DNA of 64,000 nucleotides from Trichoplax sp. H2 (taxonomy: Eukaryota), in the NCBI GenBank assembly GCA_003344405.1, contig NOWV01000016.1, positions 248,001 through 312,000 on the forward strand, read 5' to 3'. Shown here piece by piece: positions 1-64,000 of this stretch. Under the pieces are notes generated by a model. That model worked only from the letters and a program-made list of their open reading frames with translations. It made no database searches and was not told the origin of the DNA. How positions within the stretch are numbered: the first letter of the stretch is position 1; each line of letters starts with the position of its first letter. The translations under genes were made by a program, and so were the position numbers.

Positions 1-2
1 AT

Positions 3-232
3 ATTACTGGATAGTATTATTATTTAACGTAGAATTTTTATAAACTAAGACTTATAAAGGAAGAAGTGATAGACAATATCTTGTATGGAAACTATTTCTT
101 TCTCGCTAGATACTTTTATCTATCATATTTTCATGAATTACTGGACAGTAATGTTATTTAATGTAAAATTATTATAAACTAAGATTCATATAGGAAGAAG
201 TGGTCGATAATGTGTTAAATGGAACTCTTTCT
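3..232. repeat. Degenerate ~135-bp tandem duplication (intronic, LIM gene)
   Basis: ATTACTGGA.AGTA.T.TTATTTAA.GTA.AATT..TATAAACTAAGA...GGAAGAAGTG at 3 and 138. Confidence 0.7.
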
Positions 233-1274
233 AACTGAAATTGTAAAATATAACACCAATCAATAAAATAATTTATATTTCCCTATAAAAATAGGACAGT
301 ATATTTATCTATCGTTAAGTATCTTCATTATTTTTGAGCAATATTACTTTTTAACCTCAAATTTTAGAGGTAAAGAAGAGTAAAAGTAAGAATAGATGGG
401 TACGGTAATGTATATTATAAGAATAAAAATTTGTTAGATTAAAAATACAGACTATAATATCAATTGATATAACGATTGTTTTTCCTCTTTTATAAATGCA
501 TATGTTTATCTATCACTAAATTTCGCCTGTAATAAGGGGGCAATATCAATTTTAATCTAGAATTATTATGAAATTAGAGTGATAAAATAAGGACTGATCG
601 AAAATACATAAAATCATAGCCTAAATACCACAAACTATAACATCAAGAGCTATTTCCTCAGACAAGAAATCGTATATAACTAATACAATTTCTCGTATTC
701 TATACAAATGTTGTATGAGATTTAAGAAGATCGCTGTTCAAAGTTGTAAATTTAAATAAAATTATTCAATGGTGTCTAGGAATGAAATCAGTATTTCTTC
801 TATTTTTTTTGGAGAGGGATTTACATGTTCTCTGTCTATATCAAAACAATCTATCCTTCTATTGCAAGATTACTTTCTATTTTGATTAAACTGAATTGAG
901 CATTCATACGAAAGAAAGAAAGAAATTCCCTTATGACGAAATTAGATGATGTATTTGCAATTGAAAGAAAAGGAACATGTATTGTAACAGTAGATTGGAT
1001 GTATTGAAAGATTAATATGGATAGATAATGGACAAGAAAGTTAATCGACTACTTGACAAAATGACATGTAAAAAATAAAAAGTTTTCAATGGGCATTCAA
1101 AGAATAAAACGGCAGACAGGATGGAAATTGAAAAAATAATAAGAGGGGAGACTCTGATAAAATACTTTAAAAGACAAAAAAAGTATAGGAAATCAATTTA
1201 ATAGCAGTTGTGACATTGATTAGCTATGTCTACGTTATGAGTATTGCCATGATTACAATTACTTAGACACCTAC

Positions 1275-1513
1275 TTGAAATAATCGGTCCTACAAAAGAT
1301 GTTGCCTTGCTTAACATAGCAACTTTGATCTTTATCTAATGGTTCATTGCAGTCATAGCATCGCAAACATTGTATGTGCCATTTTTTGTCGGTTTTTTGA
1401 ATACCCAGATATTCTTGATCCATGATACTACGACCACAGCCAGCACAGTATTCATTAAGTCTTCCCAGTGGATGACGATGATGATGAGCATGAGTTGTTA
1501 GTTCATTAAGCAA
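1275..1513 (-). CDS. Exon encoding LIM domain 1 of a LIM-homeobox-type transcription factor (most like Arrowhead/Lhx6/8; Lhx2/9 or Islet possible); gene continues beyond the left edge
   Basis: Translation LLNELTTHAHHHRHPLGRLNEY-CAGC-x18-H-x2-C-x2-C-x2-C-x18-C-x2-D-YFK is a complete double zinc-finger LIM motif. Acceptor ttaatag| at 1514-1515 and donor AA|GTAGGT at 1274, directly after DYFK. The homeodomain is not in the window, so LMO is not formally excluded. Confidence 0.85.
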
Positions 1514-3000
1514 CTATTAATATCATAACAGAGGGAAGAGAAGGTAGATAGAATTAGTAATTTATTTATCGTACTAAATTGAACGTATTTATACAGTAGT
1601 TTACGATTAATAATCTATTCGCTATATTGACGGCATCATGAAGATCGTTAGTATCATCCTTTTTCATATTACTTGAATGTAGGATTTAGATGTTTGAGAA
1701 ATAGCAAGAGAATGGAGAAAATATGGTTTGATAGTTATACTATTAGTTAAAATAATATTCGATAAATTGATTACAGAATTTGTTGTTGGGAGTTGAATGA
1801 TATTGAGGGAACATGATGACTAGATCTTGATCGCTATCATAGCTAATATCAGGTGATAAGGTTAATCCAGAATTTATATTTTATAATATAAATTGATTAT
1901 CCTTGAAAGGCTCAATATAGAATTTTATGGTTGGTAAACATTAATTGATATTCTGGAAGCTTGATACGGAAATTCTGTTGCTTGTAAACTAAAATGATTA
2001 TTTTTGAAAAGCTCAATATCGATATTTTTATACCTAGCAGTACAGATCCATTATCGTTTGTGTATCTCGAGGCTATAACATAACTAGTGAAATGAAGATA
2101 TTCAAAACCGATGCGATCAATTTTAGAATAAACATCATCATTACGATTGGAAAGAAATTCATGTTATGCCCTTTATCAAGCGATATTTATAGTTAGTAGA
2201 ATAGATAGGATCGTTTTAGCGTTCGATGTCGGAGAAATTGCCCTGGTAAGACCTATCTATACCTTCTGAAGTACGACTAGTGATTAGCATTTACCGTTCA
2301 AAAATTTGACGTTAACAACAATATAATTAGACTAATGCTGTTATAATCAGATTGATGTCATTTTATTACCATGGCTATATCATTCAGTTGCGTCGTTTAA
2401 GTTGTCTAATATGCTATAACTGAGATGATCATCAAACAATTAAATGTGATTTTTGAAAGGGATTGTATCCAATAATTAAAGGAAATGTCATCATTTTTTT
2501 TCTACTTTTATACAAAATCAATTCATTCTTTGATATTTGATGACTTGTAAATCGCTAGAGTATAAAATCGCCCATCAACATAACAATTTTTAATTTCGAT
2601 TATGGATATATTATCATTTTATAGAGACAATATCTGTAAAAAGCAAGATACAAATATGTTGAAAAGTATCGAATGAATCTTTCAACATTTTCTCTTCAAA
2701 TTCTCGACAGAACATGGACTATTTTCACGTTGGTTAGGATAGAGATATTCAAATCAATACCTTTAGTATTGTAATAAAATAGTTTAGCTATCCAGATGAA
2801 AAGATGTAAAACAGCTGCTACGGATTAACAAAAAATTTTAAAATACTCTCAAGTATTGAAATGGAAAGTAATGGATTTGATTGACTATTTTGATTGTTAT
2901 TGATGACAATTGATTAAATAATAACATATGGAATCCACTATCAGGATTAAATTAAAAATTGTACAATATCGTTGCTAGAACTAACACTTGGCCAACTTAC

Positions 3001-3008
3001 TGAATAGC
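3001..3008 (-). CDS. Candidate 8-nt microexon (GCTATTCA) of the LIM gene
   Basis: tttgctag|GCTATTCA|gtaagt converts the phase-1 donor at 9873 to the phase-0 acceptor at 1513, giving KQ-G-Y-S-LLNE in frame. Confidence 0.3.
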
Positions 3009-3479
3009 CTAGCAAATTGAGGCTACTGTTGCCATGATTGAATTAAGATGAATTTACTTAAAATGGCTTAAAGTAGAGCTACTATCCATCTATTGTTTAA
3101 CCTACTTCCATTACCGAATGATGATGTTCGTAATGGCTACAAGATGATTACTGCTAGGGTTAAGTTATTAAGTAGGAAAGAAGGGAGTCATGGCCATGTT
3201 ATGATGAGAGCAATGGAGTGTAGAAAATCAATTTCCCTCTGCACTTTAGTTTGTTGATTACGATAGTAGACAAGGACAAAACTTTTGTCTTAAGAGGACC
3301 ATTACATTAAGTGAGGGTCTTTCTTATTTCAAGAATTGGTATTAAGAATAGGAGTAATAATAAGTTATTTTGATATCTAGGGGAAAGTATTTTAAACTTG
3401 AATCATTTTACTTGCGGCGAGATTGATTTAATATCAAGCAGATCATCAGCTGTAGATGAGTCAAAAATAACTGATGTTT

Positions 3480-3985
3480 ACCATTGAATGACCAAAAACG
3501 TTCACTTCTAAGTTCAATTTCCCGAATCGTAAAATGAAAAATAATCATTCTATCCTGAGAACTATTATGATCGATGGATCATTATTGCTGAATTGATCAT
3601 AAACAAAAAAAATACGCTAACAACTACTGTAAGTTTAATTTCATGATGAGTAGAAAGAAAAGTAACCATTCTATCCTGAGAACTATTGCGATTGACAAAT
3701 ATTTATTGCTAAGTTGGCATGAACAAAGAAGTACGCTTACTTATATGCTCAATTTCCGAATTAGTAAAAGGAAAAGCAATCATTCTATCCTGAGAATTAT
3801 TGCGATTGTAGAATATTTATTGCTCAATTGCCATGGATTACATATCAAGAATAGCAGTTACACTTTCTTCTAAGCTTGATTTTCTGATCAGTAGAAGGAA
3901 AAGTAATGCTATCTGGACGATTGTAATAGAATAAGAGAACTATTGTGATCGATGTGAATTTATTTCTCAATTAGCATGGATTGCA
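3480..3985. repeat. Degenerate ~115-120-bp tandem repeat, ~4 copies
   Basis: CATTCTATCCTGAGAA.TATT..GAT at about 3546, 3668 and 3781, plus a decayed copy near 3935. Confidence 0.75.
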
Positions 3986-4254
3986 CGTTAAGAAGGGCAG
4001 GAATAGGTACATCTACAAATATCTAATATCCTAACAAGTCGACAACTGGTGAAACTGCAGGTTGCTGCAATCACCTTCGTTTTCACTGTCCATCAAATGA
4101 TTCTGATAGTTTCAATTAAGTTAACAATTTTACAATCAGGGAAAATGATTATACAAGCATTCGATGGGAAAAATCATCAAAATAAGCTTCATCGTGATAT
4201 TACAATGGTCCATAGGAAGAAAACAAAACGTCAATTTAACTTCCACTATTTTCC

Positions 4255-5745
4255 AAAATGCAGAGGATATTGTCAATATTACCGTGAACGATATTGACTT
4301 TTGCCTCCTTAAATAAGTCGTTAAAGATGAGTCATTTTTAGTGCTATTTTTATTCTGAATGGAATATCAAGGTTTAGGGCAACAAATAATATGTTTAATC
4401 AATGACTACTGAATAGGAATAAAAATATTCTGTCTGAAATTAACCTTGAAATCAATATTCAGTCAATTTCTTCTGCTATTAAAAGAATATTGTCAATATC
4501 ATCGCGGAAAATATTGACCTTTGAATCCTTTGAAATGATCTATTGACTGCTATGAGTCGATCATCAAGCATTTCCGAATGTGTATCAAGATTTATGGCGG
4601 AAGAAATACAAGTTCAACTACTATTGAAGTCAGAGAGTATAGGACTCAGTATTAAGGAAGAAATAAATCATTCAAAACACGGTGATTAATCTATCCAAAT
4701 AAGAAAAAAGGATTGATACTATCATGATAGATATTTCATATCGCTCAAGATGGTCGCTTTACCGCTATGAATCCGTTAGTAATATGGTTACGGGATGGAA
4801 AAATACAAGTTGTACTACTATTGAAATCAGAGGCCAAATATTAGGGTAAAAATGAAACATTTGAAGGCAATGAATAAACTATCGAAATCAAGTGTATTGT
4901 CAATATTATTATGAAAGATGTTGACCTTTGCCGCCTTTAGAGATGATCAATTTGCTACTCTCAAGCCAGTCAATTGCTAATCTCTGTAAGGATATCAATA
5001 TTTATTGTAGAAAAAATAACTACATGAGTTCAACGAATTTGTTAAAGTATTTGCAGAGAATAAGACCTACATTATCCTACGAGCTATTGATCATTGCTCT
5101 AGCTCTCAATTTTTTGTTAATATTCCTTAATAACAAGAATATATTATCGAAATTGGGGTAATTTTCCAGTCCTATGACGACTAAAACACGGTATCAAAGC
5201 TAGGATAAAAGTCCATTCAAGTTCTACTATTATTTTGAGTTATAGTAGTCATGATTGCCGCTCGTTGTCCATATTGTTAAATAAGCATCAAAATTTAGAG
5301 AAGAAAAATGTCCATTTGTGTCCTCCTAGTACTAAAATTGGAGGGTATATTCTTAAAATTAAGGTAAACATCTATTCTATAGTGGTTCTACTGCTTTTAG
5401 CAATGGAAGATATATTATCGAATTGAGGGTAAACGTCCATTCTAGTTCAACTGCTACTAAAGTTCAAGGATCAATTCTCAAAATTAGGCTAAACATCTAT
5501 TCTAGTCCTACTGCTATTAAAATTGGACGGTATATTGTGAATTGAAAAGAATCTTGTCAGCAATATCCCTAAAGAAGATATCGACTTCAGCCGGCTTGAC
5601 TACGCTGCTGAATATCATGCAATGAAAGCTCATGACCAGTTGTAAACATCTCTAAATCATTATGAAAATTGAGGATGGAAAAACATCTATTCAAGTAGTA
5701 TTGTTATTGAATAATTGGAGGTTATATTGTCAATATTATCGTAAA
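4255..5745. repeat. Mixed degenerate repeats, including a ~60-bp unit array at ~5135-5540
   Basis: TATTGTCAATAT recurs at about 4268, 4488, 4896 and 5725; AAATT.AGG.TAAACATCTATTCTAGT..TACTGCT units recur every ~60 bp. Confidence 0.55.
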
Positions 5746-6234
5746 CGCTATCTTCGCTTTGATGATTCAACGGACTTTAAGAAGATCAGTATTCGTTATT
5801 TATCAGTTCATGGTTATTATTCGACATCGAAATTGACTCGCAAAGCTAATTTAAACTAGCAAAGTTTGACAAGGCAGTAGAAGCAGCCTATTGAGACTTG
5901 ATTTCTATCTTTCAAATGGCTTCCTTTACTTTTATCTATCTTTTTCAGCGCAGACTATTCCATCTGTTGGAAGATTCTTATCTCCTCTTCATATTCGAGT
6001 ACAATAATAGCAATCAACAAACTGTAGGGGATATTGGCTACTATTAGTCTAAATAGTAAACATTAAGCCCCCTGTCATAGGCTTTTCACCGATCCTATTG
6101 AATCCACTGTTAGCGAATGCTAACTTTAAATCCTACTCTTGAATAGCTTCGAAGTAATCGGCAATGTATTAAGAACGAGTTTAGCTTAGCTAGCAACAGC
6201 TACGAAGCTAAGCAATTTTCCTTCTGGTATGATT

Positions 6235-6735
6235 TCGTCATGGATTTCCAGATCTAGTAGTCCATGATGTACAAGTCTATACTTGCATTAACGAGTTCAA
6301 CTAACTAGCAATAGCAAACCAAGTACGCCATTATCCTTGTTATGATAATTTATTCTACTTTCCAAGTCACTATGGTTTCATTACGGACTTCTAGATCTAG
6401 AAGTCTATAATCTGCAAGCCGGTGGTTCCATGGACGAGTTCAACTAACTAGCAGTAATATACGAAGTTACGCGATTATCCTTCTGTTATGATGAGTAAAT
6501 CTACTTTCAATGTCATCTATGTTCTATTAATGAGTTCAACGAACTAGCAATAACTTACTAAGTTATGCGATTATCCCTCTAATATGATGAATTATTTTAT
6601 TCTCTATGTCATCAATGTTCACAATTATTATAAATTCCTAGATCTAGAAGTCTATGAGTCCATTGACAAGTCTAACGAATGAGCAATAATATACAAAGTT
6701 ACGCGATTATCCTTCTGTCATAATGAGTTATTTCA
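6235..6735. repeat. Degenerate tandem repeat, ~95-145-bp unit, ~4 copies
   Basis: GAGTTCAAC.AACTAGCA.TA...AAGTTA.GCGATTATCCT at about 6293, 6437, 6531 and 6667. Confidence 0.75.
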
Positions 6736-9700
6736 ATTTCCATATCATCTATCTTCAACTTTATAATTAAAAAATTAAGAATAGAAAAGGGATAAGAAAA
6801 TGTATCTTACGGTCTACTATCGTACAATGTAGTAACCTGAGATGACACAGTATCATGTCCTATTTTCGAATAACATTAGTGTGTCTTGCTAGTCTCTTCC
6901 ACTTCGATAATTTTATTAATGAGAATGGAATAGAGAGGGTTAGGGTATTAAGTAGTCGTTACAAGTCATTGCATATTTGGAAAAGAGAAGGAAAATACTA
7001 TAGAAATGAGTTGATGATTCTTGCCACAAGAAAACATGAGACGGCATTATAGCAAACTTAGGTAGAAGTCATGATGGGGGGCGTATTGATTTTTACAACT
7101 AGAATTCCCTTGACAATTTTTTAATTATTTTTGAGGTAAATACCTCCACTTGATATCGATTGTCAAGTCGACGGCATGAATACAAGCTTTGATGCATTAA
7201 TATCGATAGATGTATCTATTTCTACCATTGGAGTAGTATTTCCATTTAATTTCCCATCTTTGGTCGGTGATGAAATGATTGCTATGGAAATATCAACGGA
7301 ACGAATGATAACTGTGTCTGGTTTTATAGCTACAACAGTTGCATTTAATTTTCCATCTTTGTTCAAGGATTGAGTAATGCAATTTACTTTCAGCCAATTG
7401 TAAAGTCGACAGCATTGATGACTAACTTGGAGACACAAATTAGGATAGCTACATCGAGTTGTATAGCTAGAATAGTTCAATTCTTTCATCAAGAATTAAG
7501 TACTACAACGTAGATTGATCTATTAAGCGGTATTCAAGCAAGCTTATATCGAGACATTAGTCGCCAATAATTTGCACTATTGGGATAGGACGAGTATTTC
7601 ATGGCCAAGGGCTATTTTCAATGATTTGGTTTGCTATTTATACATTGACTCTAATTCGATTGAACGAGTCCAATTGAATCAAAAGAATACGAGATGTTCT
7701 ATAAATTAATGATTAATTTGTCATTTTTTTTTCTCAAAGGGTTTAAATTCTTATTATAATAGTCAAGACATTATTTATTGTCTCAAATCATGCTCCATCA
7801 CTCACGATGTCTATCCAAATGCACTTATCAACTTAACCGATAATACTTGACTTGGGAGTAATCAACTACTAGGTTATATATAATTAATTTACCAATTGGA
7901 CTCAAAATCAATTTTTATCATGATTAGAGTTTAATGAAGTCTAGCCAATGCTAACTAGTTCAAAACAACAATAAAATACAAGATGCAAAGTGGCTATCTT
8001 ATCGACTAACTATCCCTAGCCAAGGTAAATATGAAATAAATAAGAATAGGGTCTAGATGATAGGGTAATACTCGTATATGAATCCATTTCAACTAGCCCT
8101 CCTATTTTGGGAATAATAGGGATTGTAACCATGGAAGAATATTTCTATTTCATGAGTGGTGGTAAGAATTAAAAAAAGTAAAGAAAAAAGTAATGGTAGA
8201 ACAAAATGATGAGTGGTCAATAAATGAGGTAAGAAGGGAGAAAAAAAAGATTTAGAGTAAATCGCTCAATCATCTTGTTCATGTTATAGAGATCGTTTAT
8301 GAAATGGAGAGAGTACGGCAACTATTTCATAGCTTATATCAAGTAAATGAGGGATAAAAGAACCCCAAACTATTCTAGTCAGGAGGTATTGGCAGACTTA
8401 AATCATGAGTTGACAATGCCATCATTGGATAAATTTAATATTATGCAAACTGTAAAGTATAAATAATTATACAATGACAGTAAACGACTTTAGTTGGTCA
8501 GGAATAATCAACATGGCTGAAATAGATGCAAAATCGATTCTACGAATGGTGATCAAATCTCCTTTTAGACTGATTGCTATGTCTTCATAGTGAGGGTTAT
8601 TGAATGATATTAAGGTTCACTAAGATAGTCTAGAAAGATTAATCCTAATGAACAAATCAAGTAAGATTGGAAAATAAAAAGTTGCAAAAGTTGAATTTTC
8701 TATTTTCAGTTGTCCTATCCTTAATAGAAATATTATTTTTTAACATCTTGAAGGTGATGTCAAAAAATTTTCAACTGATGAAATTATCGTTAAGCTAGGC
8801 TACGAATCACTTTAGCATTCTATTTCATGATTGAACTGTATGATTTTTTTCTTTCCATGTCAAGGACTAATCTTTTGACAACGTACTGCAAATGGATATG
8901 ACAACATCTCCTTGATTAGTCTTGTAGACGGGAGGGGAAAATGAAGAGGAGCTGTTGGTTGATCAATCTACCGTAATGATGACAACCGGTCTTGCTAGTA
9001 TCCCCTGTTTGTCACTTTTAACTACACTCTTTCAGCAAGGGATTGCTTTAGTTATGGAATGGATTTAGATAAGAGTTGATAGGAGGGATGGATAAAATTA
9101 GAACTAGTTGCAAAGTTCTTTTTCTATGTTATAACTTGTCTGATTGAGATGGAGGGCGATAACTAAACACAGGACAATGTTTGCTCGTTGTCGGTATACC
9201 ATAATCATTATTGAATAGATGATAGCAAGTAAAAAGTATAGATTGATCGATGGATTGACTATCAAATTATCGATGACTAATAAATTGAACCGTAATTTTT
9301 GATAAACATGAATGCAAACTCTAAAGTGAAACAAGTTGAAATGATCGATCAATTCAATTAAAGATAGATCAATGGATTGATAGTAGGAATTAATTTGCAT
9401 TGAATGTTATTATAGTGTCAAAATTTGGGGGAAAGCAAAATAGATGAGAGAATCGCCCAATTCAACTCGTATTTCATAATTAGTCATCAAGAATGTCATC
9501 ATCTTCATCTTCCCTCCTCTACTATGTCATGATTGCTACCCGTCACACCTTGTACATCAACTTAATTATCATCTAATCAAATACTGCCAAAAAAAAAGGA
9601 TACGCTCGTAGTTTAGAAATAATTGATACCGACTACAATTTAATTTAACAGGAGTGACTTTACTTCTGTCTTGTTGGAAAAGGGCTAGAATGGAAATAGC

Positions 9701-9872
9701 TTTGGTAAGGCCTGGCCTATCAACGGTTATTCTCTTGCGCGTAACAACCGTCATTTTATTTTAAAAGTACTTTAAAATATCTAACTTGAAAGATTCGATT
9801 GTTATTGTGATATAGAATATATCAAGTTATAGCTAGACAAGTAAATTGAGCAGGTCTGAAATTGGTCTAGAC

Positions 9873-10023
9873 CTTGTTTGATAAAGTAATTTGTCTTATT
9901 GGACATTACCGTATCATCGTTGTAAGATCCTCCAGTTTCAGAAATTGCATCACTTGTAGAACTAGGAGTCGTTTGAATTGGAATTTGACCACCAAGTCCA
10001 GTAATATGATCAGGAGCATCCAT
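9873..10023 (-). CDS. Probable first coding exon of the LIM gene (MDAPDHITGLGGQ...NYFIKQ)
   Basis: ATG at 10023, 50 S/T/G-rich codons, then phase-1 donor AAG|GTCTAG. Similar weak donors are used in the ninein (AAG|GTCTAT) and SLC44 (GAG|GTCTGT) genes here. It is preceded by a plausible 5'UTR intron 10125-10296 (GG|GTAAGT ... tttttcaatcctag|). Confidence 0.5.
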
Positions 10024-10994
10024 TTTGCAAGTGGAATATCCGGCCTATTGTTGGATCAAGAGATAAAGTTATAATAGTGTTATGTGATTGTTCATTGCTA
10101 AATTGACATGAGACAAATTGCGTCCTAGGATTGAAAAAATAATTTTGTCTTGATGGTCATTGCTCTATCGATATCGATCGATAGTTGTAGAATAAAATGA
10201 ATTCTTTCTCATTGGAACAGATTATTAAGTAAAGAATCAAGCGTTCAAGAGGTAGAAAAATATTTTATCCTAATCGAAGCACGTTGTCTAACTTACCCTT
10301 TTCGAACTCGACGGTCAATTTTGTTTTGATTGCTTTGATGACTATGTTGCAGGAAAAAAAATGGGATAAGAAAATGGACTACTAATGTCGATGGAGAAGT
10401 GATAATGTAGATAAACAGGGCCGAAAGTGAGAGAAAGAAGGCGCAGAAAATTAATATTAAAATGATAGCCAAGAGAGAGAGAAAGAATAAAACAGTAGTC
10501 TCCTAGTTAGCAGTATTATTCAAGAGACAGATGGAGAGATTGAAGATTGTCTACTAGGACAAATGTTTGAGTAACAACAAGACAACAGATCTAAAGAAAT
10601 TGTAATTTTAACCTATTTTTCTCTCTATCTAATCTACTGTCTAACTTCTGTACATGCTTGGCGTTGAAATAAAGCAAAACGTAAACTATAACTTGCTTGT
10701 CATAGAAAAGTATTAGAATAGTAAAGTGATGGAAAGAATAGAAAATGATCGATGGCCTATTGTTGACTACAAGATGATCTCCTTGACTTGCATTCAATTA
10801 ATTAAATGGGTGGATCTTGTTACTTTTTTGTCATGTTATTACCATCACATGCTAGCCGATCATATCAGTCATTGGTTGTAGGCCACTTACAATATTTTCA
10901 AGCGTTGTTCAAATGTTACAACTTTACAACATTGATATAGACACCTCTGAAAGGAAAATACTGCAACGGGGGGAGGAATGATTTTCAGCTCGTA

Positions 10995-11030
10995 TACATT
11001 ACTCTCTCTCTCTCTCTTTATATAAATAGA
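10995..11030 (-). promoter_or_regulatory. Putative TATA box followed by a (GA)n tract upstream of the LIM gene
   Basis: Minus strand reads TATTTATATAAAGAGAGAGAGAGAGAG about 0.7 kb upstream of the 5'UTR donor at 10296. Further GA-rich tracts lie at about 10430-10490. Confidence 0.3.
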
Positions 11031-14000
11031 CCTCAATGGCTACGGCTATTATTTCTTGAAACAGTAATTTTTTTGATTTTCTATCATCTTTATTCTCTTA
11101 GAATGATATCCTGATGGTTATTGATAATGTTAAATAAGAAAGAAAATAAAAATAGCGATATAAAACAGGGGGGTACTTTTATTTATATAGACGTTGTTGG
11201 AAGAAAAATACGACTTGAAGATAATATGGAGATCATTTTCAGTTATTTCTTATTTTTTTTTACCTTAACCTGGAACGGAATATTGGCTCCGATCTACGTG
11301 CTATTCAATTATAAGGTCTTATGGATTACTATTCTATGGAGTGATTTAACTTTGTTGAAATAATAGGCTAGGTGTATTCTGACAATTGACTAATTTTTGG
11401 GATTTTAATTTTTCCACTCTTTATTATATTGGATTCAACAACCTTTCCAATTCTACATTTTATCTGATGTGTTATTGCACTATTTTACATCTAGTTTAAT
11501 AAACTACCATGTATCATTTTGCTAACTTATTGAAAGCCAAGTTAATTAACTCAAAATGATACTTCCTTGAATTGAAAAAAAAAAATTTCAAATAATGTAG
11601 ACAAGGAAAATGCAATCGAGTCGGAAGTGGTCAAACAGTAGATGTATCATTGCAACAATCATCTAATAATCGCTATCCTCTTGCAAAGAATACATTAATA
11701 ATCATGACTATAGTTATGATGATTTGGATGGAAAGAAAAGGGGATGAAATTTCAACACTATCAATAAAGAATTAAATTACAATTCAGATTGAATTGATTA
11801 AATTGATTGGCACATGTCTAGCGCCCAGTGTGACAACATTATGACAATTACATGTCAAAAAGCACACCTTAACCTATTGTCGCCAACTATTTGCTTACTA
11901 CTTTACAATCCAATCGTTTCAGTAGCTTCCATTTTTTCATCTCCTCATGCTACTTGAATTATTTCTTCATCTATTTTCAACAGGCAAATATAGACGCCTT
12001 GACGCGACATACATTACACACATATAAATATTAAACTATACATCAAAATAGTGCTTGATGATAAATTTTCGAATACTATTAACCTATGCAATCACTGTTA
12101 TTCTACTAGTTTATCCTACTGCTAGACGACTCGTACCTTGATTTTGAGTAAATTGGAGCCTTCCTTTCTATACGGTTATATACGTTATTATTGTTCTAAT
12201 AGAGAGTGGATCATTTTTTAGTAGCCATGATAGAATAACACTCTCTAGCTTTTATTCTCTCCCTCTCTAGTACCTAGCAAATATAGATAGATACTTTAGG
12301 AAATTGCTCTGGTGCAAATGAAATTATGCACCAACTCCAACTTTTTTATTTTTTCAATAACAACAACAACAAAATAACTTTATTACTCTTATATAAGAAA
12401 GGATTCCAATCTATCTTTTCTTTTTCAATCCGATTTTCAACAGTTAATCCAATTGATGTCCGCCTCCATCTTATTTTACAATTAAGTTCAAGGCGTCAAT
12501 ACTTGAACTTGTTGTCGCAATGGCTAACAAAAGCAAAGAGATCAACTGAATCATGTCTAGTTAAAGTTATGATTTGATAGATCATCTCCAGATCATAACC
12601 CCCCTAAGATAACAATCATAATCGTACTATCGAAATAATACATAAAGAAAGGTTAGGACAGCCTTGAAGATTTTTTCCTTTCTCTATATAGATCAAAGCA
12701 TTGACACCAAATAAAATATTGCCCAAGGGCAAAAGTGCAACCCTTGAATAGCAGTATTGACATAATGAATAGCTTAATTTTTGCCTACTTCAAATAGCTC
12801 TTGGCTACAAATGCCGATTTTATTCTTTCCTTCTATTCTATTCTATCCTCCTTTATTTTATTATTTTTTTATTTATTTTTCTCCTCTTCTATTCTATAAT
12901 TCTTTATCAATTAGAAATTATTTCTCTTCATATCTTAATATTATTTGTTACGCAACAGCAACAATCACCTGCTTGTATAAATTCAGCTAATTTAGATATA
13001 TGTTTGCATACTGATTCAATAGAGAATTCATGATGTTGACTATAGCTCATTTCCAATGTTATTGTTTGAACCAAAATAATTTCCCTCCCTTCTCCTCCTC
13101 CGCCTTTCCTCCCCCCACCCCCTTACCTTCGTCGGCCCCATTTTAAAACTTTTACAACGCCAACGGATTATCATAGCATCGTTGTAACTTATCTAAACTC
13201 AGTGTATATACATGATGTAACACTCGTTAAATTGCTTTCTCAGGATATCGAGATTGTTGTTGGCAGGCGTTGTTATGATCCATTGTGATTATTTGAAATA
13301 AATAGTCTACTTTATCTTACAGCCGCATGGAATTAATGGTAAAATAGTAGCTAATCATTATCATATAATTTTATCACGGAAGTGATTATTTCTAAGATTA
13401 CTACGATTAATAACTAAAGAAGGATTTGTCAATATCATGAATGCGATGCACGACATAGAAAATGGAATAAAATGTGGTCATTTTGTTACTTAGCACTATT
13501 CTAGATTTTATTACGGAAATTTAAATTATAATTTAACGGATATCAATAGGTACCGTATCGAATAGATGTTTTTTTCTTATTATACGTAATCCGTATCCGC
13601 TAAACGATATGTAAAACTATTGGTATAATATATTGCCATTTTAGTAGCATGAACAGTAGTCGCTGAGTAAATGCAAGTTTTAGTCTTTTATTAATCCTAC
13701 TAGAGATTGTTGTTGCAATCAGAGTATCCTCATGCAAAAGCTGGAGAAATAAAACATAAAGCAGATTGCTGCTAACAAGTTTACTCTGTCACTGTAAGAT
13801 TGCAGATGCCTAATAATGCGACAACAATATTCTAATTTTACATGATCCTGCCAATCTTGCATGCATGACTACTGGAAGAACGGTAAATATGTCATCGTGC
13901 AACCTATCGATAAAATAAAATAATACAGTGGATTCGTTATATAGATTATATCCTCGTATAATTTAATTTTACGAATCTAATGGTATCGATTAAAAATGAA

Positions 14001-17000
14001 TTTCAAAATAGACACTATAAACACTTAACTTTGTATTCACAAGTGCACTTAAGAAAGGTATAGTTATAATATGATGGTTTTTATGATGTTTTCTAGCTGC
14101 TATCGTCTGTTACATGGAAGAGAACTATATTAGAAATGGCCTATTGATCTAGTTAAGATTTAAAACACTAATTAAAATTACGATAAAATAGACTGTATGA
14201 TATTTGATAATGGGCTATTTCTTGAACTTTATATATATAAACGGTTATGTACCGATTCGTCATTATTTTATCCTATTATTGCCTAAAGACAACACTAGCC
14301 CAACTCCGAAAGGAATATTGATCTACAATTGATATCAACTTAGCTGAGTAGTAACCTTTTTCCTATTATTCGATAGATGAAAGTGTCCTTTAGTAACATG
14401 CTGAAGGATTTTAGGGAATTACCGTAGCTTTACCACATAAATAAAATGATCGAAACTACATATCTTCAACCGATTAGTGGATACAGTTATCACAATCGTT
14501 GAACATTGAATCACTTAAATTTGCCAATTATTACTTAAGGCCATTGATAAATTGATGATAATTATGGTAAGATCCCTCTTTTATATGTAACAAAGAGATA
14601 TAGAAAGCGAAAAATTAGTTACCGGTATATATTGCGCTCAACTCCATTGCACAGGAAATTTCAATTATAATATTATTGAATTTTGTAATTGATTGATTGC
14701 GTAATTGATACTTTTTTTGAAGAGATGATGTTTATTTTACTGGTTAAGTCATGCCGTCCGTAATATGGCCATTTGTTGTCAGCAAAATGAAGTAAATTAA
14801 TGGAGGCTCAAGAATTTTGACGCTGTACCATTGCCTCATATGATACAAACTTGATACTTGAGGAAAGTCAGGATATAATTACACTTTCTCAATACTGAAA
14901 GTAATAGTGGGGAGTAATTACATAGATAGCGATGGGATCAAATTTATTTCCAAAACTATCAGTTATAATATATTATATTGGCAAGTGTATGTATATGCAA
15001 ATATCGATAACTTTATAACCAATATTAATTAATTAACTAATTATTATTGAATATATAGGACTATTTGTTTGATTTTGTTAATGTTTCAAGTTATCTTATT
15101 TATATCGTTATGCCAAGTCAATATGTCTTTTCTTACTACATATCAATTTGATAGTTGTTGAAAATTTAAACGGTGTTTTAATGCCCGTGCCAATATTTTT
15201 AGCCTCAACATACACTAAACGCTATCAGATCAAGTCACTTTAGGATGGCTTGCGATTCTCATAATTTTAAGGAATATCGTTTTATACAGCTTAAGATACA
15301 ATGGTAGGTTATGCTACCATAGTTAACGCAGGCATATTGATTCTTCTACATTTATTGATGGAAGTATTATATAGTAAGGTAAGTAAGCATTTGTTACGGA
15401 TAGTTTTAAATTCTTTATAGAATATATTCAATAGATAGTCAGCTTAACAGGGATTGAGTTGTCTTAAATTCATACAATCTACAATATTTGTTAAGAATGG
15501 GGACTTAAAATGTATTTACCAGTAAGAAAAGAGAGTCTTGTATTACATGTTACGCACTCTATTTGTTGAAGTCACTTGAAAAGTATTTTTTCTAGTAGGA
15601 AAGAGGAGCCTTGAGTTGTATCTTATACAGTATCATCTGCATACGCGTATTATAGCCATGAACTCGTTTATTGCTTCAAATCCTTTTTATAGTTTACAGA
15701 CTCATAGATAGTTTGATGAGCAGAACGAAGACTGGTTGCTGTTTTTTTCTTATAGAAAACTCTGTTTGCCGAGGGATATCGCTTAATAGATTAATTATTT
15801 ACGAACAAGGGTTCTTCTATTGTCTTATAAGTTACATTGAAAGCAGCGAATTTATTCGCTTTATTGATGGGTAAAGGAAAATTTTAATCCGCGGTGAAAA
15901 TATGTATAAAGGCTTTTTAATCATCTGTCGTGTGAATTCTTTGCATTTTTTTGAATTGATAGTTGGTAAATTTAACTGAAATTAAAATTTCCTTTCAACT
16001 GAGCACTCAATAGTATTAAGAAAATCTCGTTTTTAAAACTTACAACATTTGATAATTAATGGGTAGTCGAATTTTTTTTCATGCATCCGAACTACAATGA
16101 CATAAGAATCGATTAAGGAACCTATTTCAACCTATAAGTTGATAAAATTAAAATTTTAATTCATGACAATATTGCAGTACTTCATTTATTTGCTCTCAAC
16201 AGTATTATAATTACATTAAAAGATTATTATTGTAATTCAGTCTTATCATACCAGTTTGGGATAACATATTTATTTTGTGTAGAATTAATAATGAGGCTCT
16301 TTTTTGAATTTGATATATTTTATACGTTTCTTTCAGGTAACTTCAAAGCAACTGTAGAAAAATTTTGTAACGCTAGTGATATCTAATTACTAGTAGTCGA
16401 GAAATAGAAATGGTCTAGTAATGCTATCAGTCATTTTTAATGTACTGATAGATATTATTGATTGATATAGTATATTGTATAACGTTGATAATTTAAATTT
16501 GAGTTAAAAATAAGATTACATAGGATGAATACGATAGATGACTGCGAAATGTTTCAATTAAAATAATGTAATATTTCATAAATATTTTCAATTTGGCATA
16601 ATTGAGTCAAGTGTATTGAAGTGATAAAAATTCATTACGTGCTGATAAATTAATATTGTACTTTACTGTATGTGCAAAAGAAAATTTAACCACAACTCTT
16701 CTGGTGGAATTACTAATAAGATTATAGCTAATTTAATTGGTATTATTGGCATTCTTGATGTGAGGTAATTTACTGAAACGTCGAAAATAAATTAGATAGA
16801 GTAAGCTCGTACTCTATTTTATAGTCGCATTTAGGTTTTTATAGGATTAAATAAAAAATATCGCGATAATGCATCGCTTAAGTTGTGGCTATCGACATCC
16901 CATCACTCGTATGTACGTAAATAGTATCGCAAGAACTTAAATTACTGCCATCTTCTTCGTGCAATTTTTGTACTACGATAAGATACTATTACCGCTGATA

Positions 17001-17289
17001 AACATCCATTAGGTAAGATCAATTTGTCACTATTTCACATCATTAATTTAGAGTAATTCTTTTTTAATTAGTATTTTAGAATGGAGTAAATGATGAAATG
17101 TATCTATTACGACTTAGTGCTATTGATTGTTACATAAGATTAATCAGAGTGAGAACATGTGAATAGTTTATGGATAGATATTGTGTTAACTTGAATAGTA
17201 TAATAATCTCATAGGGCTCTAAATACAGAGATGTGTCTGTTTATTTTTATTATCCTCTAAGATAAGAATAATTCCGCCGATGCATCTTA

Positions 17290-18385
17290 CGATGCACACT
17301 GCTTTACTCGGTATCTACTCAGTGAAAAGTGTGATCCAATAGGATATACTGTATAGTGGAATATCGTAGTTTTGCCAATTATGTGTATATGTGAGCTATC
17401 AGTGGTACTGAATAATAGAAATAACAGTTCATCATTTTCATTTTCTACGTCTTTTCGAGTAAAAATGTTGTAATCATGGACTACTAGAAAAATACGTGTA
17501 GCAGTATTTTTGTAGTGGTCTATAGTTTTAACGTAATGCCCGGTAATGGTGAATTTAGAGTTGGATATTTCCCAATGACGTTGAAATTTTAAAAGCTAAA
17601 CAGTTTACTAAAATGACAATCTATATCAACTATACAGTAAGTCCGATTGGAATTCCTCTGTATCTGAAGAGTTCAAAGTGCGATCCAATATGCTTTGCGA
17701 TAGAATATTGTAGTTTTATCCACTATTAACGGTAGTGAGTGGTGAAAATAGCAGCAGTTCATTATTTTCACTTTCTGCCTCTTATCATATGACAACGATG
17801 GACCCACTAAAAAAACAGTGATACTTTTGTAGTAGTCCGTGATATTAATGGTAGTGAATAGCAGAAGTAGTAGTTTATCATTTTCACTTTCTGTGTCTAA
17901 TTGTGTTACAACCATGAACTGACTAGAAAAATAGTGATACTTTTGCAGTAGTCTATGGTCCCAAACGCAATAGTGAATTTAGAGTGGCGTATTTCCCAAT
18001 GACATTAAAACGTTGAAATTGTAGAACTAAACTACCTATTAACAAGATGATATGTACGCGTATATTTCACAGAATCGATTTGCTTCTACATTGATAATAT
18101 CTATACGGGTAATTACTCTATAGCTGAAGAGTTAAAAGTGTCATCCAGTATGCAATTGCGGATATACAGTAAAGTACCCTAGTTTTTTAACTATTAGCGG
18201 TGTTGAGTGGTCAAATTAGTAGTTGATCATTTTTATTTTCTACGTCTTATCCTATTACAACCATCTGGCCCACTAGAAAAATAAGTACTTTTACAGTAGT
18301 CCGCCATTCCAAACGCAATGGTGAATTAAAAATGGAGTATTTCCGAGTGACATTGCCATTGTAAAGCTCAACTACCATTTAAGAT
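17290..18385. repeat. Degenerate tandem repeat, ~350-460-bp unit, ~3 copies
   Basis: AAAGTG..ATCCA.TA, TCATTTT.A.TTTCT, CACTAGAAAAAT and GTGAATT..A..TGG..TATTTCC.A.TGAC recur three times. Confidence 0.65.
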
Positions 18386-18495
18386 GGCATTTATATAAGA
18401 ATCTATAGGCTTATCATGGCGAATCTTGGAGATGAATACGATAGAGTGTGATTGAAATTTCATGGGTGCCTTGGAGCATTTTTTCAGCTTGCTGC

Positions 18496-19206
18496 CAGTA
18501 TAGCGCAGAATGGTGGGCCTAAATTTTAACGCTTAGCTACTGGCCGCAAATGGAAATTTGCACTGTATATATATGAGATATAGAATTGTATTATACATGT
18601 ATCGTTTTGGCTTTCGTGTTCATTTCAGTATGGTGGCGTATAGAATTGTCGGAGGGGATTATAGACAGTATAGCGCAGAATGGTGGGCCTAAATTTCAAC
18701 GCTTAGCCACTGGCCGCAAATGGAAAATTTGTACTGTACTGTACTGTATATATATATATGTTATATTATACATGGATCGTTTTGGCTTTCGTGTTCATTT
18801 CAGTATAGTGACGTATAGAATTGTCAGAGGGGATTATAGAGAGTATGAAGCAAGTGGGCCTAAATTTCAACGCCTAGCCACTGGCCGCAAATGGAAATTT
18901 GCCTGTATATATGAACGTGACCGTATGCGAAATGACAATACGGCAAGACATTTTGCAAAATGTTAAGCAGTATAGTCATTTTACAAAATACTTTAGCTAC
19001 AGTAGCTGTCATTTTGCTACAACAATTTTAAATCTTTTAATCCTAAGGGCAGTTTGCAAAATGGCCAATTTCGCATACGGTCACGTTCATATATATGACA
19101 TAGATAACTATATTATACATATATCGTTTTGGCTTTCGTGTTCATTTCAGTATAGTGGCGTACAGTATAGAATTGTCAGAGGGGATTATAGAGAGTACGA
19201 AGCAAG
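18496..19206. repeat. Tandem repeat, ~170-190-bp unit, 3 copies (third interrupted by the MITE)
   Basis: GTGGGCCTAAATTT.AACGC.TAGC.ACTGGCCGCAAATGGAAA recurs at about 18513, 18683 and 18854; ATCGTTTTGGCTTTCGTGTTCATTTCAGTAT recurs three times. Confidence 0.85.
18906..19095. mobile_element. MITE-like non-autonomous DNA transposon (~190 bp)
   Basis: Perfect 28-bp terminal inverted repeats TATATATGAACGTGACCGTATGCGAAAT (18906-18933) and its reverse complement (19068-19095), with no coding capacity. It sits in a TA run that is uninterrupted in neighbouring repeat copies. Confidence 0.75.
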
Positions 19207-19244
19207 TCTACTACAGTACTGTATACTGTAGGTGCACGCTGAGT

Positions 19245-19623
19245 CAAATCGCGTTTCTAGGTCTAAACTTGGGTATAATACACTATTTTCTAGTACAGAC
19301 ATGGTACAGTAGATAATGAAAAGATCAATCGGTACCCCTATTGGTATCCAATCTCTGTGCCTTCACTGTACTGTGTATCGTGCTTGTCTGGCGTCATCCA
19401 CAAGTTGATTAGACGCAGCAAGACATCGCGGTAGCAAATCTCGTTTCTAGGTCTAAACTTGGGTATAATACACTATTTTCTAGTAAAGACATGGTACAGT
19501 AGATAATGAAAAGACCAACCGGTACCCTATTGGTATCCAATCTCTGTGCCATCACTGTACTGTGTATCGTGCTTGTCTGGCGTCATCCACAAGTTGATTA
19601 GACGCAGCAAGACATCGCGGTAG
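19245..19623. repeat. Near-identical tandem duplication, ~190-bp unit x2
   Basis: 19245-19434 and 19435-19623 both run CAAATC.CGTTTCTAGGTCTAAACTTGGG...AGACATCGCGGTAG with only a few differences. Confidence 0.9.
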
Positions 19624-19698
19624 TAATCGTTCTTGCGATACTTTCCAGCAACATTGGCCAGCAATTTATCCCCAAGTTAACCTATTTCATGCTACTCT

Positions 19699-19711
19699 AT
19701 GGCCAAAAAGG
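19699..19711 (+). CDS. Candidate alternative first coding exon of the SLC44 gene (MAKK-G)
   Basis: ATG GCC AAA AAG G|GTAAGA has the same phase-1 G|GTAAGA donor as the exon at 26120-26150 and splices in frame to exon 27336. Confidence 0.4.
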
Positions 19712-22700
19712 GTAAGAAATAGCATAATACTATATCCTTCCATGAAAACTGGATCGATTATGGCAATCGAAAATTATCTATGTGGATAAAATGATCACTA
19801 CGCCAAGACTAATCCAATATTCACCATTTGCATTTTGTTATCCAGTCGTCAAGATACCATAGCTATCTCTGATAAGCCAGTCTACAGTAGGGTACAGTAT
19901 AGTCATTATGGATGTGTTTGAACAGCGGGTCTACTGCCCCTAGTCCAATATTTTTTTTTCCGCTTTTTCAATGACTGTTTAATCATTGAGGATTCAATGG
20001 TGTTTTCTTCCTCTTGCATGGAATGATGGAAAAAAAAAAAATAGCAAAGAAAAATCATGCTTTTAGCGCCATACATTGACTGGAATATTCTTTCCAATCC
20101 ATCCTTTCCATAGGCGTATTGACTGTGTGCGTAGTTTCATTTTTTTTTCTCTCTCTTCTTTCATTGTTCTGACACTCTGCTCTATAATAATTCATAATAT
20201 AATATAAATTATTTCTTGACAGAGAGTCATTGGAATATCGTTTGATTCTTTATTGTAAATAGTTTAAAACTATCGAGCAATGAATTATTTTACTCTCTGA
20301 CTACAGATAGATGATCAAGTTAAACCGAATGATTGATCAAGGAAACATTTATTTTAATTTTTTTTGGCCTTACCGATCCATTCTACCGTATTTATCCATG
20401 ACAACACACTATCAAGACGAAAAGGCTATTGACGATAGTATTGTAATTCTAATGAACAATGTAATTAAATGATGTGACTGGGTAGGCGCTAAACGTTTAT
20501 AGATGCACTACAAGACGTTTACTTAACTTTTATTGGATTGAAGTCAAAGTCAAGGTAATGAGAAGTTAGATCAACTTTTTCCTCATCACCTTAAGCTTAA
20601 CAACTTCAGTCTTGACCAGTGGTTTTGGAGTGGACGCGGTAGCATCGATCCAGTTTGCCTACATACGCATACAGTACTGTACAGTATGTGTTATGTACCG
20701 TAATAATATTCGGACGGCACAGCGATCGTCCACATAAAGTTTACTCTGCTAAGTAAAGTAAAGAATTGGTAACGAAGAATGATCAACTTTGATAATACAC
20801 GTTCATTTTAGATATTCAGTGATCACTTTAGCACAGTAATGTGTAACTGCTAAACACTCTCCTCATCAAGAATAACGATTACACTTCTGGCAATATTGAC
20901 GCCCATGAATGTTCAATAGTGTACATACATACTGTATTTGAGAGGTTAACTTAAAAGAATTTAATACCTACAGTATGTATATGTCATATATAGTCCTAGG
21001 CCAAAGGTAATCACGACAGGCGGAATATTTGTTGTATGTTTATGCATAAATGTAGAATGCTCTTATGTCAATAGAAGTAGCCGTAGCGCATGATTACATA
21101 TCGACATAGAAGTTTGAAGTGTTCAACATCTTGACGTAAGCAGATCTTACACGAGATGATGTCAGTAAGACAGATGTTGAAACGTTTCTTGGTATCATCG
21201 TAGACCGCTCCATGCTGCAATGAATTGGAAGACTGATGACTTATTGACTACCACCACGACTGTAGATCAACACCGTAAAATTGTCAAATCTTATTAATCA
21301 CCAGTAACAACTGCGCTCATGTGATATTCCCGTGCGATTGCATGAGAATGACAGACTAGAGATGTTTTAGAACCTGATTTTGGTATCAAAACAGATTAGG
21401 CTATAGCTGGGAGAATTTCTTTTATCTTTTTAAGGTTAGAGCCTGATAGTAAAGTTATTTATCTTCCTGATCAATTTTCATTTTTGCGATAGAAAGGGGT
21501 GGGGAGGAAAGAGAGAATTGCATGCAGATAAATGTGACAGCAATTCATCAATCGTAGAAATCGAATCGAATGCTGCTTGCATTGGTTACAAAGTTATGTT
21601 ACAACTACAGGGCTTTTACAAGTATCCAGCTTTTGTTAGCTTGATAATTCTTTTCGATCCTGAAACAACAATTGATTCATCTTTTAAATAAGCATAGATA
21701 TCAAATGTATTCGACTGTCAGCCATCTTCATTACCATACTTAATATTTCCCAATACAACATGTCTATTTTACTGTACGGTTGGTACTTTGTATGCCTTTT
21801 ATTATCAGACATCCGTTTTCAGCTATTGTAAAAAGTCACATTTGTATTGATTCTTGATAGCAAAGTACAGGAAGTTAACGTCGTAATTAATTATAAGGTT
21901 ATAAAACAAAGATCGATTTGATGAAAAGTATCACGTTACAAGCGTACTATTTAATACTGAGAAGAATTATTATATCACCTATAGTGTAGACGTTTAAAAG
22001 TATCTTGAGAATGGCAGGATCAATTGCGCTACGTCGTAATTATTTTATAACAGCAGTTAAGACCGACTAATAGCGATAAATCATAACTCAAATAAAGTGG
22101 TCAGGTTTATAATACATTATGGACGTTCAAAGTATCTTGAGGATGGCAAAATTAATCGCGCTACTGTTGGATGAACTCACCTTGATTCAATAGCACTCGA
22201 TTGTTGACTATGAATACTTGTATTGCGATTAGTGTGATTGAATTTGAATGCATAGCCAGCATTTACATCCCTAACATATTAAATGTATGATTAGCAATTA
22301 ATTTCATTATGAAATTGGATTGTCTCCCAAGGTTCATTATTATATATATATATGTATATGTATATATATTTATGATTTCATTATGAAAACTACCGCTTGA
22401 TTCATTTTGTACTGTAGTATTGCTTAAATTCTATGGGTCATTCACTATAATACACAGACTAATATGCTATAACTTCCTTCGTAAAATTTCTGAATGGATG
22501 TGATTCTTGTACTTTATTTCTTGGTGATAACTTCTTAAACTATCATTTATACCCTTGTTTAAGTACATCGATTAATCACCGATATTCAACATGTATTCAT
22601 ATCATCATTATATTAAGTAACGTTAATACTATAACTTTTCATTGTTGAAAAAAATACCCAATTTGCGCTAATTTTAAGTTTCACAAGCTGTAATCATGTG

Positions 22701-25700
22701 CCAATCTCAGCATGTTCTTTTCATTCTACGCCGTATTGATTTTTGCAATCAAAGTACTAATCGATACATACTGATAAAGCGAGGTGGTTAGTTAAGTCTA
22801 AAAAAGTAATATTGATCAGTAAAAATTGATTTTGTTTACACTTACTCATTTTATCTGTGTGATAGTTGACGTAATGAAATTAATTTACAGTAGAATTTGA
22901 TTTATAATACGGTAGATAGTATGGATAAACTTTGGTATCCTATACAGTACATTGGATTAATGTCGTTATAAATTACAGTACTAGAAGGGCCACAATTGAG
23001 TAGTCAATGATATCAAGATTAGTTGGTAAGGATATAGGAAAGCGAAATCGCGCTACACTCTTCCTTTCAGTTTGGATCTGCAGCTTAGCAATACGTGGAC
23101 ATATTAGAAATGTAAAATTATGAAAGTGATCGTTAAGTCTTGACATTATAATTTTTATTTAAATATACTTTTATCTTCATCTCTTAAGAAGTTGTACGTA
23201 AATTTTAAAACTCCCGAAATGATAACGATGATATCTACACTAATCGGTTTAGTTCTTACATGAAAGAATTTATAATGACATTTTAAGTTGATAGAGTGAA
23301 CTCATTAATAGATGATTTCATTAATACATGAATATACAAATCTATCTCAGTATATGAGATCCCAACAAATTTTACGTCGAAAATTGATTACTTGACTTGG
23401 CAATCTGTGACAAGTAGATATTTTGATTGAAAAAGTACAGCTTCATTACCAATACGCTGGGTTAATTAATAATTTTCGATAGTTAATTAAGAAATTTAGA
23501 TGAGAATATGTGAAATACATACGGTATATTTACCTGTCCTCACTCAATAAAACCTTAGGCCGTATGATGGTGTCATGCCTGATAGTAAATTATATTTCAC
23601 TGTAAGTAGATTTATCAAAGATGTCCTTCGTCCTTGTTGTAAACGGCTTACTGATGATAACTCTTAACTGGTTATATCAGTACTCCTTAATTTTAAACGC
23701 CATTTAAGATGCCCAAGATGTCACATCGTGTTACACTTTGTTGCATAATTCGCACTACAATTTCAAAGTAATCTTTACTTTTAAAGATTGCAATTTTTTG
23801 ATTAATTCTGCTGACTTATGCATTGTCTTTTTGGACGAAAACGTGGTATAGCATGTTTGAAGAGCGTTTTAATAAATAAATAAAGTCAGAAGTAAATTTG
23901 AATTGAAGGCACAATCATTTGTTACGTACTCTTTTTACATGGCTAATAGTCATAACGATCAGTATTCAAAATCCTAATCAACAAATTGTAGACGATCAGG
24001 TGGATAGTATTTGCGCTGTTTTGAATTATCTTAAATGAAGGCTTAGACTATTTGTGCCGCAGTTACAGTACTTATTTCAATGTATTGTTCATTGGATATT
24101 TGCAGAAGTAGTTAGATATCATTATTCGTGATTAATATACTACCGTACGATACTGTGCTTGTACGTACGATGGGCTGAAGAGAAGTACGAAAGAATACAG
24201 AATGCATGAATCAGACTCACTAAATCTACTCAGGGCTGCTTAGTAACATTCGTACGTTTTAATAACTTGGAAAGTTTTGAAAATTTACAAATCCGTGTAT
24301 ATTTGATCTCGAAATACGTAAAATTGAAATCTAAAAATCTATTCCTATCCCAAAACAAGAGTAATTACAGGCCATTTACAATTTTTATACAGTGGTAAAT
24401 TTTTAAATTACTACCTTGAAATATTACAAGCCGTTACTCAGCTTCAATCATAATACTCGCATCCTGTAGAGTATATACCATGTTATATATACCATATCCA
24501 TTCAATACACGTATGGCCCAGACGTAAATACTCGTAAGAACTTACGTAGAACTTGGAACGCAACTCTGAAATATGAATGACTGACTGCTTTAGCAAACTC
24601 AATACTGACAAGATATTGATATAAGTAAAGATAAACTATCTTGTTAAATGGAGTAGACGCCTAACAATGGAGTCATTATCATATTTCGTTACTAGATGAC
24701 GTTGGAGATCCCTTCCATTTGCATTGGCTAATATCTTAATGACGTAAAACTAGCTTTTATAGTACGAGTATTGATGTAATATGATTAATCGCTTCCTTGT
24801 TACACCCGTTTTTGTCCTATGTAATGAATTGATCAGTTGATGCTTCTACGATGGCAATAGTTATCATTATCATCCTGATTTAAGTTTACGACAGCTAAAA
24901 AAAAATTGACAATATGAAGTAAGCAGTTTAACTGCTAAATACTCGAGTTTATAATCATCATGTTGCATATTACATTTGCTATTACTAGATGATACAATGA
25001 TTAAAGCCATGCCTGATTACTATACAGTGCTAACAGTAAACCGGCGTTTTGTTGTTTCGCCACAATAATCACCTACAGTTGTGAAATTGTGGCATTCGTT
25101 TACAAATCTTAGAAAAGATTAAACTTGATGAAACATGAGTCTCTTATAGTCTATGTTAATTGAGATATATTATCTGGTATCTCTATACTAATAGTTGAAA
25201 TTTCTCATAAAGTTGGGAGATTACAATCTAATTCGTATTTGTATTTTTTGCTTTTATTACTGATTATTGTAGCAGGTTGCTATAGGTCTAATCGTAGATA
25301 GTTATTGTGCAGCACTAATTTATATTGTTATTGCTAGTACATTGTGATTTATACAGTATTCCTTAGTGCTACATTACAGCACTTTTTAGTGCTTTTATAG
25401 CAGGCGTGTCAAGTAAACAATTTTACTAATATCGCACAGAAATCATAGATGTACAGTAGATGAAAATAGTGATACATAGCGGTACAGTAATTAAACATGA
25501 TGATGGCTAGCGCTAATTCTGAACGTTTTCTAACATCCAAGCTATCCAAATACAAACTACACGTAGATTAATGAAGTAAACTGTGCTGCCTTATTCCTAC
25601 TAATCTAGATGTTAATAGATTAAATTACTATTACGTCAAAAGTACTCTTTTTATATTCAAATTCGGCTTATTACTCTATGGCGTTAATATTGACAGAGTG

Positions 25701-26119
25701 CAGTACGGTTATAGGTGGCTATTCATGCATTCATACTCTTTCATATAGTGCGATCGTATGTAATAGACATAGTTGGTATTTATGAGTGTATCAATCAGGG
25801 GGTATCGGGCGTTAACCAGTAAAAAAAGGAAGTACTACGGTACTTAGATTAAACTCTAAACTGCAAATATATTATAGGTATAGCGTTCCATACAGCAGTG
25901 CAAGCAGTGGAATATAGTACCGTTAACATATTACATAGACGTGATCAAATCTGTTATTCGGGACTACGATAATCTCTTACGGTATTTTCTTCTTGTCTCT
26001 CAAGCGGTCATTTTTCATACTAGTTTTTTGGGCTTTCGAGTATACAGGCATTTTTAACCTTTTGATAGTAAAACGATAAGTGTTGAAATAATCGTTAAAC
26101 GATTAAATTACTGCTAAAT

Positions 26120-29100
26120 ATGGGACAAGATGAGGTAGATGGGAAACACGGTAAGATCGTTATTTAATGATTGTGTTTAAAGCAATCGCGATGTTAATCA
26201 ATTTTTTAATTCGCTATATCATCGAGTCTACTATTAAAGTGTAGAATTTTGATTACGAATTCATTTGCTAAGTCGCTCTAAATTCGGCTATGATGAGCAA
26301 GTAACATAATTAAAAGTGTACAATCATATACGTATATGTTGTAACTTAGCTGCTAATGATAACGAACGAATCCTAACACAAACGCTCTCTCTGAGTAAAG
26401 CAAAGTACATCGACTTGATTAATTCGCCATCATAAGCAAGATCAATGAAAAAAATTTGATTGAATCAACAATATGGCGATCATTGAAACTGTAATAGGTT
26501 TTTTTGTTGAACTATACCGATCATTGCTATATAATAGTTTTCTCTAGTTGGATAGAATACTGTACTCTGTACAACAGTTGTTTTGCTGGAAAAAAATAAT
26601 TCAATGTTCCATAGTTTTACCATTTCGTAACTTTAAATTATAACATTAACGACCGGCAATAGCATAAAATACAATAGTTGTGTAGGATCTTTAAAATATT
26701 GTAGCTGTCTCACAGCAAAGTGACTTAAATTTATGTCTAGACAGGATCATATTCATATCCATGCTTAACAATTATTCCGTATACTCGTTATGCTGTAGTT
26801 GACAGCGGTCGAGCCAGTAATGAAATTAATAGCAAGATTCAATTAACATACAACTAGCGTTTATCGTTTATTCTATGCAGTTACGTTAATTTATTGTACT
26901 GTGTCGTTTCCCTTTCAACTCGGTTAAAAATCAGACCACTTAGAGAAATTTTAGCAGATTGTACAACTAGAATTACACCCGTTTATCTTATTTGCTTTAG
27001 TTAATTGTAATGTTTTCTTGTTGAATAAAGCTATCGAATCATACATGAAATTTAATCATGGGTTCATTCCATCGCACTACTAAACACGAAAGATTTTACT
27101 TATTGTATTTAAAAAGCTAAAATCTTTAAAATCTTTAACTTAATTCAGCTTCTTAATTGTTAGTGGTAGTTATTACATTATCCTCTATTTTGATACCATA
27201 TTACCAGAAATTAATCACGGTCATGTTGCCATGATGTTATTATTCAGACATTTACTATTTCTGATGTTTCTTGATAAACTGAAATAAAAGAGGATTAACA
27301 ACATTTTTAATAACTAAATATTCATCCATTATTAGGTAAAGCAAAACAGCATGATCCGGACTTTAAAGGCCCCATCGCAAACCGGTAGGATATACGTAAA
27401 TCGTTGCACTATTACATAACACACTCGTACCATAGAATACTGTAGACAGATTTATCATTACTTTAATTATCTTCTGATACTGTAATAAATAAATAATAAT
27501 TCCACAAGACATTAATTCCTATAATTTTTAAGATGAAATTGATACGGTAAGTATTTACTACCTGTAACCAAAAATTATGGTATTAAGTACAATATTACTA
27601 ATCTATCCGTTCTATTATACTACGTAAGTTTTACGCGTAAATGTGTTGCAAATTTCGCTACCATCTACCCTATGTACGAGGCTGATTTAATTGCTATTTT
27701 ATTCTATTTTAGGGGCTGCACTGATATCATTTGCTGTTTACTATTCACGGCTTATGTGTTAGGATTATTCGTATTGGGTGTATTTGGTAAGAAAACACAT
27801 CGAAATTAAAATTTGATAGTAATCTTGAATGTATTAATACTATCTGGTTAATTTATATTATTGGCACATAAATTCTGTTCGTACATCATATATTTGGATA
27901 AATACCTCATTTATATGTAAGTCGTGAATCAATTTTTTTAATTAATATTTATTCCTGTCTAGCTTTCATTAATGGCAATCCATCACGTTTAATTTATCCT
28001 ACTGACTCGTATGGTAAATTCACAATGATTATATCTATCTTTATTTGACATAATTATTGGGACTTTAGACTGTTAATGATACTTTTAACTTAACTAACTA
28101 GGAAACTTGTGCGGTAGCGGAAATATGGCGTAAGTAGCAAAAATATTGTATTTTGTACAATATATTTAGAGTTTTACTTGTTTGATTTACGAATTTCTTA
28201 TACGTTATTCCATAACAAATATATGTGCTAAAGTAGTTCAGTACTTGGCAAGGCATTACAGTAAAAAAGTTTGTAATTTCTATTAGGGATAAACCATATC
28301 TACTATTTTTTAATATCATGGAGTGTACGAAAGCCAGTGGTGTTTTTCAGTTTCAGTGTCCAACACAACAGGTCAGACTTCATTATCATGTAGCAATATC
28401 CTGGTAAAACACATTTTTTACTAATAAAAGGGTTTTAAACTATCTTTATGATATCCCATGATAACAGAAGTGTCTCACTCGATAACTTTTGATTCTTTGT
28501 AGATTTGTGTCAAGAGTTGTCCTACGACCAACATGGATGGAATTCGATCACCGGCTAATGAAACTGTTTGTGTCTATCATGTAACTGCTTCCAGTCCATC
28601 TTCAACTGTAAGTTAAAGCTAAAATAGAACTTCCAAGCAATAGGATGTGGTCTTGCTTTCTTAGTATTTTACCTCTGCTTTAACTGTACTATTGTCATTA
28701 AAATATAGGATCGAACCAATCAGGTTCGAGATGGTGTATGTGCACCATTTTATCTCAAGAGTACTTCACGTAAGTATATAAATACTGTACGATATCAAAC
28801 GTTTTTATATCCTCAAGCTGTATAATGTCACATTAAATTGAAAACTTATAATTTCGGTTATTGTAGAGGTCAGACGCTGCATCCCTGATGTAATACAAAA
28901 TTCAACAAGTGCAGTGGTAGACTCTACTACCGGGCAAACTTTGAAAACTCCTACAGGTGACCCGTTCTCATTGTCAGATATTATAAACGGCGAAAGGTAT
29001 TATAAATACTTGGATTATTTATGATGTATGCGTAAGTCATGGTTATTCTCTGATGTAACTTTCCATTTATTCTTGCAGTGGCGTTGCTAAGTTCTTAAAT

Positions 29101-32100
29101 GCTCGAGTAATTGGTACAGCGGTAAGATTCTTATAATAAACGATTACGCATTTGTCCCTTTAAAGATAAAGATAATATTACTTGATAAATACCCTATAGG
29201 AATGTCGACTTATTATTATTAAAAATTTAAACATATTTTCTTTTTAGGTGGTATCAGATATCAACAATACTTGGTACTTAATTCTTGGGTATGTTGCTTT
29301 AAATTAAATGAATGATTATATACAGTATTAACGACTTTTTATTGCAGTATTTCGTTACTGTTAATAAAATGATATTGGTTATATTTATCATGATTAACTA
29401 TTGATCTTTGTGTATTACAACGTTTAGTGCTGTTGGTGTCGCTATGGCTTGTTCTCTTGTTTATATTCTTATCATGAGGTAGATATAGGATAGATAATAT
29501 GTATATAATTAATATTTTGTATAAAATCTTTATAATTAAATTGTAGTGGAATGAAATAGTACAGTAATGATTCAATATTCTAACTGATAAGTATGAAATT
29601 TACAGATGGATAGCAGGTCCCATGGTATGGTTGAGCATGTTGGGATTAGTTGCAACATTATCGTATAGTAAGTAATCATTTTCGTTGTATAGTGACGTAT
29701 TATTTAATTATTAAAGGAAACTACGTAAATAGGTTAGATCTGATATTACAATTTCATTATATATTTATCCCTATTTTGTTGTATAACATAGGTGGTTATT
29801 ACTGTTTCAATCAGTACAGTATATTAAATGCTTCCAATAGCAGCATCAGTTTTAGTTTTACGACAAGCATAAAAGAGTATGGACAAATGAAGGAAACGTG
29901 GCTCGCTGGAGGTAAGATAAAGACATCATTAACGTTTTTCTTAAAACTAGATAAAATGAAAACATTCAATTTTGATATACCTTTGTTATACTTGCAATTG
30001 GGTGATAATATCTGTAATCATAGAAAATAAATTAATATTTCATTTTGTGTGCGATAGGAATTACCTCTGCTGTTGTAGGTGGCATCATTCTTCTTATTTT
30101 AATCTTCTTACGTGATCGTGTTAGCATCGCAATAGAACTAATTGAAGAAGCTAGCCAGTAAGCACTATATTAATAAGTAGCTTATTTTGGCTACGATTTG
30201 ACTAATTAACATTATAAAGGGTTTGAAAGAATTCTTACTATCTTTTTAAGTCTAATAATCTCATTGTTATTAGGGCTGTTCGAGCAATGTGTTCGACTAT
30301 TTTTTTCCCACTATTTTCATTCCTGTTGCAGCTTGCGACAATTGCCTGGTGGGTTGGCGTGGAACTGTATCTTAACATAAATTATTGTAGCATGAATACC
30401 GATTATAATCTGTGATCTTTTGTTAATGTATTATGAGATTTTTCCTTAATTTGTTGAAAGCTTTCTTTTATCCGCCGGAACAAAATTGTACGAAGTTACT
30501 TTAGTGCCAACGTCGGCAAATAGTAATTACACTGCGGCATCAGTTTGTAATCCTGCCGTAAGTTAAAATCTTTGTATATATCATTTTCGTCTTGGTATAA
30601 GCTTATGAAGGTTAATTAATTTTAGAACTAAGTGCTTGCATTTATATTTTTGATGGTATCTTAGAATTTCAGCCTTAGTGAGCTAAGTCGGGGAGTAATT
30701 TGTCAGTTTGTCAATTATGCTGGTGCCAAGTACGATAAGACAAATGATGTTATGGTTATAATTTTTATTACCGTGTTGCGGATACTTGTAGAGCTTATGA
30801 TATCATAACTATTGCATTTTAGTGCGTACATATACATGCAAATTTATCACCTTTTTGGTTTCCTTTGGGTGCTAAATTTTGTTATTGCACTGTCTCATTG
30901 CACACTTGCGGGGGCATTTGCTTCTTGGTATTGGGCATTTAATAAACCAGAGGTGAAGCCATTGCTGTTCTTATCGCGATTTTAAATTATTTACTTCCAA
31001 AAAGTGAAGTTTTTCATAAACGCGTTTATTCTTTTATACATTCACAGGACATTCCATCGGCTCCTTTATTGGGTTCATTATGGCGTTGTTTCAGGTTTGA
31101 TAACAGTTATAATTTTTATTTTTAGACCATACCTGCTGGGAGTTACAGTAATATAGAAACTATCCAATTTGTATCACCCTGTGAGTTAGATATCATATTG
31201 GCTCATTGGCTTTTGGAGCACTAATTATCGCTATTGTTCAATTAATTCGAATTATTATTGAATTTTTGGAAAAACAACTTCGAGGTTGGTATTTGCTAAT
31301 TATCATAAAATATTTTATTCATTTCGTTTTTACCGATAGTAATGATGATCCTATATGTTTTACTGTCTTTAAATAGCTGGTCCGCATGACAAGGCAAATC
31401 CTATACGAGAATTCTTCTTTAAGTACGTACTAAATTTATTTGCATGCTTTTTATTTATTTTTGAAGGTTTTTACGATATACTGTATCGTTTATGAGATAA
31501 CGACAGATTCTAATAGCAAAGTATAATTCATATATAGTTGTCTGAGGTGTTGTTTTTGGTGCTTGGAAAAGTTTCTCAAATTTATTAACAAGAACGCATA
31601 TATTGAGGTCTGTATAGTTATTATATTTCATGAATGCTTTGACTTAAATAATAGGTGCTTTTTGTTAAGCATTGTGGGATTCTGTACTTGATTTAGATCG
31701 CCATATACGGCAAGAACTTTTGTATTTCGGCTAAGAATGCTTTTAGTTTATTACTGCGAAACATTTTGAGGTATTCGAAAATAATTGTAAGGAATTCCTT
31801 ACACAGTGATATCATATTAGCTTTATATTACAAAATTTAGGGTTGCCATCGTGGATAATGTTACTGCTTTCTTGCTATTCTTGGGAAAGTTATTAATTGT
31901 GGGCATTACTGGTAAATTCTTCTCTCTTGACATGATCTTAAAAGGTATATTTCTTTATACAAATTCTTCTTATCTAATATTTATATTTACTTTCAGGAAT
32001 TGCTAGCTTCTATTACTTCAGAAATCGAAGTGACTTAAATTATTACTTGGTTCCTGTCATCGTAAGCGTAATAATTATCATTGTCATTACCCTGATATAG

Positions 32101-32478
32101 TACATAGATTATTATCAGCTAGTAATGATTAATAATGATGCTCTTTTATTAAATATAGATCATCATTGTATGCGCATATGTTATTGCAAGTGTCTTTTTC
32201 GGCGTTTATGATATGGCCGTAGACACACTATTCCTTTGTTTCCGTAAGTTTCGTACGATATATGCTTGTTTGTATGACATTGACTGCACTAGGCCGTAAA
32301 ATATTCATAAAATATTCTACTTCCGTGCGCAATTATAGTGGAAGATCTCGAAAGAAATGACGGATCCACTGAGAAGCCATATTTTATGTCCAAAGATCTC
32401 AAAAGGATCGTTCACAAAGAAAATGAAAAGCCTAAAGATGAGGCCGACAACAAAGCCGAAATGGCCGAAGTTGCATAA
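26120..32478 (+). CDS. SLC44A2: Choline transporter-like protein (CTL/SLC44, SLC44A2/4/5 clade), 28 exons, ~702 aa
   Basis: Exons 26120-26150, 27336-27384, 27713-27786, 27963-28013, 28102-28129, 28287-28371, 28503-28607, 28709-28769, 28867-28996, 29079-29121, 29248-29288, 29428-29478, 29606-29667, 29792-29911, 30058-30157, 30274-30366, 30461-30557, 30665-30729, 30823-30952, 31048-31094, 31190-31284, 31377-31422, 31538-31607, 31697-31770, 31841-31911, 31997-32061, 32159-32243, 32339-32478 splice GT-AG in frame (2109 nt). Family motifs: [108 protein letters not shown]. The symbol indicates the clade, not strict 1:1 orthology. Confidence 0.96.
30367..30460 (+). other. Probable U12-type (minor spliceosome) GT-AG intron
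   Basis: 5' end GTATCTTAAC; branch-point TTTCCTTAAT at 30441-30450, ending 10 nt before the intron end; no polypyrimidine tract; phase 2. Flanking exons join in frame (VEL|FLLSAG). Confidence 0.75.
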
Positions 32479-33628
32479 AATTCTACATGTTAATTATAAT
32501 TTTGACTTAACAATCTCAGAATCATTAAAAGGCTTCATTTGGTGGATTGTTTTTACGTTACTTGTGGATTTTAATAATAGCGAAGATCAAAGTGGTTAAT
32601 GACATCACACGTATTGTATATGTGTGAGTTCACGTTTTCGTAAAATATAGAATATTTGTAATTAAGGTAGCTGCGTTATATCAGAATATGTCTTAGATTA
32701 AACGCGGATCACATTTTAGAAGATGTGCTAATTTTAATGGTGTTTGTATTGCTGTAAGACTTTTTAAACGTTCATTCTCATGCTGTTAGTCGATCATTAA
32801 TTCACTGTAATCAGTATTAATATTACCATTTACCAACCTGCTTGGATAGTTAAGGTGTAACTGATCGGTGAGTAATTTTTTTCCGTACGTATACGTTGAC
32901 GACAATTTAGCAATATGTCATAGATAATTGCAGACCTGGTGTGCTACAATACTTATTCTGCTAGTGTGTCATTATGAAATACATGTTTTGCATTAATCTT
33001 GCTCGGAACGTTAAATAAAAATAATTGCCTTTAAGCTAGAATTTCTTTCAATATTAGCTTGATTTCATTGGTTCATTTTTTAGTCAATACCAAATTAGTA
33101 CATAAAAAACGATTTTTATTTATGATTTCGTAATTAATTTCTGTATACAGTACAGTATCATTTTTTAATGGTAAATTTTTACTTCGGTAAGAAATTGTTT
33201 ATTTATGAGCTGAGAAATATAATTGATATACTCGCTATATACAGTGCATTATCTTTTAGACAAGATATTATATTAACTTATGAATATCGTGATAGAAAAC
33301 TAGTAAGTGCAATATGCCATAATTTAACCGATGAGTGCGAATCGGTTACTACCATACAATTTTTAAGTATTAGAGTTATTCGATTTGACCGCACTATTGC
33401 TTGCAAATTAATGATTATTTTGCAAATGAAAGTAAAAATAAGTTAAGATATACTGCTTGGCTAAAATTGATGGAGAAAATCAGTTGAAACATGGAAATCT
33501 TATGATTGTAAAAATAATAATGAATTATTCTTGAATAGCGCAGTAAGGTATTTAATAGACTGTTAGTACACTCACAATCATGGTGGTGATTGCTAATGTG
33601 TTGCTGATATATTAATGAAAAATAGAGC

Positions 33629-36600
33629 TCAAATAGTAGCTTTACAGACGCTATTTAACAATTTTTGTAATTTGCCTTTTTGAGCAGAAATATTGAAACA
33701 ATCCTTTTCAAGTTTTTTACGATTTTGTTCCGAATTGTATAGTTGTTTAGATAATTTACAATTTTCCAAGTATAATTCGGATACTAAGATGTTATTGCGT
33801 TCCGTTTTATTCTCAGCTTCAATAATCTAAATTGAACGAATAGGTAGATAGTAGAAGCATTAGGTTGGTCACTGGTAAGGTAAATATTGAACAGGCATAT
33901 CGATCTAGTTGAGTTAATTAATAGATATTATTAACAAGACTAGTCTTAAACTGTCATACCTGTGCTCGCATCAAACTGATGTGACTTTCCATTGCATCGC
34001 GCGTTTCCTTTAATCTTAGACATAACTCTTCTTTCTCACGGAGTAAGTCACTTTTATCGCGTAAATGTTTCTCGATTTCGCGTTGGAACTCTTGCCGTTG
34101 CATATAACCTCCTGCTGCATAGCTTTCCATTTCTTTCTTTAATTGCAAATAATTGGTTTCCTTATCTAGCAGCTGTAATGAATGATACGATAATAGATAC
34201 CCAGTTCAGTACTGATAAAGAGTTATAGTTATCATAGGTAAGTAAATTAAGCAATAGGTTATCTAGCTAGACTGATAATTTATATAAAAGCTTGCATGTC
34301 ATTAGTTGAAAAATATCAGCTGTGGATATCCTACCTTATTTTTTAAAAGCCCTAATTCTTGCTGTAAAACATCCAGTTGCGCTTTCTCTTCCCGTTCTTT
34401 TTGTTGAATTTTCTCCGATAATTGGGTTACATCTAGTCGATGTAATTGCTTCTCGTTATTTAATTCCTGGACAGCTTGTTGGATCTAACAAAGATAGAAT
34501 CAATATGATTGTGATTAATAACAATGATAATATCCCATTGCTTATGCTATGATTATGGACAAATTTATTTAAAAAGATATTTTTCTCTATTAACCTTATT
34601 ATTGGATTCTTTCATTTCTTTTTCGGATGATTGTAGTTTGTTTTTAAGTAATTCAATTTCATTCTTAGATGCTTCTTGTATAGACGAAATTTGTTCCATA
34701 GATGATGCGTTTTGTTGCAATCTTTGCTCTAGTATTTGCCTTTGAGAGGTAACTTCAACTATTTCCATTCGCAAGGACTGTATAGTAATCTACAGTAATA
34801 CAATCAAGAGTAATATAGAATTTTTTTATTAATCCATTAATAGTCTTACAGGATCAATTCCATTGAAATAATTACTAATTAATCTAGCAATTTACTTACT
34901 TCAGACTTGATGATTTTTTCTCTTACTTCAGTTACTTCCTTTTCACTATTTTGATATTTCATTGTCAGCCGATCCATTTCCATCTGATATGCAGTTGTTT
35001 TTGCTGATTCTTTTTCAAGGCTTTCCTCTTTAGACTAAATAATTGAAGTATTAATTCTTAATCGTCTTATTCTACTATTGAGCACGAGTAAAGTTATGGA
35101 ATAACTAACTATGTAAGCACGGTAATAGATATTACACTATACCTTTTCAATCTCTTTGATGGTCATTTCGAGACTATCAATATTATCTACCAATAACTTA
35201 TTTCGTTCAGATAATTGACGAGTTGATTTTTCCCAATTGGCTTTTTCTCTATAAAATTATAAAATAATTAAAAAAATAATGAAGTCGATATAGAACTATT
35301 TACCTAATAGTATACTATATGAATAATATAGTGAACAAATTATATTGCATGAACTAGAACATATATATCGATAGATATCGACAATTAACTTACAGATAGT
35401 GCTCTTCAATCTTTTCTTGCAATTTTTTGGTACCTTCTTCAGAACTATTACCAACCAATGCTAATTTCTCTTCAAATAAGGCAAGTTTAGTCTCTAATTC
35501 GATATTTTCTTGCTGCATACGATTTAATTCATTTTGCACTTGTGAGCATTGGTTCATTAATGATTCACGTTCCGTATGCATAACTCGCATAATTTCAGCT
35601 TTATCTGCTTGATGTTCATCTTTCATAGTTTGATTGTCTAGCATTAATTTTTTCTTGTCAAGATTTAATTGATCTATTGATTTTTGCAGCTCTTGGCTTT
35701 GATGTGAGATAGCATTGCTTTTAGCCTTTTCCAATTCATCTTTATCACGATAATATTGCTCCATTAATTGTTGTATCTCAGCACGATGTTCTTGTTGCAA
35801 TAATTTTTTCAATTCATCTTTATCATGTCCATGCTGTTTGCGTAAATCTTCCATTTCTCTTTTCCATTTGTTCTCTTTCTCTTGTAATAGTTGTTCAAAT
35901 TTTAATTTCTCTTTATTAATATTATCCATTAATTCTTTTTGGTGTTTCGCTAACTCACTGGATTGATTACGTTCACGTTCTAATTTTATTTTCTCATCCA
36001 AAGTTTGTTTAAATTTAGCTTCCAATTGGCTCTTTTCTAATTCCAAACTATCTTTTTGCCGTTTAAACTCTTCATCTAATTTAATTTTTTCATCCGCTAA
36101 GACACGGCTTAATTCCTTTAAATCCTCTTCATGTTGTTGCTCTAAATCTTGACGTTTCTTTTGAAATAAAGCTTCAAATTCTTCACGTATTTTCTTACCA
36201 TCTTGATTCATTGATTTCTCTAACACCGATTTCTCGTTATTGAAATTTTGCTGTAATTCATTAATTTTCGATTCCAATGATTCTTGATGTTCACTTTCTA
36301 GTTGTTCTTTTAATCGATTTTTTTCACGGGCAAATCGATTCTCTAATTCAAGGCGTTCTTTTTCATAATTTGCTATAACGTCCATTTTTTCTTGATTTTT
36401 TTCCTCTTCTAATTTACTTTTATCAGATATAAAAATTTCTTCTAACTGGATCTTTTCTTGAAGATAGTCTTCTTCAAGATCTTTTCTTTCCTTCTCAAAA
36501 CGTTTCTCCATAGTTTCTTTTTCATCAGCATATGAATCAATAATTTGACTCCTTTCTTGATCGAATTCGTTCTCTAAATTTTCTTTCTCGATCTCGAAAT

Positions 36601-39600
36601 CTTTCCTTTTTTGCATTAATTCTTTCTTATGAGATTTTATTAACTCTTCACTTTCTTTATTTAATGAAGCAATTTCATTTTCTAATTCCTCAATTTTGCT
36701 ATTCAGGTCATTAATTAATTGATTGAGCTCTTCGATATGATGTTGTAATTGCTGCATTTCATCAGAATTACGACTTCTTTCTCCTGCTAATTTTTTTAGG
36801 TCGTCCAATTCACGTGCTAGAGTTTCACGAAGTTTAGCTGTTTCTCGATCATGAGTCTCATAAATTTCAATCTTTTCCTTAGTAAATGCATCATTTATTG
36901 AATTATACTTTTCTTTCCATTCTTCTATATCATTCTTTAAAGCTTCGACCTCTGTTAAAATGGATTCAAGTAGGGATATTACTTACTGTATTCCTACATC
37001 ATTATAGTGCAATCTATGGATTTCAAATATCTACTGCTGGCTATTTCTATCAGATCGTTGCTCACTAATGACAGGGTAGTTGTACTCTTGACAACGAATT
37101 GATGTTACTATTGATTTAAATGTTTTCTCGTACATCAGTTCAATTACATAAGTTTGAATTTGAATGATTGCTACTCAGGGCCAAAACTGCCCATTTGGGT
37201 AATACAGCAAGAAATTATTGACTCTATTGATGAGAAAGATCGATTTGACTACCGCACCACATAGAAATTATGGTTACAATTTGTATTCTAACGCTGAGAT
37301 GATTAAAATTAGATGCTTTGCTCACTTTAGACCTTGGTACTCAATTAAGATTGCCGATTAAGGCAATTTAAATACTAATTAAACTGGATCATCTATCTTG
37401 CAATGTCCTATCAAATTACATTACAAGAATCTATTCTAGTAATCATGCGAAATTGACGGGATAAACTGTTTGTGGTACTTGAATTGTAGTTTGAATTAAA
37501 CATGGTAGATCTAATATGATCGAAAGTACATATATATATTTACTTTATATATGTTAAACTAACATATACATATGTATTTCTTATACAAGCATATTGATTT
37601 ACTTCATATTTATTTATAATTAGCCAAAATTGATTCAATCTATTGTATCGTTGAAGGATAATTAACTTACGTCTTTCAGCTGCACTCGGCTCTCGCTCTT
37701 TCTTCAATTTCTTCAAGACATCCGATTCCGCGCCAGAACTTGTTTCAGAGCTAGATTCAGAATCAGAATCTGATTCGACAGTTCTTCGCTTAACGATTAA
37801 TGGCTTAGCATAATCGGATAAGACGGAGCCAACACGACCTACGCCTCTTCCTCCACCAACTCCACGAGGACCACCACGTCGATTAAATGTATTATTCAAC
37901 TGAGCAATTTGATCCTGATACTTATCACAGCGTGTTGTTAATTCATCGACTTGATCACGTAATTCACGATTTTGTTGCTCTAATTCCCGTAATTCTTGTT
38001 GAGCAAAACTGCTTTGTTGTTTATTCAGATCTTCACGTTGAGCATCAAATTCAGCCAACTAAAAGAGCAAAAATGCAAATAAATAGAAATGATCGATTAA
38101 GCGATGGTATTAAACGCAATAAAATCGGCTACTGATTAGAGTGATAGCGATGGGGAATATATGCATTATAACTTGTAGACTTTGTCCTCATCAACATACC
38201 TTAGAGGATAACTCTGAAGCTGACTCTAATTCCTTGGTTAATCGAAGGATATTTCGCTGAGCATCGAGTAATCTGCCTTGCGTTGATGCTAATTCAGCAC
38301 CTAAACGACTGTTTTCCTACAATGGATGTGATAAAAGGAGATGTTATTCTGCATGTAGGCTTAACTTGAATCAGGATAAAGGAAAAGTTATAATTATCCT
38401 CCAATCCATTATTGTGGATGGTGAGGGATTAAATCGTCTCATTAACCTATCAGTATTCTTATGAATAAAAATGGGATAGCCTGATGTTACTCACTCTGGT
38501 CAAACTATCCCTGATCTTACAAGTAGAGCAAGAAAAGAGTAAATATGATATACTACTAGCTCGCATAATTCAAGACTAAAATTTATTGACGCTCATTTAT
38601 TAAGTGAAGTATTTCATCAAATAATGTTGCTGAAGTGAGAGAGAGAAAGTAATTTAATTTTACTGCCTAGCTTAATTCAAGGATAAGGATTGTTATGCTC
38701 ATTTATCGATAGAATTATCGGATTAAACAGCCATTTAGAAGGGAAAGGGGTGTAATTTAATCCTACTAAATCGTTTAATTTAAGATTGAAAACACGATTG
38801 CTCGTTCTCTTATTCTTTAAAAACATCTAATTAAACCTATCAGCAGCTGCTTAGAAGAGCAGAAGAGTCATTTAATGCAATTCACTGGACTAATCCATAG
38901 CTAAGGATTATTACACTCGATTACGGAATGAAATAATCGAATCAAAGTATCAACAGCCTGTTCGAAAGAGTAATTTGATGCTAGTAACTAGTTTTAATTC
39001 AAACTAAAGGTTTATCGATTTTCAATCACCTAACCAAGTTACTTATTAAAGAAAGAAAAGAAGAGAGGGAGAGATAATTGGATGCTATTTAACCATTCTG
39101 ATACAAAATTAAAAGACTAAATTATTCGGCTGGTTTGTTAACAGAATCTTTCTAATTTTTACTATCTTGTCGTTCTAGCAAAGGCTATTCTTTACCTCTT
39201 CTGAGTCGGCTAATTTATCTTTCAAATTTTGCTCCTCATATCTCTGCTGACCAATAGAATTTTCCATTTTCTGGATCTGTTTGGTAGTCTGTTGATTCCA
39301 TTTCTCTCGTTCGACTTCCATCTCCTTATGTAGTGTTTGTAATCGACTTTGGAATTCTCGTTCGGCATTTCTATTGATTAATCAATTCAAAATTTATTTA
39401 GAATCATAAAGCTTGGACTGACTATTATGTATACGATAAAATTTTAACAATTAAGTATATACAGCGGATAATACGGACTTTAATATATTTTGATGTGTTC
39501 GATCTTGATCAGCGCTTCTTTCTTCTGATTCACGAATTAGCATAGTTTGTTCCTCACCAGCTCTTGCTAAATCACCCTTAAGTCGTTCTTTTTCAGCAAT

Positions 39601-42600
39601 GTGTTCCTCAATGGTAGATCTAGAAGTAGTGAATCAATATAATTATATACTGCTCGTAAATTCCTTTACAATCTTAGAAATTTACAATACTATTTCGATC
39701 GAAGACTGGACTAAAATGACAAGTAAAAGATCATATTAGCACGAGATTATTTTTATGATATCCTTAAAATTAGCATATTACCAACCTAAGGAATCCAACT
39801 TCACTTTTATATACACTTAAAATGGCTTGTGTAACAGCTATTGAAGAAAGATTAAAATTATTTTATGATGGGAAATTCGACTCCTATTACTATCTTATGA
39901 ATAAATTTTTTCATATTTTAAAGGGATCATAGAGATAGAATAGACCGATATGAAAAATCATATTGGCTTAAACTAACGTGGATCTTGACTCGTTTCAAGA
40001 ATAATATGTTCTAATGTTTCGGATAGTTGGCGAATACTAATTTTATTATCGGCATCCATTTCAAAGCTCTATAATTCATAATTTTCAATTAGTAATTTAA
40101 ATTTCATGCGTTAAAGGTTATTGAGATTAATTCAAAGGTCTTAAACCTGAATAACTTCTTGTGCATTAGCTAATCCTTCCTGAGCCAAAATATCACTAAC
40201 GGCTTCAGCCGGAACATAGCTGCAAGTTATACATTATTTTGATGATCATTAATTGTAAACATACAGGAAAATATTGTTTCAGTCGTAACGGAAATTGCAT
40301 ATTTGATTTCATAATAGAAGCGAGTACTAACCCACTATGGTTAGGATCTAACGAACTGAAGAGATCAGCAGTTTGATTAAAGGAATAGGGTGTTGGTACT
40401 CGACTGGTTTGAGAAGTGAGCTCCTCAGGTCCAAGGCGATTAATTGAAGCACGTCTCTGCAAAATTATTACAGCATTAAATCGAATTGAATAACGGCTAA
40501 ATAGATTCTTTTCTTCTTCTAACTGTTATCCTCCAATTACGTAATCTATGACTTAAAAAATGAAATATTAATTTAAATTATAGACCTTGAGCGATGCCGG
40601 TAGACGTAGTGTTTGTGGTGGAGTTCCGGGTAAAGATATCGGAGGAGAATTGGCAAAAGCGCCTAACTCTTTCACGATGGATAACCCATGTAAAAATTCG
40701 TCAAAACTAAGTGTGCCATCTTTATTTTCATCCAGTTCTTCAAAAAGAAAGGATAATTCCTAGGAGTTGAGAGGTATAAGAAAAGATTAGGATTAATAGG
40801 AAGTAGCCTGGAAATATCCTTTCATCTTGAACGGTCGAATAGAATATTAAAATTCTTGATTGAAAGTGCGTTGGTATAAATTAACTGTGCCTAGAAATAC
40901 CTCTTCATTTAAATTTTCCATTCCAATATGTTCGCAAACTGTTTTTAACTCGTGAACGTCAAGAAAACCTGCTTGACCCACATTGACTTCTTCCAAGATT
41001 GCTTTTAATCTTTCCCTTTCCTCTGCTGCTGCGAGTTCATCATCACTTGTGTAAGATCCTGGCTCGATTCGTGTACTATTTAGCGACATATTCCATTGTT
41101 GGTTGGCTGCAGTACTCTATTTCCAATGAAATTACGAACTATTTTACATCAATGCACTAGAAATTTGGCGCTATTTTAAACCAGAGTCTATTTTGCAGTT
41201 GATAACGGCATAAACTAGTCATTATGACGACATTTTAAATTCCTCTAAATTTGGTATAGAACTCCTACTCCACAAACTTACCGGAGCTGGCGATCCCGAT
41301 CTTTTACTATCACTGTAGCTATCAAAATCGTTGTCAGAATAAGATGTATCTGCTTCCGAATCCGGCCTTGATCTTCTTCCATATCGTTTCGCTCTTGTGC
41401 TTAAATGTCGAGTGGTTTCTATATGGATTAATGAAACGCTTAATGAGCCTTACAAAGTCAATTTACTGAAGGTGTCTGTGAACGATACAGTTAGATTCTA
41501 TTTCAAATTAGCCTTCTATAGAAACTTAGGTTACTATAACTATGATCTAGTCTATCATAGGCCAGTTCAATTCAGTTGGCTAGGGTTATATAGGATCATT
41601 TATTACTATGCTTGTGCTATACCATAGATTTATGATCCTATCTTTCAGCTTGATGAGCTCTTTATGTTATCATGTTATTGTACATGCAAATTCAATCCAA
41701 TGAACGTTATGCAGAATCATTTACGTGTATTACTATACTTGTGTTATGTTGTAGATTTATAATACCATCTTTCAACTTTATATAAGTTTTTTAAAATTAT
41801 AATATCCCAAGCGAAGTCTATCCAAATATGAATAAGTATGTATTACTATACTTGTGCTACGCTGTAGATTTATAATGTTATCTTTTAGCTTTAGAAGCTT
41901 TTTAAAAGTTTAAAATCACACGCAAATTCTGTCCAACTATGAGTAAGTGTTTATACGTATTACTATACATGGGGTATGCTGTAGATTATAATACCATCTT
42001 TCAGCCTTATAAGCTTTTTAAAGTATAATATCACTTGCGAATTCTATCCGATTAGCCATATGGAGAAAATCAATCGCTGTGCTTGTAATTAAGCAGATCA
42101 ATGGTAGTAATCTCTACTACTATATTGCATATCTTGTAAATATCCGTATAGTCAAAATCAAAACAATCAAGAATTTTACGGTAATATTCATATTTACTCT
42201 CATCCTAATAAACAGTTTGGATTGACAATAGTCTACTTTGGATTACTTTAATAATAGTATTGCAAAGGAGATTCCATTAATTTAATGATTTATTTATTTA
42301 GGCATAGTGTACAGACAATAAAACAGATAGCAATAATAACTTCTGTTGGACTTGATAGACTTACGTGATTCCGATTCGCTTTCACTAGTATCTGTTTCAG
42401 TAGCGCTTGCAACGCGAGATAAAACTTCTACAAATCCACTTTTAAATTGCTCGAAAGAAATCTAAATATATTATCAGTAAAAGAAATTAGCTAAATGTAT
42501 GATAGTAATTAATAAAATTAGTAAATTGTGGAAATGAAAGAGACTAAAACTGTAAAAATCAGCGACAATCAAGAAATCATAATCAGGTTGAGAATTTACT

Positions 42601-43916
42601 AAGGGATACAATTAATCGATATAGAATTTTTGAAGAAATCATAATCAGGTTAAGAATTAACTATTGCAAACAATTGATCGATATAGAATTCTTTACGTAA
42701 TTGTCTAAGGAAGTAGGCAAATGATAATAATCAAACTTTAAAATTTGGGAATGTTAGAAGCGAAAGAGACTCAATAGTAAAATCTGCGACTTTAATATTA
42801 TTAAGAACTATGGAAGGCGATCAATAGATATAAAGTTCTTTTACTTCTTGCCACGGCTACTCAAGAATGGGCATATATTTAATAACAAATGGAAGCCTTT
42901 TGATGTGAACATTAAATATGCAACAACAGATCAAAGTCTTACTAGGTTCGCTAATTTTACTATTGTTGACGACTAGATATGAAAAGCGATGGATAAGTAT
43001 AAAATTCTTTTGCTTTTCACCGAGGTTACTCGAGAAAGGGTAGTCAATTTTATGAGCTAAGAAAGTTTCTGATCTAAATATTAAATAGGCCACAACAGAT
43101 ATAAGGCATATTCTGTTTGCTATTCTTGATCATATAAAGAACTAATTATGAAAGGCAACGGATAAATATAAGATTCTTTTACTTCTCACAATGGCCACTC
43201 AAGAAAGAGCAATAATTTTAATGACAAAATGAAAATTTCTGATTTTCTTCCAACACTCAATATACTACAATACGTATAAGCTCCGTTTTGTTATACAAAT
43301 TATATACGTCGAATTTTTAAGCTATCTTGAGGCTGTATCATGATCAATTTGATGGAAAAATGAACACTTTTGATTTCACTACCAACGCTTAATGTGCTAT
43401 AAATTATAATGGATAGAAGCTCTATTATTCTAATTAAGTCGAATTTTTAAGTTCTTATGACGACGATGTATTATGATCAATTTCGTGAAAAAAATGAACA
43501 CTAGATGTACTGTAATGGGTATAAATTCTGCCATCTTGATTAAGCCGACTTTTTAAGCTATATTAGAGCTGTATTATGATATATTTCATAGAAAAAATAA
43601 GCACTTTTGAATATACTTTAGGGATTCAATATGCTATAACAAGTATGAAATCGGCTTAATCTTTCAAGTTATTATTTTTCCTATTTTGAAGCTATATCTT
43701 ACCAAGAACAGCCGAAAATCAACAATGATAATGGATACTTACATGACCAGAACTACCTCGAGGCACAAGGACATTAACAATTTGCGGTGCTTGTTCGTCT
43801 AGTTGCAGTTTGTGGCATAGCGATATCAATTCTTCTTTCGTTAAAAAGCCATCGCCATCATGATCACAGGTCATAAAGACTTCGTGTAACTGGGCTTCAT
43901 AAGCTTCTTCATCCAT
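33629..43916 (-). CDS. NIN: Ninein / ninein-like centrosomal protein (N-terminal EF-hands plus long coiled coil), 20 exons, ~1504 aa
   Basis: Exons (5'->3') 43916-43743, 42461-42365, 41418-41282, 41116-40901, 40759-40586, 40456-40332, 40219-40147, 40068-39978, 39837-39786, 39619-39479, 39370-39196, 38316-38200, 38058-37671, 36951-35394, 35248-35143, 35034-34900, 34789-34595, 34484-34335, 34172-33960, 33826-33629 splice in frame (4515 nt). Ninein hallmarks: N-terminal MDEEAYEAQLHEVF..DHDGDGFLTKEEL..LC..L.L, ISFEQFKSG, KRYGRRS, LDENKDGTLSFDEF, one very large coiled-coil exon, and C-terminal ELYLEN. May be co-orthologous to vertebrate NIN and NINL. Confidence 0.9.
38495..38515 (-). CDS. Candidate 21-nt symmetric microexon of ninein (IRDSLTR)
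   Basis: actcttttcttgctctacttgtaag|ATCAGGGATAGTTTGACCAGA|gtgagt lies within a phase-0 intron and preserves frame. Confidence 0.5.
41600..42050. repeat. Intronic ~115-bp tandem repeat, 4 copies (ninein intron 2)
   Basis: TATTACTAT.C.TG.G.TA....TAGATTTAT.AT...ATCTTT.A.CTT at about 41601, 41728, 41841 and 41958. Confidence 0.75.
42570..43625. repeat. Cluster of short degenerate intronic tandem repeats (ninein intron 1)
   Basis: AAGAAATCATAATCAGGTT.AGAATT x2; ATA.ATATAA..TTCTTTT.CTT...GG..ACTC.AGAA x3; GTCGAATTTTTAAG...TGTAT.ATGATCAATTT x3. Confidence 0.6.
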
Positions 43917-44982
43917 TTCTGCCTGTAGAAGATGAATATATTATTACATCGGATAGCTATAACCAATTCTATATGGTTAAGATTGTATCAAGATATTAAT
44001 AATAAAAGTTTTAATTGTTTATTCCTTGAATAATGTCTATCGATTATTAATAGCGTCACAATAATTAATGGTTAAAAAGCATATTATTCTGTCGCTAATG
44101 ATCTCTACTGTCGGATAAGATCCATTTCAATCAAGGAAATCGGAATCACCATTGCTAAATGGATACACTATCCAGTTGGGTATCGTTTAGAAAGAATCGA
44201 TTCTTCTAGATTGATACTTTGATGAAAATTGATGTCTATGTAATTAATGATGATTCCTCGTCTATGTTATTTCTGCTGGCAGACAGTACTCGAATGAACT
44301 CATTTCTCCATTTTAAAGTTTCTCTTGAAAAGGATTAAATGTTAAGCGATAGGTAGGGTAGGCGAGAAAACGATACAATCATTGCAGGAAAATGATAAAA
44401 TTGAACAGAATTTTTACACTGATGGACAACTGTGTCAAGATTCTCGAGACTGCTACATGGGAAATAGGATTTTAAATCAATAGAAATCTTATATAATGAG
44501 TTCAATAAATGGTTAATAAAATCTTGTGAATACTAATGATAACAATGGATAAGAAAGTTATATTTAAATGTAGAATAAATAACATTCAAGGGCGAAAATG
44601 GATTCAAAATGGGTGTTTTTTATATCATAAAATAGAGAAGATTGTAATTTGAGTTAGTAAGGCCCATGGGATCGATGGATATTTGAACTAATACAGTGGT
44701 AGTTCATGGGCAATTAAGGAAGAAAGTAAATGAGGTATGATGATAGCGGGTAGGATAGGCCTAGCTGAAAAATGATCAATACCCAATAAAGCAGGAGTAT
44801 GGATATAGAAATAAAATAGGTAAACGATCATAGATGGAAATAGACTACTCCATTATGATTATATCTCGATTATATTGATGACATGATGATTGGATTTAGA
44901 ATTCTATGGTAGCAAGTTATAGGTAAAGAAATCAAAAATAAGCAGGTCCACAGCAAAACGAATAAGATAGAAAGAAAATAAC

Positions 44983-45442
44983 TATGTAGACGATTCTAGA
45001 CAGGGTTTAAGGTTTGGAGGAACATCGTCAACGTTTGACAGTTGGTTACTTTTTCTTTTAAAGGACTATTTTCGTGTACAGAAGGTGAAAAATTAATGAG
45101 GCGTAATAAAACATTGGAGACGGAAGTTTTCGAAGGTGGTCCACTCCAAAATGAACTAGAAGGAACTATATTGATAGTTCTAGATAGGAGGTGGGAAATT
45201 AATGAGGCGCAATAAAACAGATAAATATTATATGTAGACGATTCTAGATAGGGTTTGATGGAGCATTGGCAGCGTTTAATAGTTAATTACCGTACTTTCT
45301 TTTTTAAGACTATCTCTTCGACAGGAGGTGAAAAATTAATGGGGCGTAATAAAAAAGATGAGATAGAAGTATTTAAAGACGCAAAACTCCAAATCAGCAA
45401 GACGGAGAGAAATGAAGAAAGCGTATGGAGACAATTCTAGCT
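44983..45442. repeat. Degenerate local duplication
   Basis: TATGTAGACGATTCTAGA.AGGGTTT at about 44983 and 45231; AAATTAATG.GGCG.AATAAAA x3. Confidence 0.6.
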
Positions 45443-48400
45443 AGGATGAAATAGAATAGTATATTACTCTAGTCCATTAGTTTTCATTCTTTAAGTGCTT
45501 TAGCAAATTTCATAATTCTGATGATGATGGTAAAATCTCGATTGAATTTGAATCACTCTAGCCATGCAAGAGCGATCAACCGTTGCAAGAGCTATGCAAA
45601 GTTTACTTATCCTGATTTATATGTTTAGATATTCATCTTTGAACTCTTTTATATACAGTCTTAGTCAAATAGCAGCGGCAAGACGCTAATCATAACAAAC
45701 TATCAAGATTGCCCCAAAAGACAGAATACTTCCGGCAAAGTAGATTATAAATACAATCTTAGCCTATTTCAACTGTTTTAGAATTTTTGTAAGGGTTGGC
45801 AAGTGGAAAATGATGGAGCTAAGTAAATCTGTGGGGAGCAATGTTGCAAATGGGTAGCTGGATAGGTTTAAAGTGCTTACTCTTGAGTACGATATTTTCT
45901 ACAAATAAAAGTACCGCGAACGTGGAAGTACCTAAAAGACATCCTTGGATTGCATTAGGGTTTATTATGGAGATTAGAATCTGTTATAGACAAGGTAGAA
46001 AGATTGCCACTGTGATAGTGAATTTGGAGGTAGAAAGAAGAGATTTTGTTACTGCTAAAATGATGTTGGATATCATAAAACGGAACCCATCAGTATAACT
46101 AGAGTAAAGCTTAGGCAAAGTCTACACTTCCTTTTTTTAACTTTATCTATCAAATTGCAACTACGGAGGATGGAAGAAGAAGTAACTCTTTCTTGATTTA
46201 CAAGATATAGAACGATTGTGAATATGAAATTTGAAATAATGAAAGGATTTATATCAATCGATTGCTTGCAATCGGAAATCATCACTTATTTTAACATAGT
46301 TGTACTTTAATAAAGTGACAGAAGAATGAATCATTAAAATCCATTTGGTGAAAGAGAAGAAATGGAAGTAATGGCATTCCAATTTTTCCAGTTGAGAATA
46401 TGAAAATGTAGCCTTTTGAGGCATTAACCAGGACAATAGAATAAGTATCTAAATTGATTAGAATATGCTTAATGATGAACTATTAGCTGGAACATGTAGG
46501 AAAAGATTGCCTTGACCATCCATGCTAGGCGTATATAATTTTTATAGCCGTCAAAAGAAGTAGGGTATTGGAAGTAGAAGCATCGATCATGACAGGAATT
46601 AAAAGAATATTTCCATTCATCTTTGATTAGATAATCGTTCTAGTTCCCCTTTCCCGATCGCTGTGTCAGGCTATTTTAATTTTTCCTATCTTAGCCGCGA
46701 CCTATGTACCCACTGGATATAAAAGTATTTATCGCATCGTAGCTTATGAATACATTTTAGGGTTAGCGTCCTTAGCTGGTATAACTAGATACTCGTTCCC
46801 GATTATGTAAGCTGATAAAGATGATGTACCGATTGCTGATCCATCTCTAGCTTAATCTATCCACACTTACTTCTAGCCACAGAAAGGATTAACCCTTAAC
46901 TTGCGGGAAATATTCTCTTTTTTTGCTGCCTAGGCCAATTCAAGTTGAAGTTGATAATTTGATTCGTTGTTCACTCAACGAGTAGAATATTCTAATGGCT
47001 TGTCGAGAAGAAGAATTGAATAGATTTAATGTATAGAAGTCAATGTTAGAATCATTATTTGTTCAATGTCAATACAATGTAGAGACAATCGGATAGCAAT
47101 GTCTTTCTCCTTCCATCGTCTCCAACTCGCTAGTTTGTAACCACTTTTCTTGCCTACTATGTTGTATCCTTCATTTCATCGACTGTAGGGTATAAGTAGA
47201 GCGGTGTATTTAGCTCACCACAGTAGACAAGATTGAAAATGGAAGCTGCAATCCGCGATCTGGGTTAACGCCTTGGATGATTACTATAGTAACGGTGGTT
47301 AGGGACGCTGACTCATCGATTGCAAGATGGAAGAAGAGAAAAGAGATAGGATAAAACATACAATTCATCAATAATTCAATCTTAATTAATAACCATAATC
47401 ATCATTGTCATTAGAATAATAATTATCATGTTATGCTAATCCTGTGGATGCTGGATCACATGATTTGCCCACTTTCTTCAATAGATGAAATCAATTCAAC
47501 AGTTGTTGATGCCATGATCAACAGCCTATTAATTCAAGCTGGAACTAGAGAAATAATATGCAGGACAATGCTCTAGCTTGGCTCAAGGTTGTTTATTCAA
47601 AAATCATTCTATCAAGACGATAAAGAACATGGTCAAGCTGTCATCATACAATACATTCAATACTATTTTTCAACCTGTCAATTATTTCAATTCTTATTAT
47701 GGTAAAAATAACATGAAATCAAATCGACTTTTTTAGCTTGTTATATGATTGAATTGATTATATTAATTATGCTTGGATATAGGATAATTGGTTGATAAAA
47801 ATACAATTTGTATTAGGTTACGATAACTTGAATACGGAATACAACAATAAAGAGGGAAGATGGCGGTAGTCATGTTATTCGCTATGAACGGGGTTATACT
47901 ATATAGTGGCAGCTCATTCAATTAGAGTAGCATCTATTTTCGTCAATGATAGCGATAAATAAGCCAACGTTTTTTTCCCTTAATCGCTCCTAAATGCTTT
48001 CAATTAAAGTATAATTTTAATCGGAATGACCCATTTGAAATATGAATGGTATGTTTGTTATGGATTGGTATTTCAGAACAACTTATTATTAAATCGAATA
48101 TTTCATACTCTATTATGCCTATAAAATGCAAAGTCTGAATGGAAATAAAATAAGATGAATAGGGTGGACTATAGACATTCCATAATACTATAGTATATGA
48201 ATGGAATAAGTTTCTAACTCTAGTCTTATTAATATAGAATAACATATCATTTGACAGTATAAGGCCATCAATTGGCTAAAGAGAGAGCCATAAACTACTA
48301 GAAATTTTTTACCTAAAAATTTCCAGTAGTTCATGGAAGGGGCCATGATTAATTCAATTGAATATGATTTCATCTATGATGACTAGTCCTAACTATGAAT

Positions 48401-48639
48401 GGTATAATTGTTATTTATAGGTGATTGATACTTGATAAATGAATAACAAGTGGCTATTACAATGCTTGAATACGAATATAGCATTCTTTCTGGACGATTT
48501 ATTCTCTGTTAGACGTACGATTTCATAGTTTGAATGAAATAAATTCTTGTAATAATAAATTTGGTCATGGTAGTCGTATTAAGTTATCCTGGTATAAGAT
48601 ATAACATTGCTGACGTTATTGCCCATCCATCGTTCATTG

Positions 48640-50420
48640 ATTAATGCAAATTAACATAGTCTGATCCATCAATTACCAATTCTAACTATTAATGACATAT
48701 TTGTTGTTTATACATATGTGGTCTCTATATGAAAACAATCTTTTAGGCTTTTCATATTCTATTTACTACGTATATTTTTAAATACTGCCACAACTACTCT
48801 TGTGACACAAGAAACAACACACTGCTTATAATAAACTTTGCTTTAATCCGCAGAACTACTTCCCTAGCCTACAGTATAGTAACTGGAATCCTTGCGAAGT
48901 ACTAACTCGCTTAACACAATACGCGTATACGATATATATCTATCATACAACTTAGACTTAACCTGAATCACTTTTTATTGATCACACTCCTTCCAATATA
49001 CTCTTTCAGTGGTTATAAACATATTTCGATAATAAACATCTTGTTACGATTGAATTATGAAATACGGACATTCGAGGTAATAAACAATTTCATACGTAAA
49101 TCTACTTCGACCATAAGCCCTGTCAAGCTCCTATGTTCTCGATACTTACTTGTACCATAATAACTTAGGTTATTACTAACAATAACAATTCCTAAAGTAG
49201 TGGTTCATACTTCTTAAAAGTTCAAAACAAACTGTTATCATAAACTACACATCCATATCAAAGCTATTTTGATGACTGTGACAATACATAGCTCGAAAGA
49301 GAAGGAAATAATATGCGTTTCATGTCCTATTAAATTTTACATAATTCTAATCATACATATGTGGCCAATACTTACTCATATTTTTATATATACGAGTATA
49401 TGTTATTACTACTTAATAACAAGTTGTTAATGACAACTCTCCTTTGGACTTTCCATTCTCTATTTATTACGCATATTTTAAAATGCGTAGCTCGAATGGA
49501 AAGAAAATTATATATATTTCATATGCTCTTTAGCCTTACCCAACTCTAACCATGAATGACATATTTGTTCTTTATACGTAAGTGATCAATACTTAATAAC
49601 AAGTTGTTATGAAAACACTCTTTTGAACTTTTCATACTCTATTCATTACGAATATTTTTAAATGCATAGTTTGAATGGAAAGGAAATGATGTACGTTTCA
49701 TATGCTATTTAGTTTTACTCAATTCTAATTATGAATGACATATTTGTTGTTTGTACATATGTGGTCAGTACTTACATGCGTATATATATATATATATATA
49801 TATTATTACTACTCAATAACAAGTTGTTAATGATAACAGTCCTTAGGACTTTCTATTCTCTATTTACCACGTATGTTTAAAATGCGTAGCTGAAATGGAA
49901 AGAAAATTATATACTGTTATATTTCACGAGCTATTTAGCTTTACCCAGTTTAACTGTGAATGACATGTTTGCTATTTATACATATATATGTATTATATTT
50001 TAAAATGCGTAGCTTGTATGGATAGAGAATTATATATATATTGCATGTGCTATTTAACTTTACCCAATTCTAATCGTGAATGATTTATTTATTATTTATA
50101 TATATATGATCAGTACTTAATTACAAGTTGCAATGAAAACTTCCTTTTGTGCTTTTCATTCTCTATTTATTACGTATATTTTAAAATGCATAATTTGAAT
50201 GGAAGAAAGTAATACACGATTCATATGCTATGCTTTACTTTGGCTTTACATAATTCCATCGATGAATGACATATTTGTTGTTTATACCTACGTGTGTTCA
50301 GTGCTTACTCATGCATATGTTATGGTCAACGTCGATAATCATAATATTCCTTTAAACTTTTCAATCTCTATTTATTATATTTTAAAAAGCATAGTTCGAA
50401 TGAAAAGATTACTAGCACTA
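48640..50420. repeat. Degenerate ~170-240-bp tandem repeat array, ~7 copies
   Basis: ATGAATGACATATTTGTT, CTTAATAACAAGTTG, CATTCTCTATTTA.TACG.ATATTTTAAAATGC.TAG and GAATGGAAAG recur many times. Confidence 0.8.
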
Positions 50421-53400
50421 CATCAATTATTTACTCGTCAATGCAATATAAGATAATTTGATCCATAATTACCAACTCTAGCTCTGAATAGCATGACTAC
50501 CATTCAGGCCTGATAAACTGAGAATAAATTTCTCTTTGTCACGATACTTGTACTGTAACGAGTATTATTACATACAGTATGTAGATTCTTAGTAAATATA
50601 AAACTAATTCATTTTCGGGTAAGGGCAAATAAATTAGTTAGATATCTAATCCATAAGAGAGTTTAAAGATCAAGTCGTGTTTTGATCATGGTTAATCTCG
50701 TGTTATATGCGTGCTCTAACCCATCTTTATCAACGATTTTGTCGCCGGGCCAATACAAGAAGCTTTACGAGGACTACCTTGTCAAGAATTTATTTATAGT
50801 ATATGAATGAATATAATACTCATATTTCTAAGAATTTGCATTATCAATGAATGATATGTTATGTTAATTATTTTGATCGATTAGTGCTTATGAAATGGTC
50901 CTATTACAATAATTGTTAACATCTAAACATAGGTTTGTTGCTCTGTATCCATATATATTCCAATTTCTACTTGATTGTTCAATCATTATTTATGATATTA
51001 ACTTTCTGATTGCTCCTAGCTGTGATGTTCGTTGAATAACTTGTGAAAAATTGTTATTTCTGTCTAAATTTCAATATACTAGATGGTAATCTTGCCTTTT
51101 ATGATGTGCTTAGAATATTTTATGCACGTCACTAAGCAAGATTACATTCATGCGTAGGCATTAAATAGCAATATCACGTGCACCATCAAATACTTGGCAT
51201 TTATTGGAAATTAGAGTAATAAAGTTTCGTTACCTTGCATATCAAAACGTATTCCAATTTCTAAAATATCTGGTAAGGATGTCATTGCTTTCGTAAGCTG
51301 CGTTACGAATATCAGAGTCGGCTAGCTAATATCAGAAAAATGTTTGTCGTAAAAAGTAGCTATTATATCGATCTAAGCTTGGAATCTTACATATTCTAAT
51401 TAAGCTATAAAAACTTGAAAGCATTTAAATATCCACAATAATGTCGTAGCTGTATGGGCATCGTTCAAATTAATTTAAATTTAATTTATTAGAGTTGAAA
51501 AAAAGGCTAGGTCCAACTAAAATAATTTAAGTATTAAGATTATCGTTATTAGATAAGGTAGAATTTCTGTTATTGATTTAAATGTAAAATGCGCTCTATT
51601 TTCTAAAGTAAAATGTTATCTTATGGAGTTGGCTAATGGTATTATTACAAATTTTGATACCAATATTGATCGAGAATGGACGTAGAATAATACCTACTGT
51701 TTTAGAAATATTAAAAATATTTAATCCAATTTTCAATTACGATATCAGGTATAAAATCGTTTTATGAATTTCGTCCCAAAATAATCGATGTGAAAGGGTC
51801 AATTCTATTGATTGGAAATTGACCTTATAAAGTTTAGCATTTCATCTGCATCAAATTCTAATCATGTTATCGGCGTTGGGTTGATTCATGAATTTAATTG
51901 TAGATAAATTAACGTCATAACACTAGAATAAATAAATTAAAATTGCGTTTCCATAAATTGATTAGTTTATAATTGCATTAAAATTTTACTATTGTTTTTA
52001 ATTACAAAGCGTAATAATTATAGAAATCAAAGAATGTAATTTACGTAATCTTACTTATAAATTTTCATCTAAGCTCATGTACGTTAAAACTTACGATCAT
52101 ATTAATGCAGTTGTTGTAAAGCCTACACGCATTTTCTTAATAATTTTCGTAAAATATTTATCTCTCAGTCAATAAAAGATGGCAATAAATACAGTATTGC
52201 TTTTAGTTCACTAGTTACTAATGTAATTGAGACATAAGTTCTTTATTTTATCTAAGAAATGATCATATTGCTATTTCAGTTCTATCGCACTTTAAATTTT
52301 TGATCCCGTATCTGATAGCACATTTCCGTTCAGTAAATAGTGTTTAAGCTTATTTAGATATCACCAATATTTCCTTATTACATGCTAGATAAGATTCGCT
52401 GCTTAATTAAATTAAAGCTAGATTTAATTCTTTTCCAATCGTTTTTTCGTACGCGAATAGCGATATAGAGAATACTATCTAATTATAGTTCTAATCACGT
52501 TAAGGCATTAATTGTAGCTCATATCGTAAATACTGACGTAGATTTAATAAAATTAGGATAACAAAAAATCACTGCTTGATTTGTTAAAAAATTAAATCAT
52601 TTAGTATTGCTTATCAATTTACTTTGCTATTGATTACATAAAATGCCGACGGTATGTTATGATTATATTATCGGCATAGTAACGGTTTTCTTGTAACTAG
52701 ACAAAAATATAAGTCTCGGCTTTGATTGCTGTTAATCTATGCCTATAGCTATATCAAACTCACGTTTTATTCATCAAAGCTACTAACTATGATAACAGGC
52801 GGGGTCTCTGTCATCATTATCGTTGTATCTCTGTCATTAACGCATTAGTCTTGCAAATAAAAGTAGAAAAATCCACCTACTTAAGCTATTGATAATTTTA
52901 TCATTATTTTAGTAAGGTTTTCTGTCTATCAAATAATATAGTTTTATTATTTTGAAGCAAAAATAATCCATAGTAATACTTTTGAATCGATTAACTGTAC
53001 GCAGTGCTATTTCCTGGAATGATGCGATCAAACTATTTATAGCCCAGAGACAGAAGGATTAGACCGAATTGTTTCCATACTTATAATCATAATTAATTAG
53101 AATCAATAGGCTCACATATTATATAACAGAATAGGAAATAACATCGCTCTCAGGACAGAAAGTAACAGCATTTAATAAATAAATAATAATCCTACTATTA
53201 GTTTATATAGACACTTAGCTATAGCAGTGCCTCATAGCCAATTTATGAATACCGTTGATAGATTGATTTGTTTCTGCTTTAGGAAATAAAGAGTTAGAGC
53301 TACAATTTATCAATTGTTTTCCATATGCTATTGGTTACAATGTCAGTAAATAGTAAGGAGTTTGGGAAATGAAAAACTTATTACGAGAAAGTCTAGAGAG

Positions 53401-55376
53401 GATAATAACACTGACATCAGTAATCTGAAAAAAGATTGCACGTTAGCTGTCAGGAACTAAGAATTGTTTATTTAATTATTCAGACGTAGCTCATACAGAT
53501 TTCAATATATGGAACGCAAAATAAGTCTCGATATATATAAATATAATAAGCAATAGTGATAATAAGAATGAGACTTGTATAGCAATTAATTCCGCTAGTA
53601 AGCATCACTGTTTCAATCTGATATGAAGTTACGATCTAGTTAAAGTTCCTTGGCAAAATAATCATGAATTATCGTATCAAGCTAATAACTACAATATGAT
53701 GAAAAGAGCAACAATAGGAGCTAGGGAGTAAATATATCAAATAATCTCGTCTTATGAAATATCAGATCGTATGGGGCAGTTCATGTTATCAACACAGAAT
53801 AATTCTACCGTTTCTTTAAATTTCTGATTAAAATATCGGTAATTTTATCAATTACAAACAGGATAATGATGAAATCTAACTTATAATAATTAAAAAATAT
53901 AACTAAATTTAAAGGTTTAGCTGTAATTGTTAAAGATAGATACGAGTAGGTATTTGCAAATCTTTCGTGTTTTAATATCGAAGAAAAGTTCAAGAACGGT
54001 CAGCTATAATCATTTGTTGATATTTATAATTTACTTTTCGGGTCAATGAACTCAGAAAACACTAAATTGCTCAGTTGTATAATTTTAATACAATCTTGGG
54101 CGTTTTAACTCCTTTCTTGCAATTAAATTTCTATTTGCTATCTAGATTAGAATAATTTATTTTATAAAATTTAAAGCGGAGAACGCCTTTCATTAAGATT
54201 AGAATTTTAGTTACCCTGCATGCAAGCAAGTAATGGTTTGTTGGACTAAAATTAAAAGCTAATAAGATCTTTCAGTCGAATAATTGTTTAACTGTTTACT
54301 TGTGGCATTCATACTCGTATTCTAAACTTGAGTGATCATATCGATCAGTATCACAAGTTACGACTACTATGCCGTATAGTAACAAGATTGCTAAATTTGG
54401 CTTAATAAACTTGAGGAAAAGTCTGGGTTGAATAGAAAGCAGATTTTATACCTATATAGTACTGCTGCTTTAAAATTAGACCGTATTAGCTAAAAATAAT
54501 TTTAAAGTAATAGTAAACCTATTTTAAAATTCTACATATTGTAAAATAGGCTTCAAAATCGCGCAAATAGTTAAAAATGTGATTTTTTTAGTAAAGATAA
54601 GTACGGCAATAATTATACTGTAGTGGATCTGAACTTTATTCCGTTGCTTAGTAAGACATGATTGTCGTGACATGTTTCGAAATAGGTAATAAATCTTAGT
54701 GAGATTAGTTTGCATGCTCAATAGTGGTACACTTTTAACCTTTACTGTATTATTTTGTGCAGTGAGAAATAATAATTGATTAACACCAATTATCAAATAA
54801 ATCAAAATAATAGATTATATAATTGAATGCCGCTAATGAAACAGCATTCATGACTATATTTGATGATCTAGATAAGCTAGGAAAGATTAATATAACTTAG
54901 TAAAATTCTTCATTAATCATAAATAGTGTCTACTATACAATACCATGACAACTCAAACTATCAATCATTAAAACTATAGAAATAGATTAATTATGTGTAA
55001 TGATTAATGATTTATGTATATTTATAAGCGTGATCTAGGATAGCTTACATCAAAAGAGTAATCTAACATTGAATTATTGAATTCTATGCAGATGCAGTTC
55101 AGGGCTATACGTGCAGGATAAAAAAACTATTTTTATTTTATTTTCATGTTTATGGGCTACTGCTTACCAAAGATGAGCATATCCATATCTTTTCGATGCT
55201 GCTTACTTAATTTAACATGGAAGTAAGATAAGATGTGAAATGATGTAGTCTGAAGTTCGTTTTCGACTTAATTTAGCATAAATTTGTAGCCTTAATTAAA
55301 TTTGATAGCCAAATTCATATGCCGCACAGTCGAATATGGAAAAGAATTATAAAGTAGAATGAAGACAATAATTGTT

Positions 55377-57339
55377 TTAGACAAGTTGGATTGTATCTAA
55401 TCCTGACAGAAATTCTTGAAAACTTAATAATCCGTCATGGTTGCTATCCAATTCTTCAAAGAGTATACGAAAATTCTATTGACAGAAATATAAATATTTG
55501 TATTAATGAACATTTATCTTGGGATCACGATTATATTGATTAATGGAATAAATCATAAATTTTTACTTTAGTTATTCATATTAAGAGAGTGTTAGAAGAT
55601 AAAAAAATTGATCATAAAAGCAAACTACTGAACATATTAGAAAATGAAGGCCAACTATATAGTCAAGGGGGTTGATAAAACGCATACTACAATAATTTGG
55701 CATTTAGTTCGTTATCTACCAGTTCGTTTACGAGAAGAAATTTGAAGTTAGTTTTAATTTCTTCTTTTATTGATTTCATTATATACTCAGCACAATACTA
55801 AAGTGGAATAGTAACTGATCTTTGCTACCCTCCGTAACATCTTATTTATTAACGATTACTTAATATCTCGTCTACATGATTAAATTACCTCATTGATGTC
55901 TTTCATACCGAAGCGTTGGCATACATCACGAAATTCATTTAGCTCTAAGCATTGACTTTCATCCGATTTAATTTGTAACCAAACACCTCTTAGAACGTCA
56001 TGTGCTTGAATTTTTGTTATATTGTCGTCCGAGTAAATCAAAATTTCGGAGTCATTGTCGTCATCAGATTCAAAGTTCGTCTGAGTGCTGCTGATGGAGA
56101 CTCTGCTAGAACTTCCTCTCTATTAATAAATAATTATAGAGTAACATTACTTGTTATTATCAATCTAGGGAAAGATTATATTGCGATATTTAAAATAACT
56201 CAATCTTATTTTTACGTTGCACTAAAGATATTGATTTTGTAGTAATTTATTATAAATAGCATTAAATTTAGGGACCTAAATTTATTCAATTCGAAATGTA
56301 TCGAGCTTGTACATATTGAATTAAGGATTTCTATATTATATTTGTATATATAAAATGATATGTACGGGTTATACAGTTTAAGTTCATAAGTTTATTGGCT
56401 GCTGACTGTCTTTACAGCAATCACTCACCAAGTAGACAGAAGGACATAGACTATGTCGTCTTGTCAAGGCTATAAGAAGTAATAATCAAGGATGGGAATA
56501 ATTAATCATCTGTGCCAACAGAATTTTAAATTCTTATATCGAACCCATCCTATCTTTAATATGCTAATAAGAATATATACGATTATATCTATAGATTTCA
56601 AAACCTTTATCCAATAACTCCTTAGTATGGAAATAAGTAATCATCTGCACTTATAGTATTTTGAATTTTTACATGAAATCTATCCTATCTTTAACATACT
56701 AATAAGAATATATTCGTATATATCCATATATATTTTACAACATCTAAATAATAACTCTCTAACTATGGAATTAAGTAATCATCTGCAGTTACAGAATTTT
56801 AGATTCTTACGCAGAATCTCTCTTATCTTTAACATTCTAATAATAGACATATATACTTGTATACTCGTTTATCTATCTATTTCATAGCATCAAAATGATA
56901 ACTCCTTACCCGAGATTGAATCAGTGCTACTAAATTCACTGCATGTACTACATGTAACAGACTGATCATCATTATGAAAGTACTTATGCATTAGTACGCT
57001 GACAAAGGCATCCTGAAATTGTTCATATGTAATCTAGCGAATTATAGAGAGTAAGATATGTCAGTTCTCAAACTGCTGTGAGCTGAAACAGTTTAATTTT
57101 CACTTAAAATATATATTTAACTAAGCGTGAGTATGATGTTTAGTCGAAAATTATAAACGAACTTGCTGATCCGCTGTCGAGAATAATAGACGATCTTCCA
57201 ATTGAGGCCATTGCTGATTGACATCTAGCATTTCGCATAAATGTTGGCATTCTTCAAGACTGATTAATCCATCGTGATCCCGGTCACATTTAGAGAATAA
57301 ATCTTCAAGCATGATTTCTTTTTCTTCTGTTTCAGTCAT
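55377..57339 (-). CDS. Short EF-hand-only ninein paralog (tandem duplicate of ninein exons 1-5), 5 exons, ~223 aa
   Basis: Exons 57339-57163, 57033-56910, 56469-56429, 56119-55889, 55475-55377 splice GT-AG in frame (672 nt including TAA). Intron phases 0,1,0,0 match ninein exons 1-5. Blocks ITYEQFQDAFVSVL vs ISFEQFKSGFVEVL, LELNEFRDVCQRFGMKDINE vs LDVHELKTVCEHIGMENLNEE, and LFEELDSNHDGLLSFQEFLSGL vs LFEELDENKDGTLSFDEFLHGL are clearly homologous. Confidence 0.8.
56500..56905. repeat. Intronic ~130-bp tandem repeat, 3 copies (intron 2 of the EF-hand paralog)
   Basis: TAATCATCTG...AGAATTTT...TATCTTTAA.AT.CTAATAA at about 56503, 56638 and 56777. Confidence 0.7.
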
Positions 57340-60006
57340 ATTGTTAAAATTCTTCAGCAAATAAAGACAAATTAATAATAAATATAATCAATTCCCTTTT
57401 TTATCGTACGTAGCATCTTTTTTGATGGTGTATACTGCAATAGACCATACATGTTCTGATATAATATTTACATAAGTTAATCATGCGCTGGATAAAAAAG
57501 CCAAATGTAATTAAACTAGTAGTAATAATAAAACAGTCAACAAGGTTATCATCACTGCGATAAAGATTATCTTTGTTAAAAACTATCTACTGTATTATTG
57601 CTAAAATTAATAATTAGGGATATTAGCCTATATTCTGTTACATAATTATTAATGCAGCCTGATAATAAAATTGCTATAGTAATATTTATGCATGTCATAG
57701 AAATAAGGAGATATTGCACGTATTGATAACCGGCAACTTTGATTGGTGATATGGTAATTGGTCAATTACTCGTATAATAGATTGATCTAACCATACTTAA
57801 ATTAAGTTAGAGTAGAAATTTATTCAAATTTAAAGGTTATAAAATTGAAAATAGAAGACTATTTTATTTTAATCCTTCACAAATCTTAATCCTATTGCGT
57901 CAGTGTCATCTATTTATGATCAAAGATGTTAGTTATTGATACATAAAGAACAAATAATAAAATTTATAATGATTTAAATTATCAACAATAATATTTCTAT
58001 AAAATCTTGCCCTTATTCAATAACATTCCTTAGTAAATATAATATAATTTGACTCTTTCCATAACTATTAAATGCCAAGCATGTTACTGGAATGAGAGCT
58101 TTTGAGCACCTTTCTTATACTAAAATACTGCATTTTACTTTAATTTCTTCTGAATTATAGCAATAAGTATAGTAGTCAAGATTGTATAACATGAAAAAGG
58201 ATCACTATCAACCATTATTTGTATTGCATAAAATTTGTATACATACGAATAGACATTTTTTTTATAATATTAGACGTTGAAACTTGTATCATTATGTGAA
58301 TTTGACGATAGTTTTACGTTGTCTTTCCTAATTTAAAGTGATCCACTTTTAACACTAAGTCTATCTTAATGTTTTAGTATTTTAGCTAGAGTTTCAGCTA
58401 CAAATGTACTAATATAAGATACGAATGTGGTTCGTAATGCTTGCGATAGCAGCCAATGATACCACTAGTATAAATCGGTGCTAGATTTTTCTTTAATTTT
58501 TCGTTTTGTAATGTTTAAATGCTGTTCTTTATCACTACAGTAACCGTTATTAATCCTACCTATATCAATATGCAACCTGTAATTTAAATTACGATTTTTG
58601 TTGCTTGATATGATTTCGTTCATTAAATGTGTATAGATACTATACTTTTCAATAAATTGCCAGCTACAATAATGCTGCTTTGTAACAATAACTAGTAGTT
58701 AAAATTTTCGCTAAAGTGTAAGTGATTGAATTAATGCCAGCAGTATGAATATTTTAGATAATATTATAGATATGAATTACAGCTAAAACTTGATAGTTAG
58801 ACGATTGAAAATTTTCATTCGGTAATAAACATAACCGTATAAACTGAGATAGGAGGAACAAAGCTTAGTGGTCAAGTATGTACGTGATCAAGTACGTACT
58901 TTCGTTCTTAAATAGTCCCTTGTAGGATAGTTTAAAGCACTTCAAAGCTTGAGTACATTAGTATTTCTTTTCAATCAACAACAGAGATAAAAAAGTAATA
59001 GAATAGATTAAATAGTGAGTTAATCCATTTTATAGTTACGTAGTTTGTTTAAGTAGAATTCGATCGTTGAGTCTTGAGAGTAGTATTAATTACAAAAGAA
59101 TTGCTCCATAGTTATTACGTTCGCTAAGGATGAGGGAATTGAACTTATTATTGTAATATAGCAAAATATCAGCTCGTTATTGAATAAGCAGGGAATGAAA
59201 TGAAGATACAATCTCGCACGTAAGTAATTTCGATATTTGATGAGATTGCACTGATTAAAAATCGATTATTTGGCACTATTGCGGTACGTTTATAAATCAT
59301 TGATAAAATTATATTACTTATTACCAAATTCGAAGTATTTAACATGTAAATTATGTTGTGGGAAGAAATGAAAACTTTGATAATGTCAACGGAATAAGTG
59401 ATAAAAATTATAATGAAAAAAATGAGAATTTTAGTAAATTAGAATTAGAATTTATTCTAACGAAAATCCTGTTTTATTACTTACATTTACCCTTAGACAC
59501 TAGGCCAATATTGAAAAATTTCAACCCTAAAAATGGACACGTCTAGTTGTGATTTGATTTGGCAGGCGCTTGGATTTAATGAAATCAGGGATATGAAATT
59601 GAATTTATATTGTGTTGTATAGTGGTCAACAAAGCGTCGAGGCTTAAACGAGGCGTCTAATGACATGCAGCAATTGACGAATTGAGATTAGATATGGACT
59701 TTTTCTTCATCTCCTTATATGTAAGCTACGGTACTTGTTGACTCTAATCGTGACTTATCGTAGTTTCGCTTAAACGCAATTATTGATTTGGTTTGATAAT
59801 AGCTTTTGATTAATATGTTCGCCTAATCAATCAAGAATAGATTGAATGTCAACAGACGTAATCGATCAAGAGAAATCAATGACCGATTGTCTATAACATA
59901 CTGTATTGTGTACATTGGACTGCCCATCGCGAGTAAAATGCTAGATATGATCTCATGCATTTTATTTATTTTTTTCCACTAGTGATTCACTAATCCCTAA
60001 CGGCGA

Positions 60007-60076
60007 TGACGTCAATAAAGGAAGTCGAGAGGGTTATTCAAAACTATTGTCGTGGTAGTTTTAGCTCCCATATTGG
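60007..60076 (+). promoter_or_regulatory. Possible promoter elements: palindromic CRE, Ets core and CCAAT box
   Basis: TGACGTCA 60007-60014, AGGAAGT 60019-60025 and ATTGG 60072-60076 in a locally GC-richer island upstream of the orphan exon. Confidence 0.3.
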
Positions 60077-61890
60077 CTAATGGATTACCACGACTTTATT
60101 ATCAATAGTGTGCGGTAATCTTTTGAGATAGCTCCTTTCTTTTGATTTATGTATTCTACCATGTTATCGAAGGATGAGTTTCAAAAGAATATAAAGAAGG
60201 AGCGATTAATGTTTATATTTCAGGCTACCTCTAAACGCTTCGCTGCTTGAAATAGTCGATAACTGATTCGTTTTGATTTCTTCAATTGCCGTCATCAATG
60301 GAATTATTTTATAGCATTTGTTCTGGCTTACTCATTATTCATTGTCGATGGTATAGCAACCTTATCGATGATGATTGCCGTTAGTTATTTGTTCTATAAA
60401 TTCTTTATCTACATGATTCATGGATAATAATTGTTTCATGCATCCCTCAAGATGATCAGTTAATAAATGAGGCGTGAAAAATAAAATAACATTTCCGCTA
60501 TCTTTTGATCTAGCTTTACCTATTGATGTAATAGTGATCGATTCTATTAGCTTATATTCCGTAGTCTTAAGGCTACTCTATACCATAATCAAGACAAATA
60601 ACGGTCATCTTATGCTTGGTTTATCATTCTTTACTTCTTATGCTCATGGTATAATAAAGCTATCCTAGAAGAAAATCTTCCCTCTAGCCATGCAAAGTAC
60701 CTTTTATAACTGTTTACTCTCAATCAGCTAGATATAGTATTGCTATCAATTAGACTGAAAAGTCTGACTTCAATATCATGTTTTTTAAATGAACTATCGC
60801 TGATTTCTGTAATGCATAATTCATGACATCATCTTATTCGTTGTCAAGAAGGGTCCGATATTTATGCGAATGAAATACTTTATTGGATAAATAATAAATA
60901 AAAATACCGACATGGAGAGTTACTACTGGCTTTGATACCATTCTGTTAGCTCATCTAATATCTTCTTGATCATTAATCGCGATAGTTTACTTATAGTATA
61001 AAGACATCTAGAAAGGGGTATGTTGTATTCTAGACAGGAAATATTTCTTTACACTTACTTTCATTGAACGATTATTTATTTCTTTTATTCTATTTACATC
61101 GAAATAACCCCATCCTATAGAGAATTCGACCGATACATCTTAATCATAATTTCTTGCAATTTATAATGTTTCAAATACGAATTGAATAGCCAAACAAAAA
61201 GGAATGCATCTATCTCATATTATCCAGACTATTGAATCATTTTGATTCCTTTCATGTAATCATCCATGACATCATCTTCGTTGCAAAGAATGACCGGATA
61301 TATACAAATGAAATACCTTATAATATCAAGTAAAATTCTGAAATACCGATAAATAATATTTCCGCTGTCTTTTTATGCTGCATATTTTTAATACAATCGA
61401 GTACTTAATAGCTGTGTGACTATCTTATTTACGTAATGACCCATCGTAGGCCATGAAACAAAATACTAATAACGTTGTATTAAATGAAATGTACCCACAA
61501 TCTTGTTCATCTTTGCATGTATCGTTTAAATTTCCATATAAAAATTTATTTATAGTAGACTATAAATCCTGGAAAGAAAATCGTTTGATATTATACAATA
61601 TGGATGGAATCAGTTTCGCATATGCCTCTTAGTTATCCGTAATGAATCATCGAGAAGGAATTTTATCTATATCTTACCGATAAAAGCCACGTATAATGTA
61701 GGACTGTAGATTAATTTATTATATTCTTTGTATTGGCTAGATATCTTACTCCTTATATTCCATGCTGTTTTTTCGTAGTATAATAATGTAAAACGCCCGC
61801 CTTTTCTCTAATCATTAATAGATACTCATATAACCAATATGTACCCACATTACTTTAAGTTATAATACGGTATGATATATATATCAATAG

Positions 61891-62076
61891 CACTTTAATC
61901 CCAATGTCGGATCACTAATAAGTTTGGATCCGCATGACCTATTAAAACTGATCCCGTATGTCGAATCTGTCCTAGTTTATTGTGGTTCAGGCTATGAGCC
62001 AAATAGTAACCGTTGTTTTGGAGTTGAATTACAGCCGGATCACAACAGTAACGGATTTTATAAGTGTAATTTACAG
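61891..62076 (+). CDS. Candidate internal coding exon of an unidentified gene
   Basis: atcaatag| 62 open codons (HFNPNVGSLISLDPHDLLKLIPYVESVLVYCGSGYEPNSNRCFGVELQPDHNSNGFYKCNLQ) |gtagta, with higher GC than its flanks. No family recognised. Confidence 0.4.
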
Positions 62077-64000
62077 GTAGTAAGCTGTAGCGTAGCCCTA
62101 AATATAGCTTAATAGATTATGGGATAGTTAGTTAGTACAGCCCTCGGTAGCAGACTTAATCCCATGTAATAAAGTGAATTAAGTGAATTATTTTCCTAAG
62201 ATACAGAGGTTTCATTTTTTATTGAACTTAGATTAGACACTTTATCATGTTAGCATGCAAGTGTATAAGAAGACCCTTAAGCTAAAAGGTATTTATAAAG
62301 TCTTTATAAGTAAAATGAACATGATTATAACTATGCTGCAATATTGCTACTTTCATGCAATTATATAATAATGCAGATGTGTAAAATTTGCTACTGTTAT
62401 GGCTATCTGGCTGCTTAGCAAAATTGTAATCATTGGCTTATGTCACTATGAGTATGTACTGTACTAGGTATCCTATAATTATCTTCTATTGGAAAATCTA
62501 ATATGCACCTCGCTTATATGTGTATAACATATATATAGTATACAAAGGTATTTTTAATAGTCCATGCTACTGTACTGTAATGGTACTACACGTCTAGTTT
62601 CGGACGAAACTATCGACAGGTGTAACTGTAACAACGACATTTTCCTTGATTTCTAAAAACATTTTTAGAATATTTTGATAATTTATAACCTTTCGTTCTT
62701 TTGATGTGCCTAACCATAATTGCTAATCCTCCTTTTCTTGTAGCACCTAAGTTGCTACAAACTTAAGCTTTCTATCATGGAGCACAGATATTCGAAATGT
62801 GATGTGATTGTCATAAAATCAATATAAAAATAGCGTTTTTAGCGCCAATCACGCTGCTTTAAAGTTAAAATACTAGGTGATAAAAGCAGTAAATTACTAA
62901 TAACTTAGGTATACAGGAAGAATAACGTTAACTATTATGGCTAGGCAGTTCAAATGAATAAAAAATGGCAATTTATCAAATATCCAAATGAATATTGAAA
63001 TTATTCAATGAAGTGAGATATACGTACTCGTACATAATTAATTCCATATTATGCTATACCGTGTTATTGAACGTTGACGTTAATCTTTCTAAGTTTAATT
63101 TATCAATACTATGCATTCTGAACAACCTCATATATATATAATATTTTAATAATTGTAATCAGCGTAATGCTAGTTATAGTTAATTATTGTCTCATCCAAC
63201 TAATATAGTTCCGTCTCAGTGCTCGTACATTCTTGATTCTTAAATCGATAATGTGGCTATTCTCTATAGTAGATAGTGCAATACTGTGTTGTATATTGCA
63301 GCGTTGTTTGTATATACAGTAGGATCTCTCGTGCACAACAAGAACCCAGAGATTTTCACTATAGCTACGCTAAAGGGACTTATTAAGAGAGATTAGAAGT
63401 TCTTAATATATTAATCGTAGAAAGAGTGATTTCTTTCTATCAATCAATCAAGGACCACTTTTACTATCTGTACTACTATTAGAAAGGAGTAATAAAAGTT
63501 TCTTTCTAGTCGTCCATGACTGAGACTCACTTGCATAATGTCAACCATATTTTAATTAATCATCATTATCTGATGTATATCTCACGGAACCTAAATCATA
63601 TTCGTGTAGTAAAAAAATGGTTAGATACAATAGGATTTTGAGTAGCGGTATTGTATAGCTTTGTAATTTTTTTACCTTAGTACAATGCAATGACAATAAT
63701 TCTAATCAAAATGGAGTTCATCTTATTTTGGTTGTACCATTAATATGCAGAAATATTATACAATGTATATATCTGTGTTACGGAGCCATGCTCCGAAATA
63801 TTAACTGCTATGTTAATTAAATATCTCATTTAAATTATTGTTTGCTCCAGTAGCTTATTAGATATTAATGTTTATTAATAAGTACTTGTTATTGCCAAGG
63901 TATCAGAAAGTTCAATATTGTTGACGTGCCGGAGCTAACACGCTTAGTTAGTAAACGTTAATTAATAACACCTTAAGTGTAAGGTACAATTACTTTGCAG

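Follow-up and report, generated by a model that had tools for sequence, protein, structure and literature searches.

A short, expressed Trichoplax gene encoding two EF-hand pairs, with probable ancestry in the ninein family

Two genes in tandem

The 64,000-nucleotide stretch of Trichoplax sp. H2 DNA analysed here (the window) carries on its minus strand a short EF-hand gene, hereafter the mini gene, 11.5 kb upstream of a full-length ninein-family gene, hereafter the long gene. Ninein itself is a protein of the centrosome and a dynein adaptor. As an earlier note on this DNA had proposed, the five exons of the mini gene, from 57339 to 55377, give one stop-free 223-aa frame once spliced (672 nt, or 223 codons and a stop), and the chance of an open 223-codon frame is p ~2e-8, with stops making up 7.6% of codons in the window. 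All introns are GT..AG, with phases 0,1,0,0. The features on which the analysis rests are as follows.

59485-59514, minus strand: 3' end of a non-coding first exon (5'UTR) of the mini gene; the mapped 30 nt only, the exon continuing upstream
57163-57351, minus strand: mini exon 1; 12 nt of 5'UTR and codons 1-59, with the ATG at 57339 and the acceptor at 57351
56910-57033, minus strand: mini exon 2; 124 nt with a phase 1 end, encoding the EF-hand 2 exit helix, the family motif FQDAFVSVL and then the start of the linker
56492-56843, no strand: 135-bp tandem repeat, 2.6 copies, within intron 2 of the mini gene
56429-56469, minus strand: mini exon 3; 41 nt, a short linker exon (ALTRRHSLCPSVYL)
55889-56119, minus strand: mini exon 4; 77 codons, encoding the acidic disordered linker with TNFESDD and then degenerate EF-hand 3
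55377-55475, minus strand: mini exon 5, coding part; 32 codons and TAA (55377-55379), with canonical EF-hand 4
54636-55376, minus strand: mini 3'UTR; ~740 nt, to the limit of the RNA contigs
55132-55142, minus strand: two overlapping AATAAA, at most a proximal alternative poly(A) site
54635-54640, minus strand: AATAAA, a likely distal poly(A) signal, weakly hinted at by contigs of two studies that stop at 54636 and 54659
46870-47005, minus strand: 5' non-coding exon of the long gene (minimum extent), from the joint 43921|46870 in runs X4 and X5 and 136 far-side letters in X5
43743-43916, 42365-42461, 41282-41418, 40901-41116 and 40586-40759, minus strand: coding exons 1-5 of the long gene, phases 0,1,0,0
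33632-43916, minus strand: coding range of the long gene, from spliced contigs, a stop-free join and tblastn

Mini exon 1 covers EF-hand 1, whose canonical loop is at aa 19-30 (nt 57250-57285), together with the opening half of EF-hand 2; taken alone it matches Pfam EF-hand_1 at E 1.9e-6; exon 5, which matches the same family at E 8.3e-7, carries the loop of EF-hand 4 (aa 201-212, nt 55413-55448). The stop codon lies 11 codons past that loop, so the protein does end right after EF-hand 4, with neither a coiled coil nor a pseudo-EF pair. A 5'UTR exon ending at 59485, missed in the earlier note, is based on loose contig ends at 57351 (30 letters in X4 and 231 letters in X5); the 30-nt consensus has a single placement in the window, at 59485-59514, where gtaagt comes next, and the exon holds an in-frame TAG 10 codons before the ATG.

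The distance from the mini stop codon down to the ATG of the long gene, at 43916 on the same strand, is 11,461 bp, in agreement with the spacing given earlier. Searches by tblastn with ninein-like proteins cover the long gene from its N-terminus to the C-terminal family motif at 33808-33632 (LYVEN...ALQ.TE.RQK.AE), which the mini gene lacks.

Expression of the mini gene

All four mini junctions were found as spliced contigs in the RNA runs X4 and X5, 56469|56910 and 56119|56429 among them, and two of the four (57163|57033 and 55889|55475) in a third RNA run, X10; none of the four was seen in X1, which is DNA-like, with even depth (~76-124) in 28 of 30 bins. One X5 contig spans exon 3, exons 4 and 5 and the 3'UTR down to 54636. 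The mini contigs end downstream at 54636 (X5), 54659 (X4) and 54717 (X10, whose contigs over the 3' region cover 54717-55475), positions that contigs do not establish as a transcript's true end. The AATAAA that the earlier note placed at about 55132 does stand there, at 55132-55142, but its role as the transcript end did not hold up, as X4, X5 and X10 all read through it and, instead of closing at a poly(A) site near 55.1 kb, contigs continue to ~54.64 kb.

An alternative acceptor at 57102 yields mini transcripts without exon 1; the 30-nt loose ends at 57102 and 51403 had no placement anywhere within the window. Contig-run depth offers no basis for ranking the expression of the mini gene against that of ninein. 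No joint between 54.6-57.4 kb (mini gene) and 40-47 kb (long gene) was found in the four runs. The mini gene is a genuine, intact, spliced, separately transcribed protein-coding gene of Trichoplax.

Identity in public databases

The spliced mini translation (P0001, letter for letter) matches GenBank RDD45424.1 (Trichoplax sp. H2, hypothetical protein TrispH2_002628) at every residue, and the T. adhaerens protein XP_002109983.1 (B3RP92, 'expressed hypothetical protein') differs from it at 1 of 223 residues; this H1/H2 pair is therefore too close to inform on selection. These entries are the same gene as the mini gene, and their family assignment stops at 'EF-hand domain-containing'. GenBank annotates the mini gene and the long gene as separate genes in two species.

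A literature search by the accessions of the mini gene and protein found no paper naming them, and a search on Trichoplax and ninein gave nothing on the mini gene in titles and abstract starts. Among the papers listed in a search for a ninein paralogue without a coiled coil, no head-only form was described. The gene model was already public as a 'hypothetical protein'; the new part is insight at the level of annotation, and it is silent on function.

Counts of differences between runs and window were considered as a proxy for selection and dropped, the divergence being too low and uneven: 0 in the exon 1 and exon 4 pieces, 8 in an 840-nt X5 piece covering the 3'UTR and exon 5, and, in intron pieces, 1 in 499 (X5) and 1 in 318 (X4).

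Protein features and predicted fold

The whole mini protein matches Pfam EF-hand_1 (E 8.8e-15) and EF-hand_7 (E 5.7e-14), in both cases beyond the curated cut-offs. Two loops are canonical, as the earlier note had read them: DRDHDGLISLEE (aa 19-30, EF1) and DSNHDGLLSFQE (aa 201-212, EF4), each with D/N/D/G, a hydrophobic residue and E at positions 1, 3, 5, 6, 8 and 12. EF2 (loop residues F1 and Q12) and EF3 (loop residue K1) are degenerate, as in the ninein family, and each pair consists of one canonical loop and one degenerate hand.

In the AF2 model the protein folds into two helix-loop-helix pairs, at residues 11-82 and 145-220 (means of 60-86 pLDDT over 10-residue blocks), and linker residues 77-151 have pLDDT below 50; no helix extends past residue 220, and only 11 residues follow the EF4 loop. 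Overall model confidence is low (mean pLDDT 60.1, pTM 0.35). As modelled, the mini protein is a two-lobe fold in which ~65 residues of disordered acidic linker connect two EF-hand pairs.

Among solved structures, Foldseek matches the model best to centrin, troponin C and calmodulin (E 1e-3 to 1e-2), all of which likewise arrange four helix-loop-helix units as two lobes. Calmodulin-type sensors have four functional loops and a short central helix, whereas the mini protein has two canonical loops of four and the ~65-residue disordered linker. Sequence and fold searches of the PDB returned generic EF-hand proteins only and no ninein EF-hand structure; 2pmy (RASEF) is among the weak sequence matches. 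A protein atlas gave leads only, namely short chordate EF-hand clusters and one 'ninein-like protein' cluster with a score of 0.88.

Evidence for ninein-family ancestry

The mini and long proteins are identical at 73 of 213 aligned residues (34%). Identity is similar in both pairs: 24 of 65 residues in pair 1 (37%; tblastn E 1.6e-6 within the window) and 26 of 70 in pair 2, where a degenerate EF3 and a canonical EF4 follow the acidic linker. The earlier note's statement that the intron phases repeat those of ninein exons 1-5 is borne out, and introns 1, 2 and 4 of the two genes coincide in both alignment column and phase. The mini gene ends inside the counterpart of long gene exon 5.

An exhaustive HMMER search gave 325 matches at E<=1e-3; among the 150 matches listed, at least 19 long proteins were matched in exactly two N-terminal stretches, and the nine matched clusters that were looked up comprise seven 'ninein-like', one 'uncharacterized' and one without a name. 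Ninein and NINL have the same N-terminal order of two EF-hand pairs, the same signature residues and the same acidic linker with a TNFES/ETFEA block as the mini protein. Residues common to the mini protein and nineins, and missing in other EF-hand proteins, are L..[LV]F..CD, LC, F[KQ].[AG]FV.[VI]L, [IV]W, VC...GM.D and TNFES/ETFEA, and the family signature of pair 1 (L..VF..CD, LC.KL and F[KQ].[AG]FV.VL) is present in the mini protein.

The differences from ninein and NINL are chiefly of extent. The mini protein has 223 aa against more than 900-2000 aa, and it lacks the pseudo-EF pair, the coiled coil (with its heavy-chain, dynactin and Spindly-motif contacts), the C-terminal motif and KRYGRRS. 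The last belongs to a linker motif, PKYV..K.YGRRS.P, that the long gene shares with 17 of 18 aligned NINL rows (P0119 has a variant form) and that is absent from the mini protein; the long gene counterpart of the 41-nt mini exon 3 has 137 nt and includes KRYGRRS. The earlier suggestion that LTRRHSL stands in its place fares less well, since LTRRHSL is better aligned with TTRHLST at the start of long gene exon 3, in a stretch too short to settle the matter.

In the tree, the mini protein and nineins split from eight other EF-hand proteins, including those of the calmodulin, centrin and troponin C type (100/98). Within this grouping the mini protein does not nest among the nineins: in the free tree it is sister to all those sampled, lying outside placozoan ninein plus other nineins (97/92), and a clade of the mini protein with placozoan ninein was not rejected (AU test, p=0.10). 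We argue for ninein-family ancestry of the mini gene because of the signature residues, the shared intron positions and the split from other EF-hand proteins (100/98).

Interpretation: EF-hand lobes and a possible dynein link

We consider it very likely that the mini gene is a real, functional gene derived from ninein. The explanation that we prefer as a whole, and regard as probable, is an EF-hand-only gene of ninein origin whose lobes serve as Ca2+ clamps. The mini gene would have arisen when coding exons 1-5, at the 5' end of a ninein-family gene, were duplicated; the duplicate has no pseudo-EF pair, no C-terminal motif and none of the coiled coil that binds dynein and dynactin. Each lobe may form a Ca2+-binding clamp for an amphipathic helix; a target that came down from ninein would be helix 1 of the dynein light intermediate chain (LIC), which pair 1 binds in human NIN. 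The mini protein could act as a soluble sensor or competitor at the LIC site, or may have shifted to other targets: having no coiled coil, it would be expected neither to recruit dynactin nor to activate dynein, and by architecture it falls outside the functional class of dynein activating adaptors.

The current picture of a dynein adaptor is an LIC-binding head joined to a coiled coil. The background that the earlier note gave on this class agrees with two sources (PMC7655957; 10.64898/2026.04.25.720804), except that in human NIN the LIC contact is described there as Ca2+-independent and confined to EF pair 1. Human NIN 1-87 is reported to bind the LIC1 helix with a KD of ~5.4 uM and to bind no Ca2+, whereas CRACR2a binds the helix only with Ca2+ (PMC7655957); Ca2+ control of the LIC contact is therefore not a family trait. 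In NIN, EF pair 1 alone is described as contacting LIC, while the coiled coil makes dynein and dynactin contacts, and the pseudo-EF pair together with the long coiled coil contacts the dynein heavy chain and dynactin (10.64898/2026.04.25.720804).

In CRACR2a, Rab45/RASEF and RAB11FIP3 the EF-hand pair is described as a hydrophobic cleft for an amphipathic helix, and CRACR2a as needing Ca2+ via one canonical loop in its pair (PMC7655957); the mini pairs share this layout of one good and one degenerate loop. In those three proteins a single pair precedes a coiled coil and a cargo domain, whereas the mini protein has two pairs and nothing else, and the sequence relationship to them seen here goes no further than the EF-hand fold.

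The mini protein might bind LIC, which we think doubtful, and the more specific reading, in which a head-only ninein is a soluble Ca2+-loaded module that occupies LIC helix 1 without recruiting dynactin, strikes us as distinctly improbable. Were this head-only reading true, calcium would tune the dynein available to coiled-coil adaptors, and an endogenous protein, the mini protein, would regulate the choice of dynein adaptor by competition; we know of no such regulator described in any animal. With an affinity in the micromolar range, a head that is a monomer would compete weakly. By retaining the head alone, a conserved and expressed gene of this kind performs in nature an experiment in separation of function. 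Should the head have kept its LIC binding, one of the simplest animals would possess an inhibitor of dynein, or a calcium switch for it, of its own; otherwise the gene would be a clean case of a new calcium sensor arising from partial gene duplication.

The strongest alternative, which we rate at close to an even chance, is a functional small Ca2+ sensor or buffer that has kept the ninein EF-hand fold, has lost the dynein link and has other targets or none. Such a protein is consistent with the two canonical Ca2+ loops, with generic four-EF-hand sensors as the nearest folds, with the loss of the conserved KRYGRRS linker motif and with strong divergence from both placozoan nineins (34% identity; branch length 1.83). 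It also accords with the view of the authors of PMC7655957 that the EF-hand pairs able to bind LIC1 cannot be told from sequence alone. However, both pairs keep family-specific residues beyond what the EF-hand fold needs, which fits less readily with a protein that has become a sensor only.

Age of the duplication

An older origin, in which the mini gene split from ninein before the divergence of placozoans and other animals and was lost elsewhere, rather than arising as a placozoan tandem duplicate, is in our judgement unlikely. It would follow from the free tree, where the mini clade lies outside the placozoan and bilaterian ninein-like group (97/92). However, the long mini branch (1.83) meets long outgroup branches, of which the tool itself warned, and the placement outside nineins may therefore be an artefact; the AU result, with placozoan ninein as sister, is compatible with a younger origin. 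The tandem arrangement with the long gene also argues against an old split, as do FEELD, Asn at EF4 loop position 3 and I[ST][FY]EQF, which on our reading of the alignment the mini protein shares only with placozoan nineins. A word-indexed search for proteins of near length (122-391 aa) returned the mini protein itself only and no mini-type protein outside Trichoplax, which is weak evidence that full-length orthologues are missing.

Conservation in other lineages

Exons 1, 2 and 4 of the mini gene are open in two further lineages, one represented by P0178 and P0003 and the other by P0180 and P0179, with identities of 85% and 83% in exon 1 and of 73% and 72% in exon 4; exon 2 is conserved in P0180. 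The EF1 loop is still canonical in both, and the read-through of the donor is conserved. Across the three lineages 45 residues of exon 4 are invariant, mostly in its EF-hand 3 half, and conservation of the acidic linker is low. Exon 5 was not found in P0003, P0178, P0179 or P0180, and two scans of metagenome contigs (with P0001 as query and with the exon-4 alignment A1) found no relative. We infer that these four sequences come from other placozoan lineages, although diverged Trichoplax paralogues might account for them too, given the second paralogue P0066 described below.

These data bear on whether the mini gene is a decaying partial duplicate, still transcribed but functionless and under relaxed constraint. 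Truncation relative to the parent, with an end inside the counterpart of parent exon 5, fast evolution and the acceptor at 57102 that gives transcripts skipping exon 1 would all suit decay, but we consider it highly improbable because the frame is intact in H1 and H2, because exons 1, 2 and 4 stay open at 72-85% identity in two lineages though stops make up 7.6% of codons, because conservation is focused on the EF-hand parts with the canonical loops kept, and because spliced mRNA occurs in three studies (all four junctions in X4 and X5, two of four in X10).

We find it scarcely credible that the five exons belong to the ninein transcription unit, whether as alternative 5' exons or as a read-through portion. 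A location on the same strand 11.5 kb upstream might suggest this, and rare chimeric transcripts, which contigs would not exclude, would allow it, but exon 5 ends in TAA followed by ~740 nt of UTR within one X5 contig, long gene contigs begin at their own exon (46870-47005; X4, X5), the four runs hold no joint between the two genes and GenBank keeps the genes separate in two species.

A second short paralogue

Trichoplax has another short member of the family, P0066, a 'Ninein-like protein' of 415 aa (RDD43967.1 / XP_002109140.1) encoded at another genomic locus. From exon 4 onward the long gene is collinear with P0066, and the two group together in the tree (98/92). As annotated, P0066 is the complementary fragment to the mini protein, beginning with EF pair 2, without a pair 1, and running on into the coiled coil; taken together, the two short paralogues show that the ninein family has been fragmented repeatedly in placozoans.

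Structure and expression of an EF-hand-only gene

A stop-free splice of five minus-strand exons into about 223 amino acids, with intron phases 0, 1, 0 and 0, had been proposed in the earlier note, and the gene (here the mini gene) has that structure. The coding exons below give a spliced length of 672 nt (223 codons and a TAA), an open frame with a chance probability of ~2e-8 when 7.6% of the codons in the window (GC 31%) are stops. The spliced translation is identical to RDD45424.1 (GenBank 'hypothetical protein TrispH2_002628 [Trichoplax sp. H2]') and differs from XP_002109983.1, a T. adhaerens 'expressed hypothetical protein', solely at residue 219; these matches identify the window as placozoan. 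The gene model is already public, deposited as a hypothetical protein, and a literature search found no papers naming the gene or describing a head-only ninein.

Exons of the mini gene (coding exons from GT..AG introns and the spliced frame).
59485-59514 (mapped), minus strand: non-coding first exon
57163-57339, minus strand: exon 1, coding
56910-57033, minus strand: exon 2
56429-56469, minus strand: exon 3
55889-56119, minus strand: exon 4
55377-55475, minus strand: exon 5, coding

Contigs of four public sequencing runs (X1, X4, X5 and X10), of which X4 is labelled RNA, were compared with window positions 40000-58000. All four junctions, whose splicing in RNA had been left to be checked, were found with CT..AC ends in both X4 and X5, and two of the four in X10. 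X1 had none of the four and an even depth (~76-124 in 28 of 30 bins, with two repeat bins higher), and behaves like DNA. Since the spliced form occurs in X4, X5 and X10 and is absent from DNA-like X1, it represents RNA; a retrocopy as its source is rejected, as X1 lacks any junction.

At the 5′ end, a loose contig end at 57351 in X4 and X5 maps uniquely to 59485-59514, followed by gtaagt, which gives the non-coding first exon. An in-frame TAG lies in the first exon 10 codons 5′ of the ATG, with no intervening ATG, and the start codon is therefore at 57339. At the 3′ end, the AATAAA near 55.1 kb noted earlier is present (55132-55142) but does not mark the end of the mRNA: contigs continue past it to 54659 in X4, 54636 in X5 (where a single contig spans exons 3, 4 and 5 and runs on to this point) and 54717 in X10. 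Because three runs read through this motif and an additional AATAAA lies at 54635-54640, a poly(A) site near 54.62 kb is more likely, although the contigs give no proof of an end. A 256-nt X10 contig in the distal 3′UTR (54717-54972) has a depth of 308, against 9-28 on the coding exons, which would fit either an overlapping transcript unrelated to the gene or a 3′-biased library combined with the distal poly(A) site.

In X4, X5 and X10, splicing also reaches an alternative minus-strand acceptor at 57102, in intron 1. This isoform skips exon 1 and carries a TAG directly before exon 2, so it is unable to encode the full protein; the sequence 5′ of the joint (at least 91-255 letters) has no match within the window and could reflect a remote promoter, a gene lying upstream or a discrepancy between assemblies. 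The earlier observation is right in all its main points, with the 3′ end corrected and a 5′UTR exon and a second isoform added. Intron 2 also contains a 135-bp unit in 2.6 tandem copies (78% matches; 56492-56843).

Ninein-family ancestry

The neighbouring full-length ninein-family gene (the long gene), expected 11.5 kb downstream on the same strand with the same phases, was located there by spliced contigs and tblastn: its ATG lies 11,461 bp from the mini gene stop codon, the mini gene being above, and phases 0, 1, 0 and 0 recur in its first five coding exons. Its product has EF-hand pairs 1 and 2 with KRYGRRS between them, a pseudo-EF region and a C-terminal family motif, and long exons encode its coiled coil. 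No contig of X1, X4, X5 or X10 joins the two genes within 40000-58000.

Exons of the long gene.
46870-47005, minus strand: its own 5′ exon (contigs)
43916 to about 33632, minus strand: ATG to coding end

Pfam reports generic EF-hands only in the mini protein (EF-hand_1, 8.8e-15). An exhaustive HMMER search returned 325 proteins at E<=1e-3, the best scores belonging to poly-EF-hand proteins that sum many repeats, such as a Phytophthora 'calmodulin' cluster with 9 stretches. Among the 150 matches listed, at least 19 long proteins were matched in exactly two N-terminal stretches; seven of nine clusters checked are named ninein-like (turtles, ray, caecilian, toad, snail, sea cucumber), one is 'uncharacterized' (brittle star) and one has no name. 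The mini protein aligns collinearly with long ninein-like proteins and has in common with them residues that the alignment's ordinary EF-hand proteins lack, namely L..[LV]F..CD before loop 1, the exit-helix LC, F[KQ].[AG]FV.[VI]L after EF2, a TNFES/ETFEA linker block and, around EF3, [IV]W and VC...GM.D. It is identical to the long gene product at 73 of 213 residues (24/65 in pair 1, 26/70 in pair 2); in their alignment, introns 1, 2 and 4 of the two genes occupy the same columns. The KRYGRRS motif is missing, as had been noted, but its proposed replacement by LTRRHSL is less well matched: exon 3 (ALTRRHSL...) aligns better with TTRHLST, at the start of long gene exon 3, over a stretch too short to decide.

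A tree was built from 32 rows and 308 retained columns: three mini proteins (the window protein and two composites of fragments joined with X), two placozoan nineins, 18 long ninein-like proteins (the set of 19 less P0030, a near copy of P0026), the fragment P0127, relabelled ninein-like from its own sequence, and an outgroup of eight short EF-hand proteins hand-picked from the HMMER list. Mini proteins and nineins split from other EF-hand proteins at 100/98, and ninein-family ancestry is well supported by these sequences, in agreement with the EF-hand-only, ninein-derived paralogue proposed earlier. Strict nesting within the ninein clade was not recovered: the mini clade falls outside placozoan and other nineins at 97/92, on a long branch (1.83) at a point where, as the tool warns, long branches meet. 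Constraining mini proteins to group with placozoan nineins lowers the log-likelihood by 3.75 units, an arrangement that the AU test does not reject (p=0.10). The tandem position, and some residues that the mini protein has in common only with the placozoan nineins, would favour a placozoan duplication.

A second Trichoplax ninein-like protein, P0066 (RDD43967.1 / XP_002109140.1; 415 aa, identical under H1 and H2 accessions), is encoded outside the window and is ~81% identical to the long gene product over exon 4 (residue count). As annotated, it begins at EF pair 2 and ends early in the coiled coil, a kind of fragment complementary to the mini gene, which argues that placozoans have seen repeated fragmentation or duplication in the ninein family.

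Conservation, calcium sites and possible binding

Beyond H1 and H2, four gene calls from short public contigs match the mini gene.

Matching gene calls.
P0178: exon 1 counterpart, 85% identical
P0180: exon 1 counterpart, 83% identical, running through a retained, open intron into exon 2
P0003: exon 4 counterpart, 73% identical
P0179: exon 4 counterpart, 72% identical

In the tree these form two lineages, nearer to each other than to Trichoplax. The EF1 loop is canonical (DQDHDG[FY]INLEE), read-through after exons 1, 2 and 4 reveals donor sites at the same places, and invariant residues of exon 4 are concentrated in the EF3 half, the acidic linker being variable with an indel; no exon 5 counterpart was found among the four calls. 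Judged from these exons, conservation has the pattern of a constrained protein.

An AF2 model from a 26-row alignment has a mean pLDDT of 60, an average that conceals two confident helix-loop-helix pairs, at residues 11-82 and 145-220 (block means as high as 86), joined by a disordered linker (77-151). Among solved structures its fold comes closest to centrin, troponin C and calmodulin. Both canonical Ca2+ loops described earlier are present (loops 1 and 4). Since loops 2 and 3 are degenerate (EF2 has F at position 1 and Q at position 12; EF3 has K at position 1), one Ca2+ site per lobe is predicted, likewise in the long paralogue.

PMC7655957 reports that human NIN 1-87 binds the helix in dynein's light intermediate chain (LIC) 1 at about 5 uM in the absence of Ca2+ and does not itself bind Ca2+, that CRACR2a binds LIC1 only with Ca2+, and that its authors could find no residues predicting LIC binding. 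According to a preprint (10.64898/2026.04.25.720804), NIN contacts LIC through EF pair 1 only, and all parts engaging dynein heavy chains and dynactin are in the coiled coil. Because those contacts lie in the coiled coil, the mini protein can at most hold a helix and is unable to activate dynein; that this helix is still that of LIC seems rather unlikely, though a serious candidate.

Other features of the window

In the interval separating the two ninein-family genes, 51403-51694 is covered by contigs of X4, X5 and X10 that start at 51403, just past a plus-strand AG; up to 255 letters preceding 51403 have no match within the window. The segment looks like a spliced plus-strand exon with its upstream part elsewhere. 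Also between the genes, X1 depth is raised ~7-fold at 48414-49615 (768 and 684 versus about 100), and contigs there are broken and skip 196 bp; a dispersed repeat or a mobile element is the probable explanation. The minus strand at 1271-1513 contains an open frame whose paired Cys/His spacing resembles that of LIM zinc-finger domains; it is presumably an exon of a LIM-domain gene.
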